Counted from the stretch's first letter, positions 1 to 64,000 are shown. The stretch is DNA of 64,000 nucleotides from Vampirovibrio sp. (GCA_024998755.1 JACEUU010000002.1:76783-140782); one strand, 5' to 3'. Numbers and translations are program-made. The notes: a model not told the origin generated them from the sequence alone.

Positions 1-2271
1 AGAGGCTTAAAAGAGTTTGCTATTTTTGGAACAGAGGGATTATCAGCATCCTACGCCAAGGAGGTATACTTTTCCAAAAATAGCTGTGGCGACTCATCGT
101 ATACTCCTTGGTTGGCTCTGATCGTCCCTACTATTCGTGACAATGTAGAGATCAGCAGTTGGGCAGATTTTGATATTTGTACTCCTTTGTATAATAATAA
201 TGTTCATGGTGTTTATCCAAGTGTCAATAACGATAAATGGTGGAAATCAGACCCTAAAAATACTACCGTTACTGTTATAGAAGATGTACCTTTCAATATT
301 AAAAAAGTTGGTCTGTTTCCCTTAAAGAAGCTCACAATTAAAGGTAAGCTTGAGAGGCAAAGCTCAAACAAGTTCTATGTTAACAGTTTAACGGCACTTA
401 CGAATATCCCTGATGTTCAAGTTTCTTGGACTTATCCTTTACCCAATAATATACTTCCGAATTCTTGGGCTATTTGGTCAAGCAATCCCTATTATCTTGA
501 CAAAGCGAAACCGTTCAAGATTTTTGATAATGATTATGGAACCGTTCCTATAATTCAAGTTAATTCAAGGTACTTTCTAGAGTTAAATAATAGTACAGAA
601 CCAAATCCAGTAAACCCTAGTTCCTGGAACGCACAACCTTGTGAATTGATTGCGGATGATGGTTCTTTTGATTCTCCTAATGAAAGCGTTACCTGTAATT
701 TTATTTCCACTGGTCTTGAACCTTGGCGTTATTCCGATGATTATACTCAGTATAACATTGAATTTAAGGAACAGGGCTTAACTAAAAAGAAATTCCTTTC
801 TCAACGCAACACTTTCATACGATCTGACTGGGCAACTGTACCTGTTAAAAAGTATGTTAACCCCACACCTATTGCTGGGGCTGATACCATTAACGCTGAC
901 AGTTTTTCCAGACCTTATGTTATTAGAGATAATAGTGAAAACTATCTCTTCTACAACCTGATTAAAACCAACGGGCTTAATCGAACTAATCAACTTTACA
1001 GTTTTAATCCAACCAATCAACAAGTAGTCGCTGGTCCGGTGGTTAATTTGTATTGGGGCGATGTTGCAACACTTCGGTTAGCACAGGGTAAACGCGTCCT
1101 TTCTTATTCACCTCATAATAAGGTAGCGGTTACGGGTAATACCAGTACATATGGTAATGTTTATGCTTGGTATTATGATCGTGTAGATCAACCAGTGGCT
1201 ACGCTTAAAACAGGGGGTGTTGGTTTTAATTCTGCACAAGCTAACAATGCCAATGCAAACTACATTGCAGACCCTACAAGTACCTTAAATGCTTATCAAA
1301 CGAATCTAACTGCGGTTACTTCAGAAGGGTCTACGTTATACACGTTAAATTCAGTTACTGGTACATTAACACGGTATGTAACGCGCCTTGGTCAATATAA
1401 CCATGTACGCCAAAGTGAAACCAAACTAACTAGTGGCATTGTTAATGCAAGTAGTGCTATAGCGGTTTCACCTATGGACGATGGTCTTTATTTGCTAGAT
1501 GCGGCGAATAGAACCGTTCGGTATTACGCCGATAGACGGATGGGAGACGTAGCAACAACTACTTCTGTGGCAACCTTGGGGGCTAAGTTAGGGTCTACTG
1601 CGGGTGCTTATGCCAAAATTTTATCGAACAATATGAGAGACTTTGAAGCATTGTTAGATACTAGTTCGAATCCACCGCCCTTTGATGACGTTGCCTCTTT
1701 CGGTGAATTGCAGGCTTGTATCACTAGCTGTACAAATCCAAGTGTGAATGAAGCTGCACAATATTTTGTTAATAATAAGGCTACAGTGTTTACACCAATG
1801 GAATCGATTTCTGACCCAGTACCCAATGATATATTTCATGTGAACGACTTAAATGCTTATGTAACTCAGCAAAATACAGGGGGGCTATCCGCAACACAAA
1901 CAACGGTAACCATTCCAACACAAGGTGTTGCACGTTCATTTACAACACCACAAGCAACTACGCCTACAGGGTTAGCGGTTTCAAAAGCAACAGGGCTGGT
2001 TTATGTGTTAGATTCTACTCTCGGCACAGTTACCGTGGGTACAACGGTTACTAGAACCTTAAATATTCACGTTTACAATCCAAATGGAACTTTCATTGAA
2101 ACCTTGGCATTAAATGTTTCCGACGACCAATTTGTCAATGATGATGATCGATTAGTGCCACAAAGCGGACAAATTATGCGTTTGACTTTAGATGAGAAAA
2201 AATCTCAGTTTTATGTTCACGTTGAAAATAATGGTAGAACTTACCAGTTTGGTGTAGACAGACAAATTTAA
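1..2271 (+). CDS. Large hypothetical secreted or surface protein, 5'-truncated by the window. Repeated Thr/Val/Tyr-rich beta-strand motifs (LYTLNSVTGTL, GLYLLDAANRTVRYY, LVYVLDSTLGTVTV) suggest an NHL/beta-propeller-like fold.
   Basis: The frame is open from nt 1 with no in-frame stop, so the TTG at 112 is unlikely to be the true start. Stop at 2269-2271. No family confidently recognised. Confidence 0.5.
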   Translation, partial: RGLKEFAIFGTEGLSASYAKEVYFSKNSCGDSSYTPWLALIVPTIRDNVEISSWADFDICTPLYNNNVHGVYPSVNNDKWWKSDPKNTTVTVIEDVPFNIKKVGLFPLKKLTIKGKLERQSSNKFYVNSLTALTNIPDVQVSWTYPLPNNILPNSWAIWSSNPYYLDKAKPFKIFDNDYGTVPIIQVNSRYFLELNNSTEPNPVNPSSWNAQPCELIADDGSFDSPNESVTCNFISTGLEPWRYSDDYTQYNIEFKEQGLTKKKFLSQRNTFIRSDWATVPVKKYVNPTPIAGADTINADSFSRPYVIRDNSENYLFYNLIKTNGLNRTNQLYSFNPTNQQVVAGPVVNLYWGDVATLRLAQGKRVLSYSPHNKVAVTGNTSTYGNVYAWYYDRVDQPVATLKTGGVGFNSAQANNANANYIADPTSTLNAYQTNLTAVTSEGSTLYTLNSVTGTLTRYVTRLGQYNHVRQSETKLTSGIVNASSAIAVSPMDDGLYLLDAANRTVRYYADRRMGDVATTTSVATLGAKLGSTAGAYAKILSNNMRDFEALLDTSSNPPPFDDVASFGELQACITSCTNPSVNEAAQYFVNNKATVFTPMESISDPVPNDIFHVNDLNAYVTQQNTGGLSATQTTVTIPTQGVARSFTTPQATTPTGLAVSKATGLVYVLDSTLGTVTVGTTVTRTLNIHVYNPNGTFIETLALNVSDDQFVNDDDRLVPQSGQIMRLTLDEKKSQFYVHVENNGRTYQFGVDRQI

Positions 2272-2384
2272 AGTGCCACAAGGCTTTTAACCTTAAAAAA
2301 AACTTACAGGCAGATTCTCTCTTTCTTGGAAATGAGCGGTCTGCCTGTAAGTTTTGGTATCAAACAATACTAGTTCAAAGCTTA

Positions 2385-2528
2385 AATAGCGTAAAATCTT
2401 GGAGCGGGAGACCACGAGGGTCTCCCCTACAAATCCCCCTCTCCTCTTGGGAGAGGGTTGGGGTGAGGGTTTTTCCCTTTATGGGCGAACCCTTGTGGTC
2501 GCACGACGATGATGTAAATCTAAACACG
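2385..2528. repeat. GC-rich palindromic intergenic repeat (family 2). Contains ccctctcc-tctt-gggagaggg and ggggtgagggttttt modules and ends in aaacacgctattt.
   Basis: Near-identical modules recur at 16900-17217, 28697-28773 and 54476-54567. Confidence 0.5.
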
Positions 2529-2675
2529 CTATTTAAGCTTTTAGTTGGTAATTAATAGCCCATACCAATCTTCCCCTCTAAATAGACGATGTTGAAACCC
2601 ATCACTTTTGCCGATACTTTACATATCTACTGCGATAGCAATACAAGCATTAAGCAATAAGGCGGTTTTAAGTAT

Positions 2676-3398
2676 ATGAATATCATTAAAACATTCACTT
2701 GGTTTCTTAAAGCAACAGCCATTGGTAGCTTCACGTTAGCCTTATTACTTATTGTGGTGGCTTATCGTCCTGAACCGCTAGAAGCCAATGCTCAAGCATG
2801 GCTCAAGCAATCTTCTCTTGGGCTTATTTCTCAGGAAGAACACGCATCAAACAAAACGGCTTCAAAGCCCACAGAAGATAATTGGGTTTTCGCTTCCATT
2901 GAACGCCTAAAAGGCTGGATGGAAAGTTTGCCAACAGCCATTCCCTCTGAAACGGATAAATCCGCTGTTGTGTTAAGCGTTCCTACTGCAACTGGGGTTA
3001 CCCACGCCGTAGTACCGATGGATTTGCAACCTAAAGCTTTATTTGTTACGGCAAACATTAATAATCGGCAAGATGGTAACTTTATTTTAGATACTGGTGC
3101 TACCTATATGTCTATTTCTAAAGAAATGGCGGAAGAATTGGGGTTGGATTTAACCCGCACTGAAATGGTGCCAATCACCACGGCTAACGGAAAGATTGAA
3201 GTACCGAAGGTGGTTTTGAAATCCGTCAAAGTCAATGGGTTAGAAGCCAAAAATGTGGAAGCGACCGTCATGAATTTTAAAAAAGATGCGTCATTTGCTG
3301 GGTTGTTGGGGTTAAGTTTTATTAACCAGTTTAAATTGACCATTGACCCCAATAAAGGGCATTTAATGTTTGAACCGTTGAAAACGTCTCAACGATAA
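2676..3398 (+). CDS. Retropepsin-like (clan AA, TIGR02281-type) aspartic protease with an N-terminal transmembrane segment.
   Basis: N-terminal hydrophobic helix, then the D-T-G-A active-site motif (FILDTGATYMSIS). Size is ~240 aa. Confidence 0.55.
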   Translation: MNIIKTFTWFLKATAIGSFTLALLLIVVAYRPEPLEANAQAWLKQSSLGLISQEEHASNKTASKPTEDNWVFASIERLKGWMESLPTAIPSETDKSAVVLSVPTATGVTHAVVPMDLQPKALFVTANINNRQDGNFILDTGATYMSISKEMAEELGLDLTRTEMVPITTANGKIEVPKVVLKSVKVNGLEAKNVEATVMNFKKDASFAGLLGLSFINQFKLTIDPNKGHLMFEPLKTSQR

Positions 3399-3596
3399 TT
3401 GCATCAAATAAGGCCAATAAAAATTAGAATTTAACCCATCGGCTTAAACCTTTTTGCCAATGAAGTGTTAATCGTCATTCGTTAATATAACATATATACT
3501 ATACAATTTAAATTATTTTGACTATCTACAAACCCAGAACATCCATCGAAGAATAAAGAGAGTTACATTAAAATAAAAAAAAGAGGACTTTCTGCT

Positions 3597-4397
3597 TTGA
3601 CCAATAGAACCACCAGACAATCTAACATTTCAACACCCCAGCAGCCTCAATTTACCGGTGCATCAGAACCACTTCAAGCCATAATTTTAGCAGGAGGTAA
3701 GGGGTCTAGGCTACAACCGCTAACCCAACATTGCCCAAAACCATTAATGCCTATTGAAGGTAAACCCATTTTGGAATGGTTATTATTGCAGCTAAAAGAC
3801 CAAGGGTTTTTAACGGTTACCTTAGCGTTAGGGCATCAAGCCCAGCAAATTCAAGATTATTTTGGGTCTGGCGAACGCTTAGGCATGACTATTGCGTATT
3901 GTTTTGAAACTGAACCGTTGGGTACGGCAGGTCCTTTAAGATTAGTTGAAAAATTACCCGAAAACTTTTTGGTGCTGAATGCAGATATTTTAACCACGCT
4001 TAATTTTAAAGCCTTAATGGTAGAACATATGGTGAATGGTCAGGTTGCTACGGTGGCGGTGCACCGGCATTTGGTGAAAAGTGAATTTGGGGTGGTGCAT
4101 TTCTCAGAAAATGATAATGAAATCATTCAATTTGAAGAAAAGCCAACACATACTCAATTTGTAAACATGGGGGTTTATGCTTTTAATAAGCAGGTATTAT
4201 CTGCGTTACCTAACAGAAAATGTTGTGGTATTGATGATTTGTTGAAAGGGTTACAAGCCCAGGCTATTGCCATTCATGCTTTTCCTTTTGAAGGGTATTG
4301 GTTGGATATTGGTAGGCCCACCGCTTACCAGCAAGCACAAATAGATGCTCCGACTATTTTGCCTGTGCATCAGGAAATGGCGATTGCCGTTAGTTAA
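3597..4397 (+). CDS. Sugar-1-phosphate nucleotidyltransferase (MurU/HddC/GlmU-N-like NTP-transferase fold).
   Basis: IILAGGKGSRLQPLT...PKPLMPIEGKPIL is the signature G-loop of NTP_transferase. The start is uncertain (TTG at 3597); there is no C-terminal hexapeptide domain. Confidence 0.55.
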   Translation: MTNRTTRQSNISTPQQPQFTGASEPLQAIILAGGKGSRLQPLTQHCPKPLMPIEGKPILEWLLLQLKDQGFLTVTLALGHQAQQIQDYFGSGERLGMTIAYCFETEPLGTAGPLRLVEKLPENFLVLNADILTTLNFKALMVEHMVNGQVATVAVHRHLVKSEFGVVHFSENDNEIIQFEEKPTHTQFVNMGVYAFNKQVLSALPNRKCCGIDDLLKGLQAQAIAIHAFPFEGYWLDIGRPTAYQQAQIDAPTILPVHQEMAIAVS

Positions 4398-4494
4398 GAC
4401 CCATATTAGTATCTGACACAAAAATTAACGTTTAAGTTTGTTAGTTCTCTTGGTTATTTATAGCTTCGAACCATATGCAGTTGGAGATAGTCTC

Positions 4495-4690
4495 GTGCGA
4501 GCGTAGCGAAGCAGAGCATTTAGGAAGCCTCTAGCTTCCGCTCAAGCCTATTTTCAACGTGCTAGCCAACCAATCAACCAGTTGTTCCCCTGGGGATTAT
4601 TAAGGGGGCGGCGAGCAGCCCTTTAATTTTGCGGGGGGTTTGGGGGGTACTCAAATAGTACCCCCCATGAAGCCCTAGCCCGAAGCGGTA
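4495..4690. repeat. Composite intergenic repeat (family 4) with poly-G/C blocks. It is an inverted copy of 19700-19925.
   Basis: gcgagcgtagcgaagcagagcatttaggaagcctctagcttccgctcaagcctattttcaacgtgc matches the reverse complement of 19845-19915 at about 85% identity. Both copies carry gggattattaaggggg-like G-runs. Confidence 0.45.
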
Positions 4691-4728
4691 ACTTTAAGAA
4701 GAATGAGTCATAAACTTTTAAAAACTCT

Positions 4729-6702
4729 TTATGCGTGGGTTGAAAACGTGGTGCTAGCTGAATGCTGTTTGGCAACAGGATTAATAAATAACTTGCCATT
4801 TCTGGGGTATAACGGAATTTTTCCTAACCGCAATAATGAAGGTAATTGGTTAGGCACAGGCTCATTGGGTTGTTTTTCTTGCAATTTTTTCTTAATGGCT
4901 TCAGCCACAATTTCGTTTTTAATAGCTTCTTTATCTACATTGGGCTTTAAGCGTTCAGGTATTGCTTCTCCAGAAAAATGACTAGCAGCCCAGTGTTGTA
5001 ATTTAGGCGAAGCCACCCCTAAAATGGCATAACTAACCACTAATGAACCGACTAAAGCAAAGGCTTTAGCCCCCATGCCTTTGTTAATTATTTTCGTTAC
5101 TTGGGCTTGGTCTTCGTACTGTGCCAGTTGGTTTAGTTTATGGAAGACGCCTTCCACTGTTTTGAAATTATCTAAAATGCCTTGTTTTGGGTTATTAAAC
5201 CCAAAGAAGGTTTTCACATGGTTGCTAAAACCTTTGACCGGCTCGTTTTTAATATCTGCCGCTTGGTTGAGGGGCTTTGAAATATCTTGCCCTAAAATTC
5301 TTTTTTCGTGGAACGGATTCAGATGCTCTAGCTTAAAGTTTTCATGCCAAACGGGTAATGTGCCATTGGCTATCAGTGTATCTATAATGACGTTTTCGCC
5401 TTTTTTGTAGGGCGTTTTTGCCATGTAGGTTTGAATGGCTTCTGCCACTTGGTCTTTTTTATTTAGCAGTACTTTAGCGTAATAGTTTTCATTGGGTTCA
5501 ATGGTGAATTTAGCGTGTTCTAACACATCTTGAGTCATACCCTTTGCCCATGAGGGTATTGGGGTGTTAATAGCATTTTGTTGAACCCTTTTCTCCGCTT
5601 CAGCACTTTGCAAGTGGGCTAAATCACCTAACTTAAGAGCATTGAGGCTTTCAATGTATGATTTTCTGAAATTTTGATTGGGCATGCCATAGTTTTGCCG
5701 TAAACTGGCAACGGCATCAAAGGAAAGTTCGCTAATGGGGGTGGCTTTCCCAAAGGTTTGCGATTCAAAAATGGTCTTTTTTAGGGCGTCATTCAGTAGC
5801 TGAGACCCAAAGTACACCATAAACACCAATATGGCTTCGTTTACTGCCCAACTTAATCTATCATAATTGCCTTCACTTTTCGTTAGTCTTCCGCCTGTAA
5901 TAAAGCCATCTACACCTAAATTGGTGAATGCAGGGTGGGTGTTTAAGAAGTCTACCGCTGCAATGGCATTGGTGGCTAAATCGGCTCCTTTTCTAGGGGC
6001 TGGGTTAGCGGTTGTGTTCTTCTTCTCTTCTTTTGTTGCTTTGGTGGTGTAGGTATTCGGTTCTTCGCTGGCATCTAAGGCAAACAGGCTAGGTTGCCAC
6101 TGTTTGGCTATATGTTGATAGAGTGCTTCTCGCTTGGCGTCGGACTTATTATGCGTCCGATGGTGTGCAAATTCCTGTAGTTTAACGCCAACCAAGTAGG
6201 AAGGTAAAATAACGGAAAGACCAATACCCACGGCTTGGGCAATTTTTCTGGTACTGGGGGGTATTTTGTCAAAACTTTTGCCGAGTGCTTCAAACCGTTG
6301 ATTGAGTTGCTTTTGCAGAACGGGTATATCTGCAAATTTTGATTGGCTGGTTTGTTTGATTGTTTGAAGCAAGCTTTTTTGTTCGGGCGAACCATCGGCA
6401 TTAATAAAGGGAAGCACGTTGGTTTGGTGTAATGCCCCTTCATACAGGTGTTTTAGTAAGAAAGAACCACCGCCCCAAATAAAGGCAGTACCCCACATAA
6501 TCAAGCTCATTTCCTGACCAAATTCAGGCGATTTTTGCTTGGCTTCGCTAATCATCCCAAAGTTTTGAAGGCTATCACGCACAATAAGCCCTGCTGGGTG
6601 GTTGGGGTTATCTAACGCAGCGGCAGCAGAAATAGCAGGCTTTGAAAAAGCCCAGTTTGCTAGTTGTGTTCCGCTGTTTGCTAGTGTAGAAACCATGTTC
6701 AT
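4729..6702 (-). CDS. Large hypothetical protein (~657 aa), possibly membrane-associated or an effector-like protein.
   Basis: Long ORF. The probable start is the ATGAACATG at 6702; the ORF track extends to 6765. No recognisable catalytic motifs. Confidence 0.45.
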   Translation of the reverse strand: MNMVSTLANSGTQLANWAFSKPAISAAAALDNPNHPAGLIVRDSLQNFGMISEAKQKSPEFGQEMSLIMWGTAFIWGGGSFLLKHLYEGALHQTNVLPFINADGSPEQKSLLQTIKQTSQSKFADIPVLQKQLNQRFEALGKSFDKIPPSTRKIAQAVGIGLSVILPSYLVGVKLQEFAHHRTHNKSDAKREALYQHIAKQWQPSLFALDASEEPNTYTTKATKEEKKNTTANPAPRKGADLATNAIAAVDFLNTHPAFTNLGVDGFITGGRLTKSEGNYDRLSWAVNEAILVFMVYFGSQLLNDALKKTIFESQTFGKATPISELSFDAVASLRQNYGMPNQNFRKSYIESLNALKLGDLAHLQSAEAEKRVQQNAINTPIPSWAKGMTQDVLEHAKFTIEPNENYYAKVLLNKKDQVAEAIQTYMAKTPYKKGENVIIDTLIANGTLPVWHENFKLEHLNPFHEKRILGQDISKPLNQAADIKNEPVKGFSNHVKTFFGFNNPKQGILDNFKTVEGVFHKLNQLAQYEDQAQVTKIINKGMGAKAFALVGSLVVSYAILGVASPKLQHWAASHFSGEAIPERLKPNVDKEAIKNEIVAEAIKKKLQEKQPNEPVPNQLPSLLRLGKIPLYPRNGKLFINPVAKQHSASTTFSTHA

Positions 6703-7234
6703 TGTGGATAAAATAACCTTGTTACAGTTGAAAAAGCTTAGACGATGATAGAACAACCCCCCCATTTAATCCCCTTGCTTTATGCTGGTTCTTCAGTAAC
6801 TGAAAAGAACCGGCATCAAAAAGAAAGGGTTCGGGGAAACCGCTACCTAGCTTTGTAACTAAACACTTGGATATGAAGAAATTAAGAGATGAAAAATAGG
6901 TGGTAACAGCAATGGGTGATTGATTATACTGAGAAAATAGGTGGTTAGAAAAGCCGTAGATCAATGAAAAGTGGGTTATTGAATTGCTGTTAGCGTCGTT
7001 TTTTTACTGGTTAATTCCCTATACTCTAGCATTGTTTGAAGCTAGGTAGGGCATTGTTCGTCGTTTTGATTGGATATTATTCATTAAAAAGCAAAACATA
7101 ATAAGTGAAAAACCTTCATTTGTAAAATGGTGTCTAATCGACACTTTTTAATTGTTACTTAGTAACTTACCATGCGAATAAAACGATTTCAAGCTTTTTT
7201 TGTGCTAGGCTTTTAATTAAGATTTTACCCTTTC

Positions 7235-7380
7235 ATACCATTTTCAAATTGGAATAGCGTTAGATGGATACTAGGCACTGTCAAGTAAAAAACCGCAGGC
7301 GTACACAGACGACCATTGAGGATTTTTTGCTTGACGGTAACAACGTAGACGCTGACGATAGTTCTATTTAAAATTGGTAT
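7235..7380. repeat. MITE-like element (family 1, copy A), ~146 bp with ~17-bp terminal inverted repeats (ataccattttcaaat.. / ..atttaaaattggtat) and an internal 13-bp-stem hairpin.
   Basis: About 90% identical to 37585-37731. It sits immediately 5' of the pentapeptide-repeat gene. Confidence 0.6.
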
Positions 7381-7406
7381 CAGTTGCTTTGGAGTTTTTT
7401 CCTCTT

Positions 7407-8018
7407 ATGTCTACAAACCCCATGTCGAATGCTCAAGTATTTACCCCCGAAGCGTTGGCTAATTTACCGTTGAAAGACCAGTTGTTTCGGTTGATTTTAG
7501 AACAACCGGATGGGGTTACCCGCTTTAATGCGTGGCGACAATCTACTGGGTTTCATGTGTTAGATTTATCGGAGCTTGATTTTACGGGCTGTAATCTTTC
7601 GGGTATTAATTTTTCTAATTGCAATTTGCTCAATTGCCAGTTTGAAGAAACCTTGTTGCATGAAGCTAAATTGGTTTTTGCGGTGTTGACGGGGTCGTTT
7701 TGTTTTAATGCTCAATTTTTTCAGGCTTCTATGGAAGAGGCTGATTTTAAGAATTGTGATTTAACAGGGGCTATTTTAACGGGGGTAGATGCGACGGAAG
7801 CCAGTTTTGAAGGGGCTACCTTGGTTGATGTTCAGGCTCAAGATGCGGACTTTACCTTGGCAACGTTTAAAAATTCAACGGTTCGGGATGTTGATTTTAC
7901 GGGGGCTATTTTGAAGCAGGCAAATTTCAAGGAAGCTACCTGCGTTGAATATTTGCAACTAGAAACCGCCATCATGGATGATACTACCCAATGGCCCGCA
8001 GGGTTTATTGCTCGGTAA
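7407..8018 (+). CDS. Pentapeptide-repeat protein.
   Basis: Tandem A(D/N)LxG-type pentapeptides (CNLSGINFSNCNLLNCQFEET...ADFKNCDLTGAILTGVDATEASFEGATL...). GGAG lies 12 nt upstream of the ATG at 7407; the track's TTG at 7374 lies inside the MITE. Confidence 0.65.
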   Translation: MSTNPMSNAQVFTPEALANLPLKDQLFRLILEQPDGVTRFNAWRQSTGFHVLDLSELDFTGCNLSGINFSNCNLLNCQFEETLLHEAKLVFAVLTGSFCFNAQFFQASMEEADFKNCDLTGAILTGVDATEASFEGATLVDVQAQDADFTLATFKNSTVRDVDFTGAILKQANFKEATCVEYLQLETAIMDDTTQWPAGFIAR

Positions 8019-8252
8019 AAGTGGGTTATGAAACTAATCGGTGTAAATTCATGTGAACGATAGAATCAAATCCTAACTGTCTCATACCAATGCACACTTT
8101 CGGAATGCTCGTAAAGATTGACCGAAGGTTGTCTTGTTCATGCCATGCTTTTTTTGTACAACGTCCCACGCAATCGCACCTTGAGACTCTGCCAGTTTAT
8201 CGAACCCGGTAGTCATGTGGGGTTATCTCATCAACTTGAATAGCAAAGGGAA

Positions 8253-9842
8253 CTAGGTGATGCTTTTTTCATAGCTGTGTAGGCTATGAACGCCCCCTTC
8301 AATGTTGGCGGCAATGCTACGCCGCTCAAACCGAAGTTCCCCACTATGCAGGGTTTCATGCAGTTGAGGTATGGATTGTATACCCAAATCTTGCAAGCCA
8401 TGCTTCATTCCCTGAATAATATAAGGCAAATACTGACGTAACGACCCTTTATCCATTACCGAACCCGTTACCCCTTGAGCCACCAAAATTTTCGATTGTT
8501 CACCAAAATACCGAACGCTAGACCCTTTGGTCATGGCTTCTTGCGAACCCATTCCTCTGTACTTCTTCAACCGAATGCCATCTTTGTAGAAGTATTCACC
8601 TGGAGCTTCAGCCGTACCAGCTAACAATGAACCCACCATCACGCAAGAGGCCCCAACGGCTAACGCCTTGGTTATTTGCCCCATGTTGGCAATACCACCA
8701 TCTGCAATAACCGGAATGCCAAACTGGCTAGCATACTTGGCTACATTATAAACGGCTGTTGCTTGCGGACGCCCAACGGCGGTTACTTCCTGCGTGGTGC
8801 AGATTGAGCCAACGCCCATGCCAACCCGTAACCCATCTACCCCAGCTTGAATTAGGTGATGAGCTTGCAGTTTGGTAACAATGTTACCGCCAATAATTTG
8901 TAATTGTGGGTGTGCTACTTTTAAGCGTTTAACCATGTTAATTTGAAAGGTGCTATCGCCTTGAGAAGAATCTATCACCAATACATCAACGCCTGCTTTC
9001 ACTAAAGCGTTGGCTCGTTCCCAGTCAGATTCTCTGGTACCAACAGCCGCCCCAACCCGAAGTCGGTCTTGGTCGTCTTTGGTGGCTTGCGGATAGTTTT
9101 GACTTTTCAGCAAATCGTTTCTTGAAATCAGTGCAACCAATTCGCCGTTGGCATTAACAATAGGTAGCTTGCCTTTTTTGCTAGCCTGCAATAAATGAAA
9201 CGCCTCACTAAGTGAAGAGCTTTCGTTGGCGGTAATAAGGTCTGTGGTCATTACTGCGTGAAGTGGGGTTTGCCTATCGGTTACAAAGTCAATATCTCTG
9301 TTAGTAACCATGCCTAGCAGTTTACCGCCCATTTTGCCTGTATCGGTAATGGGTACACTACTAAAGCCGTTGTTTTGCTTCATAATATCCATATCTGCAA
9401 TGGTATGATGAGACGTTAACACTTCAGGGTCTGTAATAAAGCCATTTTTGAAGCGTTTCACTTTGCGTACTTCAGCCACTTGTTCTTCAATGGTATTGTT
9501 ATAATGAATGAAGCCTAAGCCCCCTAGCAGAGCCATGTGTATTGCCATGGTGCTTTCAGTAACCGTATCCATAGGCGAACTTACTATAGGTATTGCCAAG
9601 GTTAGGTTGCGGGTTAATTTACTATTGAGTTTTACATCATTCACCCCAAAATCAATATGCCTTGGGTGCAGAATTAAGTCGTTATAAGTAAGCCCTTCAC
9701 CTTGGTTGAAAATGGTTTCGGCTGTGAAGCCATCGTCAAACGAAAAGGCATCGCAATGAAGCTTTTCTACAGGAAGGGCGGTATTAAAAGGGGTGTTATT
9801 AGGCATTGTGAGGGTTGGGTTTTCAGTTGAAACAAGTGGCAT
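8253..9842 (-). CDS. guaB: Inosine-5'-monophosphate dehydrogenase, eukaryote-type sequence, with CBS domains.
   Basis: Resembles animal/fungal IMPDH along its whole length (GLTYND..ILP, KVKR/KFxxGFITDP, [12 protein letters not shown]-terminus), with the catalytic GSICxT loop. The N-terminus carries ~30 extra residues; an alternative start is at 9806. Confidence 0.85.
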
Positions 9843-10040
9843 AGGGACAAATAAAATCCTAAGATATGAAAAAAGAAAGCGAAAAGTGGTGGAGCCATCG
9901 TCAAGAAAAGTGGGTGGATAATGGTTTTAAATGACTAAGCCTATTAGCTAACAGAACAAGATACAATAATAACATATCATTAGCTTATTTCAAAGTATAT
10001 CATCTAAAAAAAATATGGCTATACCTTTACAGCTTAACTT

Positions 10041-10847
10041 TTAAATGCCATTATTTTGAATAAATTTAAGTAAGTCTGGCAACGAAGCAGAGGAATTACT
10101 GGTAACATTGTAACTATTGGCTAGCCCACCGCCCAAACCTAAGGCTTGAGCCTTTAATACATCATTTACCGAAACCCCTTGTTGCTGACGCGGCTGGTTT
10201 AGCGGTTGAACTTGTATTTGCCCTGTTTGAAACGGCATATTGGTGCCCAGCGGAGACCCTGCGGGAAATTGTGCTAAGGCGGTATTATTAGCTGTATCTG
10301 CAGCGGTATAAAAGGGTAAAATACTTTGTAGCCCCATAAAATTGAGTGCTTCTGGTGGGAAGTTTGAAAAATGAGGAATAACCGTTCCGCCTTGGATGGT
10401 GTTGACTAAATCAACAGGAATGGTGAGGTTTTTACCAAAATTTGGCGAAAGTACTTCGTTAAACAGGTTGGCTGAACGCCCTAAATAATCCAAGGCATTA
10501 TCTGTACCCGCATTATACAGCTTCGGGGCGATAAGTTGTTCGGTTAAGCCTGTGTGTTCAAAGGGTTTGGTGGCGTCTTGAAGATGGTTGCCCATTTTAG
10601 TGAGCCTTACAGGTGAAAAGAACGAACTAGAGCGAAGAAAACTGCTTTCAACATCATGGGTATAATTGTTGTTAAAGGCTATTTGTTGTTGCCATTGTGG
10701 AATATTGGTTGGAATTTTGCTGTTACCACGGCTAAACGTATCTTCTAGCCCTGTTAGCCACCCCATCCGTAAATTACCGAAGCCATTGGCTCCGTTAAGC
10801 CCTGCTCCGCCTGTGCCAAACCCTAAATTACCGCCTACAATGCCCAT
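10041..10847 (-). CDS. Hypothetical Gly/Asn/Gln-rich protein.
   Basis: ORF only; low-complexity N-terminus (GGNLGFGTGGAGLNGANGFGNL). Confidence 0.35.
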   Translation of the reverse strand: MGIVGGNLGFGTGGAGLNGANGFGNLRMGWLTGLEDTFSRGNSKIPTNIPQWQQQIAFNNNYTHDVESSFLRSSSFFSPVRLTKMGNHLQDATKPFEHTGLTEQLIAPKLYNAGTDNALDYLGRSANLFNEVLSPNFGKNLTIPVDLVNTIQGGTVIPHFSNFPPEALNFMGLQSILPFYTAADTANNTALAQFPAGSPLGTNMPFQTGQIQVQPLNQPRQQQGVSVNDVLKAQALGLGGGLANSYNVTSNSSASLPDLLKFIQNNGI

Positions 10848-10932
10848 GGTCTTTCCCTTTACTAGCTTTGCTACTGTAGGGGGTTTCGACTGATAGTGGG
10901 GTTGACCTTAGGTTTGTAACAGCTTTGTTGCA

Positions 10933-11646
10933 TTACCCTCGTTCTTGTAGCACCCCTTGAATAGCCAACACATCCTTGACGGTGGTAATGGCTTGCCCTT
11001 GTTGACGCAATTTTTCAACCAACGCAAACAAAATAGCGGCAGACATCCGCACATCTGCTTCAGCCCGGTGCGGATTGTTATTGTGGTAGCCGCATTGGGT
11101 GGCTACTACAATACCTTCATAGCTGGGTAAGCCGGGCATTACTTTTTGGGCTAACACCTTGGTGCAAAACGCTTTGCTGATATCAATGCGTTGTTCTAGC
11201 CCAACTAGCCCGCATTCTAGGCATTTTTCCCGTAAGAATTGAATATCAAATGAAACGTTATGCCCTACCAATAGCGGAGCAGGCCCCATAAAGCTGATTA
11301 AATCATTGAGCACCATCATCAGGGGCGGTGCGTTTTCGACCATTTCGTTGGAAATACCGGTTAGGCTTTCCACTTCATAAGGAATGGGTTCTTTGGGCTG
11401 CACGAGGGTTGAAAAAATATCGATGGCTTGACCGTTTACAAACTGGATGGCGGTTATTTCCGTAATGCTATTACGCTTGGCGTTAAGACCAGTTGTTTCT
11501 AAATCTATTACCGTGAATGTGGCGGTATCAAAGGCTTGTGCCATTAAGGTTTTTGAAGAAGGGGCAGCTTCAGATTCTTGGCTAAATAACGAGGAAAAAA
11601 GCGATGTTTGTAGGGTTTCAGATGCGTTAAGTAGGCTACTGTTCAT
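10933..11646 (-). CDS. DEDDh 3'-5' exonuclease (DnaQ/DNA polymerase III epsilon-like).
   Basis: Exo I motif VIDLETTGL, Exo II HNVSFDIQFL and Exo III HRAEADV. Confidence 0.65.
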   Translation of the reverse strand: MNSSLLNASETLQTSLFSSLFSQESEAAPSSKTLMAQAFDTATFTVIDLETTGLNAKRNSITEITAIQFVNGQAIDIFSTLVQPKEPIPYEVESLTGISNEMVENAPPLMMVLNDLISFMGPAPLLVGHNVSFDIQFLREKCLECGLVGLEQRIDISKAFCTKVLAQKVMPGLPSYEGIVVATQCGYHNNNPHRAEADVRMSAAILFALVEKLRQQGQAITTVKDVLAIQGVLQERG

Positions 11647-12431
11647 GAGGTGTTAATGCCTTTAATGGGGGGGGCTGTTATTTTACAGCGGGGAAGGATA
11701 TAAAAAAATAAAGGAGCAATCCGACTTGCCTGTGGAATAGTGTTTCCATTGGGCTTGGGGTGTTGCTCCTGTTTAGTTTCTAATGCAATGTTATCTCGTT
11801 TGTTTTCTTGTTTGTATTTTACAGTGTAAAAGCTTTTAGTCTATAAAACTAGGTAAGTTCACACGACCCTATTCAATTGTATCAATTAATGTTCTAGAAT
11901 AAGTGCCAGTATTCATAAAATACTCGGTTTTAACGCTACACAGTAGGCTTTTGTTTCAACTATTTCACATTCCTCCCTTCATCTGATGAACAACTAGCAG
12001 ATTAACATTGTAATCTGGCAACAGATTTTAAAGGTACTAACACACGAATAACAAAGGTCATAAAATTCCTAAAAATTAGTGTTCACTCAACACCAACAGC
12101 AGGAAGAATTACATCTTACCGAGACCATGCCCCCAATGCAAGTACGAGCTTTATTGTTCACACAAAAATTGTTCAATAATATGTGTATTATTTCGTTTCT
12201 TTGCTTGTAAAAAATTGGTATATAACGCTATTTTCACTTACTTTTAAAAAACAGGCAATTTCTTTGGGCAGATTGTTTTTATTAATACACAAGCTGGTTG
12301 CAACCAAGCAAACCCGCTTACCTCCCGCAAAAATAGCATTGTAACAATTTAGTCAACTGGTCTGTCTAAGCATTTAGACAAAAATGAAAAAACGAAAATC
12401 TTCGATTTGGTCGTCGAATTTTTTCACCATA

Positions 12432-12468
12432 CCGTCGAAGTTTGGTCGCTTCGACGGTTTTTTATTTT
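12432..12468 (+). terminator. Hairpin plus T-tract (ccgtcgaag-tttggtcg-cttcgacgg-tttttt), part of direct-repeat module B.
   Basis: Perfect 9-bp stem followed by a T-run. A near-identical copy lies at 14942-14978. Confidence 0.45.
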
Positions 12469-12554
12469 GAGATGGTTGGGTTTAATTCTCGGTACATTTA
12501 ACGTATACTAATAATTGCCGTATTTACTCTCTGTTGTTAGAAAAGATAATCCTT

Positions 12555-13775
12555 ATGACCACTTCTACCTTGCTTAAACCTAACACCGCTTATACCTTAA
12601 GCCAATTAGCTACCCTCATGCCAGATGCTACCGTTCGAGGCAATGCCTCGTTACAGGTTACGTCATTGGTGCACCCTCGGTTTGCTAAAACGCCGACTGA
12701 AATGATTTACATCGCCACAGAATCTGCCTTTGCTGCCTTGGAAAAAGGCGTGGCTAAAGTGGGCTTGCTTGAAGAAAGCTTACCCATTCCTGAAGCCTTG
12801 TTGCAGAATAACCAGTTGGGATTTTTGGTTGTAAAACGGGGCAAAGTAGGGCTGGCTCATGCCTTAAAAATATTTGAAAAACCGGCATTTATTACTTCAG
12901 GCATTCACCCAACGGCTCAAGTAGATGAGTCTGCAACAGTCGGTGAAAACGTTACCATCGGGGCTTTTTGCGTGGTGGGTGAAAATGCGGTTATTGGGGC
13001 GGGTAGCATTTTACATCCTCATGTGTTGGTGGGGGCTAAGGTTACCATGGGCGAAAATTGCTTGCTTCATAAGGGCGTTTTTATTGGTGATTGCTCCCAG
13101 CTGGGTAACAGGGTCATCATCCAACCCAACGCCGTTATTGGGGCAGATGGCTTTAGTTATGTAACCCCTGAGGTTGCCAAACATGAAAAATCGACCGATG
13201 AAGCTAAAACCGTTAGCGAAGTAACGGATTTGATTCGGATTAATTCCGTAGGTTGGGTCGTGCTGGAAGATGATGTCGAAGTGGGGGCTTGCACCACCAT
13301 TGACCGTGGCACCTTGGCGGAAACCCGTGTTAAAAAAGGCACTAAAATTGATAACTTGGTGATGATTGGTCATAACAATACGATTGGTAAACATTGTTTA
13401 ATTGTGTCCCAAGTGGGTTTGGCGGGTAGCTGCCATATTGGCGATGGCGTTGTTATAGCAGGGCAAGCAGGCTTGGCAGACCATTTAACTATTGGCGATA
13501 ACGCCATTATTATGGCACGCTCTGCGGTAATGAGGGATGTTGAACCTAGCCAAGTGGTGGTGGGTATGCCTGCTATGCCGACTCGTCAGTATATGGAACA
13601 AATTTTGTATATGGGTAAATTGAAAGAAATGGCGAAAGCCTTTAAATCCCTTCAAAAGGAAATGCTAGCCATGAAGGAAAAGGCCAGCCAGTTTGAAGCC
13701 TTTTTTGCCTCTGTTGCTTCGACAGATGGGGCTGACGCTGATGCAGATGACGCTGCACTGAAAAAGGGTGTTTAA
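12555..13775 (+). CDS. lpxD: UDP-3-O-acylglucosamine N-acyltransferase with an unusual ~60-aa acidic/helical C-terminal extension.
   Basis: Left-handed beta-helix hexapeptide repeats and an LpxD-like N-terminal domain. An alternative TTG start is at 12534. Confidence 0.75.
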
Positions 13776-14630
13776 ATGTCTCTGTCATCGGTTATTACTC
13801 TTTCGGGGGTTGGCTTAATTTCTGGTAAACCGGTTAGTGTTCGATTAGAACAAGGTTTGCAGGGGCAGGGTGTTCGGTTTGTGTTTGCTTCAACTGGGGC
13901 TATTTTGCCTGCTTCTGCTGATTTTATTGTGGATACTCAACGGGGCGTAACCCTCATGCACCCTGAAACCAAGCAATTGCTGTCTATTGTGGAACATTTT
14001 TTGGCTGCCGTTTCCTTCAGTGGTTTTCACGATGTTACCGCTACCATTGAAGGCGATGCCCCAGAATTGCCGTTGTTAGATGGGTCTGCGTTGCCTTGGT
14101 ATCAAGCGATTGTTTCCCAGTGGGGCAAGCCGGAACCGTCAGTTAATAAGCCACTGTATACGCTGAATAAGCCAGTTTTTATGCAGCGTTCTACCCTTAA
14201 AACGGCGATGTATGCGTTGCCATCGGATAAATTTTCTCTGACTTATACGTTGGATTATGCTCATGCGGGCTTTCAACGGGATTGGGCAACTTGGCAGGGC
14301 AGGGCGGATAGGGTGGTTTCTGTAGACCAATTGCTTTCGGCTCAAACGTTTGGGTTGGTGGCGGAATTGCCGGTTTTACAGGCGAAGGGGTTGGCTTTGG
14401 GTGTAACGTTGGAAAATACGTTGGGGTTATGTGAAGATGGGTTTGGCTATACTCGGGCGTTGAAGTTTCCGAAAGAACCATTTTTTCATAAGATGTTGGA
14501 TTTAGTGGGCGATTTTCATCTTTGTGGCTTGCCGGTGGAATGCCTTCAAATGGCGATAGTGGCGGTGAATGCGGGGCATACTAGCCATGTGGCGTTTGCC
14601 AAACAGTTGAAACAGCAGTTAGAACAATAA
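13776..14630 (+). CDS. lpxC: UDP-3-O-acyl-N-acetylglucosamine deacetylase.
   Basis: Matches E. coli LpxC motifs (TVEHxLAA, LLDGSA, HKMLDxVGD, HxSH). Its start is translationally coupled to the lpxD stop (TAAATG). Confidence 0.8.
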   Translation: MSLSSVITLSGVGLISGKPVSVRLEQGLQGQGVRFVFASTGAILPASADFIVDTQRGVTLMHPETKQLLSIVEHFLAAVSFSGFHDVTATIEGDAPELPLLDGSALPWYQAIVSQWGKPEPSVNKPLYTLNKPVFMQRSTLKTAMYALPSDKFSLTYTLDYAHAGFQRDWATWQGRADRVVSVDQLLSAQTFGLVAELPVLQAKGLALGVTLENTLGLCEDGFGYTRALKFPKEPFFHKMLDLVGDFHLCGLPVECLQMAIVAVNAGHTSHVAFAKQLKQQLEQ

Positions 14631-14941
14631 AACTTATCTAAAAATATAAAAACAAGCAATTTATTGGTATAGATTGTTTTTATTACTATGTGAGCGATAC
14701 ACACGCCGCCCACAAAAACCGCTTCCTTGCTACACAGTCTGTTTTGGGTTTACCCACCAGCCGTGGTTATCTGGTTTTTGATGAACTACTGGTCGGCACT
14801 TTTGAAGAAGCGTTTACTGGAAGACGAACGCTTTTTCATTCCTTTCTATTTCGCTACACGCCCCTGCCATTTGTTAAATTTACCTGAAAAAAGAGAGAGA
14901 GAAAAAAAGTGCCAATTTGGTCTTTGGTCTTTTTTTCCATA

Positions 14942-14978
14942 CCGTCGAAGTTGGTCGCTTCGGCGGTTTTATTTTTTG
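14942..14978 (+). terminator. Hairpin plus T-tract (repeat module B'), downstream of lpxC and abutting the purQ 3' end.
   Basis: ccgtcgaagttggtcgcttcggcggttttatttttt. Confidence 0.45.
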
Positions 14979-14982
14979 AATA

Positions 14983-15732
14983 TTATACAGCGACGGCTTG
15001 TTTTTTCGCCAAACACGCTTGGGCTAACGATTCAAACACCAATCGTCCCAGCCCTGTGCGTTGAACCGTCTCGTCTGCCCACCAGTTGCGTTCAGGGTGT
15101 GGCATTAAGCCTAGAACATTGCCGGCTTCATTACAAATACCCGCAATCCCATTAGCAGACCCATTAACTGTAGCCCCCGCCTCATACCGAAAAACCACTT
15201 GTCCGTTGCCTTCTAGTTGAGCTAGGGTTTCTTCATCGGCGGTGTAGCAGCCTTCCCCGTGTGCAATGGGGAAATCCACCAGTTGATTTTTTTGATACGC
15301 ACTGGTAAAGGGGGCTTTCACCTGCTCCACCCGAAGTTGCGTGTGTTGTTCACACAAAAATTGCTGATGATGATTTGCCACCAACGCACCGGGTAACAGA
15401 CCGCTTTCGGTTAAAACTTGAAACCCATTGCAAATGCCTAATACGGGAAAACCATTGTTGGCAAAGGCTTTAATTCTTCCCATCAGTGGCGAACGGTTTG
15501 CCATAGCACCGCACCGCAAATAATCGCCATAGCTAAACCCACCGGGAATAATTACGGCATCCACCAAGGTTTCTAACGGTTGCGGATTTTCCTCATCTTG
15601 CCAAAGAAAAACGGTAGTGGCGTTCATTACATTACGCACGGCTTCTGCACAATCTTCATCGCAATTGCTTCCTAAAAACCGAGCAATCCCGATGGTTAAA
15701 GCCTGTTTGTTGATAGTCATCATCATCATCAT
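14983..15732 (-). CDS. purQ: Phosphoribosylformylglycinamidine synthase subunit PurQ (glutaminase).
   Basis: GGFSYGDYLRCGAMA...ICNGFQ..HGEG class-I glutamine amidotransferase motifs. It starts with five consecutive ATG codons. Confidence 0.8.
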   Translation of the reverse strand: MMMMMTINKQALTIGIARFLGSNCDEDCAEAVRNVMNATTVFLWQDEENPQPLETLVDAVIIPGGFSYGDYLRCGAMANRSPLMGRIKAFANNGFPVLGICNGFQVLTESGLLPGALVANHHQQFLCEQHTQLRVEQVKAPFTSAYQKNQLVDFPIAHGEGCYTADEETLAQLEGNGQVVFRYEAGATVNGSANGIAGICNEAGNVLGLMPHPERNWWADETVQRTGLGRLVFESLAQACLAKKQAVAV

Positions 15733-15750
15733 TTTGGGTCGATTCCTATT

Positions 15751-16800
15751 CTAAGCTTGAAGCGATTCGAGTGATTCAAGGCAATAGGTTTCAATCACCA
15801 AGTTGGCTAGTAAACTATCACACATTTGTAGGCAATAGGCTTGGGCTTGCACTCGGTTGGTGGCTTGTAGCTGAATTTCAAAGCGTTTGCCTGCTTTTAC
15901 TCGTTGTACGGTGGGAAAACCGTGGGTTTGCAATGCTTCCGTAATGGCTCGGCTTTCAGGATGCAACACGTTTGGTTTGTATTGCACTTGCACGGTAGCA
16001 AAATACGTTACCAATGGCGATTCTACCGTTGCTTCTTGCGTTTTCAAATTAATAGGGCTAGCGGAAAGCACTTGGGTTAAGCGGTTTTCCACCGTGCTGT
16101 AGGCGGTGTTAATATCCCCTAAATCTAACCGAAAAACGTCTTTATCTAGCACTTGCCCTGTGGTAGCATCTCTTAAGCGGAAGTTGTCAGGGCTCATTTC
16201 ATCAGCTATTTTTAACTGACCGTTGGCGTTTAACCCCATTTCCAACTTGTAGTCTGCACAATCAATGTTGCAGGCGGAAAATAAGGCTAAAAACGAATCA
16301 TTCACGGCTAGGGCGATATGCTTAATTTGGTCGATGGTTACCCCTGTTGGCAACAAGCCGAGTGTGTTGATGGCGTCGTCTGGCAAGGCGGGGTCGTTTA
16401 ATTCGTCGCTTTTGTAGAAGAATTCGACGATGGGTTGTTTTAGTTTTTCACCTTCTTTAAACAGAGGGATTCTTTTGGGCAGGCTACCGAGGGCGATGTT
16501 GCGTACCACAATTTCGATGGGCAACATGGCGAGTGCTTCGTATACTAGCTGGTTGGGTTCAGCCCCTTTGCCAATGTAGCAGGTGGCTAGCCCTTGGGCT
16601 TCTAGGTAGGTGAAGAGTTGGGCGGTAATGTTGGCGTTCAATGCCCCTTTGCCAGCAATTTCTTCGCTTTTTTGGGCGTTGAAGGCGGTGGCTCTGTTTT
16701 TGAAGGTGGCTAATAGCTGGTTGGCTTGCCCTGCTATGGGCGATAAAATTTTGGTTTTGCCTTCACGGCTGGGGGCGGTTGTTATTGTGGCGGTGGTCAT
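15751..16800 (-). CDS. purC-purS: Fused SAICAR synthetase (PurC) and FGAM synthase PurS subunit.
   Basis: N-terminal ~250 aa align to PurC (EGKTK, MLPIEIVVRNIALGSLPKR, DYKLEMGL, SPDNFRLRD). The C-terminal ~85 aa align to PurS (VTYFATVQVQYKPNVLHPES...CDSLLANLVIETY). There is no stop between the two parts, and purQ follows directly. Confidence 0.7.
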   Translation of the reverse strand: MTTATITTAPSREGKTKILSPIAGQANQLLATFKNRATAFNAQKSEEIAGKGALNANITAQLFTYLEAQGLATCYIGKGAEPNQLVYEALAMLPIEIVVRNIALGSLPKRIPLFKEGEKLKQPIVEFFYKSDELNDPALPDDAINTLGLLPTGVTIDQIKHIALAVNDSFLALFSACNIDCADYKLEMGLNANGQLKIADEMSPDNFRLRDATTGQVLDKDVFRLDLGDINTAYSTVENRLTQVLSASPINLKTQEATVESPLVTYFATVQVQYKPNVLHPESRAITEALQTHGFPTVQRVKAGKRFEIQLQATNRVQAQAYCLQMCDSLLANLVIETYCLESLESLQA

Positions 16801-16899
16801 TGTGTGGGGTCTTTCTGTGGCGTGGCGGTTGGTTTTATCCATTGAATGCCGTTATTATACCGCTAATGTATTTTGGTTTCAATCGATGGGTTTTGGGCG

Positions 16900-17217
16900 T
16901 TGCGGTTTTCAACCGCCGTTGCCCCCTGCTTCGCACTCAACCCCGCCTTTCCCTCACCCTAGCCCTCTCCCAGAGGGAGAGGGGACGGTAAACCTAGGTA
17001 AACGGCGGGTTTTCGCCCTATGGGTGGGGCAACTAACGCTTTATTGCCCCCTCTCCCGCTGGGAGAGGGCTGGGGTGAGGGTTTTTAGAAACGGGAGGGT
17101 TTGAAACCCTTCCCTACACAATAGCCTAAATCTCGTCATGTTGAGCGTAGTCGAAACATCCCCCCAGACGCTAAGGAGATTCCTCGGCTACGCTCGGAAT
17201 GACAAAACACGCTATTT
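16900..17217. repeat. Cluster of family-2 GC-rich palindromic repeats, including the gtcatgttgagcg...gaatgacaaaacacgctattt module.
   Basis: ccctctccc-aga-gggagaggg and ccctctcccgctgggagagggctggggtgagggttttt match 2437-2478. The terminal module matches 28697-28773 and 54476-54567. Confidence 0.5.
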
Positions 17218-17314
17218 CTACTTGAATCCGCCTATAAAAATACCGATTAATCGGTTGTTATCTTTGTAATCCTAGTTAAAAGTTCTTGTAATTCTGCTTG
17301 ACGGTTCGACATTA

Positions 17315-18476
17315 TGAAGTTACGGAAAAAGGGCAAGGTAAAATAGAAGGGACATTATTCCACCTCTCATAGGATACCCCACCCCCATGACTACCTTTGC
17401 CGACATCCAAATTCAACAAGCCACCCCCACTCACAAATTCCTAGAGGAAATGAACCAAACCCTACCATGGCAACTATTTGAAACCATCCTCAAAACACAC
17501 ATCCACCACAAACCCAACGGCAGACCACCCTACAAACGCCTACTACTGCTCAAAATGAACCTCCTCAAAATATGGTTCAATCTCTCCTATGAACAAACCG
17601 AATTTCAATGCCACGACAGACTCTCCTTCCGAAAGTTTCTCGGCTTCTCCTTAGAATCCCCCATCCCTGAAGCCACGACACTCGAAAACTTCCAACACGA
17701 ACTGCAAAACACCCCAGCCCAAGAAGCCCTTTTCTTAGCCTTAGACACCTTCTTCCAAGAGAACAACCTCATTCTTAAAGAAGGCAACTTGGTAGATGCC
17801 ACCTTTATTAAAGCCAATAGCAAACAGAGAAAAAAGCCTGAAGACCAGAGCGACCCTGATGCCACTTATGGCTACAAAGGCTTTGGTTACAGTGCCACGG
17901 TTAATGTGGATGCTAAAAGCAAGTTGATTCGCAAGGTGGTTGTTACTGGTGCCAATGTGCATGACAGTCAGAGTTTACTGCCTGTACTGGTGGGCGATGA
18001 GCAGACTGTTGGTGCGGATAGTGGGTATGTGGGTAAGGAGAAGGATTTGAAGGCGTTGGGGATACAGCCGAGGATTATTAAGCGTCGTGTTCGGGGTAAG
18101 CAGCATGAACCAACGCCTGAGTTGACGGCTTCGCAGAAGCGGTTTAATGGGTTGGTTTCTAAGGTTCGGGCAAGAGTGGAGCATGTGTTTGCGGGTTGGA
18201 AGACGGTGTTTAAGAAGGTTCGTGTGTCTTGTCGTGGGTTAGTGCGTGTTTCTGCGGAGATTTTGGGCTTGGCATTTGGGTATAATTGTCGTCGGTATGG
18301 TTTTTTGGTGAGGAGGGGGGTAGGTTTTAGTGGATTCTTGTATGGTTTTTAGGTAATTATGATCCGAAAAGAGTGGAAACAAGGGGTATTGTTCTGTTTT
18401 TTGAGCATTTTTGGTTGAATTTTATTAAAAAACACTCACTACTCCCACCTGCACACCCTTATTCCGTAACTTCATT
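17315..18476 (+). mobile_element. IS5-family insertion sequence, copy 1 (~1.16 kb) with TIR tgaagttacgg...ccgtaacttca.
   Basis: The whole transposase is duplicated at 19961-21122 (inverted) and again at 63446 onward. The flanks tta|IS|tta suggest a 3-bp target-site duplication. Confidence 0.8.
17387..18352 (+). CDS. IS5-family DDE transposase (321 aa).
   Basis: DDE_Tnp_1-like organisation. Identical protein copies are at 20085-21050 (-) and 63518 onward (+). Confidence 0.8.
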   Translation: MTTFADIQIQQATPTHKFLEEMNQTLPWQLFETILKTHIHHKPNGRPPYKRLLLLKMNLLKIWFNLSYEQTEFQCHDRLSFRKFLGFSLESPIPEATTLENFQHELQNTPAQEALFLALDTFFQENNLILKEGNLVDATFIKANSKQRKKPEDQSDPDATYGYKGFGYSATVNVDAKSKLIRKVVVTGANVHDSQSLLPVLVGDEQTVGADSGYVGKEKDLKALGIQPRIIKRRVRGKQHEPTPELTASQKRFNGLVSKVRARVEHVFAGWKTVFKKVRVSCRGLVRVSAEILGLAFGYNCRRYGFLVRRGVGFSGFLYGF

Positions 18477-18499
18477 AATAAAAAGGGCAAGGTTTTTCA

Positions 18500-19270
18500 A
18501 TGGAAAAATATCCAGTAAAAGGCGAAGTGGATAGAATTAGTTTTTTAGATCAATTAACCACTGAAGAACTCAGTCTATTTCATCAAAATGGCACCCTGTT
18601 AACCATGAAAAAAAACGAACCGCTTGATTTGGATGACCCCAGCCACAAAAACAGTGCTTTTTTAGTAACTGAAGGCTTTGTTAAATTAACCACACTAAAC
18701 CTTGAAGGTAAAAAATTTTCGCTCAGCTTATTGCAAACAGGAGATTTGTCTGATTGGTTCTACAACCAAACTGGTGAAGAAAAGCCCTTCTTACAAACTG
18801 GGCATTGTAAGTTTTTAGAATCTATTACTGGCGTTTCGCAAGTCTTACGAATGAATGAAACGGTCTTTCAAGACCTGTTAGATAAAAAGCCCTCCCTCTA
18901 TGTAACCTTATGACGCGTAATGCAATGTAGAGTTTACACCGTGCAACGCCAATTAAGCGATGTTGTTTTTAAAGATGTACACGCCAGAATAGCCCAAACC
19001 TTGTTAGATATGGTGTTCCATTATGCGGAACTTTGCCCTTATGCCTTTGGCGTTGTAAGAGATGTTTGCCTAACCCACCAAGAAATTTCTGAATTGATTG
19101 GGGCTTCAAGACCTGTAACCTCATTAGCGTTGAACGATTTTAGTAGGGCTGATTTAGTTCATAAACACGACCGTTTTTTATGTCTGCAAAATATACCTGG
19201 TTTAGAAATAGTTGCTCAAGAAGGGTATCAAGCCCTTAAAAAAATAAGTAGTGCCTTGGTTGTTAGCTAG
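18500..19270 (+). pseudogene. Crp/Fnr-family transcriptional regulator interrupted by an in-frame TGA at 18914-18916 (cNMP-binding half 18500-18913, HTH half 18920-19270).
   Basis: The two ORFs are in the same frame, 6 nt apart. The first has the beta-roll cNMP-binding fold; the second has the Crp-type HTH (HQEISELIGASRPVTS). TGA is a genuine stop elsewhere in this window (48863-48865). Confidence 0.6.
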
Positions 19271-19388
19271 CTAACAGATATGTGTGAAACAATCTGTTAC
19301 GATAAGTTTAACGAGTTCGGAAAAAAGTATTTTTTCAGTTCGTTTGTTTGTTATCCCTCTTAGTTTCTACTTTTGGAGTATTGAATTC

Positions 19389-19508
19389 ATGAATCTTTCT
19401 ATCGCTAAATTGGCATTAGTTGCCGCTGTTATGTTACAAGGTGCAAGTTTCGCTAACCCTGCTAACACAGATATGTTCCAAATGACCGAAGCCACCAATA
19501 TGTCTTAA
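19389..19508 (+). CDS. Small secreted peptide: a Sec signal peptide plus 18 aa. It continues in frame past a TAA stop into a Cys/Lys-rich segment ending at 19631.
   Basis: GGAG lies 11 nt upstream of the ATG. MNLSIAKLALVAAVMLQGASFA is a classic signal peptide. The in-frame continuation is SNTLIANKKCGSGSCGGKETTKKCAAKKCAAKKCGASEKK*, followed by a terminator hairpin. Confidence 0.45.
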   Translation: MNLSIAKLALVAAVMLQGASFANPANTDMFQMTEATNMS

Positions 19509-19649
19509 TCAAACACACTCATTGCTAACAAAAAATGTGGTTCTGGCTCTTGTGGTGGTAAAGAAACAACCAAGAAATGTGCGGCTAAAAAGTGTGCAGC
19601 TAAAAAATGTGGTGCTTCTGAAAAGAAATAATCGAACCCCTTTCGTTAC

Positions 19650-19690
19650 AGGCGGCTCTGCAAAAGAGCCGTCTGTTTTAAAGATTATTG
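19650..19690 (+). terminator. Rho-independent terminator candidate after the Cys-rich frame.
   Basis: aggcggctct-gcaaa-agagccgtct hairpin followed by gtttta. Confidence 0.45.
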
Positions 19691-19699
19691 CTTCGGACT

Positions 19700-19925
19700 A
19701 TGATGGATGCGTTAGGGGGACTGGCGTCAGCCCCCCCTAACAACCCCCCACCGCTTAAGGGGAAAGGTGGCATTAGCATGCGTCCTCCCCCCTTAAGAAT
19801 CCCCCCTCCCTACCGCTAAGGGCTGACTTGTTTACACGCACGTTGAAAACAGGCTTGACCGGAAGCTAGAAGCTCCCTAATTGGTCTGCTTCACTACGTT
19901 CGCACCAGCCTATTTCCAACTGGGT
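19700..19925. repeat. Family-4 composite repeat; inverted copy of 4495-4690.
   Basis: See the 4495-4690 entry. It is rich in G6-7 and C6-7 tracts. Confidence 0.45.
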
Positions 19926-19960
19926 ATGATTTAAAACTAAAAATCATAAGAAACAGTTCA

Positions 19961-21122
19961 AATGAAGTTACGGAATAAGGGTGTGCAGGTGGGAGTAGTG
20001 AGTGTTTTTTAATAAAATTCAACCAAAAATGCTCAAAAAACAGAACAATACCCCTTGTTTCCACTCTTTTCGGATCATAATTACCTAAAAACCATACAAG
20101 AATCCACTAAAACCTACCCCCCTCCTCACCAAAAAACCATACCGACGACAATTATACCCAAATGCCAAGCCCAAAATCTCCGCAGAAACACGCACTAACC
20201 CACGACAAGACACACGAACCTTCTTAAACACCGTCTTCCAACCCGCAAACACATGCTCCACTCTTGCCCGAACCTTAGAAACCAACCCATTAAACCGCTT
20301 CTGCGAAGCCGTCAACTCAGGCGTTGGTTCATGCTGCTTACCCCGAACACGACGCTTAATAATCCTCGGCTGTATCCCCAACGCCTTCAAATCCTTCTCC
20401 TTACCCACATACCCACTATCCGCACCAACAGTCTGCTCATCGCCCACCAGTACAGGCAGTAAACTCTGACTGTCATGCACATTGGCACCAGTAACAACCA
20501 CCTTGCGAATCAACTTGCTTTTAGCATCCACATTAACCGTGGCACTGTAACCAAAGCCTTTGTAGCCATAAGTGGCATCAGGGTCGCTCTGGTCTTCAGG
20601 CTTTTTTCTCTGTTTGCTATTGGCTTTAATAAAGGTGGCATCTACCAAGTTGCCTTCTTTAAGAATGAGGTTGTTCTCTTGGAAGAAGGTGTCTAAGGCT
20701 AAGAAAAGGGCTTCTTGGGCTGGGGTGTTTTGCAGTTCGTGTTGGAAGTTTTCGAGTGTCGTGGCTTCAGGGATGGGGGATTCTAAGGAGAAGCCGAGAA
20801 ACTTTCGGAAGGAGAGTCTGTCGTGGCATTGAAATTCGGTTTGTTCATAGGAGAGATTGAACCATATTTTGAGGAGGTTCATTTTGAGCAGTAGTAGGCG
20901 TTTGTAGGGTGGTCTGCCGTTGGGTTTGTGGTGGATGTGTGTTTTGAGGATGGTTTCAAATAGTTGCCATGGTAGGGTTTGGTTCATTTCCTCTAGGAAT
21001 TTGTGAGTGGGGGTGGCTTGTTGAATTTGGATGTCGGCAAAGGTAGTCATGGGGGTGGGGTATCCTATGAGAGGTGGAATAATGTCCCTTCTATTTTACC
21101 TTGCCCTTTTTCCGTAACTTCA
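19961..21122 (-). mobile_element. IS5-family insertion sequence, copy 2, inverted relative to copy 1.
   Basis: Reverse complement of copy 1 end to end. Its flanking triplets do not match each other (ata vs ttt). Confidence 0.8.
20085..21050 (-). CDS. IS5-family DDE transposase (copy 2).
   Basis: Identical 321-aa product. Confidence 0.8.
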   Translation of the reverse strand: MTTFADIQIQQATPTHKFLEEMNQTLPWQLFETILKTHIHHKPNGRPPYKRLLLLKMNLLKIWFNLSYEQTEFQCHDRLSFRKFLGFSLESPIPEATTLENFQHELQNTPAQEALFLALDTFFQENNLILKEGNLVDATFIKANSKQRKKPEDQSDPDATYGYKGFGYSATVNVDAKSKLIRKVVVTGANVHDSQSLLPVLVGDEQTVGADSGYVGKEKDLKALGIQPRIIKRRVRGKQHEPTPELTASQKRFNGLVSKVRARVEHVFAGWKTVFKKVRVSCRGLVRVSAEILGLAFGYNCRRYGFLVRRGVGFSGFLYGF

Positions 21123-21138
21123 TATAAGGAACTCAATG

Positions 21139-21524
21139 AGATGCAATCATTATTGCGTGTTACTTTTGCTGGTTTTCAGCCAGCAGTTTTGGGTACCAAG
21201 CATCAGGCTACTGGCGTTCAGCAACCCAGTGCTGTTGGGCAGTTAGCTCAAACACAAACCACAGATGTTTTAGGTGCTATGCCACACTACCGTCCATTAC
21301 CTATAGGGGTACGTTCTGGTAATAATGTAGACAAACTAGTTAGGCAGGAACTAGCTGAACTTGGAAAAGATATTGAAGCTGGTGAACGAAAAATCGCGCA
21401 ACTTGAAGAAGCTGTACAGAAAGATCATCTATCAGAGGAGCTTATTACTCGGGTAGAAGAGGTGATAGCAGACTTACAAGAAGAATTGGGAACAAAGAAG
21501 GTACAAAAGGACAGACTAAGTTAA
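21139..21524 (+). CDS. Hypothetical protein, paralog 1 of a pair that shares a near-identical 60-aa N-terminal module. Its C-terminus is coiled-coil-like.
   Basis: Nt 21139-21320 are ~97% identical to 21858-22040. The track ORF start at 21003 lies inside IS copy 2, so the real start is taken as the ATG at 21139. Confidence 0.5.
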
Positions 21525-21857
21525 CTGGTTCCTAACCAAATTGTGGAACGTTCATTACTGCTAGCTTTTACCGAAAATATTAGCTTTAAATCATATACAG
21601 TTGAAGATAGACTGGTACAAGAGTAGCGAATCAGACCAAAATGAATTCATAGGGGCAGATGCAATCCACCCCCTACAGTTGGTTAAATTTTTAAGCTACT
21701 AGACCTCATGAACACTGCTTACTTGAATTCGCTTTGAGGATTTTTATTTACAAAAAATTATTTTACTGCTAAAATAAATTTTTAATATGACTTTACTTAA
21801 CTAATGATTCGCTTTTAACTTAATCTTTCTATAAAAAATGATGTAAGGGACTAAGTA

Positions 21858-22460
21858 ATGCAATCATTATCGCATGTTACTTTTGCTGGTTTTCAGCCAG
21901 CAGTTTTGGGTACCAAGCATCAGGCTACTGGCGTTCAGCAACCCAGTGCTGTTGGGCAGTTAGCTCAAACACAAACCACAGATGTTTTAGGTGCCATGCC
22001 CCACTACCGTCCATTACCGATAGGGGTACGTTCTGGTACTGGAGACATTGAAAAACTACTGGCACATCTTCATCAAGAAATAAACGAGAAAACTATTGAA
22101 GGCCTGCTGGCAGATCTTGAAAAAGCAGAACGATTAAAAGATGTTACTGCATCAATGAAAAAAATAGACACTGTTGTGGAGAATTTGTTGGATCGTGCAT
22201 TAGCATCTACACCCGATGTTTTTATGCTTAATAGATTAGAGGCAATAGCAAAATTAGTTGATGAACTGAAACAGAACCAAGCAAATCGGGAAGCTACCAC
22301 TGCATCAATCCAAAAGCTCAACACAGTTGTAACCGTTTTTTTAAGCCATATAGAAGCATGTAATGAACGTTACTATGCCAGTTACGATACTTTAACTGTT
22401 AATGCACTAACTATGTTAAAAGAATTAGCAGCAGAATTAGCTGGCATTTTAAAAAAATAA
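21858..22460 (+). CDS. Hypothetical protein, paralog 2: the same N-terminal 60 aa with a different all-helical C-terminal domain.
   Basis: MQSLSHVTFAGFQPAVLGTKHQATGVQQPSAVGQLAQTQTTDVLGAMPHYRPLPIGVRSG is shared with 21139-21524. Confidence 0.5.
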   Translation: MQSLSHVTFAGFQPAVLGTKHQATGVQQPSAVGQLAQTQTTDVLGAMPHYRPLPIGVRSGTGDIEKLLAHLHQEINEKTIEGLLADLEKAERLKDVTASMKKIDTVVENLLDRALASTPDVFMLNRLEAIAKLVDELKQNQANREATTASIQKLNTVVTVFLSHIEACNERYYASYDTLTVNALTMLKELAAELAGILKK

Positions 22461-22502
22461 AAGAAGGTAATTAGGGCCTGTTTTAAAATAAAACCTCTGG
22501 CT

Positions 22503-24278
22503 CTAGACCTCTTCCAAGGTAGAAGTATCGCCTTCAGGCAAGCCCAACGCCCGAGCCTTCAATACCCGACGCATAATTTTCCCAGACCGAGTTTTCGGTA
22601 AACTCTCAATGACCTCAATTTCCCGAGGCATTGCATGAGCCGCTAGCTTAGACCGAACAAACAACGCAATTTCTTTCAGTAATTCAGGGGTTTCCACAAA
22701 ACCCGTTTTCAACGAAATATACGCCTTAATCACTTCCATCCGTTCTGGGCATGGCAAGCCAATCACGCCCGCTTCGGCTACGGCAGGATGATGCACCAAC
22801 GCAGATTCCACTTCAAAAGGCCCTACCAAATGCCCCGCCGTGTTGATAACATCATCTTCACGCCCGACAAACCAAAAATAGCCATCCGTATCCACACTGG
22901 CACGGTCGCCTGTTAAGTACCAGCCGTTTTTAAATCGGCTTTCGTACTTGCTTTGATTATTCCAATAAGTTTTAAACATGGAAGGTGCGGCAGATTTCAA
23001 TGCCAACGCCCCTTCGCTACCCAAAGGTAACGGCGTAAACGTATCATCCAGCACGCAAGCTTCCACCCCAGGGAAAGGCTTACCCATAGAACCCAACCGA
23101 ACAGGCAACCCGATGCGGTTGGTAATGTGAATAGACCCTGTTTCGGTTTGCCACCAAGTATCGTAAATTTCTTGGTCGAATACATCCCGCCCCCAAACAA
23201 TGGCTTCAGGGTTGAGGGGTTCGCCCACACTACAAATATGCCGAAGAGCTTTAAATTGATAACTTTTTGGCAGGTCTGACCCATGCTTCATCAGCATTCT
23301 TAACGCAGTAGGGGCGGTATACCAAACCGAAACATTAAAGCGTTCCAATATGCTATACCATGTTTCAGGCTTAAAAGCCCCTTCAAACACCAATTGCGTA
23401 ACCCCCAACGCCCACGGGCCAAATATCCCGTAGGAAGTACCTGTTACCCAACCGGGGTCTGCAGTGCACCAGTAAACGTCGTTGACAGATAAATCTAACA
23501 CCCATTGGGCGGTAGCTGCTTGAGCGATACACGCCCCATGCTGATGCAATGCTCCTTTGGGTTTACCTGTTGTACCCGAAGTGTAGTGCATAATTGAAGG
23601 CGTTTCCGCAGGGGTATGGGCAACCGTGAATTGACGAGATTGCGGGGCTATCCACTGGTAATAATCCAGTTCTTGAACGCTAGCAGATGGGTTGGGTTGC
23701 CATTGGTGGGCTCTATCCACCACCACGATAGTTTTTAAGCTGGGCACTTGGCTTGCAATCGCATCAATTCTTGGTTTTAGGGCGGGGCTAGTAAATACAA
23801 TGCTAGCTTCAGCGTCTTGCAACCTATCTAAAAGGGCTTCAGGCCCGAATGCGGGGAAGATAGGGCAAAGAATGGCGTGGCATTTTAGCCCGCCAAAAAA
23901 CGACACATACAATTCCGGAATACGTTCTAAAAATAGAAAAATGCGGTCTTGTGGGTTTGTGCCTAAGGCGGTTAGGGCATTGGCAACTTGATTAGAAGCT
24001 AAGCTTAACTCTAAAAACGAATGATGTTCAACTTCGTGCGTAGCGGAAACCCAAAGCAGGGCGGTTTTATTGAGGATAGCATCGGGGTGTCCGTCTAGGC
24101 ATACGGTAGATTGGTTGTAGCCAGTGGCTTTGGGTAAGTTTAGTTGGGTGTGCATGGCATCCCAACTGGGGGGATTTTTTTCGCAATCCCACGGATTCAT
24201 GGGGGACGTGAGGTGAGCGGTTTCAACCACGCCAATAGCAGGAACAACGGATTGTTTTTGGGTGAAATCAATAGACAT
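22503..24278 (-). CDS. AMP-forming acyl-CoA synthetase (acetyl/propionyl-CoA synthetase-like).
   Basis: AMP-binding motif YTSGTTGKPKG, a Gly-rich core and the C-terminal PKTRSGKIMRR motif typical of Acs-family enzymes. Confidence 0.7.
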   Translation of the reverse strand: MSIDFTQKQSVVPAIGVVETAHLTSPMNPWDCEKNPPSWDAMHTQLNLPKATGYNQSTVCLDGHPDAILNKTALLWVSATHEVEHHSFLELSLASNQVANALTALGTNPQDRIFLFLERIPELYVSFFGGLKCHAILCPIFPAFGPEALLDRLQDAEASIVFTSPALKPRIDAIASQVPSLKTIVVVDRAHQWQPNPSASVQELDYYQWIAPQSRQFTVAHTPAETPSIMHYTSGTTGKPKGALHQHGACIAQAATAQWVLDLSVNDVYWCTADPGWVTGTSYGIFGPWALGVTQLVFEGAFKPETWYSILERFNVSVWYTAPTALRMLMKHGSDLPKSYQFKALRHICSVGEPLNPEAIVWGRDVFDQEIYDTWWQTETGSIHITNRIGLPVRLGSMGKPFPGVEACVLDDTFTPLPLGSEGALALKSAAPSMFKTYWNNQSKYESRFKNGWYLTGDRASVDTDGYFWFVGREDDVINTAGHLVGPFEVESALVHHPAVAEAGVIGLPCPERMEVIKAYISLKTGFVETPELLKEIALFVRSKLAAHAMPREIEVIESLPKTRSGKIMRRVLKARALGLPEGDTSTLEEV

Positions 24279-24361
24279 TGGCAGAAAAAGCTTTCAAATT
24301 GAGGATTCGCAATGAGACAAGCTTTTATTCTAGCAATGAACGTTATTTTTTGGCAAGTAGC

Positions 24362-25537
24362 TTATTTGCCAAATAGCGAAATCGAAGTGGCTTCACCGCC
24401 GTTCAGCTTAACAAGAAATTCGTGAAGTTCATTCATTAATTGAGCCGTTTCTGGCTCAATTGAAAAATGATTGTCTCTACAATCTACAAAACTTTCAATT
24501 CGCCCTTCTATTGACGGGTTTTTTTTAATGAACTGCTTTTCTTCCTCTGTGAATAATGAGGTTCGAGTTTCATATTGATGAATGGCTTCCTTGTATATTT
24601 TTAGTTCACGCACAGCAAAAGTTATTTGATTTGGTTCTACCGATTTGAGGTTAGGTAAGTTGCTTACTTCTTCTAAAACTTCACAAGTTTCTCTTAACAA
24701 CACTTGCAAAATAAGTGGATTTACTTTTTCCTTTTCTGATAAGGATTGAATCAACAACAACAGGGGTTCGCAAGGCTTGGTAGGTGCGTCTGGATAGAGA
24801 TTTCTTGTTAGGGTTTCTCTCTGTTCATGTTTTGCTTTGATTTCAGCTAAAGTTTTTTCAATTTTAGGTACTATTTCTTTATTTTTAGACATATAAGCTT
24901 CAATAAAACCTTCTTTTCCTCCTCGTATAAAGTTAATGCTAATTTGGTGTTCTGCTTCTTTTCTAGCATTAAATTGAATACGATTCATAGCATTACCAAT
25001 ATAATTTGCAAACACCATGAGTTTATCCATTTTTTCATCTAACTGATTTATTTGATGGGACTGTAAACTAGATTGCTTATATAAAAAAAAGAGATCGCTT
25101 TTCGCCTCCAGTAACAATCGTCGCATCTCGGAAAGTCCAGACTCCAAATCTTCGCCATTCGTTCTGTTTTTGAGTTGCTTTTCTAATCTATCCAACTTTT
25201 TTTCCATCTGGGCTAGTGCCGTCTGCACTTCGTGCAACGCTCCCTTGTTTGCATGGTTCATTTTTGAATAAAGTAAACCCACCCCAAAAACAGCACACAA
25301 ACTAGCAATAAAGCCCATGGTAGCCAAAACAACAGACGTTTTATCTGCTACCGGCACTTCCCTAATAACAACCTTCGGTGGCACGGATGGCTTTTCAGAA
25401 GATTTTTTCTCAAAGCTATCGACTACTTCAATCGGGTTGTCTTTTCCCGCATCTCGTGGGCTTGCCAGTTTCTTCCCCTGCCCAAGCGGAGGATAAGAAT
25501 TGCTGAAGGTTAAAGCGGTAGGCACTATTGTCATCAT
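24362..25537 (-). CDS. Hypothetical membrane-anchored coiled-coil protein.
   Basis: One transmembrane helix (VVLATMGFIASLCAVFGVGLLY) followed by long heptad-rich helical sequence. Confidence 0.4.
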   Translation of the reverse strand: MMTIVPTALTFSNSYPPLGQGKKLASPRDAGKDNPIEVVDSFEKKSSEKPSVPPKVVIREVPVADKTSVVLATMGFIASLCAVFGVGLLYSKMNHANKGALHEVQTALAQMEKKLDRLEKQLKNRTNGEDLESGLSEMRRLLLEAKSDLFFLYKQSSLQSHQINQLDEKMDKLMVFANYIGNAMNRIQFNARKEAEHQISINFIRGGKEGFIEAYMSKNKEIVPKIEKTLAEIKAKHEQRETLTRNLYPDAPTKPCEPLLLLIQSLSEKEKVNPLILQVLLRETCEVLEEVSNLPNLKSVEPNQITFAVRELKIYKEAIHQYETRTSLFTEEEKQFIKKNPSIEGRIESFVDCRDNHFSIEPETAQLMNELHEFLVKLNGGEATSISLFGK

Positions 25538-25692
25538 TTTTCAGGATCGTTCCATTCACTTTCAGAAGCAAGCCAAAGCCTCTAAGATCATTATCTAACA
25601 AACACATTAACGTGCGAACAACCGCTTTTGTGCTAAAATAGCACCAACGAATTTAACCGCTACTGGATTTTAGAAAAGACACCGAATTTGCG

Positions 25693-27537
25693 ATGATGAT
25701 GAAAATTTCCACCCTGTTTGCCTCTACCTTACGAGACGTTCCTGCTGACGCCGAAGTGGTCAGCCACCAACTGCTATTGCGGGCGGGCTACATTCGCCGT
25801 ATTACCAGTGGCGTCTACAGTTACCTACCCCTCATGTGGCGAACCCTACAAAAAATTAGCACCATCGTACGGGAAGAAATGAATCGTGCCAATGCTCAAG
25901 AATTGCTGATGCCCATTCTACAACCTCGGGAATTATGGGAATCTTCAGGACGGTGGAGCGTTTATGGCGACGAACTAATGCGGCTAAAAGACCGCCACCA
26001 AAGAGATTTCTGTCTTGCCCCAACAGGTGAAGAGGTCATCACCCAACTAGCTCAAATTGAAGTAAAATCTTACCGGCAATTGCCACTCAACCTCTATCAA
26101 GTTTCTAATAAATATCGCGATGAGCGTCGCCCTCGGTTTGGGCTATTGCGTGGGCGTGAATTTATTATGAAGGATGCTTATAGCTTTCACGCCAACCAAG
26201 CCTGCTTAGACCGTGAATACGAAGTAATGGCAGAAGCCTACACCGCTATTTTTAACCGATGCGGTGTAAAAACCAAGATGGTTGCCAGTGATTCTGGGGC
26301 AATTGGCGGAGCAGTAAGCCACGAATTTATGATGTTGACAGGCTATCAAGCCGAAGCCCAACAATCAGGCGAAAACGATGTGGTTCATTGTGAAACTTCG
26401 GGGTATGCGGCTAATAGCGAAAAAGCGGTGTCCATTCCGCAACCGCAAGCCGTAGATGGTGCTGATACATTCAGCCAATATAACGCCACAACCAACGTAG
26501 AAACCCCTTACACTGATACGATTGAAAAATTGTGTAAAAAGCTAAAATGTTCTGCAGAAGTGATTTGCAAAACACTGTTATATGTAAAAGATGAAACGGA
26601 TTTTATCGCCGTGTTGATGCGGGGCGATTATGATGTGGAAGAAACCAAGCTGAAGAACGCCTTGGGTGCATTAACCCTTCGTATGGCGACAGAAGAAGAA
26701 TTGACAAGGCTTTACGAAACCAAAAAAGGCTTCGTTGGTTATTATGAGGCTTTATGTTCAGGTGAAACTGTTGATTTAACTAGCGTTAAAGGCAAAGATG
26801 GCACACCCGTTAGCCTGTTGGTGGATAAAACGGTAGTATCAATGAAAAACTTTGTCATAGCCAATATGGAAGCCCACGTTCATTGGGTTAACGCCAATTG
26901 GGCAGGCAATTGTTGCCAAGCTGAAGGCATCACTGTGGCGGATGTTCGCACCGTGAAAGCAGGCGATCTATGCGTTGAAAGCAATCAACCGTTGAGTATT
27001 ACTCGAGGGATTGAAGTCGGCAATATTTTCCAATTGGGCACGAAGTATTCCGAAAGTATGCAAGCCACTTACACCGCTGAAGATGGCACAGAACAACCGT
27101 TTGTGATGGGTTGCTACGGTATTGGCGTTAGCCGTGTAGCTGCTTCCGCCGTGGAACGCTACCACGATGCGAACGGTATTATCTGGCCTACAGCGATTGC
27201 CCCGTATCAAGTGATTATTGTACCTGCCAACGTAAAAGATGAAACCCAGTGGGCATTGGCAAATCAGCTTTACGCCGAACTTAAAACCGTTTTGGGCGAT
27301 GAGGTGTTGCTAGATGACCGTGATGAGCGGGCAGGCGTGAAGTTTAAAGATGCGGATTTAATGGGCTTCCCGTTAAGAATTACGGTTGGTAAATTAGCGG
27401 GTGAAGGCAAGGTAGAAGCCAAACTTCGGGCATCAAAAGACCTCATTATTTTAGATGCCAGTGATGTTGCCACCCAAGCAAAAACCCTATTAGCCCAGTG
27501 GGACGCCCTTTCGTGGGAACCGCCTGTAACCCCATAA
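25693..27537 (+). CDS. proS: Prolyl-tRNA synthetase, bacterial type with an INS editing domain.
   Basis: Class II aaRS motifs plus the inserted editing domain, ~600 aa. It starts ATGATGATG. Confidence 0.8.
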   Translation: MMMKISTLFASTLRDVPADAEVVSHQLLLRAGYIRRITSGVYSYLPLMWRTLQKISTIVREEMNRANAQELLMPILQPRELWESSGRWSVYGDELMRLKDRHQRDFCLAPTGEEVITQLAQIEVKSYRQLPLNLYQVSNKYRDERRPRFGLLRGREFIMKDAYSFHANQACLDREYEVMAEAYTAIFNRCGVKTKMVASDSGAIGGAVSHEFMMLTGYQAEAQQSGENDVVHCETSGYAANSEKAVSIPQPQAVDGADTFSQYNATTNVETPYTDTIEKLCKKLKCSAEVICKTLLYVKDETDFIAVLMRGDYDVEETKLKNALGALTLRMATEEELTRLYETKKGFVGYYEALCSGETVDLTSVKGKDGTPVSLLVDKTVVSMKNFVIANMEAHVHWVNANWAGNCCQAEGITVADVRTVKAGDLCVESNQPLSITRGIEVGNIFQLGTKYSESMQATYTAEDGTEQPFVMGCYGIGVSRVAASAVERYHDANGIIWPTAIAPYQVIIVPANVKDETQWALANQLYAELKTVLGDEVLLDDRDERAGVKFKDADLMGFPLRITVGKLAGEGKVEAKLRASKDLIILDASDVATQAKTLLAQWDALSWEPPVTP

Positions 27538-27624
27538 AGACCTAGGACGTGATGCAACGCATAGACCGCTAGGGCTAATAAATCACGCCCCTACAAATAC
27601 CCCTATATAGAAAAGGATTTTTTC

Positions 27625-28689
27625 ATGATGATGAGTATTTCCCTATTTGAAACCATTGCCCAACACGGGCACGAAAGCGTCCTAACTTGCTACGATTTTA
27701 AATCTGGCTTAAAAGGCTTTATTGGGTTGCACAATACCACATTAGGTCCTGGTTTGGGCGGGTGTCGTGTGATGCGATACCCTTCCGAAGCGGCTGCCTT
27801 CCAAGATATGCTTGCTCTTTCCGAAGCAATGACTTATAAAAACAGCTTGGCTGGCTTACCTTATGGTGGCGGTAAAGCCGTTATTTGGTTGCAAGAAGGG
27901 CAAGAAAAAACACCGGAACTGATTGACGCCATGGGGCGGTGCATTAAATCGCTCAACGGTAGTTATTTCACCGCAACAGATATTGGTTCTACCAGTGCAG
28001 ATATGAAACGCATGAGAGCTATTTCCCCTTACGTTTCAGCTCTTTCGCCTGAAGACGGAGGACTGGGCGATTCTGCTATTTTAACAGGCTTGGGCGTTTA
28101 CCAAGGCATTCGGGCAGCGGTGAAACATCGGTTAGGTAAAACCTCATTAGATGGCGTAAAAATTGCCATTCAAGGAGCTGGAAAAGTAGCCTACCATATG
28201 TTAAGCCACCTAACCCAAGAAGATGTAACCGTTTACCTAACAGATACGAATGAAGAAGCCATTGCAAAATGCCAAGCAGCTTATCCAACCATCAAGGTTG
28301 TTGCCCCTTCGGAAATTTGGCATCAGCCCGTAGATATTCTTTCCCCTAACGCCATTGGCGGAACAATTACTGATGAAGTCATTGCCAATTCAACGGCAAC
28401 CATTATTGCTGGCGGTGCTAATAACCCCTTGCGTGATAGAGGCGTTGCCACAACCGCAGCAACAGCAGAAGTTTTGTTCGCTCCGGATTTTGCGATTAAT
28501 TCAGGGGGCGTCATTGTGCTAAGCACGGAACTAGCCAAAGGCACAATTGAAGAAGCAAAAACTAAAACATTGGGTATTTATGATACGGCGTTGCGGGTGT
28601 TTGAAGTAGCTAAAGCTAGAAAAATCAACACATTAGAAGCAGCTATTGCCCTAGCCAAAGAAAATATCACTAATAACGCTAAAGGCTAA
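27625..28689 (+). CDS. Glu/Leu/Phe/Val dehydrogenase-family amino-acid dehydrogenase (Leu/Phe-DH-like).
   Basis: GLPYGGGKAV catalytic-lysine motif and an NAD Rossmann GxGxVA. Size is ~354 aa. Confidence 0.65.
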   Translation: MMMSISLFETIAQHGHESVLTCYDFKSGLKGFIGLHNTTLGPGLGGCRVMRYPSEAAAFQDMLALSEAMTYKNSLAGLPYGGGKAVIWLQEGQEKTPELIDAMGRCIKSLNGSYFTATDIGSTSADMKRMRAISPYVSALSPEDGGLGDSAILTGLGVYQGIRAAVKHRLGKTSLDGVKIAIQGAGKVAYHMLSHLTQEDVTVYLTDTNEEAIAKCQAAYPTIKVVAPSEIWHQPVDILSPNAIGGTITDEVIANSTATIIAGGANNPLRDRGVATTAATAEVLFAPDFAINSGGVIVLSTELAKGTIEEAKTKTLGIYDTALRVFEVAKARKINTLEAAIALAKENITNNAKG

Positions 28690-28696
28690 AACTAAT

Positions 28697-28773
28697 CACG
28701 TCATGTTGAGCGTAGTCGAAACATCCCCTTAGACAGCTCGGGAGATTCCTCGAATTCGCTCAACATGACATGA
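28697..28773. repeat. Family-2 palindromic element (gtcatgttgagcg ... cgctcaacatgac).
   Basis: A 13-bp perfect terminal inverted repeat. Relatives are at 17133-17217 and 54476-54567. Confidence 0.5.
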
Positions 28774-28780
28774 ATTAGTA

Positions 28781-29761
28781 TTAAATCGAAAAATTTTCGT
28801 CTGCTTGATTTAAATGCGTTAGCGTTACAAACACATCTTCTAACGAAGGTTCTATTTCACGAACCCCTCTCGCATCAATTTCCGCTTGGCGTAAATCCAA
28901 CAATAATTGTTCCTTTGGTATCGTATCTGGCATGGTAACGTGCAAAGCCTGCCCAAAAATCGTTACATCCTGCACATACGGGAACGCCTTCACCTTATTA
29001 AATGAAGCAACCAAGGGTCTGCAGACCAATTCATACCGAGAAACGCCTTCGCCAACCACGGCTCTTAAATGTTTTAATTCATCTGGCCCGCCGGAAACAA
29101 TGAGTTTAGAATTATAAATATAGCCTACGCTACTGCAGCGTTCCGCTTCATCCATGTAATGAGTGGTTACAAACAACGTAACGCCACTGCTGGCAAGGGT
29201 AAACAACAAATCCCACAAATGCCGACGGGCAACTGGGTCCATTGCAGCAGTGGGCTCATCTAAAAAAATGATATCGGGGGAATGCACCAAAGCACAACAC
29301 AACGCCAACCGTTGCTTCCAGCCACCAGAAAGTTGCTTGGCCAAATAATTAGCGTAAGGTTCAATACCGACCAATTCCTTTACTGCCCGCTTACTGGCTT
29401 CACCTGTTTTACCCGTAACGCCATAAAGCCCTGCATAGAAATCTAAATTTTCAGAAACCGTTAAATCTTCATACAAGCTGAATTTCTGAGGCATATAGCC
29501 TATATAACGTCGAATTAATTCTGGTTCTTGCTCAACATCAATACCACAAACTAACGCTTTACCTGAGGTTGGTGGCATTAATCCACAAAGCATCTTAATG
29601 GTGGTAGATTTCCCTGAACCATTGGGGCCTAGAAAGCCATAAATTTCGCCCTTACCCACCCGTAAATCCAATGAATCAACCGCAATTCGGTCGCCAAATT
29701 TACGCACTAATTTTTCGGTTACAATCACATTGTCATTGGGTGCTGAAGCGTCAAAAATCAT
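28781..29761 (-). CDS. ABC transporter ATP-binding protein (ABC-2 / DrrA-like).
   Basis: Walker A GPNGSGKST, the LSGG signature and Walker B DEPT. It is translationally coupled to the upstream HlyD gene. Confidence 0.75.
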   Translation of the reverse strand: MIFDASAPNDNVIVTEKLVRKFGDRIAVDSLDLRVGKGEIYGFLGPNGSGKSTTIKMLCGLMPPTSGKALVCGIDVEQEPELIRRYIGYMPQKFSLYEDLTVSENLDFYAGLYGVTGKTGEASKRAVKELVGIEPYANYLAKQLSGGWKQRLALCCALVHSPDIIFLDEPTAAMDPVARRHLWDLLFTLASSGVTLFVTTHYMDEAERCSSVGYIYNSKLIVSGGPDELKHLRAVVGEGVSRYELVCRPLVASFNKVKAFPYVQDVTIFGQALHVTMPDTIPKEQLLLDLRQAEIDARGVREIEPSLEDVFVTLTHLNQADENFSI

Positions 29762-29763
29762 TG

Positions 29764-30957
29764 CTAAGTAGCGTCCTGATTCACAACTATTTGTACAGAC
29801 ATTCCTGGAAACAACCGAATTACATTGATATCCGCTGCTGGGGAAACTTCAATTCTGATTCTAAAAGTAGCTTCTGTACCAGTGGAAGCATCTGCTGTAG
29901 CACCAGAACCAGAAGGAACAAACTCACTTTTAGGACTAATAAACGCTACTTCTCCGGAAAATTTAGCATTAGGATAAGCCTTACTTTTAATGTTTACTTT
30001 TTGCAGACGATGTAGAAATTGGAGCTTGGATTCTGGCACGAATAAATCCACCCATAAATGGTTACTATCTAAAATATTGACGGCTGGCACATCTGGTGGC
30101 ACAACCTGCCCTAACGAAACAGTCAACAAATTAACCGTACCTTTAATGGGGGAAAGTACAGTAGACTCTTCCATTTTAACTTTTAACCCTTGCACAATAC
30201 TGGCAGCACGTTGGATTTCAGCATCGGCAATTTTTAATTCAGCAGGATTAACTTTTTCCTTCAGCTTGCTTAGCTGGGCTGTTGCCCCTGACCGTTCCGC
30301 CTTGGCGATACCAATTTCTTCCATTCTAGCCCCTTTTCGCACGAGTGAAACTCTCGCTTTGGCTGCTAATAACGCACTTTGGGCCGATTCTAAATTGTTT
30401 TGAATTTCGTCTACTTTTTGTTGGGAAATAATACCACTAGCCAGTACTTGTTTCGCTTGTTCTAATTGATTTTTACAGACCCTTACTTTGGCTTCTACTT
30501 CACGCACCTTGGCTTGAGCTTCCGCTAATTCTTCAGGGCGTCCGCCATTGACTAACAAGGCAATACGTTCGTTCGATTGCTGTACTTTGGCTTGTGCCTG
30601 TTGAATGTCATTGGGGGAAATGGCGGTCAGCAACAATTCTTTTTTAGCTTTTACTTGGGCTAAACTCGCTTCGGCTTCCATCAGCTTAGCTAAAATTTCC
30701 TTATTTTCAAACCGAAGTAATGGTGTACCGGCCTGCACTTCCATGCCCTCTTTTACAAGAACGGCGGAAACACGCCCCCCTAATCGAGAACCATTTTTAA
30801 CTTCTTCCGCTTGTAAAACACCATTAAATAATAGTGGGCTATTAAACCACCCAGACCACCATGGTTTCGCCAATAAAACAGCCCCTAATAATAAGGCTAA
30901 TAACAATAATAGCTTTAACTGGTTGGTTGTAACCCATTTAATGAATTTAATCGTCAT
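29764..30957 (-). CDS. HlyD-family membrane-fusion (secretion/efflux) protein.
   Basis: N-terminal transmembrane anchor, a long coiled-coil and a beta-barrel C-terminus typical of HlyD/EmrA. Confidence 0.7.
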   Translation of the reverse strand: MTIKFIKWVTTNQLKLLLLLALLLGAVLLAKPWWSGWFNSPLLFNGVLQAEEVKNGSRLGGRVSAVLVKEGMEVQAGTPLLRFENKEILAKLMEAEASLAQVKAKKELLLTAISPNDIQQAQAKVQQSNERIALLVNGGRPEELAEAQAKVREVEAKVRVCKNQLEQAKQVLASGIISQQKVDEIQNNLESAQSALLAAKARVSLVRKGARMEEIGIAKAERSGATAQLSKLKEKVNPAELKIADAEIQRAASIVQGLKVKMEESTVLSPIKGTVNLLTVSLGQVVPPDVPAVNILDSNHLWVDLFVPESKLQFLHRLQKVNIKSKAYPNAKFSGEVAFISPKSEFVPSGSGATADASTGTEATFRIRIEVSPAADINVIRLFPGMSVQIVVNQDAT

Positions 30958-30991
30958 AAAATAACAGTGTTTCTAGCAAAAGTAGCAATGG

Positions 30992-33355
30992 TTAAGAACC
31001 TTGATATAACTTAGAATAAACCCAAATGCCTTCAAAAACGTGTTCAACATAATGGCGTGTTTGGTCATAAGGAATGGTTTCAACAAACAAATCCGGTGAT
31101 TGTGCGAACACTTCCTGCCGAACATTAACCCATTCCGCAACGGCACCTGGGCCAGCATTATACGCCGCCACAACCAATAACGGATGCTGTTGAAGCTGAT
31201 TATTTAAATACTGCAAATAAGCCGAACCCAAGGTAATATTCGTCTTCGGATCCATTAATTGAAGCGATGAAACGGGTGGTTGCTTTAAACTTCTAGCCAT
31301 ATCATTAGCAGTAGAGGGCAATAACTGCATCAAACCAACCGCCTTGGCAGGGCTCACTACCATGGGGTTAAAGGAACTTTCCTGACGCATAAGTGCCATG
31401 GTCAAATAGGGGCTAATTTTTTCACGTTCAGCTTGGACTTGAACAATCGCAGGGTAATGTAGCGGAAATAACAATTGATACAACGTTTTAGGGGCATGAT
31501 ACCGAGATTCAACCGTATGCGGTACATCTAAGCTCGACAAATAATCCCGAATAACCCGTAAGCTGGCATCATACTGGTCTTGTTCCACCTTAGACCAAGC
31601 GGAAAGCACCACTTGTTCCACCGAATTTTCAGGGAGGGTTTGGCTAATTAACAAATCTACATCATCAAAGGCTTGTATCTCATTCAGCTCGCGAACTTGA
31701 GAAGATAACTGCTTGGGTACTCGGGAAGATTTCGCTAAATAATCTTCCAGCCAAGCATCTGGATTCGACGGATTTTTTTCCAGTAGTGGTAATCCTCCCG
31801 CCATGTTGCCTAAACCAAAGCCACTGGCTTCTTTAATGTTATTAAGGTAGGCATTTGCCCTAAACGCATAATAGGTGTAAGGGTATTTTGATTGAATGAC
31901 TTCAAACGCATCAGTAGCATCTAGGTTTTGCCCCATTAATTGATGAGAAACGGCCTTCCAAAACAGCACGGCAGGGGCTTCAATACTAGCGGGATACTGT
32001 GCCAAAAACGCATCTGCTTGGCTAATAACTTTACCAAACGATTTGGTAATAAATTGGTGGCGAATGACTTCAGAACTAGCAAACGGTGCAACTCTATCTT
32101 TAGGAAACTGGGTGGCAATTTTTTCATAAGCAGGAAGAGCCAATTTGTCATCTGCTTGGCTTATAAACCATGCCAAACCCAATTTGTTTTGTTGACTGGT
32201 ATTGCCTAATGCCACTAATTGAGGAATTGCTTTTGCTTTCCCTATTTTGGCTACATATTGTTCTAGTACGGGTTGTAAAGCTTTCACAGGAAAGTCTACC
32301 GTATTCAACCAACTGGTTAAATTCACCTTAAACGAATCCATTTTACCTTGATGTAGCAACAATTCCAAGTAAACTAGCCCTGCAGAATTAGCACGGAAGC
32401 CTTTTTTCAAAATAGTATCAACCATTGCCCAATCATTAGCTTTAGCAAAAACATTGGCAACTAAAGCCCGTTGCTCAAAATTCAGGATATCATTTACTTT
32501 AGCTAATTGCTTGGCAATTTCTAAGCTGTAAGTACCGTCAGGCGATTGCTTTAAGTAAGTAATCCAAGCTTGTTGGGTTTCTTTTCCCAAACTATTGCCT
32601 TGCGAAGAAAGCGACAGTTGCTGATAAATTTGACCTAAAAAGTAGTTCGCCCCAATAGCGTAATTAGATTGTGGGAACGTTTTCTGCAATTGCAATAGCG
32701 TTTCTAACGATTTTTCCCACTGTTTTGCCCGTACTTGGGATAATCCTAATTCATACATGGCAACAGCAGCCAACGCATTACCTTCAGTGCCTCTATCAAT
32801 GACTTTTTTTAGGCGGATTTGCGTTAAATCTTCCCGAGGCACTTGGCTATAAAGATCTGCTAAATGAAGTGAAATGCTAGATTCTAAACCAGGGTAATAA
32901 GGCTCTACTTTTAAAAACAAGTCAATAGCCCGTTTGGTTTGCCCCGCTTTTTTGGCAACTAAGGCTTGTTTAAACAAGCTTTGCACTTGCGAACGAGAAT
33001 ACCCATCTGCCCCAGCATTAGGCTGAAAAATAGTAACCGCTCCTCTACCAAACAGCCCAGCCAAAGGTCCATTACCGGAAACACCCACATTCCAAAGCCA
33101 ATAAACACCCGCTAAAATAATAGCTCCAGCTACAACAAATGGGAATAATGAAAAACTAGGTGGACGCTGACCACCTCTTCTTCCCATGTGCTGACGATTT
33201 GAATTCACAAATGGAGATTTAGGGGATTGCTTAAAAGGGTTTGACATAAATAAGCCTTGTAAAAAACCAAAAGTAGAAGCGGTTCTAGCTGATGTAACCA
33301 ATGAGCGACGCCCTGTATTATGGGGTGGTGATTGCAATCTGGTCATCATCATCAT
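30992..33355 (-). CDS. slt: Soluble lytic murein transglycosylase (Slt-like).
   Basis: C-terminal SLT domain (LMRQESSFNPMVVSPAKAVGLMQLLPSTA) preceded by a long superhelical region. It starts ATGATGATGATG. Confidence 0.7.
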   Translation of the reverse strand: MMMMTRLQSPPHNTGRRSLVTSARTASTFGFLQGLFMSNPFKQSPKSPFVNSNRQHMGRRGGQRPPSFSLFPFVVAGAIILAGVYWLWNVGVSGNGPLAGLFGRGAVTIFQPNAGADGYSRSQVQSLFKQALVAKKAGQTKRAIDLFLKVEPYYPGLESSISLHLADLYSQVPREDLTQIRLKKVIDRGTEGNALAAVAMYELGLSQVRAKQWEKSLETLLQLQKTFPQSNYAIGANYFLGQIYQQLSLSSQGNSLGKETQQAWITYLKQSPDGTYSLEIAKQLAKVNDILNFEQRALVANVFAKANDWAMVDTILKKGFRANSAGLVYLELLLHQGKMDSFKVNLTSWLNTVDFPVKALQPVLEQYVAKIGKAKAIPQLVALGNTSQQNKLGLAWFISQADDKLALPAYEKIATQFPKDRVAPFASSEVIRHQFITKSFGKVISQADAFLAQYPASIEAPAVLFWKAVSHQLMGQNLDATDAFEVIQSKYPYTYYAFRANAYLNNIKEASGFGLGNMAGGLPLLEKNPSNPDAWLEDYLAKSSRVPKQLSSQVRELNEIQAFDDVDLLISQTLPENSVEQVVLSAWSKVEQDQYDASLRVIRDYLSSLDVPHTVESRYHAPKTLYQLLFPLHYPAIVQVQAEREKISPYLTMALMRQESSFNPMVVSPAKAVGLMQLLPSTANDMARSLKQPPVSSLQLMDPKTNITLGSAYLQYLNNQLQQHPLLVVAAYNAGPGAVAEWVNVRQEVFAQSPDLFVETIPYDQTRHYVEHVFEGIWVYSKLYQGS

Positions 33356-33445
33356 CTAGATAAATCCTTCTGGGTAACGGTAATAAATGGGTACAAGCTA
33401 ATAAACTAAATTATCACGAACAAGGTAAAACCACAGTCAGTATAA

Positions 33446-34651
33446 TTAATGCCCTAGCAACGATTCTTTTAATTTAGCGAAAAAACCACTTGGGTGCGGT
33501 GCTTCTTCGCCCGCTTTGGTAGGTTCAGCCTTTGGTTTTTTTGCCATACGTTCTTGTTCTAATTGACGTAATTGTTGCAACAAGTCTCGTTCAGCAGAAG
33601 ATAATTTTTGAGGAATTTGAACTTCCAACTGTAAGCGAAATTCACCCCGACGTTGGGGCTGATTAATTTGGGGAATACCTTCGCCTTTCAGCGTAATAAC
33701 TGTGCCATTAGCTGAACCTGCTGGAATTTTAACGGATTGCACGCCTTTCAGTAAGGGAATTTCAACCGTATCACCCAACGCTAACTGGCTAAAGCTAACC
33801 GGAATTTTCGATAATACATCGTACCCATCTCTCACAAAATGAGCATCTGCGGCAACATTAAGCACCACATACAAATCGCCATTAGGGCCGCTCTTCCAGC
33901 CCGCATCGCCTTCATTTGAAACGCGCAACCGTGTGCCAGAATCTACTCCAGCAGGAATGGTTAATTCCAATGGTTTGGTTTGTTCTTTGCGTCCTTCGCC
34001 TTGGCAATCAGGGCAAGGGTGGGGCATTACCTGCCCAGACCCATTACAATGAGGGCAAGTAACTACTTGGGTAAATTGCCCAAACATGGTTTGTGCCGTT
34101 TGTCGAATTTGTCCGTGCCCGTTACAGTGGGTACAGGTTTCAGGACTCGTGCCTGGGGCTGCACCGCTACCATGGCAAGTGGTACAGGTATCTAACCGAC
34201 GCACTTCAATCGTTTTTTCACACCCAAAGGCAGCTTCCATAAAGGTTAGCTTCAAGGAAACACGCAAATCGCTACCACGGGCAGGGCTATTAGCAGACCC
34301 CCGACCACCACCGCCGGAAAACCCGCCATTGAAGAAGGCTGAAAAAATATCTGACAAATCAGTAAAATCATCCATAAAGCCCCATGAAGATGCCCCACCA
34401 CCCATACCAGATGAGCCTTTTAAACCTTCATGCCCGTAGGCATCGTAAGTACGGCGTTTTGTCTCATCGCTTAAAACGGCGTAAGCTTCGCCTAATTCTT
34501 TAAATTGAGATTCCGCTGTGGGGCTTTTATTGGTATCTGGGTGCAATTCTTTCGCCTTTTGACGAAAAGCTTTTTTAATAGCAGCAGCGTCGGCGGATTT
34601 TGCCACGCCTAATACGTCATAATAATCTCTTTGTTGTTGTTGCTGGCTCAT
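33446..34651 (-). CDS. dnaJ: Chaperone DnaJ.
   Basis: J-domain with HPD, a G/F region and four CxxCxGxG zinc-finger repeats. Confidence 0.85.
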   Translation of the reverse strand: MSQQQQQRDYYDVLGVAKSADAAAIKKAFRQKAKELHPDTNKSPTAESQFKELGEAYAVLSDETKRRTYDAYGHEGLKGSSGMGGGASSWGFMDDFTDLSDIFSAFFNGGFSGGGGRGSANSPARGSDLRVSLKLTFMEAAFGCEKTIEVRRLDTCTTCHGSGAAPGTSPETCTHCNGHGQIRQTAQTMFGQFTQVVTCPHCNGSGQVMPHPCPDCQGEGRKEQTKPLELTIPAGVDSGTRLRVSNEGDAGWKSGPNGDLYVVLNVAADAHFVRDGYDVLSKIPVSFSQLALGDTVEIPLLKGVQSVKIPAGSANGTVITLKGEGIPQINQPQRRGEFRLQLEVQIPQKLSSAERDLLQQLRQLEQERMAKKPKAEPTKAGEEAPHPSGFFAKLKESLLGH

Positions 34652-34713
34652 AATCTAAAAAAAAGTTCCCTAATGCTTAAAAAATAAAGAATTTAAATGA
34701 ATTGAAATAGCGA

Positions 34714-35271
34714 TTACTCTGGGTTTGTAGCTACAATAACTTGTGCTGCACGAATTACTTTATCATGCAGTTGGTAACCCGCCAGTTGTTCTGCAATCAC
34801 AGAATTTTCAGGGGCAGCAGGCATGGCTAGTTGGCTAACCGCTTCATGAATAGCAGGGTCAAACTGTTGACCGACTGTTTCCATCCGCTTTACACCTAAT
34901 GCTTCAAGTGCTTGTTTCAATTGCTGGTGCATCATTAACAACCCTTGGTACAACACTTTAGATTCTGATGTTTCAGTTAAAGATTGTTTAGCACGGTCTA
35001 AATTATCCAATACCGGTAATAAGTTTGAAGCAAACGGTTCTGCCCCGTACTTGCGATGTTGTTCTAATTCCGCCAACCGACGCTTACGAAAATTGTCAAA
35101 ATCTGCTGCTAACCGCAAGTGCTGATTTTGCAATTCCTGATAAGCTTCTACCTGCACCGCCAATGCTTCTTCAGGAGTTAAGGCTTTTTCTTCTTCCGCT
35201 TCAACAGCAGGGGTTGGTTCAATCAATTGTTCTTCAAGTTGTTCAGATGAGGAGGGGTTTGTGGTGGTCAT
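34714..35271 (-). CDS. grpE: Nucleotide exchange factor GrpE.
   Basis: GrpE signature and size. It lies directly upstream of dnaJ with no dnaK between them. Confidence 0.8.
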   Translation of the reverse strand: MTTTNPSSSEQLEEQLIEPTPAVEAEEEKALTPEEALAVQVEAYQELQNQHLRLAADFDNFRKRRLAELEQHRKYGAEPFASNLLPVLDNLDRAKQSLTETSESKVLYQGLLMMHQQLKQALEALGVKRMETVGQQFDPAIHEAVSQLAMPAAPENSVIAEQLAGYQLHDKVIRAAQVIVATNPE

Positions 35272-35440
35272 GGTAATTTATTGATACTTTCTAATTCATT
35301 CAAAGGGGTAAGGCTTTGCAAAAATACCCATACAAAGTTTAAAACGTTATTATAATACCCAAAAAGCACCCTGTACACAACCATTAGGCAAATAAAAAGG
35401 GGGCTAGTTTATATAACTTTAATAAAAGTACCTGTAACGC

Positions 35441-35989
35441 CTATTCAGCCCTTTTGTCAACCACTTTAGCCGGTACGCCTTGAGCAAAACAATGCGGTGG
35501 AATACTTTTCGTAACAATACTGCCTGATTCTATTACACACCCCTCACCCAAAGTAACACCCCCTAAAATCAACACATTAGAGCCAATATAAACGGCATCT
35601 TCCACCAAAATGGGCGGCATTGAAATATTCGGACGCAGAATTTTAAAATCAGATTGCAACTCATGCGAACTGTTAACAAATTTAGTACCATTACCAATTG
35701 TAACACAGTTACCAATGGTTACTAAATTTGGGGCATCAAAATAAATATTACGCCCTATGGTTACATTATTGCCAATTTTAATAGGGGTTTTGGTGGAATG
35801 AATATAAACCCCAGTACCAACAGAACAACCCGAACCTAAATCAAACCCAGCCCACGCTAGTAGTTTTGCCCTAAGCCTATTCGCACCTACACCAAACCCT
35901 AAACAATCAATCCATCTGAAAACCCAAAAGGCATAAACATCCCTCAATTCTGAGAATAGTTTTTCTTTCAGTTTGTTTAATACAGACAT
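35441..35989 (-). CDS. Hexapeptide-repeat acyl/acetyltransferase (WcaF/LbH family).
   Basis: Left-handed beta-helix hexapeptide repeats. It is paralogous to 36074-36664. Confidence 0.6.
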   Translation of the reverse strand: MSVLNKLKEKLFSELRDVYAFWVFRWIDCLGFGVGANRLRAKLLAWAGFDLGSGCSVGTGVYIHSTKTPIKIGNNVTIGRNIYFDAPNLVTIGNCVTIGNGTKFVNSSHELQSDFKILRPNISMPPILVEDAVYIGSNVLILGGVTLGEGCVIESGSIVTKSIPPHCFAQGVPAKVVDKRAE

Positions 35990-36073
35990 GGCTTAGGCTC
36001 CATTCTCAAAGTAAATAGCTTTTTCAATGATAATAACAAAGAAACAACGATTATGGCGAAAAACTTCCATACG

Positions 36074-36664
36074 CTAATTTGAAGGTGGGGTTAATTGCCT
36101 AACCACCTTGGCAGGGTTACCCACCGCAAAACAATGAGGCGGAATATCCGCATCTACCAAGCTACCCGCCCCAATAACAGACCCTTCGCCAATGGTAACC
36201 CCACTTAAAATAGTTACATCACAAGCAATCCACACAAAAGGTTCTACAACAGTGGGTTTACTGGTAACAACGTCTGTTTCAGCATTTGTATTTCGGGGGC
36301 GTTTCATAAATTTAACACCATGCCCAATGCCAATATAGTCGCCTACAATAACGGGGTTATCTTCATCAAAGCAGACATCAATATTAATAAAAACGTGTTT
36401 ACCAATTTTAACAGGGGCATGCACCGAATAAATATAAGAATACGGACGAATGACTGTTCCCCAACCTATATCAAACCCAGCCAATTTTAACAACATGGCA
36501 CGTAGCCTGCTACCAATGGCACTATAGCCTAGTAAATCTAGCAGTTTAAACACCCAAAAAGCGTAAAATCCACCCCATTCAGCGGTTAGTTTTGAAAAAA
36601 CGGTAATTTTATTCATACCATTCAACCATATAATATCCCGATAAAATAACGACTGCATTATCAT
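36074..36664 (-). CDS. Hexapeptide-repeat acyl/acetyltransferase, a tandem paralog.
   Basis: Same architecture and a conserved YAFWVF motif. Alignment with its paralog suggests the ATG at 36616 as an alternative start. Confidence 0.6.
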   Translation of the reverse strand: MIMQSLFYRDIIWLNGMNKITVFSKLTAEWGGFYAFWVFKLLDLLGYSAIGSRLRAMLLKLAGFDIGWGTVIRPYSYIYSVHAPVKIGKHVFINIDVCFDEDNPVIVGDYIGIGHGVKFMKRPRNTNAETDVVTSKPTVVEPFVWIACDVTILSGVTIGEGSVIGAGSLVDADIPPHCFAVGNPAKVVRQLTPPSN

Positions 36665-36751
36665 AACACAAATGAAGCTTGTTCAAGGTTTTATAAAGAC
36701 AAGTACAATTTAGAAGCTTCCTAGCATTGGAAGAAAAGGTGTGTTCACTTC

Positions 36752-37519
36752 ATGCTAAGTATAGCCAACAACCGCATTAACCCATCGTTGCTACTAGGCG
36801 TTAAGCCTAGAGAAAGTTCGCTTTCTTTTGAAGAGCAAGTGTTGGCTGACGTTGAAACCCCTGTTTTAAAACCCTCTTCACCCGATACCTTTGAACAACT
36901 AACCGATGATGATGAAGATAAACCACCTGTTCCAGACCCTACAACTGATGACGACTATTACTTGTCTGAAGCCGCTGAATACCCTAAGCATAACCTTCCC
37001 CAAAAATCAGACGCTGAAATGAAAGTCCAATTTTTAAAAGATGCTACTGAACTGCATGAAGTAAAAGTTTCAACCGCTTTAATGACTGCCATACCTGTTT
37101 TAGGCCCAATTATTGCCAGTATTAGTACCTTTCTTTCAAACCCAGAAACGCTCGCTGAAAAACGCTTAGACGTAAAGACGGGTGAACGATCAGTGGAAGA
37201 AGGTATCGACCAAGAAGCCAAGGTAAAAAAAGCGAAAACAAAAGCACTGTTAGTAACGTCCGTTCCACAAGTAGCCAGCCTGGGCGTTATCATAGCCCAT
37301 CAACTGGTGGTGGAAAACTTACTAAAAGAAGCAAAAATAAAGCTTTCTGATGCGAAGGCAGTTACAGACTTTTTGGCTAAAGCCATCGATCCAAGGGTAC
37401 AAAGAAGCCATGCCCTGCTAGGGTTGGGTATTGTATTAGGGGCTAGTTCGTTTCTAGCCCCTATAGGGTATTTGTTTTTAGAAAAGCCTGAAGACGCCAA
37501 TTTTAATAAATTGGCTTAA
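36752..37519 (+). CDS. Hypothetical protein with an acidic disordered N-terminus and a conserved C-terminal domain containing two hydrophobic segments (paralog A).
   Basis: Its C-terminal ~140 aa align with those of 37761-38441 (KKAKTKALLVTSVPQV / KTAKIKAALVTAVPQV; LGIVLGASSFLAPIGYLFLEKPEDANFNK / GTIIGTTCGLTTLGYWLGEKPASKDFNK). Confidence 0.5.
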   Translation: MLSIANNRINPSLLLGVKPRESSLSFEEQVLADVETPVLKPSSPDTFEQLTDDDEDKPPVPDPTTDDDYYLSEAAEYPKHNLPQKSDAEMKVQFLKDATELHEVKVSTALMTAIPVLGPIIASISTFLSNPETLAEKRLDVKTGERSVEEGIDQEAKVKKAKTKALLVTSVPQVASLGVIIAHQLVVENLLKEAKIKLSDAKAVTDFLAKAIDPRVQRSHALLGLGIVLGASSFLAPIGYLFLEKPEDANFNKLA

Positions 37520-37584
37520 TCTTTAACACAAAAAAACGAATTGAGGTTTTTATGCTTTCAAGTAATAGTATTATAACCGTGTGT

Positions 37585-37731
37585 AATACCATTTTCAAAT
37601 AGGAATAGCGTTAGATGGATACTAGGCACTGGCAAGTAAAAAACCGCAGGCGTACACAGACGTACGTTGAGGATTTTTTGCTTGACTGTAACAACGTAGA
37701 CGCTGACGATATTTCTATTTGAAAATGGTAT
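37585..37731. repeat. MITE-like element (family 1, copy B) with perfect 17-bp TIRs (ataccattttcaaatag).
   Basis: About 90% identical to 7235-7380. It sits immediately 5' of paralog B. Confidence 0.6.
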
Positions 37732-37760
37732 AAACCGTAATTTAAAAGGATTTAATAAAA

Positions 37761-38441
37761 ATGCCCATCAATCCGTTCATAAATAATTTATCTTCAGCTT
37801 TTTCAGCACACCCACCCACACCAAGGAAAAGTAGTCCTCGGGAAGAACTAGACGACGACTTTGCTACTGCCAATGATGATAACAATGGTGATACGGTAGA
37901 GTTTTCAAATAAATCTGCCAGTAAAATTTCAAAAAAAATAGACAAGCTTCAAGAAGCCCAAGATAACGCTGATGAATTGCAAGAACTAAAAGAACAACAG
38001 CAATTGCTTCAGCAGTTGGATAAAGAAGAAATTCACGCCGCTAAAGTGAAAGCGTCATTTTGGGGGTCTATTCCTTATATCGGTCCGTTTATTGGTATTT
38101 TTAGCAACGTCTTTGTTTCGCCTGAAAGCAATGTGGCTAACAGAACGGATGTTCGGTTAAATGGCAGAGACGAAGACGACGCCTTGAAACAAGAAAAGCG
38201 AATTAAAACGGCTAAAATTAAAGCAGCCTTAGTAACTGCCGTTCCGCAAGTAATTGGGTTTACCTTAACCACTATTGGTGGGTTTATGACTAAACACGCT
38301 GAAGAAAACAAGAAAAGTACCTCGTTAGCAAAGGCTCTGATGTTAGCTGGAACGATTATAGGTACCACCTGTGGTTTAACAACCTTAGGCTATTGGTTAG
38401 GCGAAAAACCAGCGTCTAAAGACTTCAACAAAACTTTGTAG
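37761..38441 (+). CDS. Hypothetical protein, paralog B of 36752-37519.
   Basis: See paralog A; it has the MITE upstream. Confidence 0.5.
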   Translation: MPINPFINNLSSAFSAHPPTPRKSSPREELDDDFATANDDNNGDTVEFSNKSASKISKKIDKLQEAQDNADELQELKEQQQLLQQLDKEEIHAAKVKASFWGSIPYIGPFIGIFSNVFVSPESNVANRTDVRLNGRDEDDALKQEKRIKTAKIKAALVTAVPQVIGFTLTTIGGFMTKHAEENKKSTSLAKALMLAGTIIGTTCGLTTLGYWLGEKPASKDFNKTL

Positions 38442-38454
38442 AAGCGACGACCTT

Positions 38455-41400
38455 TTAAGCCTCTTCTTCTGTTGCGGTGGCTTGGGTAGCGGGGCAAATA
38501 GCGGAAAAACTGCAAGTATCACAATAGCCACCAGCAGGATTCGGTAAAAAGTCTGCGTCGTTTTTTAATCTATCTACAACCGAAACTTTAAGGCTTTCAA
38601 GCACGGTTTGCCTCGCATCCAAAACCGAATCCGCATCTAAAAACAACCCGATAGACCCCGTCTCAAATTTCGTTTGTTCCCGTTGCGGACGAACCAACTG
38701 TAGCCCTACCTTCGCCAACCGCTGATGAGCATCTTTCAAGCTAACATCCTGCAAGCCATAAGCATACAACGCCAATTGGTAATGCCTATGCTCCATCACT
38801 GCCTTGGCAAACCCTGTTTCACCGGCTTCTAATGGTGGCAAGGGTTCTAGCACACTTTGTAAATGTTCTAACGATTTTCCCTTTGATGAGCTATACCGAC
38901 CAGCCCCATAGGCTTTATAATCCACCAGTGTCAGCGATTCATCAGGGTGATGCAACACGGCATCCAACATCATTTTAAACCGAACACCCGGTAAGCCTTT
39001 CAGCTCAACATCAGGCAACTCCAATTCGGGTTGAACGTGGGTAATGGGTTTTGAAAAATACCCTTGTACCCGCAAATTTTCAAAACCAGCTAAACACTCT
39101 TGCTGTAGCTGAAACCGCAATAGCCGAGGCAATTTAACGTATGCCTGATAATGTTCGTTTTCTAAAATACTGGCTATTGGCGGGTTATGCCGATGGGTTT
39201 CCACACTGAGCAACTGGTTCGCTATGGCTAACAAGTATTCAGGCGTATGGGTTTCAGGCGTGGCTTGTAGGTTAAACTGCTCCATAATTAGGTGAATTAA
39301 ATTCCCCTTCAGCAACGCATCGGAAGGGTCTGAAGGCAAGCGTAACACCCTGCTATAGTAAAAGCGTTTCGGGCACTTCAGGTATTCTTCCAGCCCACTA
39401 ACCGAAAGATAAAGCGGTTTTTCCGATGGTGTTAACAACGGTAAGTTGGATGATTCTAACGGCAGTACCGGTGAAAAATGAACACTTTTAGAGGCATCAT
39501 CCGTCATATCATCTGGTATTACAGGGGGCAAAACAGGATAAATGCCCAAAGCGGTTTCTAAAACAGGTACGACCAATTGTTGGGTTAAAAACACCGCTTT
39601 TGCAGACTCTTCCGTTACACTGCCCAGCTCGTGGGCATCCGTAACAGGAACATATTCCAGCAACCACAAGCATGTTTCCGCCGTAGCCCAAGCCCCCAAC
39701 ACGTCATTCAAAACCGTTTTGGGTAGCCATTGTTCTAAAGATGATGTTGGCGAAACGGCATCAAACGCCCCTGCATCATAGGCGGAACGCACGTCAGGCA
39801 AATTCCGCCAATGCGGGCAAAACACCCCATCAAACCGATGCCCAATGGCTTCTTGATACGTCAAAACTATCGGTAAACCAACTTGTTCAGTCGCTGTGGA
39901 GCGTTTTGCGGGCAACGTCCACGGCAATAAAAAGGATTCTACCCACGCAGGCAAATGGTGGCTTGAACTTGCTAACGTTTCAACCCCAAGCCGTTGTTCT
40001 AGGCTTTGCAGTTCTTTTAACAGGGGTAAGTAAAGGCGTTGCCACGCAAACGATGCTTGTTGTTTTAACAACAACGGAAATAACGCCTTAACCCAAGCCG
40101 TTAACCAATGGCTAACCAGCGGTTCTGTTTGCCAAGTAGGTAGCAACACATCTTGCCAAAAAGCGTGCCATTCTGGCTGGGTGCAAAAGGGTTGAATGGC
40201 TTCCGTTACATCTACTTCCCACTGTTGCAAAGCATCTGCCCATTCGGGGTGTTCTACCCACAGCCAACTAGAAAGCAGGGGTTGATTTTGCGAAGTTTGT
40301 TGCCACGGAAACGATAAAGTCGGCTCTAATTGTTTGCCTTGCACTGCAAGATGCCACCCCGCCAAGCAAAGCGTCAATAACCGCATCCAAGTGGCTTCTA
40401 GGGGATCATAAATTGAAAGTAGATGGGCTTGCCACTGGGCTTTCAATTTGTTGGAAGGGACTAACACACCGACGGATTGCCCTTGTTCCACGGCTTGCAT
40501 AGCGGCAGATTTTAACCAATCAGTTAGGGCGGTTTCCGCATCAAACGGAAGCCTCACAATCGTATTTGTTTTGGGTGGGTCAACTATTATGGGTTGTTCG
40601 GTTAACAAAGAAGCCAATGCGGTTTGAACAGGTGCTATGATTCGTTTTTTTGCACTGCTTCGTTGCCAGCCATCCATCAACGTGTAGTGCCAGTCCCATT
40701 GTTGAAGTGTGGTTAGCACGGCGGGTGTTGTTTGCGTATAGAAGGAAGTATCCGCTGCTTCAGCGTTGGCTTCTAGGCTAAAGGGGTCTAGTTTGACGCC
40801 CAGCCAAACAGGCGTCGTTTGAACCCCCACCGCCATCAACAACGAATTCAGTTCCGCCGAGGGCATTTGCTGAACATCATCAATCACCAGCAATTTGACC
40901 TGTTGAGCAATACCCGAAAAAGCGATATTGGTTGAAGAAAGCTGAACCAGTAAACAATCATAAAGCAAAGCAATCCACGGTTTGGGTAGCCACCCCTTAG
41001 CGACGGTTTGTTCAAATAGCCACAGTCTAACCTGTTGTAATAGGTCAACTGAAACGATGGAAGCTAACTTGTCTGGTAATGCGGTGTTCGCCATAGTCGC
41101 TTCTAAAATCGTTGCCCAATCTGATAAGGTGAAGTTATCGGTTAACCCCTCACCCAGCAAAGGGCAGGTTTTCAACAACCACACTAACGAAGCCTGCCCC
41201 ACGGTTTCCCATCGGCTTTGAAGGACTTCCCACTGGGTTGATTCTTCAGCAGGAATCCACGCGATAACTAATTTTTTGGCCAATAAGGAAGCCATCGGGG
41301 TGGCTAACATAAAATATTGATTCAACCAGTGCAATTGCCATTCAAACTGGGTTAATACCCGCACCCCAAAGCTAGAAGATATACCGTGTTGCTGAGCAAC

Positions 41401-41601
41401 CCGTTGCCATTGTTGCTTCCAAGGGGCTACCAACGCTTGCTGGGGCAATAACACCCAAGCAGATTCTGCCAGTAGCCCCCCTTCTGTAATGGCTTTGGCA
41501 AGAGTTTCCATTAGTGCCATGCTAACACCAGCCCCCGCTTCGCCTGCCCAAACGGCATGAAAAGGGGTTGTTAAGAAGGAGGATGATTGGCAAGCAGTCA
41601 T
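38455..41601 (-). CDS. AddB-like PD-(D/E)XK nuclease-family protein (~1048 aa) with a C-terminal Fe-S Cys cluster.
   Basis: C-terminal RecB-type nuclease motifs (GNLIHLIMEQF, LTLVDYK) and terminal CDTCSFSAIC cysteines. No adjacent AddA/UvrD-like partner. Confidence 0.55.
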   Translation of the reverse strand: MTACQSSSFLTTPFHAVWAGEAGAGVSMALMETLAKAITEGGLLAESAWVLLPQQALVAPWKQQWQRVAQQHGISSSFGVRVLTQFEWQLHWLNQYFMLATPMASLLAKKLVIAWIPAEESTQWEVLQSRWETVGQASLVWLLKTCPLLGEGLTDNFTLSDWATILEATMANTALPDKLASIVSVDLLQQVRLWLFEQTVAKGWLPKPWIALLYDCLLVQLSSTNIAFSGIAQQVKLLVIDDVQQMPSAELNSLLMAVGVQTTPVWLGVKLDPFSLEANAEAADTSFYTQTTPAVLTTLQQWDWHYTLMDGWQRSSAKKRIIAPVQTALASLLTEQPIIVDPPKTNTIVRLPFDAETALTDWLKSAAMQAVEQGQSVGVLVPSNKLKAQWQAHLLSIYDPLEATWMRLLTLCLAGWHLAVQGKQLEPTLSFPWQQTSQNQPLLSSWLWVEHPEWADALQQWEVDVTEAIQPFCTQPEWHAFWQDVLLPTWQTEPLVSHWLTAWVKALFPLLLKQQASFAWQRLYLPLLKELQSLEQRLGVETLASSSHHLPAWVESFLLPWTLPAKRSTATEQVGLPIVLTYQEAIGHRFDGVFCPHWRNLPDVRSAYDAGAFDAVSPTSSLEQWLPKTVLNDVLGAWATAETCLWLLEYVPVTDAHELGSVTEESAKAVFLTQQLVVPVLETALGIYPVLPPVIPDDMTDDASKSVHFSPVLPLESSNLPLLTPSEKPLYLSVSGLEEYLKCPKRFYYSRVLRLPSDPSDALLKGNLIHLIMEQFNLQATPETHTPEYLLAIANQLLSVETHRHNPPIASILENEHYQAYVKLPRLLRFQLQQECLAGFENLRVQGYFSKPITHVQPELELPDVELKGLPGVRFKMMLDAVLHHPDESLTLVDYKAYGAGRYSSSKGKSLEHLQSVLEPLPPLEAGETGFAKAVMEHRHYQLALYAYGLQDVSLKDAHQRLAKVGLQLVRPQREQTKFETGSIGLFLDADSVLDARQTVLESLKVSVVDRLKNDADFLPNPAGGYCDTCSFSAICPATQATATEEEA

Positions 41602-41610
41602 GATGTTTTA

Positions 41611-42606
41611 CTACAACACGACTTTAGGCAAAACTATCAGCAAAATAGTACCGGTAATCCAACAGTAAAGAGAAAAAACGGTCAATGAAACTTTGCTAAT
41701 TAGCTTAATGAACCAAGCGATGCACAAATATCCCACAATAGCCGAACTGGCAACACCGGCAATCATCACCAACCAAGGTAAGCCTTCAAAGCTAACACCA
41801 GATTTGGCTAATTTTAAAAATTCATAAACCGCTGCTGAAACAAATATGGGCACGCTCAACAAAAAGGAATAACGGGCAGCCTGTTGCCTAGTTAACCCCA
41901 CCAACAAAGAAGAAGCCATGGTTGACCCAGACCGTGAAATACCCCTAAAAATAGCCGAGCACGCTTGAAAAAATCCAATTGTAACCGCTTGTTTTAGGGT
42001 TAATGCCATAGGCGTATCAGGGTCTAGTTCTTCTTCTCCGTTGAAAAAGGCTTCTTCTTGTTTTTTACGTGCTACATCGCTCCGCCATTCTGAAAACCAT
42101 AGTAAACAGCCTGTAATTAACAGGTTAACGGCAACCCATTCAGGATGTAGCCTATAAAAAGCACTAATATCGCCCATTAACGGGGTTGCCCAACCCATGG
42201 CTGAAAATAAAATTTCAGACCCCTTAATGCCACCAACAGAAACCACCGCCGTTACCAAAAATGAGAGTGCTAACCCACGCACCAACGAAGCAGACAACCA
42301 CTTAGACCCATCTTGCATGGTAACAACGGCTTGAGGAGCATCCGGTTCGGGGGTTTTCAATAACAAGGGTAAGGCTTTAATAATAGCCATTACTTCGGTT
42401 CTAAAATAAACGACCACCGCTGTTAGTGTGCCCAAATGCAACAAAATATCGAAAAACTCTTCCACCACGGGCGATTGCCGATGTTCCACCAAGCCAAAAA
42501 AATGGCAAAACACATCAAACAACACCAAGTGAGCGGAACTAGAAACGGGCAAAAATTCTGTTAAACCTTGTAAAGCACCTTTAAGTAGGGCGTACCAAAA
42601 ATCCAT
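41611..42606 (-). CDS. uppP: Undecaprenyl-diphosphate phosphatase (BacA/UppP) with an internal insertion.
   Basis: N-terminal GLTEFLPVSSSAHL motif, the C-terminal conserved SRSGxT region and a polytopic membrane profile. Confidence 0.65.
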   Translation of the reverse strand: MDFWYALLKGALQGLTEFLPVSSSAHLVLFDVFCHFFGLVEHRQSPVVEEFFDILLHLGTLTAVVVYFRTEVMAIIKALPLLLKTPEPDAPQAVVTMQDGSKWLSASLVRGLALSFLVTAVVSVGGIKGSEILFSAMGWATPLMGDISAFYRLHPEWVAVNLLITGCLLWFSEWRSDVARKKQEEAFFNGEEELDPDTPMALTLKQAVTIGFFQACSAIFRGISRSGSTMASSLLVGLTRQQAARYSFLLSVPIFVSAAVYEFLKLAKSGVSFEGLPWLVMIAGVASSAIVGYLCIAWFIKLISKVSLTVFSLYCWITGTILLIVLPKVVL

Positions 42607-42634
42607 CTTGGGTAGGGTCTTTCTTTGTTATGGT

Positions 42635-43507
42635 TTAAGGTTGAATGAGGGGTTGATAAGTTTCAGGACGACGGTCTCTGTAAAATTGCCATAAATTTCG
42701 GGCTTCTCGCACTTGTTGCATGTCAACATCGGCAACCAGCATAAAATCTCCTTCCCTAGGGGCTTTAGCGATGACATCACCATACGGATTAACAATGTAA
42801 GACGTACCGTAAAATTGCCCAATATTCCAAGGGGCTTCCGTACCAACCCTATTAATAGCGGCAACAAAATACCCATTGGCTATAGCGTGCCCCACTTGTT
42901 CCTTTTGCCAAAGAGATTCAGACAAGCCCGCCACGGTAGCTGATGGATTGAAAACGATTTCCGCACCCGCCAAACCTAAGGCTCTTGCTCCTTCGGGGAA
43001 GTGGCGGTCGTAGCAAATGTACACGCCAATCGTACCAAATTTGGTCTTAAAAACAGGGTATCCCAAATTCCCAGGGCGAAAGAAGAATTTTTCCCAAAAC
43101 CCAGCCACTTGGGGCAGATGGTTTTTTCGATATTTCCCCAAATAAGTCCCGTCAGCATCTATAACGGCTACAGTGTTATAGTAAAGCCCCGCCATTTCTT
43201 CTTCGTACAGAGGCAGTAGCATCACCATGCCGTATTGTTTAGCTAAGGCTTGAAATTGTTGAACCGTTTCACCTTCGGGAATGCGTTCGGCTAAATCATA
43301 CCATTTCGGATCTTGCGAAGGGGGGAAGTAAGGACCCGTGAAAATTTCCTGAAAACAAAGAATATTGACACCTTGCTGAGTCGCTTGTTCCACATAGGGC
43401 AAATGGGCTTCTATCATCGTTTGACGATGTTGGGAACAAGGAGCATCTGCTGGCGTTTTGCTGGCTAGTTGAACCAGTCCTATTTTAACTGAATGGGTTG
43501 AAGGCAT
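42635..43507 (-). CDS. Carbon-nitrogen hydrolase (nitrilase superfamily; N-carbamoylputrescine amidase / beta-ureidopropionase-like).
   Basis: Glu-Lys-Cys catalytic-triad context (ICYDRHFPE) and a size of ~290 aa. Confidence 0.65.
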   Translation of the reverse strand: MPSTHSVKIGLVQLASKTPADAPCSQHRQTMIEAHLPYVEQATQQGVNILCFQEIFTGPYFPPSQDPKWYDLAERIPEGETVQQFQALAKQYGMVMLLPLYEEEMAGLYYNTVAVIDADGTYLGKYRKNHLPQVAGFWEKFFFRPGNLGYPVFKTKFGTIGVYICYDRHFPEGARALGLAGAEIVFNPSATVAGLSESLWQKEQVGHAIANGYFVAAINRVGTEAPWNIGQFYGTSYIVNPYGDVIAKAPREGDFMLVADVDMQQVREARNLWQFYRDRRPETYQPLIQP

Positions 43508-43654
43508 GAAACGAGAGGATTTCTAAAAATTAAGGCAGTCTTATATTACTGCAAAATTTAACCACGAAAATGACTAAGCTTCAAGAGGCTTTTACTAGCT
43601 CAAAAGCTAAAAACAAGGGTTTTATACCCTATTAAAGAATAGGGGAATTGCCTA

Positions 43655-43861
43655 ATGATGGGTAGTAATGTGAATGGAAGTAATGGTGCAATATTAACAG
43701 GCACATTAATTGGGGCAGGTTTTGGGTTAAAAGGGATGTCAGACCAACAAGCCAACAAGGTTATCTCCAGCACAACAATAGGTTTAACAGCAAGCAAAAC
43801 ACCCCTAGTTAACCAACCAGTTAAACAGGGGTGTTTTGATATAGTAAAAACGCTAAACTAA
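43655..43861 (+). CDS. Small hypothetical Gly-rich protein (68 aa) with a Gly-zipper-like hydrophobic segment.
   Basis: AGGGGA lies ~9 nt upstream of an ATGATG start. GAILTGTLIGAGFGLKG. Confidence 0.3.
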   Translation: MMGSNVNGSNGAILTGTLIGAGFGLKGMSDQQANKVISSTTIGLTASKTPLVNQPVKQGCFDIVKTLN

Positions 43862-44142
43862 CTAACGGCTATAGAAGAAGCAAACGCTCCTCTAGTCAAC
43901 GTGCTGCTTGTTCTAACCAAAGAAACCGTGGTTCTCTTTTGAAACTGAAAGACCACTGCTTTTTCAGGAAAAAAGCTAGAAGCTAGCCTATTTTCCGCAA
44001 CAATTAACGTAGAACCGGCTGGTTGCTTGGTTGAACGAGCTAATGAAACAGAATCCAGAATAGAAGTAACAGGGGGAAAGCTAGCCAAACCCAACAAATT
44101 GGACTGCATGGCATTAGCTGGGGAAAGTAACATCATCATCAT
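43858..44142 (-). CDS. Hypothetical protein downstream of the flagellin gene (possibly FlaG-like).
   Basis: Its position 3' of the flagellin gene and its size (~94 aa). It starts ATGATGATGATG. No strong motif. Confidence 0.3.
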   Translation of the reverse strand: MMMMLLSPANAMQSNLLGLASFPPVTSILDSVSLARSTKQPAGSTLIVAENRLASSFFPEKAVVFQFQKRTTVSLVRTSSTLTRGAFASSIAVS

Positions 44143-44473
44143 AGTTTATCCAATCTTAACAATCAGTAAGCGTAATTAAAGGTTTGACAATATTTTTTAC
44201 AGAAAAAAGTTCGTCAAAGAATATAAAACACCCATAGTATTCCCTACGTTTGTGAGAAACGTTCTCTCAAGCCGTGTTAAGTAATTGCGAGAGAGAGGAG
44301 AAAGTAAAGCTGGTTTTGCTGTTTGTTTAAATAAGACGTTGTTCAATAAATAACCTATACCATTCTCTGCAACTAAAACACATCAAGTTTTAGCAGAAAA
44401 ACAAGAAAATAAAGGCCTGAAAGAACGCATCACACAAACGCAAGGGGGGGTATATACTGTTTTGACTAACTTG

Positions 44474-45346
44474 TTATTGTTGTAATAATTGTAACGCTAA
44501 CTGAGGAATTTGATTGGCTTGCGAAAGAATTTGAGCAGATGCCTGTTGCAATACTTGGTTACGGGTTAATTCTGCACTTTCTTTGGCTACATCGGTATTA
44601 CGAATACGAGATTCCGACGCTGATTGACTTTCAATGTTTAAGCTCAGGTTGTTAAACGTACCATCTAACCGGTTAATCATAGCACCTAAGGAAGCCCTGC
44701 GGTTGTTCACCTTCTGCAATGCAGAATCCAACCGTTCTAACACCTTCAAAGAAGAGCCACTATTCATAACGTTTAAGGTTGTTGTTGTGCCAGTTAACCC
44801 TACTAAATCACGGATATTAACTGAATCAAAAGGGTTAACCCCACCAATATTAGCCAAATCAATACGGTCTACAGCACTGTTATAATTGGCACCAACTTGC
44901 ATATAGTAGTTGGAAATACTACCATCTAACAATGACCGACCATTAAATTGTGTACCCGCAGCAATACGGTTAATATCTACAGCTAACTGAGAAATTTCAG
45001 AAGTAATAGCACTACGTTGGCCTGTAGAGTATGTATCGTTAGCAGCCTGAACGGTTAATTCCCGCATCCGTTGAAGGTTGTCGGTCAAGGCTTGCATCGT
45101 ACCATCCATAATGTTTAGTACGTTAATACCGTCTTGTACGTTGTTACCAGCCTGTTGAGACCCTCTAATTTGCGTTCTTAACGATTCTGAAATTTGCAAA
45201 CCAGCAGCATCATCGCTAGCTTTGTTGATTTTAAATCCAGACGCCAATTTCTCGTAGGATTTTGACTGCATTCTGGTATTTTTAGACAATAAACGCTGAG
45301 CGTTTAATGACTGAATGTTGGTGTTAATAATGATACCCATCATCAT
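44474..45346 (-). CDS. fliC: Flagellin (short, ~290 aa).
   Basis: Conserved flagellin N-terminus (IINTNIQSLNAQRLL..., INKASDDAAGLQIS) and C-terminus (QANQIPQLALQLLQQ). GGAG lies upstream of the ATGATGATG start. Confidence 0.8.
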   Translation of the reverse strand: MMMGIIINTNIQSLNAQRLLSKNTRMQSKSYEKLASGFKINKASDDAAGLQISESLRTQIRGSQQAGNNVQDGINVLNIMDGTMQALTDNLQRMRELTVQAANDTYSTGQRSAITSEISQLAVDINRIAAGTQFNGRSLLDGSISNYYMQVGANYNSAVDRIDLANIGGVNPFDSVNIRDLVGLTGTTTTLNVMNSGSSLKVLERLDSALQKVNNRRASLGAMINRLDGTFNNLSLNIESQSASESRIRNTDVAKESAELTRNQVLQQASAQILSQANQIPQLALQLLQQ

Positions 45347-46136
45347 AATAAAGGTTCTCCGTGATGTTCCGTCATCAGCTTGAGAGTCAAAATAAGAGAA
45401 TTAATCAGCATCTTAAAGTCAACAAGCCCTAATATCTTAATTTTTTGAATACTGTTTTTTTTCATTCGAGATAGACGCACTTTTTGTCGATGAATCAACA
45501 AAAAATAGCAAACTGGTTTCGGATGAATGGACACCAATCAAAAAAACAAGAAATTGTCGTTCCTAACGCTTAGCATCCATGCTAGTTTAGGGAAGCAGCA
45601 AGGCGGTTAGCCTTTGCTTTTTTGAACGATTTGACTATCGCTTCAAGAAGCTTTCTCTTGCTTGCTCGGTATTGTGTACTACTTAACTACTACTACTCAA
45701 TTACTTCACTGCTTTTACTTAACACATATGAAAGAAAAGTTAGATTTATTCATTGCCGTTAAAGGCTTCTCGCTTATTCTCCTTTCTCTATCATTCCCAA
45801 TTCCAGGAAGTTAATCTCTGTTGCACTCTCTGTTTGTGCGGATATTAAAGGTTTCGACAAGTAGCTAACACACCTTAGCAAGCCCCTCTATTTAGAGGAG
45901 GAAGTCATGGGATGGATATAACAAATAGAATATTTTCGTTTTGTCTTGACCTGTACATCGTGTTTTTGGTACGCTAATATAAAACAAATTTGTTGTTGTG
46001 CTGGGCTAGCTCTCGACGCTTTACCACTCCTCTCGTTTTTAACCGTTACCCGACTCATTCACTGCTGTCAAATTTTAATTTCAACCCAAATAGCAGTCTG
46101 TTCGAGCTTTATTTTTGAGAACAATAAGATAACAAT

Positions 46137-47447
46137 ATGATGATGATGACTCACTTAATTGTAGTTGGTGCCCAATGGGGCGATGAAGGCAAAGCCAAAG
46201 TGGTAGACCAACTAGCAGAATTTGCAGATATGGTTATACGCTCGCAAGGTGGTAGTAATGCAGGGCATACCGTCAAATTTAAAGGCGAAACCTTTAAATT
46301 TCATCACCTCCCTTCTGGTTTGCTTTATGAAGATAAAACTTGTATAATTGGTACAGGGGTCGTGTTAGCACCAGATTTTTTGCAGGAAGAATTAGATAGC
46401 ATTCACGCCAAAGGCTATTCTACCCAAAATCTTAAAATTAGCGACCGTTGCCATCTTACTTTCCCCTACCACATTGCTCAAGACAAGCAACAGGAAACAC
46501 TACGTTCTACCTGTACTAACGGTACAAAAATAGGCACTACGGGTAAAGGCATCGGGCCTACCTACATGGACAAAGTAGGCAGAATGGGCATTCGGGTAGC
46601 CGATTTATTTGAACCTGAAACCGTCTTAAAAGAACAATTAGCCTCTATACTCACGCAAAAAGAACTTCAGCAGCTATTTACCCTTGAAGAACTATACACA
46701 TTAGCTATGCGGTATAAAACCATTTTAGCCCCGTATGCGTGCGATACATTAGCCATACTACAAAATGCCTTAAAAGCCGGCAAGCAATTGCTATTTGAGG
46801 GGGCTCAAGGTACGTTGCTTGATATCGATTTTGGTACTTATCCTTATGTGACCAGTTCTAACGCTACAGCGGGTGGTGCTTGTACTGGCACCGGCGTAGG
46901 CCCCAGTAAAATTGACGCTACATTAGGCGTAATGAAAGCCTATTTAACCAGAGTAGGCGAAGGTCCTTTCCCGACAGAACTTTCAGACACCGTGATTGGT
47001 GAACGCATTTGTGAAATTGGGGTAGAATACGGTACTACCACAGGGCGTAAACGTAGGGTAGGCTGGTTTGATGCTGTTATAGCTAGGTTTGGTGTTGAAG
47101 TAAATGGGTTAGATGGCATTGCCTTAACAAAGCTAGATGTCTTAGATTCTTTTGAAACCATTGATGTTTGTACGGGCTATGTACATATAGAAACAGGTCA
47201 ACATTATGATCGGTTACCTACCAGCTTAACGCTTTTAAGCCAATTAAAACCGATTTATGAAACCCATGCCGGCTGGCTTACGGATACAACCGATTGTAAA
47301 ACGTTTCAAGCATTACCTGCTAATTGCCAAGCCTATGTAAAACGTTTAGAACAACTGATGGATTGTCCCGTTTGGATGGTTTCCGTTGGGCCAGACCGTG
47401 AACAAACGTTTATGCGTCGGCACCCATTTTCGTTGGAAACGGTTTAA
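46137..47447 (+). CDS. purA: Adenylosuccinate synthetase.
   Basis: VVGAQWGDEGKAK P-loop and GxGPTY, ~435 aa. It starts ATGATGATGATG. Confidence 0.85.
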   Translation: MMMMTHLIVVGAQWGDEGKAKVVDQLAEFADMVIRSQGGSNAGHTVKFKGETFKFHHLPSGLLYEDKTCIIGTGVVLAPDFLQEELDSIHAKGYSTQNLKISDRCHLTFPYHIAQDKQQETLRSTCTNGTKIGTTGKGIGPTYMDKVGRMGIRVADLFEPETVLKEQLASILTQKELQQLFTLEELYTLAMRYKTILAPYACDTLAILQNALKAGKQLLFEGAQGTLLDIDFGTYPYVTSSNATAGGACTGTGVGPSKIDATLGVMKAYLTRVGEGPFPTELSDTVIGERICEIGVEYGTTTGRKRRVGWFDAVIARFGVEVNGLDGIALTKLDVLDSFETIDVCTGYVHIETGQHYDRLPTSLTLLSQLKPIYETHAGWLTDTTDCKTFQALPANCQAYVKRLEQLMDCPVWMVSVGPDREQTFMRRHPFSLETV

Positions 47448-47480
47448 TTTTTAATTTAACAGTCCCTGATTTGAAATCAG

Positions 47481-47668
47481 AGGTCTGTCATGAAACAGAC
47501 CTCTTGCATGACTTGATAGGTGGGTGCAGATTTAAGGAATACGGAACGGACTGAGGACGTTTACATAAGGTAAATAACTATTGATTGCTCTGCAATCACT
47601 CCGCTTCTAGCGGGGAGTGCCGTAAATGAAAAAAAGATGCCCCAGATATCGAATCATGAAAGAGGTCT
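47481..47668. repeat. MITE-like element (family 3) with TIR agacctcttgcatgac... / ...aagaggtct. It includes a perfect 9-bp hairpin at the purA 3' end.
   Basis: An inverted copy is at 61170-61313. This copy ends 3 nt before the start of 47672. Confidence 0.5.
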
Positions 47669-47671
47669 AAT

Positions 47672-48865
47672 ATGATTTATTTGGATTTTGCGGCTACCAG
47701 CCCTGTTCACCCCGAAGTTTGGGAGACAATGACCCCCTACGCCTTGGCAAATTTCGGCAACCCAGCTAGCCAACATGAACTGGGACAGTCTGCGAAAATA
47801 GCCTTGGAACAAGCTAGAACGACGCTTCTTCATTTACTAGAGTCTATGCAAGAAACGCATCAACTACTGTTTACTTCTGGGGGAACGGAAGCCAATAACT
47901 TAGCTCTTCAAGGGGTGGTTCGCAACTGGTGGAAGGAACATCCTGAAGCTAAAAAACCGCCGCACCTTGTTATTTCAGCGATAGAACACGCTGCTGTGTT
48001 TGAAGTAGCCCAATGGCTTGCAGCACAACACTGTATTGATTTAACGGTACTTTACCCCCACCCTGAAAACGAAGGATTAATAACCCCTGAACAAGTAGTG
48101 GAAGCCTTAACCCCTGAAACGATTCTTTGTTCCATTATGCACGCCAACAATGAAACAGGGGTACTTCAACCAATTGAAGCGATGGTAAAAGCAGTGAAAG
48201 CCCATCTGCCTAGCTGCTTATTTCATTGTGATATGGTGCAAACCATTGGGAAAATGCCCATTAATTTAACCCAATTACCCGTTGATTTTGCCACCGCTTC
48301 AGGGCATAAATTTCAAGCCCCTAAAGGGTGTGGCTTTTTGGTGTGTAGCCCTGCAGGGTTTGAAGCCCTAGCCCCCATCACCTACGGCGGTGGGCAAGAA
48401 TTTGGGCTTCGTCCCGGAACAGTATCGGTTGCGAATGCTGTAGGGTTGGCGTCGGCTTTAACCCTTAAGCATAAAACGCTGTCAGAAAACCCTCTCCACT
48501 TAAGTAGGCTAACGACTTGGTTAATTGAGCAATTACAAACCACGTTTGGTGCTATGGGCGAAATTAACACACCGTTAAACCCTGAACACAGGTTAGCTGG
48601 TATTGTGAATGTTTCATTCGCATCCCATTTAGGTGAAAAACTGGTGCTAAAGTTAGATTTACGAGGCATCTGCGTTTCTTCGGGGTCTGCTTGCCATGCA
48701 GGGCTAGCAGTAGAACCTTCAAAGGTTTTATTGGCAATGGGAAAACAGAAATCTATCGCTGAAAGTAGCATACGGGTTTCAATGGGAGCCTCCACGACCC
48801 AAGCAGAACTACACACTTTAATGGAAGCCCTCCAGGCCATCATCCAAGTGAAAGATAAGTCGTGA
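47672..48865 (+). CDS. Class-V aminotransferase-fold cysteine desulfurase (NifS/IscS-like).
   Basis: PLP-lysine motif SGHKF and the active-site loop SSGSACHAG. Confidence 0.7.
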   Translation: MIYLDFAATSPVHPEVWETMTPYALANFGNPASQHELGQSAKIALEQARTTLLHLLESMQETHQLLFTSGGTEANNLALQGVVRNWWKEHPEAKKPPHLVISAIEHAAVFEVAQWLAAQHCIDLTVLYPHPENEGLITPEQVVEALTPETILCSIMHANNETGVLQPIEAMVKAVKAHLPSCLFHCDMVQTIGKMPINLTQLPVDFATASGHKFQAPKGCGFLVCSPAGFEALAPITYGGGQEFGLRPGTVSVANAVGLASALTLKHKTLSENPLHLSRLTTWLIEQLQTTFGAMGEINTPLNPEHRLAGIVNVSFASHLGEKLVLKLDLRGICVSSGSACHAGLAVEPSKVLLAMGKQKSIAESSIRVSMGASTTQAELHTLMEALQAIIQVKDKS

Positions 48866-50142
48866 AATTTAACGCAAACTCACCCGACCGCTACAACGAC
48901 TTCAAAAAAGCTGTGGTTACAGATTTAGACGATACGTTATTACCCAAACGCGAAGGTGAAACTGGCAAACTAACACCCTACTTACCTAAAACAACGCAAG
49001 ATTATTTATCAATTGAAAACAATTCTTTTCCTGCCAATGTAGCATTGATTGGCTCTACAGGTAGAACGGCAGAGTCTGCTGGTAAATTAGCCAAACAAAT
49101 TGGGAAAGAAACGCTTAATAGTGTTCGCCCATTGGATGGGTTAATGGTGCTAAACGGGGCGTCTCTCTACTTGAATGCAGACAAAGACCATAATGGAGCC
49201 CCCTACCCCAATGCAGATTTTTTCCAGAAAGTAGGCAAGCATCAACTACCCGCTTTCATACCTTACAATACCTATTTAAAAGAAAAAAACACTTCCGAAA
49301 ATGCTGAAGTTTGGGCTTCCACTGAATTAGTAAACAAGGTATGCCAGTGGCTGGTAAAGTCTGCAGATAAGAAAAACCTTACTTTTGAAGAAATTGAGAA
49401 AGAAACGCCTGTATTTTCTGAAATTGCTGAGAACATCAAACAAAACAGAAGCGACGCCCCAGAAATTATTCGGTTATTGATAGCAACGGTTGTTCGTCCA
49501 GCTGACAGTAAAGAGGATGTATCCCATCAATTTACGATAATTTTCTTTAGCGATGGGGATGAAGACATTGACCCCAAACCAATGATTATAGCCCTACCAG
49601 CCAATAATGAGGAAAACACCCTTTATAAAACTAACGATTTTGAACGAATAGAAGCATCCGTATTATCCGCTTTTAAGAAGTTTACGGTGGGCTATGATGA
49701 AACCGAAGGTGCTTACCCTCAAGCCGAAGTGGGATTAAACCAAAAACGAACGCCCCTTAAAAATAATAAGCACTATGGAATGGCAAACCTCACCAACCGT
49801 TCTTACATTGAAGCCACACCTTACAATAAAAGCCAAGCCGTTGCAGCTTTATTGGCAACTTTATTACCCAATGTAGTGCGGGTTGTAACAGCGGGCGATG
49901 CAGACAACGACTTGAAAGCTTTATTGTCATCAAACTACTCCATCAATGAAGGCCGAATCGTTCCCAATAGCGGGGTAGCCATCAAGTTACTAAAGGGTAA
50001 AAATTTATCATTTTTAGAAAAACTAGGGTTGACTGAAGATTCAGATATAGATGGTTATAGCGATGACCGACCCCATATCCAGCTACAAGTTCCTGAAACG
50101 TGGGCTGAAGGCATTCAAAAAGCGTTAGAAATAGAAGCCTAA
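48862..50142 (+). CDS. HAD-superfamily (subfamily IIB / Cof-like) hydrolase with a large cap insertion.
   Basis: Motif I VVTDLDDTLL and motif IV TAGDADNDLKAL. Its GTG start overlaps the upstream TGA stop (GTGA). Confidence 0.55.
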   Translation: MKFNANSPDRYNDFKKAVVTDLDDTLLPKREGETGKLTPYLPKTTQDYLSIENNSFPANVALIGSTGRTAESAGKLAKQIGKETLNSVRPLDGLMVLNGASLYLNADKDHNGAPYPNADFFQKVGKHQLPAFIPYNTYLKEKNTSENAEVWASTELVNKVCQWLVKSADKKNLTFEEIEKETPVFSEIAENIKQNRSDAPEIIRLLIATVVRPADSKEDVSHQFTIIFFSDGDEDIDPKPMIIALPANNEENTLYKTNDFERIEASVLSAFKKFTVGYDETEGAYPQAEVGLNQKRTPLKNNKHYGMANLTNRSYIEATPYNKSQAVAALLATLLPNVVRVVTAGDADNDLKALLSSNYSINEGRIVPNSGVAIKLLKGKNLSFLEKLGLTEDSDIDGYSDDRPHIQLQVPETWAEGIQKALEIEA

Positions 50143-50181
50143 CCCATGATTTTATCAATCGCTTGGGGTAAATTGCATTCG

Positions 50182-51012
50182 CTATTTTCGATAAATTGAA
50201 ATCAATGGTAAGCTAGGGGCTTTTTCTTTGATGAGCTGTTCAATATGATCCGCTTCCGTTTCGGAAATGGTTCGTAATTGTTGACTTTTCACTAGCGGTT
50301 CACTGTGGTTACCGCGTGAATCTACCACCCATTCCATCGGGTACGGACGCTTAGGCGTGTTCAGCTGAACTTCATCAGGAGCAATTCTAGCAATTAAACT
50401 GGTTAAGGCATCCACATCTTCCGTATTGGTGGGCATAAACATACATTGCAACGAAAGTTTGCCTTTGTACACCTGCCGAAATGCTTCAATACCGCTAATA
50501 ATCCCCTCAAGAGAAATACCCTCAACAGGTCTATTCATCCGCTGAAGGACGCTATCGGTTGCAGCATCTAGCTTGCACGCTACTTGGTCTGCTAGCCTTA
50601 AATCTTGTTGAACGGCAGGATCGTTTAACAAGGTGGCGTTGGTTAACACCATTACGGGCTTGCCAGTATAGTCTTTTATAAACCGAATCACTTCCCCTAA
50701 GTTCAACGCTAAAGTGGGTTCGCCATTACCGCTTAGGGTAATAATATCGGCTTTTTCCCAATCGCTTAAGCGTAAGTCTCGTTCCAATTTATCGGTAGAA
50801 ACATATATAGCCCGAGTGGCGGTTTTTAGCTGAATATCGCCTAATTGGCAGTAAACGCAATTAAATGAGCAAGTAGAAGTATTCAACAATAAATCTATCC
50901 CAAGAGACCACCCTAACCGCCATGAATGGACTGGTCCGTAAACGGAAGACTCAAACCCTCCGTTGGATGCGGGTTTTTCAGCATTTTGAATGCTATCTGC
51001 AATGGTCATCAT
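50182..51012 (-). CDS. Radical SAM protein.
   Basis: CSFNCVYC (CxxxCxxC) and a GNGEPTL glycine-rich SAM motif. The real start ATGATG is at 51012; the track ORF extends artefactually across the tRNA. Confidence 0.6.
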   Translation of the reverse strand: MMTIADSIQNAEKPASNGGFESSVYGPVHSWRLGWSLGIDLLLNTSTCSFNCVYCQLGDIQLKTATRAIYVSTDKLERDLRLSDWEKADIITLSGNGEPTLALNLGEVIRFIKDYTGKPVMVLTNATLLNDPAVQQDLRLADQVACKLDAATDSVLQRMNRPVEGISLEGIISGIEAFRQVYKGKLSLQCMFMPTNTEDVDALTSLIARIAPDEVQLNTPKRPYPMEWVVDSRGNHSEPLVKSQQLRTISETEADHIEQLIKEKAPSLPLISIYRK

Positions 51013-51071
51013 GAAAGAAAACGTGCTTTCGTTTAGGTAGACAGAAACGGCACAAAATAAAAAGGGCGTTA

Positions 51072-51148
51072 CTACCAATGATGGGGCGGCTGATGGGAAT
51101 TGAACCCACGAATGCCGGTACCACAAACCGGAGCCTTAACCACTTGGC
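51072..51148 (-). tRNA. tRNA-His (anticodon GTG) with an encoded G-1 and the CCA end.
   Basis: Cloverleaf folded by eye: G-1 plus a 7-bp acceptor stem, anticodon arm ccggt-TTGTGGT-accgg, T-arm gtggg-TTCAATT-cccat, discriminator C and CCA. The 3' half resembles E. coli tRNA-His. Confidence 0.8.
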
Positions 51149-51397
51149 TACAACCGCCACATCGTTGATAGTAACGCTCAACACCTTTATTTATAACCAA
51201 AACATGGTAGGCGTGCAAGTGTTTTTTGAAATTATCCCAAAGTTTCCTGAATTTTATGATGTTGTTGTCTCTATGGCAGTCTTCTGCTTGAAGCTTAAGC
51301 ATTTCTAGGGTAAAGTTTTATAAGCGTTATTTTATTTTCCCATACTTATTTCCCGTATTAACGTGTTTCTTATTCTAACTGGCACGTTAACAGCATA

Positions 51398-52669
51398 ATG
51401 GCGACCTTTTTTCCTATGATGATGCCCAGCACAACAACTTCTATCCCTTCTGCTACAACTACATTTAAAGGCTTGCCAGAACCAGCCAAACAAACTGGTC
51501 AACTACCCCTTTATGTATTTGCCCAACTGAGCGTTCTAAAACAAGCCGTAAAAGAGTCTGGCATTTCTTTGGTAGATTTAGGTATGGGCAACCCAGACCA
51601 ACCCACACCAAGCTTAATTGTTGATGCGATGGCAGAAGCGGTTCGTTTACCAGCGAACCATTTTTACCCAGATTTTGATGGGAAGGCCTCATTTCGGCAA
51701 GCTATTGCCAGCTTTATGCACCGCAGGCATAAAATTGAAGGCTTAAACCCTGATACGCAAGTGCAACCCCTTATTGGGTCAAAAGAGGGGATAGCTAACC
51801 TAATTTTGGGATATTTAGATGCCGATAGCGTTTGCCTTGTGCCTTCCCTGTATTATCCTGTTTATATGCGGGCTACTACCATTGTGAATGGTACGCCTTA
51901 TTATATGCCGTTGCTTGAAGAAAACGACTTTTTGCCAGATTTAGACGCCATTCCCGCCGATGTGTTGGCAAAATCCAAAATGTTATTACTAAACTATCCG
52001 AATAATCCTACTGGGCGGGAAGCTCCTCGGTGGTTTTATGAAAAAGCAGTCGCTTTTGCTAGGCAACATGGGTTGGTTTTAGTGAGCGATTTAGCTTACG
52101 GCGAAATTGCTTACGATGGCTTCAAACCACTATCAATCTTTGAAATTGAAGGAGCAATGGATGTTGCCATTGAATTCCATTCGTTTTCAAAAACCTTTAA
52201 CATGGCGGGTTTTAGACTAGGTTTTGCTATTGGTAATGCTGCTATCATTAAGGTGTTATACAAAGCAAAAACAACTATTGATTACGGCGTTTGCAATGCC
52301 ATTCAAGATGGCGGTACGGTAGCACTCAACAATGCGGAAAGCCTCGTACCCCCTATTGTAACTGAATATCAAAAACGCAGAGATTATTTAGTGCCTCAAC
52401 TCAAAGCATTGGGCTGGGATTGCACATTACCTAAAGGTGGTTTTTATCTTTGGTTGAAAGTACCGCCGTGTTTTGACGGGTCTTCTTATGCGTGGGTAGA
52501 ATTTTTAATGAAACGCACGGGCGTTGTAGTAACTCCTGGTTTGGCGTTTGGTAAAGATGGCGACAATTACTTCCGTGTTTCCTTGGTTTCGCCAGTTGAA
52601 ACCTTGAAAGAAGCAATTAAAAGACTTTGCGAAGTGGATATTCATTACGATATGCCCTTACCCGTCTAA
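51398..52669 (+). CDS. PLP-dependent class I/II aminotransferase (LL-DAP, alanine or aspartate aminotransferase family).
   Basis: NYPNNPTG and SFSKTFNMAGFRLG (lysine and arginine motifs). An alternative ATGATGATG start is at 51416. Confidence 0.65.
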   Translation: MATFFPMMMPSTTTSIPSATTTFKGLPEPAKQTGQLPLYVFAQLSVLKQAVKESGISLVDLGMGNPDQPTPSLIVDAMAEAVRLPANHFYPDFDGKASFRQAIASFMHRRHKIEGLNPDTQVQPLIGSKEGIANLILGYLDADSVCLVPSLYYPVYMRATTIVNGTPYYMPLLEENDFLPDLDAIPADVLAKSKMLLLNYPNNPTGREAPRWFYEKAVAFARQHGLVLVSDLAYGEIAYDGFKPLSIFEIEGAMDVAIEFHSFSKTFNMAGFRLGFAIGNAAIIKVLYKAKTTIDYGVCNAIQDGGTVALNNAESLVPPIVTEYQKRRDYLVPQLKALGWDCTLPKGGFYLWLKVPPCFDGSSYAWVEFLMKRTGVVVTPGLAFGKDGDNYFRVSLVSPVETLKEAIKRLCEVDIHYDMPLPV

Positions 52670-52690
52670 AAAAAAGAAACCTGCTTCAAA

Positions 52691-53212
52691 ATGCTGATTC
52701 ACCCCCCCCATACCCAGCACCCCCTATCTATTTGGTTAGCAGCTAAAAACATTCAATTGCTAGCGACTGATGTTGATGGCGTTTTAACGCCTAGCACCAT
52801 TATTTGGGATGCGAATCGAACTGAACAAAAAGTGTTTAATGTGAAAGATGGCTTGGGCTTGCGTCGCATACGGAAAATTGGCGTGAAAACAGCGATTATT
52901 ACCGGCAGACAAAGCGATATTGTTGATTTGCGAGGTGCGGAATTGGATTTCGATTTTATTTACCAAGCAGTCCCTGATAAATCGGTGGTGTTGGATGAGT
53001 TATTGGCGAAAACAGGTTTAACCCTTGCAAAAGTGGCTTATATGGGTGATGATTTGCCTGATTTACCCGTGCTTAAGCGTGTGGGTTTAGCGGTTTGCCC
53101 TGCAGATGCTCCGTTGGAAGTACAACGCCATTGCCATTGGGTGGCACCCTTAGCAGGGGGTGAAGGGTGTATGCGGGCGTTGGTGGATTTGATTCAATCC
53201 GCCCAAGGTTAG
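52691..53212 (+). CDS. kdsC: 3-deoxy-D-manno-octulosonate 8-phosphate phosphatase (HAD-IIIA).
   Basis: DVDGVLT motif I, GDDLPDL motif III and a size of ~173 aa. Confidence 0.7.
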   Translation: MLIHPPHTQHPLSIWLAAKNIQLLATDVDGVLTPSTIIWDANRTEQKVFNVKDGLGLRRIRKIGVKTAIITGRQSDIVDLRGAELDFDFIYQAVPDKSVVLDELLAKTGLTLAKVAYMGDDLPDLPVLKRVGLAVCPADAPLEVQRHCHWVAPLAGGEGCMRALVDLIQSAQG

Positions 53213-53270
53213 TAAGTTCAATAACGGTTGTGATATGATGATATCATCCAGTTTAGCTTTTTAATAAAGG

Positions 53271-54458
53271 ATGCAGATCACGTTGGGAAATACCACCTTA
53301 TTAAACCGTGTTTTACCTTGGGAAACGCTTTCAGCCATTGTTCAAGGCGAATCTGTTGTTGATTTATCGACCATGCCCATACGGTCTGCCCAAGAAGCGT
53401 ATCGCTTTGTACAGGGCTATGGGTATGATTTACATAACCCTGCGGATGCACAAGATGTTAAGCACTTGCTTCATCAAGTCTTTCATTTTATGGAAACTTC
53501 GTTACTGCGTCCTCGTGTAGGGGAAACAGAATTTTCTGAACTACGACTAGCTATTCCTGAAGGGCTCAAAAAACGGTGCGATGTCATTGAATTGCTTTTA
53601 TTAGCTTCCCAGCCCACTAAAAGCACTGCTAGCTTGTGGTCTTGTGCGTTTTTGAAGGTATTACATACGTTGGTTCATATTGAAAATGCCCCTAAAATTC
53701 AGTATGCCCATTTGGCTCAAGACCAAATTTGCAAGCAGTTTAAGGCATATTTGTATACAGAAAAATATACAGGTAGTTTGATGTTAGGCAACCCCAATGG
53801 GGGTTCTCAAAAACAGCTCAAGCTGGTAGCAGTTGATTTCAAAACAATGAAAAGCAGAGATAGCTTGCTGATTAAATTGCTTTCTAAAAAAACCAATATG
53901 ATGGATGAAATTGATGATTTAATTGGCTTTAGAATTGTAACGGAAACCCCTGCTGATGTGCTTTTAGCACTCGATATTTTGCAGGAAAACCAACAAATGG
54001 TGTTTACCAACATTAACGCCAACAGGTCGAGAAATTCGCTTATTCAGTTGGAAGATTTTAAGCAAATTTGGGAACTTTTTGCTCATCCTACGGATATTCA
54101 AGATTTATTGCCTACCCATATTCAAAGTTGGGATGAATTGGTAACCAATTTGAAGCAGTTAAGCCAATCGGAACAACCGTCTATTCCTAACCTCACGTTT
54201 CAGGCACATAACCCGATGAGTGCGTCTGATTATCGTTCGTTACACATTACTTGCCGGCATTTGTTGCGGTTGCGTAGGGTGGGCAGCACGAAGGATGAGC
54301 GGGTGTTTTTTCCGTTTGAATTGCAGTTTTTGGACAAGGAAACGTATCTAAAAAACCAAGAGGGTGATACGGCTCATACGCAGTATAAACACAGACAATT
54401 GGTGCGTAGCCGAAGGCGGGTATTGGGGGCCTTGTTGCCAAGGCATTTCCATAATTAA
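53271..54458 (+). CDS. RelA/SpoT-homolog (RSH) synthetase-fold nucleotidyltransferase of unknown function. It carries ~180-aa N-terminal and Arg-rich C-terminal extensions.
   Basis: G-loop-like KTMKSRDSLLIKLLSKK, then DLIGFRIVTETPADVLLALDIL (compare RelA DLxAxRII..DCY) and a downstream E-L-Q motif (compare EIQIRT). Confidence 0.5.
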   Translation: MQITLGNTTLLNRVLPWETLSAIVQGESVVDLSTMPIRSAQEAYRFVQGYGYDLHNPADAQDVKHLLHQVFHFMETSLLRPRVGETEFSELRLAIPEGLKKRCDVIELLLLASQPTKSTASLWSCAFLKVLHTLVHIENAPKIQYAHLAQDQICKQFKAYLYTEKYTGSLMLGNPNGGSQKQLKLVAVDFKTMKSRDSLLIKLLSKKTNMMDEIDDLIGFRIVTETPADVLLALDILQENQQMVFTNINANRSRNSLIQLEDFKQIWELFAHPTDIQDLLPTHIQSWDELVTNLKQLSQSEQPSIPNLTFQAHNPMSASDYRSLHITCRHLLRLRRVGSTKDERVFFPFELQFLDKETYLKNQEGDTAHTQYKHRQLVRSRRRVLGALLPRHFHN

Positions 54459-54475
54459 TATCAATTAAACGATTA

Positions 54476-54567
54476 AATAGCGTCATGTTGAGCGAAAGCA
54501 AAACATCTCCTGTACTTGTCTTTGGGGATTCTTCACATTCGTTCAGGATGACAAAACACCCTATTTA
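54476..54567. repeat. Family-2 palindromic element (cgtcatgttgagcg ... ggatgacaaaacaccctattt).
   Basis: Shares the termini and internal gattc core with 17133-17217 and 28697-28773. Confidence 0.5.
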
Positions 54568-54571
54568 AATT

Positions 54572-55870
54572 TTAATTGATAGGTGGCTTTAAATATTTCT
54601 TGCCCAACAACGCTTCGGGCATAAAGGTTTGAGGCACGTCAGGGGCATCATGCGAATAAACGTACCCAGCCCCATGCCCTAAGGTTTTCGCCCCCGAACA
54701 ATGCCCAGACCGCAAATGGAGCGGCACAGGGAACGCCTTGCCACCCGTGGTAACATCCGCCAACGCTGCATCCAACGCCTTATAAGTCGCATTGCTTTTA
54801 GGGGCTTTCGCCACATACGCCGTAACCATCGCCAACGGAATACGGGCTTCAGGCATACCCAGTTGTTCGACGGCTTGTAAGGCGTGCGAAGCCAACACAA
54901 AGGCTTGAGGGTCTGCCAACCCAACATCTTCCGCCGAACAAACCAACAACCGCCTAGCAATAAACCGAGGGTCTTCACCGCCAGCTATCATTTTCGCAAG
55001 CCAGTAGAGTGCCGCATCAGCATCAGACCCCCGAAGGCTTTTTTGAAACGCCGAAGCGTGGTCAAAATGGTCGTCTGCCCCTTTGTCATACGAAAGTCGT
55101 GTTTGGTGCTGGGCTAAGGTTTGAAAGACTTCCAACGTTAGTAATATTTCCGTCCCTTTTTCTGATTTTTCAACCCGAGGAGCCACCCAAAAGCCTGCCT
55201 CTAATAACGTCAACAACGCCCTTGCATCGCCATTAGCGTACTGCACCAAAAATTCTAGGGCATCTTTTTGCAGCAGACAAGTGCCTTGGTTGGCAGCATT
55301 TAAGGTGTGGAGCGATTTCTTCACCAGCTGACGCAAATTTTCGGTGGATAAAGCTTCCAGCTTAAATAACAATACCCGAGAAAGGAGGGCTTTGTTGACC
55401 GAAAAATAAGGGTTTTCCGTGGTGGCACCCAATAGTACGAACGTCCCTACTTCCACATGGGGGAGTAACGCATCCTGCTGAGATTTGGAAAATCGGTGGA
55501 TTTCATCGAGGAATAAAACCGTGCGTTGTTGCTGGTATGCCAAGCGTTGGGTGGCATCTTCCACGCAAGCCCGAATCTCCTTGACGCCGGCGGTAACGGC
55601 ACTGAGCGAAACCCAAAAATAACCTGATTTTTGCGATAAAAGCCGAGCCAGCGTGGTTTTTCCCACCCCTGGTGGCCCCCATAGAATGAGGGAGCGTAAT
55701 TGCCCTGAATTAGCCAGTTGCCGTAGCGGAGCGGTTTCTCCGTGTAGGAGGGATTCTTGCCCCAACACATCTGCTAGGGTTTTGGGGCGTAGCAAATCTG
55801 CCAGCGGTCGAGCAGTGAGGGAACAATCATCCGTGGCGGCTTGGGTTTGCTGGTAGCTAAATAAATCCAT
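54572..55870 (-). CDS. rarA: Recombination factor RarA/MgsA (AAA+ ATPase).
   Basis: Walker A GPPGVGKTT, sensor motifs and the MgsA C-terminal domain, ~430 aa. Confidence 0.8.
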   Translation of the reverse strand: MDLFSYQQTQAATDDCSLTARPLADLLRPKTLADVLGQESLLHGETAPLRQLANSGQLRSLILWGPPGVGKTTLARLLSQKSGYFWVSLSAVTAGVKEIRACVEDATQRLAYQQQRTVLFLDEIHRFSKSQQDALLPHVEVGTFVLLGATTENPYFSVNKALLSRVLLFKLEALSTENLRQLVKKSLHTLNAANQGTCLLQKDALEFLVQYANGDARALLTLLEAGFWVAPRVEKSEKGTEILLTLEVFQTLAQHQTRLSYDKGADDHFDHASAFQKSLRGSDADAALYWLAKMIAGGEDPRFIARRLLVCSAEDVGLADPQAFVLASHALQAVEQLGMPEARIPLAMVTAYVAKAPKSNATYKALDAALADVTTGGKAFPVPLHLRSGHCSGAKTLGHGAGYVYSHDAPDVPQTFMPEALLGKKYLKPPIN

Positions 55871-55948
55871 GGGGTGGTGTAAGCTTTATCGTTTTTTTTG
55901 AGAAGCATTTAACCTTTAGTCTACTACAAACAGGTCAAGTCATTTTAA

Positions 55949-56497
55949 TTAGGACAGATGCTTCTTTTTCTTTTTTGACGATTTGTTTTTTTTAGGGTCA
56001 TAGAACCATAAAAGGAGACTAAAAAAGCCCACCACAACGCTAGCCCCAACTACTAAACAGAAATCAAACAGAGCATCTTTCTCGCCTCCCTCTGTATAAG
56101 GATCTAAAAATGCGTGCAGGTTATCATCGCTAACGTAAACCGTAAAAGAAGCGTTGCTAGCAAACCTTGTTTTCAACATCGTTTCAGCTTCATCTTTTTC
56201 AATACGATGCCTAATAACTACTTTTGTTTTTTTGCAGGCTTGTATGGCATTAGACGTACCGTCAATTTTTAACACTACGCAAGGGTTATAATAAGTACGA
56301 GAATGTTTGCTACCAACCGTAATTTTGGATATAGACTCTCCTACTTTAGTGAATGAGGTAATTTGCTTAAAATACTTTGAGTCTTTTTCTAGGATATACT
56401 TTTGAAACAGTGTGTAGCTAAAGTAAATCAAAATAACCGCAAATAATGCAGACCATAAGAAGAATCCTTTAAAAACCATTTTCTCTGTTATTTTCAT
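55949..56497 (-). CDS. Small membrane protein (DUF3592-like: TM, beta domain, TM) with a poly-Lys tail.
   Basis: Hydrophobic segments at both ends and a KKKKKH C-terminus. Confidence 0.4.
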   Translation of the reverse strand: MKITEKMVFKGFFLWSALFAVILIYFSYTLFQKYILEKDSKYFKQITSFTKVGESISKITVGSKHSRTYYNPCVVLKIDGTSNAIQACKKTKVVIRHRIEKDEAETMLKTRFASNASFTVYVSDDNLHAFLDPYTEGGEKDALFDFCLVVGASVVVGFFSLLLWFYDPKKNKSSKKKKKHLS

Positions 56498-56513
56498 ACC
56501 TTCAAATCCTTCT

Positions 56514-57464
56514 TTAATACGCAGGGATTGCCCTTCGCACGAATGCCCGAAACTGCCAGTGGCGTTGGGTGATTTCCAACGTCAACCATTCATCATTCTT
56601 GGCAAAACTATGAAACGTGGGGCGGGCATAGGTTTCATTCTTCCTAGCACGGAAATTTTCCACAACCGTCAACTTCCCCCACTGCTGGTTATAAGTTGAA
56701 TACTGTTGCGTCGGCACTGGCACGGTCTCAAACCGCTTTTCCCCAGCAATAAAGGTTTTTTCATCAATAGGAATCACCGCCATCACCTTGCCCATGTTAA
56801 TGAGGATTAAGACATCAATCGGTTTCTGCATCGCCTTTTGCTGAGCCAAATTTTTCGGCTGATGGTTCTTCGCCTCACTCAACCCTTTGGGTTTATAAAT
56901 GGGCGATTCCACTTGCCGTGCCCCTGCCCCTTGCTTCATCGCTTGGGTTTGTTGGGCATTGCTTTTAGCTACATCCGCTTTCAGCTGATTCAAATTCGTG
57001 TTGAGTGAGCCATCTTGCCACTGCCCCAACTTCACTTGGTAAAACCCCTTAGGTACAATCGTCTTGCCTAGTTTAACATCCGTAACCAACATCCCTAACG
57101 CATAAGGCGTGTAATTATGACGAAGGTATTCGGCGGAAGCTTCTAAATCCAGATCTTCAAAATGGCGTTTGTCCGGCAACCAGTATTCTTGAATACGATC
57201 ACCTTCTTTAATACCCGACTTCATTTCGCTACTTTTTTCGTCTTTCCAGTCATACTTATACCCCAAGGTTCCCCTGTTATAGGGTTCATCTTCCCAAAAA
57301 TCGGGCTTTTGAAAAATCGGGTCGACTGCTTCATTATCTGTCGAAAAACAAACCCCTTGCCCCCAAACAATCATGCTAAAAAGCAGAAAAAATCCAGCCC
57401 CTAGCAACCGCCAGCTTGTGGCAGTTCGGCAGGTTTTCCGGTTAGTTGTTGCCGATTTTGCCAT
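56514..57464 (-). CDS. Hypothetical secreted protein.
   Basis: Signal-peptide-like N-terminus. The start is uncertain because the ORF overlaps the rpe 3' end by 64 nt. Confidence 0.4.
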   Translation of the reverse strand: MAKSATTNRKTCRTATSWRLLGAGFFLLFSMIVWGQGVCFSTDNEAVDPIFQKPDFWEDEPYNRGTLGYKYDWKDEKSSEMKSGIKEGDRIQEYWLPDKRHFEDLDLEASAEYLRHNYTPYALGMLVTDVKLGKTIVPKGFYQVKLGQWQDGSLNTNLNQLKADVAKSNAQQTQAMKQGAGARQVESPIYKPKGLSEAKNHQPKNLAQQKAMQKPIDVLILINMGKVMAVIPIDEKTFIAGEKRFETVPVPTQQYSTYNQQWGKLTVVENFRARKNETYARPTFHSFAKNDEWLTLEITQRHWQFRAFVRRAIPAY

Positions 57465-58204
57465 GCTATAGGCAATTCCTTGGTTAAAAACGGAATGGTG
57501 GGTTTGCTACCCTTCTTACTGCCTAGGGGTGAACGCAACTGGGCGATGGTTTCTGCAGGATTAGGGCTATTAAACACGGCAGAACCAGCCACCAACGTAT
57601 TAGCCCCCGCTTTTATAATATCGGTGCAATTTTGCACACCTACACCGCCATCCACTTGAATGTGGAGAGGGGCTAAGGCTGGGTTACGATGCGTTTGAAT
57701 CAACGCCGTCAGTTTTATAAGTTTTTCCAGCGTTTGTGGAATAAACGATTGTCCGCCAAAGCCTGGATTGACGCTCATTAGCAGAATTAAATCAACCTCG
57801 TTAATCACATCTTCCAACACGGAAACAGGAGTAGCAGGGTTGAGCGAAACACCCGCTAAACAACCCAACGCTTTAATGGCTTGAAGCGTGCGGTGCAAAT
57901 GGGGGCAAGCTTCCCAATGGACGGTTAATGTATCAGCACCCGCTTTGGCGAAGGCTTCAAGGTAGCGATCAGCGTTTTCAATCATTAAATGGACGTCAAA
58001 GGGCAAAGTGGTTTCCTTGCGAAGATGGGCAACAATAGGGGCTCCAAGCGTCATGTTGGGAACAAAATGTCCGTCCATTACATCCACATGAATCCAATCA
58101 GCTCCGTTGGCTTCAAGCTGTTTGAGTGCATCACCCAAATAGGCAAAATCTGCCGATAAAATGGAGGGAGCTATATAGATTGGCGTTGCAGAGGTGGCAA
58201 ACAT
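57401..58204 (-). CDS. rpe: Ribulose-phosphate 3-epimerase with a ~45-aa C-terminal extension.
   Basis: SILSADF, HVDVMDGHFVPN and the metal-binding His/Asp pattern. Confidence 0.75.
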   Translation of the reverse strand: MFATSATPIYIAPSILSADFAYLGDALKQLEANGADWIHVDVMDGHFVPNMTLGAPIVAHLRKETTLPFDVHLMIENADRYLEAFAKAGADTLTVHWEACPHLHRTLQAIKALGCLAGVSLNPATPVSVLEDVINEVDLILLMSVNPGFGGQSFIPQTLEKLIKLTALIQTHRNPALAPLHIQVDGGVGVQNCTDIIKAGANTLVAGSAVFNSPNPAETIAQLRSPLGSKKGSKPTIPFLTKELPIAWQNRQQLTGKPAELPQAGGC

Positions 58205-58294
58205 AGTGGAAACTTCCTGAAAGGTTTTGAAAAAAAGCTGAATATCATCTATAATACTACAAATTGCTACCAGTAGAAAGAATTAACAATTTAT

Positions 58295-59008
58295 ATGGCA
58301 ACACTTTGGCAAAAAACAAAAGGGGTTACGTTAGACACCTTGGGCAATACGCTCATTCCTGCTTTTTTGAATTGGGTTAAAGGTATCTGGGAAAATCATC
58401 CGGTTGAAATTCACCCTGAAACGCAGGCGTTGATTGATGCAGGGAAACCGTTGGTTTTTATGGTTTGGCATGATGAAATGTACACGTTGTTACACAAATT
58501 TTGGCAAACTGCGTTACCTAGCATTCCGCATATTTTGATTTCTCAAAGCCGAGATGGTGATTTTATGACGGCAGCGGCTAGCAAAATTGGGTTTCCACAT
58601 ACCATTCGGGGTGCACACGGGCGGGGTGGGGCAAAAGCCGCCATGGCGATTTTGACGCATTTACGCACGCCTAATCAATCGTTACTTTGTTTGGTAGATG
58701 GGCCTCGGGGGCCGAGGCATGAGGTGAAGGAAGGTATTGTTCAGCTGGCACAAAAAACGAACGCTCCGCTGATTCCTGTAACCGGTTGGGTTTCGATATT
58801 GGCTTTTTGTCTGAATCGGTCTTGGGATAAATTCCAAATTCCATGGGTTTTTTGCCGATTTAAGTTGTGCTTAGGACAACCCATCTACGCCACAAAAACC
58901 GAGGAACAATCTGTAGAACAATCAACGCAATTGGTTACTTCAGCGTTTGTTAGCTTTTGTGAGGGTGTGCAAACTACTAACCCGAAAACGCGTCGAATTA
59001 TTCGCTAG
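58295..59008 (+). CDS. DUF374-type lysophospholipid acyltransferase-like protein.
   Basis: The HDE/MVWHDEMY-like region is typical of DUF374 proteins found near Kdo-transferase loci. Confidence 0.45.
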   Translation: MATLWQKTKGVTLDTLGNTLIPAFLNWVKGIWENHPVEIHPETQALIDAGKPLVFMVWHDEMYTLLHKFWQTALPSIPHILISQSRDGDFMTAAASKIGFPHTIRGAHGRGGAKAAMAILTHLRTPNQSLLCLVDGPRGPRHEVKEGIVQLAQKTNAPLIPVTGWVSILAFCLNRSWDKFQIPWVFCRFKLCLGQPIYATKTEEQSVEQSTQLVTSAFVSFCEGVQTTNPKTRRIIR

Positions 59009-59766
59009 ACAGCTTTTTCAGGTCTTAACATTAAAAACGACCCTTGGCGTTGCCAATCGCCCGCCCGAAATGACCAAAACCACTCCGGATTCGTATCCGT
59101 AGCAAACGGTAGTATTTCAACATTTTCAACGCCAATAGCACCCAGTTGTAAAGCGTTAACCATTGGCACACTCGCGTGCCATTTATTGGTTTCTTCATTA
59201 ATTCTTGCCCAAAATAATTGATCCGTTTTTTCAGGTAACGTAGACATTAACTGTTCTATTACTTCTTCACCTACTTCAAATCCATCAAAGCTTAAGGCAG
59301 GCCCTATAACGGCAATCAGTTCCGTTACATCTGCCCCTTGAGCAACCAGATGCTTCGCCCCTTTTGCAGCTAAACTTTGTGCCGTGCTTTTCCACCCACA
59401 ATGCAACACCATACCTTGATGAATATCCGGAGCGTAAAGCATAACGGGCGTACAATCTGCACTGAAAACAACCGCTGGTAGTTGAGGTTGGTCTAACCAA
59501 ATACCATCTGCTTCAGCGTGAACCGTTTTTGATGCTTGGAACCATTGGTCTCCGTGTACTTGGGTAGGGTAACGCAAGGTAGAAATATCGGCTGGAATGC
59601 CTAAATTCCCTAACCAATAAGCTCTGTTTTCGATGAGTTCATCTGCACTTAATTCAATACCTGCAACGGGGGTAGGTTTAACTGAAAAGCCATAAGCCAG
59701 TTTGTCGGCATAAGCATCAAACAATTTTGATCTGAGTAGTTCTGCATAATTGTATTCCATTAACAA
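59005..59766 (-). CDS. pgeF: Peptidoglycan editing factor / purine nucleoside phosphorylase YfiH (PgeF; laccase-domain, DUF152).
   Basis: ADCTPV ... HCGWKS motifs corresponding to the YfiH Cys/His triad. Confidence 0.6.
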   Translation of the reverse strand: MLMEYNYAELLRSKLFDAYADKLAYGFSVKPTPVAGIELSADELIENRAYWLGNLGIPADISTLRYPTQVHGDQWFQASKTVHAEADGIWLDQPQLPAVVFSADCTPVMLYAPDIHQGMVLHCGWKSTAQSLAAKGAKHLVAQGADVTELIAVIGPALSFDGFEVGEEVIEQLMSTLPEKTDQLFWARINEETNKWHASVPMVNALQLGAIGVENVEILPFATDTNPEWFWSFRAGDWQRQGSFLMLRPEKAV

Positions 59767-60449
59767 ACATCCTTAATCATGGTTTTTTTGATGGTAATAT
59801 TGGGGCTTTGCAAATATAAAGGGGCTAACTGTTGCCATGTAATAGGGGCATTTTCAGCCAAGCTGATAGCCTCTAACGCTAGTGGTGATAATGCTTCAAC
59901 GGTAGCATAAGAAAATCCCAGTTTGTCGACATGGGTACTCAACGTATCATTCAAGATAAATTGTTCTTTTTTCTGAATATTAACCCAGTCATCCATCAGT
60001 ATAAACTGAGGTTTTTCCCACCCAGCTTGGGGCAACCAAGTGGCGGTGTAAAGCCTGCCCTGTTTAGCATCCAACACTACTGTAAGGCTTGTTTTTTCTT
60101 CAAGGCAACCCGCTAGTTTAGCTTGAAGCCGAAGTCGTTCAAAAACGGTGATAGGGGTAATTACCAGCGAAGGTATCCATTGCCCGAGTGTTTTAACCGT
60201 CGCCAACCCAGCCCGAAGCCCCGTAAAACTGCCAGGCCCTACACAGACGGTTAATTGGGTTACTTCCGTTAGGGCAACTTTAGCCACGGTGCAGGCTTCT
60301 TGAAACAAAGGCACTAGCAACGAAGAATGAGACCGTTGGCTACTAAGCGGGGTTTCATACCGAAAAAGCCACTGGTTGGTTGTCTTGTTTTTTAGCCCAA
60401 ACAATAATTCGAAGCCGGTGGTATCAATCACCCATTGATAGGCATTCAT
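59760..60449 (-). CDS. tsaB: tRNA t6A37 biosynthesis protein TsaB (YeaZ).
   Basis: GPGSFTGLRAG motif and inactive Kae1-like fold. Confidence 0.7.
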   Translation of the reverse strand: MNAYQWVIDTTGFELLFGLKNKTTNQWLFRYETPLSSQRSHSSLLVPLFQEACTVAKVALTEVTQLTVCVGPGSFTGLRAGLATVKTLGQWIPSLVITPITVFERLRLQAKLAGCLEEKTSLTVVLDAKQGRLYTATWLPQAGWEKPQFILMDDWVNIQKKEQFILNDTLSTHVDKLGFSYATVEALSPLALEAISLAENAPITWQQLAPLYLQSPNITIKKTMIKDVC

Positions 60450-60952
60450 AATGCCAACCTCTGATGGCTGAACCAGTCATATTCCCGACTTTCTTCAGTC
60501 GATTCCTTTATTTGCAGATGATGCGAAATTAAAGGCTGAAAGGCTTCTGCAACCACACTTGCCCATTCGGCTAAAATGAGTGTGGGCACTTGGGCTTGTA
60601 ATTCTAGCAATTCTTCTACTAGCCAATTATTACCACCACTGGTTGTTTCTTTTTCACTGAGCCGATAAAAATCGACGTGTAAAACCTGCGTAATACCTGT
60701 TGGGTTAGCTGGTAGCGTATATTGGTTGAAATACACGTAAGTAGGGCTGGTCATTCGGGTTTGAATGCCTAGAGCTTGCCCAATAGTACGAATGAGCGTG
60801 GTTTTCCCTGCCCCTAGCCCACCTTCAATACTGATGATGCTGTTGGGTTGTGCTACTTGAACTAACGCCTCGGCTAAAGAAGGTAGCTGGCTTTCTGTTA
60901 GTGTGAAAGTTTGTTGGCTGGGTAGCTTGGATTCAAGAAAGGGGCTTAACAT
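60446..60952 (-). CDS. tsaE: tRNA t6A37 biosynthesis ATPase TsaE (YjeE).
   Basis: P-loop GGLGAGKTT and a size of ~168 aa. Confidence 0.7.
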   Translation of the reverse strand: MLSPFLESKLPSQQTFTLTESQLPSLAEALVQVAQPNSIISIEGGLGAGKTTLIRTIGQALGIQTRMTSPTYVYFNQYTLPANPTGITQVLHVDFYRLSEKETTSGGNNWLVEELLELQAQVPTLILAEWASVVAEAFQPLISHHLQIKESTEESREYDWFSHQRLAL

Positions 60953-61169
60953 GGCAGATTGTTTCTAGTGGGGCTTCATACCTACCCAGTTTACCCTAAA
61001 CCAATAGGATGTTCAATGTTGAACCGTAGTACTTAAGTGTTTAGAAATATGTGCCAATTGTAGTTCTACAAGTGGTGTAAAAGCACCTATAACTTTTGGG
61101 TAAGTAGAGTCATTGTAGTTTTGCATTGCAACTCTTAACCCTGTAGCTTTAGAGCCTAATTTTTCTATT

Positions 61170-61313
61170 AGACCTCTTGCATGACTCGATATCTGGGGCA
61201 TCTTCGTTGTCATTTACGGTACTCGAATTCTTATGTACTTCCGTGTACACCTCAAATTCTGCGTTCCTCATTCCTAGAATCTGCACCCACCTATTGAGTC
61301 ATGCAAGAGGTCT
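61170..61313. repeat. MITE-like element (family 3), an inverted copy of 47481-47668.
   Basis: TIR agacctcttgcatgact / agtcatgcaagaggtct. Its interior matches the reverse complement of 47600-47660. Confidence 0.5.
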
Positions 61314-61651
61314 ATTGTTAAACAAAACGGAGAAATATTAACACCAGAAATAGCCAATGCTTCTTCAGGGCCTTTCAACAGTTTGTTCAAACAGTCTGGG
61401 CTTGAAAGACTCAACTTTTTTGCTGCGTTATTTAATACTTCAATATCAGTAGAATTAACGAGCCATGCCACCATTTCTTAGGTTATGAAAGGTTTGAGGA
61501 AAGGGGTCTTCTTTTTTATTGTTGACTTAAACGAGGGTGGAACACTAACAGAAGGGCGAATAGAACATAATATAACCCTAATATAAAAGTGAATTTTTAA
61601 CGTTTGTTGTTTGAATTTAGCTTAAACATCCCCACATAACCATGGTATTTA

Positions 61652-62521
61652 TTAAACTGCAACAGACCCCACCACAATGCCAAGCGGATGCAACTGCACA
61701 CATAAAAACGATTGAAACCCTGCTTCAATAGCTGGTGTTAGTGCCATGCCATAAGCTGAACACGCTTCTTCCAACAAGACACGATAAGACTTTTTTTCAC
61801 CATGCGACTGTAACGCCAAACTTAAAAATTGCTGCACCACCCCTGAAACTTTGAAAAATCGGCAAGAAAAATCTGAATCTCTGTAAACCCATAGAATTAA
61901 AGGGTCTGCAGCGGCTGCCCATTGTGTTGGCAAATCCGTTTCAGCTTCTTTACACTGCTTTAGTTGCTCCACTATTAAATCAACCGCATAAAAACTAGAA
62001 AAGCTAGAAGAAGCTGGGTTTAAAACAGGACTTGCCGTCTCTAAATCATCTGTTAAACAAGGATTCTTTAAAATTTGAGCTTCGGCTTTCGAAATGGAGG
62101 TGGTGTCTTTTAGCAGCTGGGCTTCCAATTGTTCATAGGTTGCTAAATCTTCCAAAAAAGGAAAGGCTTCAGTCAAAGCTTCCTGTTCCGATAAAAAAGA
62201 AGGGAACGCCTTTACCACATCAAACAACTGATAAGATTGCGGCGGATGTGCCTGCAAATAAGCTGAAACCAACCCATCCCATCGGTCAGAAACGAATTGA
62301 TAAGTGTAGGGGTAAATGGCTTCTAGGGCTTCTTGATGGTTGGCGAAAACCATCCACTGGTATTGTTTTAATCGGTCTTCTTCTAGTTGAAAAAAGGCTT
62401 CAACTAACGGCGTTTTAGGCTGGTTCTTTAGGGCTTCAAACGAAGAAATTTCATGCGAAAAAGGCTGAAAGGTAATTTCTACAAATAGGGCTTGAAAGTC
62501 TTTTAGTGAAGGTGTATTCAT
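61652..62521 (-). CDS. DUF2063-family protein (MbnC / BufC / TglI-like partner of DUF692 enzymes).
   Basis: N-terminal region YQWMVFANHQEALEAIYPYTYQFVSDRWDGLVSAYLQAHPPQSYQL matches the DUF2063 signature (xVYRNNxxxSLxxALxxxYPxTxxLxGxxxFxxLAxAYxxAHP). Confidence 0.65.
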   Translation of the reverse strand: MNTPSLKDFQALFVEITFQPFSHEISSFEALKNQPKTPLVEAFFQLEEDRLKQYQWMVFANHQEALEAIYPYTYQFVSDRWDGLVSAYLQAHPPQSYQLFDVVKAFPSFLSEQEALTEAFPFLEDLATYEQLEAQLLKDTTSISKAEAQILKNPCLTDDLETASPVLNPASSSFSSFYAVDLIVEQLKQCKEAETDLPTQWAAAADPLILWVYRDSDFSCRFFKVSGVVQQFLSLALQSHGEKKSYRVLLEEACSAYGMALTPAIEAGFQSFLCVQLHPLGIVVGSVAV

Positions 62522-63405
62522 GACTTACCTCCAACTTTGCTTTTAACTGAAGCTAAAGCCACTGTTTTAACCTGTTGTAACTCCGTCATTAATGTTTTAA
62601 ACGGGGGAATGTTTGTATCTCGTTCTAATAAAACGCCTTTTAAATTAGGGCACTGCGGATAAATAGCCCCTAGTAAGGCAAAAACCTCATCGCAAATGGG
62701 TTCGCCGTGGGTGTCAATTAAAAACGATTCGGTGGCTAAATGCCCTGCAATATGAATTTCCACGACACGTTCTAGGGGTAAGCCAGCAACAAAATCTTCG
62801 ACATTTTCCTGATGATTTTGGCAGTTCACGAAAATATTATTCACATCAAGCAGAATGCCACAATCGGCGGTTTCAACAATGGTTCGCATAAAATCCGCTT
62901 CGGTATACTGGTTGATACTGGGAAAACGGGCGTAGGTTGAGGCATTTTCAATTAAAAACGGACGCTGAAATTTATCTTGTAAAACTTTGATTTTATCTGC
63001 ACAAACTTGAACGGCTTCACGGGTGAAGGGTAGGGGGATTAAATCATTTAAATACCGCCCATTAACCGAGCTAAAACTGAGGTGGTCGCTAAACCACAGT
63101 GGATTGATTGTTTCAAATAATGCGGTTAATTCAGCTAAATAAGTAGGGTTAATAGGGTCTACACTACCAAGAGAAAGACCGACACCATGCGAAGTAATGG
63201 GGTAGCCTTTGGCAATAAGGGCTTCTAGGTTTTTGGCGGTTTGCCCGCCTTTACCCATAAAATTTTCTGGGATGAGTTCAATCCATTCCAGCAAGGTAGG
63301 TGGTTGGGCGGGGGGTAGAATATCGTCATAATACTCATTTTGCATGCCAATACCAAACCCGATATTGGGGATATTTTTAATAGATTTAAAGAAGGGTGTA
63401 GACAT
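62518..63405 (-). CDS. DUF692-family TIM-barrel di-iron enzyme (MbnB / BufB / TglH-like RiPP maturase).
   Basis: WIELIPENFMGKGG...HGVGLSLGS.DP...WFSDHLSF......IPLPFTREAV...LIENASTY are all hallmark DUF692 blocks. It overlaps the DUF2063 gene by 4 nt (ATGA). Confidence 0.7.
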   Translation of the reverse strand: MSTPFFKSIKNIPNIGFGIGMQNEYYDDILPPAQPPTLLEWIELIPENFMGKGGQTAKNLEALIAKGYPITSHGVGLSLGSVDPINPTYLAELTALFETINPLWFSDHLSFSSVNGRYLNDLIPLPFTREAVQVCADKIKVLQDKFQRPFLIENASTYARFPSINQYTEADFMRTIVETADCGILLDVNNIFVNCQNHQENVEDFVAGLPLERVVEIHIAGHLATESFLIDTHGEPICDEVFALLGAIYPQCPNLKGVLLERDTNIPPFKTLMTELQQVKTVALASVKSKVGGKS

Positions 63406-63445
63406 AAGTTTTTAGTGGCTTCAACTATTTAGGGAGTTTTATATT

Positions 63446-64000
63446 TGAAGTTACGGAAAAAGGGCAAGGTAAAATAGAAGGGACATTATTCCACCTCTCA
63501 TAGGATACCCCACCCCCATGACTACCTTTGCCGACATCCAAATTCAACAAGCCACCCCCACTCACAAATTCCTAGAGGAAATGAACCAAACCCTACCATG
63601 GCAACTATTTGAAACCATCCTCAAAACACACATCCACCACAAACCCAACGGCAGACCACCCTACAAACGCCTACTACTGCTCAAAATGAACCTCCTCAAA
63701 ATATGGTTCAATCTCTCCTATGAACAAACCGAATTTCAATGCCACGACAGACTCTCCTTCCGAAAGTTTCTCGGCTTCTCCTTAGAATCCCCCATCCCTG
63801 AAGCCACGACACTCGAAAACTTCCAACACGAACTGCAAAACACCCCAGCCCAAGAAGCCCTTTTCTTAGCCTTAGACACCTTCTTCCAAGAGAACAACCT
63901 CATTCTTAAAGAAGGCAACTTGGTAGATGCCACCTTTATTAAAGCCAATAGCAAACAGAGAAAAAAGCCTGAAGACCAGAGCGACCCTGATGCCACTTAT
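63446..64000 (+). mobile_element. IS5-family insertion sequence, copy 3, truncated by the window end. Its left end lies 41 bp upstream of the DUF692 gene start.
   Basis: Nt 63446-64000 are identical to 17315-17869. Confidence 0.8.
63518..64000 (+). CDS. IS5-family DDE transposase (copy 3, 3'-partial).
   Basis: Identical N-terminal 161 aa. Confidence 0.75.
   Translation, partial: MTTFADIQIQQATPTHKFLEEMNQTLPWQLFETILKTHIHHKPNGRPPYKRLLLLKMNLLKIWFNLSYEQTEFQCHDRLSFRKFLGFSLESPIPEATTLENFQHELQNTPAQEALFLALDTFFQENNLILKEGNLVDATFIKANSKQRKKPEDQSDPDATY

Follow-up and report, generated by a model that had tools for sequence, protein, structure and literature searches.

The two genes at 61652-62521 and 62518-63405 of the window, the 64,000-nucleotide stretch of Vampirovibrio sp. 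DNA analysed here, are read as components C (partner) and B (MNIO oxidase) of an HvfABC/oxazolin-bufferin-type cluster of four to five genes, which has been split by an insertion sequence (IS) and is decaying. We give this reading a probability of about 0.8. An IS5-family element entered the spacer between the precursor gene and the MNIO gene 40 bp before the MNIO start. The block of regulator and precursor now lies on the other strand at a distance of 43.5 kb, still attached to the remainder of the spacer and bracketed by two further identical IS copies. Judged by its reading frames, the cluster has lost its function and is in decay, with one fresh nonsense mutation in the regulator and one in the precursor. 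The intact MNIO-HvfC pair is most likely a remnant that has not yet been mutated, and not an orphan enzyme with a hidden role.

Both genes of the pair are encoded on the minus strand, are intact and full length and overlap by ATGA. The MNIO (DUF692) maturase, which is hvfB/bufB-like (62518-63405, 295 aa), matches MbnB_TglH_ChrH (Pfam: PF05114) with 302.4 bits (cut-off 25), whereby residues 17-282 cover profile positions 2-261 of 263. Its nearest solved structure is PDB 3BWW, a DUF692 protein whose entry carries no further name. In the alignment with 3BWW the motifs SHG, SDHLS, IENAS, LDVNN, HIAGH, DTHGE and LLERD are all present; the assignment of the His, Asp and Glu iron ligands is taken from the literature (PMC11252979). 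The protein is 100% identical to NCBI MCS6266311.1 of a Vampirovibrio sp. MAG. The partner protein (61652-62521, 289 aa) has the same length as in the relatives and matches DUF2063 (Pfam: PF09836) in its N-terminal part with 47.0 bits (cut-off 27.2) and NGO1945_C (Pfam: PF22106) in its C-terminal part with 25.8 bits, slightly below the cut-off of 27. It is classed as a DUF2063/HvfC-type partner (PME type 1), and a sequence search gave no PDB match for it. The assignment of the two genes to DUF692 and DUF2063 in the preliminary description thus holds, and the scores below family thresholds that it had named as a possible refutation were not found, since PF05114 and PF09836 both pass their Pfam cut-offs.

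To place the proteins within these families we used the NCBIfam equivalog models with cut-offs of 360 bits for HvfB (NF003818), 310 bits for BufB (NF050167), 325 bits for MbnB (TIGR04159), 142 bits for HvfC (NF050145) and 95 bits for HvfA (NF050188). The MNIO scores 288.3 bits with the BufB model, a near miss, 256.6 bits with HvfB and 52.1 bits with MbnB, the last two also missing their cut-offs. For the partner the HvfC model gives 74.2 bits, with profile positions 20-235 of 237 aligned. The precursors reach 18.6-29.7 bits with HvfA, and their repeats are KKC[AS]A and not EGKCG. The HvfA model nevertheless aligns end to end with the precursor at E-values of 8e-7 to 2e-3, and a profile built from the precursor family retrieves the classical EGKCG protein P0274 (E = 1e-4). 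In the Pfam searches DUF2282 was absent from all precursors tested, and apart from the low-complexity HC2 no family matched them. According to these profile comparisons the cluster is nearest to HvfABC/oxazolin and the bufferins, although every equivalog cut-off is missed. The likeness to MbnB/MbnC proposed earlier was the wrong close comparison, as the three MNIO scores show.

A small Cys-rich precursor is found upstream of the pair in 8 of 8 related loci with enough readable upstream DNA. This agrees with the earlier statement that a small precursor gene normally lies ahead of such pairs; relatives without an adjacent Cys-rich ORF, which had been named as an argument against it, do not occur among these eight. 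In these relatives the order is DoxX on the minus strand, followed by a Crp-type regulator, the precursor, a hairpin, MNIO and HvfC. The closest ones, L008 and L009 (~88-90% nucleotide identity), have MetRS and DoxX, then Crp, precursor, MNIO and HvfC, and continue downstream with a 235-aa gene, TsaE, TsaB, YfiH, (a 351-aa gene), DUF374 and Rpe. The window at 55110-63425 has the genes from MNIO onward in reverse order, but lacks the 235-aa and 351-aa genes of L008. The cluster is also present in L002, L004/L005 and L007, with the precursor upstream of MNIO-DUF2063 on the same strand and DoxX nearby. This arrangement, a precursor directly upstream on the same strand and a DoxX gene in the neighbourhood, is not found in the window.

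Directly upstream of the MNIO gene there is an IS5-family element, as had been described, and its left end (TGAAGTTACGG...) begins exactly at 63446. The distance to the MNIO start is 40 bp (63406-63445) and not the 41 bp given before. The transposase of 321 aa matches the NCBIfam IS5 model NF033581 with 233.6 bits (cut-off 140) and has DDE_Tnp_1 and DUF772 domains. The termini of the element are TGAAGTTACGGAA(A/T)AAGGG, with 18 of 19 positions matching. With a DDE transposase, terminal inverted repeats and multiple identical copies the element belongs to the IS5 family, and three copies are present in the window. Copy A (17315-18474, plus strand) is complete and ends about 25 bp upstream of the regulator start codon, copy B (19963-21122, minus strand) is complete as well, and copy C (63446-64000, plus strand) is cut by the window edge. 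Copies A and B are 100% identical over 1164 bp, and C is identical to A at 555 of 555 positions. A 96.5% identical copy was detected in a Melainabacteria MAG from Lake Pavin.

The position of the insertion can be read from the two parts of the precursor-MNIO spacer. The 40 bp at 63406-63445 (minus strand), which are the 5' leader of MNIO and abut the left end of copy C, align with the last ~40 bp of the spacer of the related locus L001. The proximal part at 19632-19962 (plus strand) ends at copy B, whose right end abuts it, and includes a G+C-rich repeat element with partial copies at 4456-4562 and 21580-21639. Put together, 19632-19962 and the reverse complement of 63406-63445 are colinear with the uninterrupted L001 spacer at 520-887, in which the insertion point lies 328 bp past the precursor stop. 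Copies B and C are in inverted orientation. One spacer half at the right end of B and the other at the left end of C is what would be expected for one insertion with its flanks later separated. The IS is therefore inside the spacer between precursor and MNIO, and not where the precursor should be, as had been thought; the rest of the spacer and the precursor are 43.5 kb off. Right after the precursor stop there is a hairpin with a U-tract (19648-19682, plus strand; minimum free energy -23.8 kcal/mol, z = -5.3), a putative terminator or attenuator between the precursor and the maturase genes. An equivalent hairpin is present in L008, and L002 has one with a different sequence.

The displaced precursor was located by tblastn with the precursors of the relatives (E = 1e-41). 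It is an hvfA-like pseudogene at 19389-19631 (plus strand) with a TAA at codon 40 (19506-19508), where L001, L002 and L008 have TCA. It features a candidate signal peptide, a KCGSGSCGG anchor and three KKCxA repeats. By inspection, its N-terminus (MNLSIAKLALVAAVMLQGASFA, followed by N) has the n/h/c layout and an A-x-A-like cleavage site of a candidate signal peptide. Upstream of it lies the Crp/FNR-type regulator of the cluster (18500-19270, plus strand), also a pseudogene, with an HTH_Crp_2 domain and an in-frame TGA at codon 138 (18911-18913). Read across the stop, it shares 86% identity with the regulator of L002 across 253 aa; the codon changed from TTA to TGA, and both L002 and L008 have Leu at this position. 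Regulator and precursor are positioned between two identical IS copies, on the strand opposite to MNIO. As they are 43.5 kb away and attached to the other spacer half, they are displaced and not missing. An alternative genetic code for the in-frame TGA and TAA was considered and rejected, as TGA serves as the normal stop of the MNIO gene, within the usual ATGA overlap. The pseudogene is the only homologue of the precursor in the window, and a DoxX gene is found nowhere in the 64 kb. The preliminary description had reported the absence of precursor, DoxX and regulator genes, which is correct for all three inside 61652-64000 and for DoxX in the whole window, while precursor and regulator do exist further away. 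Likewise, it is right that the IS insertion separates the pair from its precursor, and wrong that the precursor is gone.

Downstream of the partner gene there is a MITE-like element of 146 bp (61169-61314) with 29-nt terminal inverted repeats that are 90% complementary, which confirms the MITE noted there before. A second copy of 174 bp is located at 47496-47669, at a chance expectation of 0 for these matches, and more copies are found in the relative L011; the element is small, non-coding, flanked by terminal inverted repeats and present in several copies, as MITEs are. The small ORF 61274-61474 downstream of the partner gene overlaps the MITE, and a further ORF at 61013-61213 is likewise downstream. 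Both were considered as alternative precursors and dismissed, having no family match and no visible signal peptide.

In an intact cluster, by analogy with the chemistry and role of homologous systems (PMC11252979, 10.64898/2026.07.17.739211, PMC11626156, PMC12452194), HvfC would dock the precursor, and the iron enzyme would turn Cys in the C-terminal repeats of the precursor into metal-binding heterocycles of the 5-thiooxazole type by oxidation. With its Sec signal peptide the product would be exported to the periplasm, in which peptides of this kind buffer copper.

The decay of the cluster is also visible in other samples. An independent metagenome contig of 1500 bp (L023) is 100% identical to the window, contains the junction between the right end of copy A and the Crp gene and has both stops, in the precursor and in the regulator. 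The junction between copy C and the MNIO leader is present in four environmental contigs (L024-L027), which begin inside the same IS end and are 99.4-99.9% identical to the window; in these the MNIO gene has the nonsense mutation E153* (GAA to TAA) within the IENAS ligand motif. Public collections hold the truncated precursor products P0124 and P0262, and among ~15 billion public proteins no intact allele of the precursor of the window strain was found, only truncated products. The decay is recent: the dN/dS ratios are 0.05-0.17 for all four genes, and apart from the stops neither dN/dS nor the window-specific substitutions gave a sign of relaxed selection or an excess of non-synonymous changes.

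Two other readings of the pair have to be weighed against a split and decaying cluster. The pair might still be working, with a promoter at the IS/leader junction and with a precursor supplied in trans or another substrate. Both ORFs are intact with all ligand motifs present, dN/dS is low, and a putative hybrid promoter, TTGCCC-18-TATAAA, extends across the IS/leader junction, found by eye and not called by a stricter rule, so that the pair may be expressed; in addition, HvfBC-type enzymes tolerate truncated and varied substrates (PMC11252979). However, the single homologue of the precursor that the window contains is a pseudogene, and public data contain no second precursor of this type for the window strain. 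The low dN/dS reflects a long shared history and not the recent period, while sister strains with the same junction have lost MNIO by E153*, so that selection on the enzyme looks relaxed. We therefore regard a working pair as very unlikely. Still far less probable is the first interpretation of the locus, in which the IS destroyed or replaced the precursor and left a true orphan pair. It is in keeping with an IS directly upstream of MNIO and no small ORF between them, but it conflicts with an insertion point 328 bp beyond the precursor stop of the L001 spacer, and the rejoined spacer refutes it, as the whole precursor and 331 bp of spacer are present at 19389-19962.

For a split cluster, the block may have moved in several ways. 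Our first choice, favoured tentatively and at somewhat less than even odds, is that homologous recombination between inverted IS copies inverted 21123-63445, combined with a second IS-mediated event at copy A. The second event is needed because it is not the DoxX side that adjoins copy A on the left; the DNA there bears no relation to the intergenic region between DoxX and Crp in L008. A serious possibility besides this is a composite transposon, in which IS copies first inserted on either side of the block and IS-Crp-precursor-IS (17315-21122) then moved as a unit into the intergenic region between purCS and the gene at 21141. An original copy would then still be present beyond the IS at the right edge, and the pair would be merely interrupted, with a precursor ~1.2 kb away; the window ends 555 bp into copy C, and a second precursor copy may follow beyond the edge. 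Searches for DNA continuing past 64000 gave no match, neither with an exact look-up of the MNIO protein, nor with protein patterns in genome and metagenome contigs, nor with a 47-nt pattern of precursor DNA in metagenome contigs, nor in a plasmid collection. Such a transposition would account for both outer junctions by a single event, and for the DNA left of A being foreign to the ancestral DoxX side. The IS copies face outward with equivalent ends, as in composites of the Tn5/Tn10 type, and a redundant copy would have been free to gain two stops. The outer flanks of the A to B block share a 2-bp direct repeat, TA/TA, and the spacer insertion likewise has a 2-bp AA/AA, but a 2-bp match in A+T-rich DNA is weak, and read as a 3-bp duplication the block flanks (TTA/TAT) do not match. 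Target-site duplications are inconsistent among the copies: the flanks of copy A are TTA/TTA, those of the spacer insertion (C-left/B-right) are AAT/AAA with 2 of 3 bases matching, and the related complete IS copy in L012 has no clear target-site duplication. Against the transposition also speaks that no intact allele of the strain's precursor exists in public collections, though the strain was assembled in several samples, and the loss of MNIO in sister strains would be expected more readily from a dead cluster than from one with a working precursor beside it.

Furthermore, the assembly may have been mis-joined across the identical 1.16-kb IS copies, the true state being a simple insertion (precursor, spacer, IS, spacer, MNIO) and the 43.5-kb separation an artefact or one of two coexisting inversion isomers. 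The three copies are identical wherever they overlap and repeat resolution is therefore error-prone, the short-read contigs of the window strain all break at IS junctions, and the B-right and C-left flanks paired would give an ordinary insertion. On the other side, the source contig apparently has 696 kb, which suggests that long reads spanned the repeats. The flanks on the purCS side and on the 21123 side both abut IS left ends and cannot flank one simple insertion; therefore at least one real rearrangement took place under any pairing, and we consider a mis-join improbable. None of the fetched loci covers the adjacency of 17314 and 21123, and no longer ORF arises when these positions are joined. 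L010 and L011, the close contigs with purCS, both terminate in a MITE within 290-390 bp, and a contig of 34.6 kb has different neighbours. GC skew was also tried as evidence of a recent inversion. Its cumulative maximum at 19.7 kb was suggestive and was dropped after gene orientation had been separated out; the strand-independent skew is +0.07 in the left arm and about -0.01 in the right arm, which is not a mirror image.

For genome mining, the decaying cluster means that an apparently orphan RiPP maturase pair can be a by-product of insertion-sequence scrambling, with the substrate gene 43 kb away, beyond the usual ±10-gene neighbourhood, and already dead. In evolutionary terms a metallophore cluster has been caught while being lost: after a single IS hit in the spacer, the regulator and the precursor and, in sister strains, also the enzyme independently acquired nonsense mutations. 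The interval from the IS hit to the stops was very short, because all IS copies are still identical. Moreover, HvfA/oxazolin-like systems with other repeat chemistry and a Crp-type regulator occur in the Vampirovibrionales, the non-photosynthetic relatives of cyanobacteria, a small extension of the known range.

A wider reading starts from what the precursors of the Melainabacteria clade share, namely a putative signal peptide, the motif F-Q-x-T-E, the invariant anchor KCG-x-G-x-CGGK and a strain-variable number of Lys-rich repeats with Cys at every fifth position (KKCxA, HKCG), always paired with a Crp/cNMP-type regulator. It is conceivable, if rather unlikely, that these precursors and their regulator are an undescribed and functionally distinct branch of the MNIO-made periplasmic metallophores. 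We see a similarly small chance that such a branch is under cyclic-nucleotide or redox regulation instead of metal-responsive sigma factors and possibly serves another metal or a polycationic surface role. More boldly, the intact MNIO-HvfC pair could have been kept for action on another substrate.

Compared with known systems, the locus resembles IS-mediated inversions and composite transposons (IS5; Tn5/Tn10-type), in that inverted identical IS copies bracket cargo genes and the two sides of one insertion have become separated and inverted. Unlike composite transposons, the block has no clear target-site duplication, and it may or may not be mobile as a unit. With MbnBC/methanobactin the pair shares the PF05114 superfamily and an oxidation of Cys that involves a partner protein. 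In the window this partner is DUF2063 and not MbnC, however, the precursor has a putative Sec signal peptide where methanobactins have a leader peptide, and the transport and regulatory genes of mbn operons are missing. Compared by description, the CxxxxC precursor family (PMC12452194) is alike in its signal peptide, a putative one here, its CxxxxC spacing and its neighbourhood of MNIO, DUF2063 and DoxX. The reported members of that family all come from Pseudomonadati, with a Lactamase_B_2 gene in roughly half of the clusters (PMC12452194); neither the host nor the Lactamase_B_2 gene applies here.

Closer are the bufferins (BufABC(D), the 'gig' operons of Caulobacter), described in PMC11626156 and PMC12452194, as the MNIO scores closest to the BufB model and is accompanied by a DUF2063 partner, DoxX and a precursor with a putative signal peptide for Sec export. 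By homology, the expected chemistry would be the same, Cys to 5-thiooxazole (or oxazolone/thioamide) with Cu binding, periplasmic copper buffering and protection from copper stress (PMC11626156, PMC11252979, 10.64898/2026.07.17.739211). The precursor differs from the bufferin Buf1 in lacking DUF2282, and by its appearance it is unlike the Buf_6/12Cys type; a Crp-type regulator is present in place of sigma/anti-sigma (NrsF) genes. Besides the bufferins, the cluster is comparable to the HvfABC/oxazolin system of nontypeable Haemophilus influenzae (PMC11252979 and bioRxiv 10.64898/2026.07.17.739211). The cluster here differs in its repeat, KKC[AS]A, or HKCG in more distant relatives, instead of EGKCG in HvfA, and in its host, which belongs to the Melainabacteria and not to the Pseudomonadota; it is also split and partly pseudogenised. 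A Crp/FNR-type regulator upstream of the precursor further distinguishes this clade; as a term, "Crp/FNR" is absent from the MNIO survey PMC12452194. Common to both are the gene set of DoxX, precursor, MNIO and DUF2063-type partner and a precursor of ~80-100 aa with a Sec-type signal peptide, putative in this clade, in which an N-proximal C-x4-C pair is followed by C-terminal repeats with Cys at every fifth residue.

The locus is an oxazolin/bufferin-type gene cluster that has been split by an IS5-family element and is now decaying, a real but ordinary case. Vampirovibrio belongs to the Vampirovibrionales within Candidatus Melainabacteria. The preliminary description reported a DUF692/DUF2063 gene pair with an IS5-family element upstream at 63446 and a MITE downstream; the coordinates and family assignments of both genes were borne out, and so were both elements. 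The MNIO (DUF692) gene (62518-63405, minus strand) encodes a 295 aa maturase with the MbnB_TglH_ChrH domain (Pfam: PF05114) at 302 bits. In the 289 aa product of the partner gene (61652-62521, minus strand), DUF2063 at the N-terminus scores 47 bits (cut-off 27.2), and NGO1945_C at the C-terminus falls slightly below the Pfam threshold. The genes share an ATGA overlap, both are full length and all ligand motifs of the MNIO protein are retained. We also tested both for equivalog membership in HvfABC or BufABC using the NCBIfam models, and neither qualifies: for the MNIO protein BufB is nearest (288 bits, cut-off 310), followed by HvfB (257, cut-off 360) and distantly MbnB (52, cut-off 325), and for the partner HvfC is the sole match (74 bits, cut-off 142). 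NCBI MCS6266311.1, 'MAG: DUF692 domain-containing protein [Vampirovibrio sp.]', matches the MNIO protein at 100% identity, and the named homologues of a second gene, purCS, likewise indicate this group.

The left end of the IS (TGAAGTTACGGAA...) lies at 63446, 40 bp upstream of the MNIO start, and this copy, C, continues past the window edge. Two complete copies, A (17315-18474, plus strand) and B (19963-21122, minus strand), are found elsewhere in the window, and all three are identical over all shared sequence. The product is a 321 aa DDE transposase (233.6 bits on the NCBIfam IS5-family model, cut-off 140). Across the junction of IS end and leader (63440-63475, minus strand) TTGCCC within the IS end, 18 nt and TATAAA within the leader can be read in succession, possibly a hybrid outward promoter for MNIO-HvfC; a stricter scan rule made no call. 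One copy of the IS with 96.5% identity is present in a 'Candidatus Melainabacteria' MAG from Lake Pavin (L012 1179-2350). At six contig ends (L014, L017-L021) the same MAG has a second IS with the same 19 bp termini; comparison over the terminal ~140 bp gave about 75% identity. The sequences point to activity of this IS family across the group.

Contigs of relatives were reached through homologues of the window MNIO protein. Compared with the window, the MNIO of L001 is 92% identical in nucleotides and 93% in amino acids, L008 and L009 are ~88-90% identical in nucleotides, and the MNIO amino acid identity is 82% for L002 and L003, 55% for L004 and L005 and 52% for the Vampirovibrionales MAG L007. 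All relatives whose upstream DNA could be read far enough have a small gene immediately 5' of MNIO, in the same orientation. Where more upstream DNA is visible (L002, L004/5, L007, L008/9), this precursor gene is preceded by a Crp/FNR-type regulator gene, with DoxX divergent. Downstream of the precursor stop a strong hairpin with a U-tract is found in all lineages, with a differing sequence in L002; a hairpin between precursor and enzyme genes is the usual layout for over-expressing the precursor relative to the enzymes. Going upstream from the precursor, L001 (1-98) matches the window only as far as the regulator's stop codon (TAGCTAACAGATA...); the DNA beyond bears no resemblance to the regulator 3' end, so L001 may have its own rearrangement there.

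The L008 genes MNIO, HvfC, TsaE, TsaB, YfiH, DUF374 and Rpe correspond to the window from 63425 down to 55110, read backwards. They differ locally beside the cluster, as a 235 aa gene of unknown function (8136-9212) stands between HvfC and TsaE only in L008, and no trace of it was found in window 60953-61651. Its place holds the MITE and two 66 aa ORFs without family matches. The MITE-like element downstream of the partner gene (61169-61314) is 146 bp long with 29 nt terminal inverted repeats (TAGACCTCTTGCATGACTCGATATCTGGG); it has a second window copy (47496-47669) and further copies in the relative L011 (164-377, 2230-2428), which has a PurC-PurS protein with 80% identity to that of the window.

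The relatives' precursors match window 19389-19628 (tblastn, E = 1e-41), and a Crp-type regulator gene (18500-19270) lies just 5' of this match, in a 1.1 kb block bracketed by IS copies A and B. The block has come to lie 43.5 kb away from MNIO-HvfC, on the opposite strand. The DNA after the precursor stop (19632-19962) runs up to copy B, and together with the reverse complement of 63406-63445 it is colinear with the entire 368 bp precursor-MNIO spacer of L001. Since the two halves rejoin against L001, the IS landed in the spacer and not on the precursor; the earlier view that the IS sits in the precursor's place is therefore wrong, as nothing was replaced. The pair is an orphan in effect, with no usable precursor next to it, but not by the mechanism first proposed: precursor and regulator were not lost and survive in the same window as pseudogenes. 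In both the window (19690-19945) and L001 (590-845) the spacer contains a G+C-rich repeat of ~250 bp; partial copies lie at window 4456-4562 and 21580-21639. The repeat is absent from the spacers of L008 and L002, only 78-82 bp long, so a mobile element had entered the spacer before the IS arrived.

Codon 40 of the precursor pseudogene (19506-19508), TCA in L001, L002 and L008, is an in-frame TAA. In the regulator, TGA interrupts the frame at codon 138 (18911-18913), where L002 and L008 encode Leu; as the MNIO gene terminates with TGA, this codon is a true stop in the window. The 1500 bp ENA contig L023 is 100% identical to window 18422-19921, including the IS-A/regulator junction and both stops, which are thus not errors of the window's assembly. 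Public collections list the truncated products as P0124 and P0262, and among ~15 billion public proteins no intact precursor allele with the strain's diagnostic residues was found. Four environmental contigs from ENA GROS21-1 samples and two Logan runs (L024-L027) are 99.4-99.9% identical to the window and all start within the same IS end with an identical junction. A G to T change at 62949 is common to the four contigs and gives MNIO E153* at the Glu of the IENAS ligand motif; HvfC F76L (window 62294) likewise occurs in each. One of them, L025, shares its sample of origin with L023, the contig with the regulator and precursor stops. In the wild population three of the four cluster genes are thus already knocked out. 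For all four genes dN/dS of the window against L001, L002 and L008 is 0.05-0.17, and the same comparison found no excess of window-specific amino acid changes. The loss of constraint is thus very recent, which fits IS copies that are still identical.

The proximal spacer half meets copy B at the right end of B, and the distal half meets copy C at the left end of C, as expected from a single insertion whose flanks were separated later. Two routes fit these data. We marginally favour homologous recombination between inverted IS copies, inverting 21123-63445, with a probability of roughly 0.45; it explains the B and C junctions without unseen DNA. It also requires that IS activity acted once more at copy A, since the DNA to the left of A, upstream of the fused PurC-PurS gene, shows no relation to the ancestral region between DoxX and Crp. 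That gene (15751-16842, minus strand; SAICAR synthetase and PurS) is a fusion common to many Melainabacteria/Vampirovibrionales homologues. Both outer junctions would follow from a single event if the whole IS-Crp-precursor-IS unit had moved as a composite transposon into the region between the fused gene and gene 21141, a route almost as probable, which the TA/TA outer flanks fit; a second block copy would then be expected just beyond the window edge. The segment 17315-21122, two identical inverted IS5-family copies around the two pseudogenes, is composite-transposon-like, and its outer flanks have only TA/TA in common.

It is improbable that the assembly was mis-joined at the identical repeats or that isomers coexist. 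The flanks on the purCS side and the 21123 side both adjoin left ends of the IS, and any pairing of copies therefore calls for at least one real rearrangement. Target duplications are inconsistent between the IS copies, and none of the relatives' contigs examined spans the relevant junction. GC skew gives no information on the route after gene orientation is removed. The strand-independent skew is ~+0.07 left of the block (1-17000) and ~-0.01 right of it (21000-63000), with the cumulative G-C maximum at 19.7 kb; this change may reflect either a breakpoint of rearrangement or a switch like that at a terminus.

The relatives' precursors share a signal-peptide-like N-terminus (MNLSIAKLALVAAVMLQGASFA followed by N), an invariant anchor A-x-KCG-x-G-x-CGGK and a variable number of short Cys repeats, KKC[AS]A in close relatives and HKCG-type farther out. 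The window has three KKCxA repeats (19560-19625) and the precursors of close strains (L001, L002, L003, L008 and protein P0123) have four to seven, a variation that suggests slippage or recombination inside the repeat DNA. The HvfA model aligns to the precursors end to end, yet scores 19-30 bits where 95 are required. A profile of the family searched against 1.84 billion representatives found only 15 clusters, one of which is a classical EGKCG protein of the oxazolin type.

In H. influenzae the precursor HvfA combines a signal peptide with a C-x4-C pair and AEGKCGEGKCG repeats; it is bound by HvfC, and HvfB installs six Cu-binding heterocycles (PMC11252979), now assigned as 5-thiooxazoles (bioRxiv 10.64898/2026.07.17.739211). 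Bufferins work in the same way as HvfABC and give periplasmic copper protection, with DoxX dispensable for modification (PMC11626156). By analogy, we infer a similar chemistry and metal role for the system of the intact relatives. Crp-type regulators are not mentioned in PMC12452194, and the Melainabacteria variant of precursor and regulator is mildly new. The system falls below the equivalog cut-offs of HvfABC and BufABC, and the intact relatives of the locus are best described as an oxazolin/bufferin-like branch in Melainabacteria that is marked by KKCxA/HKCG repeats and regulation of the Crp type.
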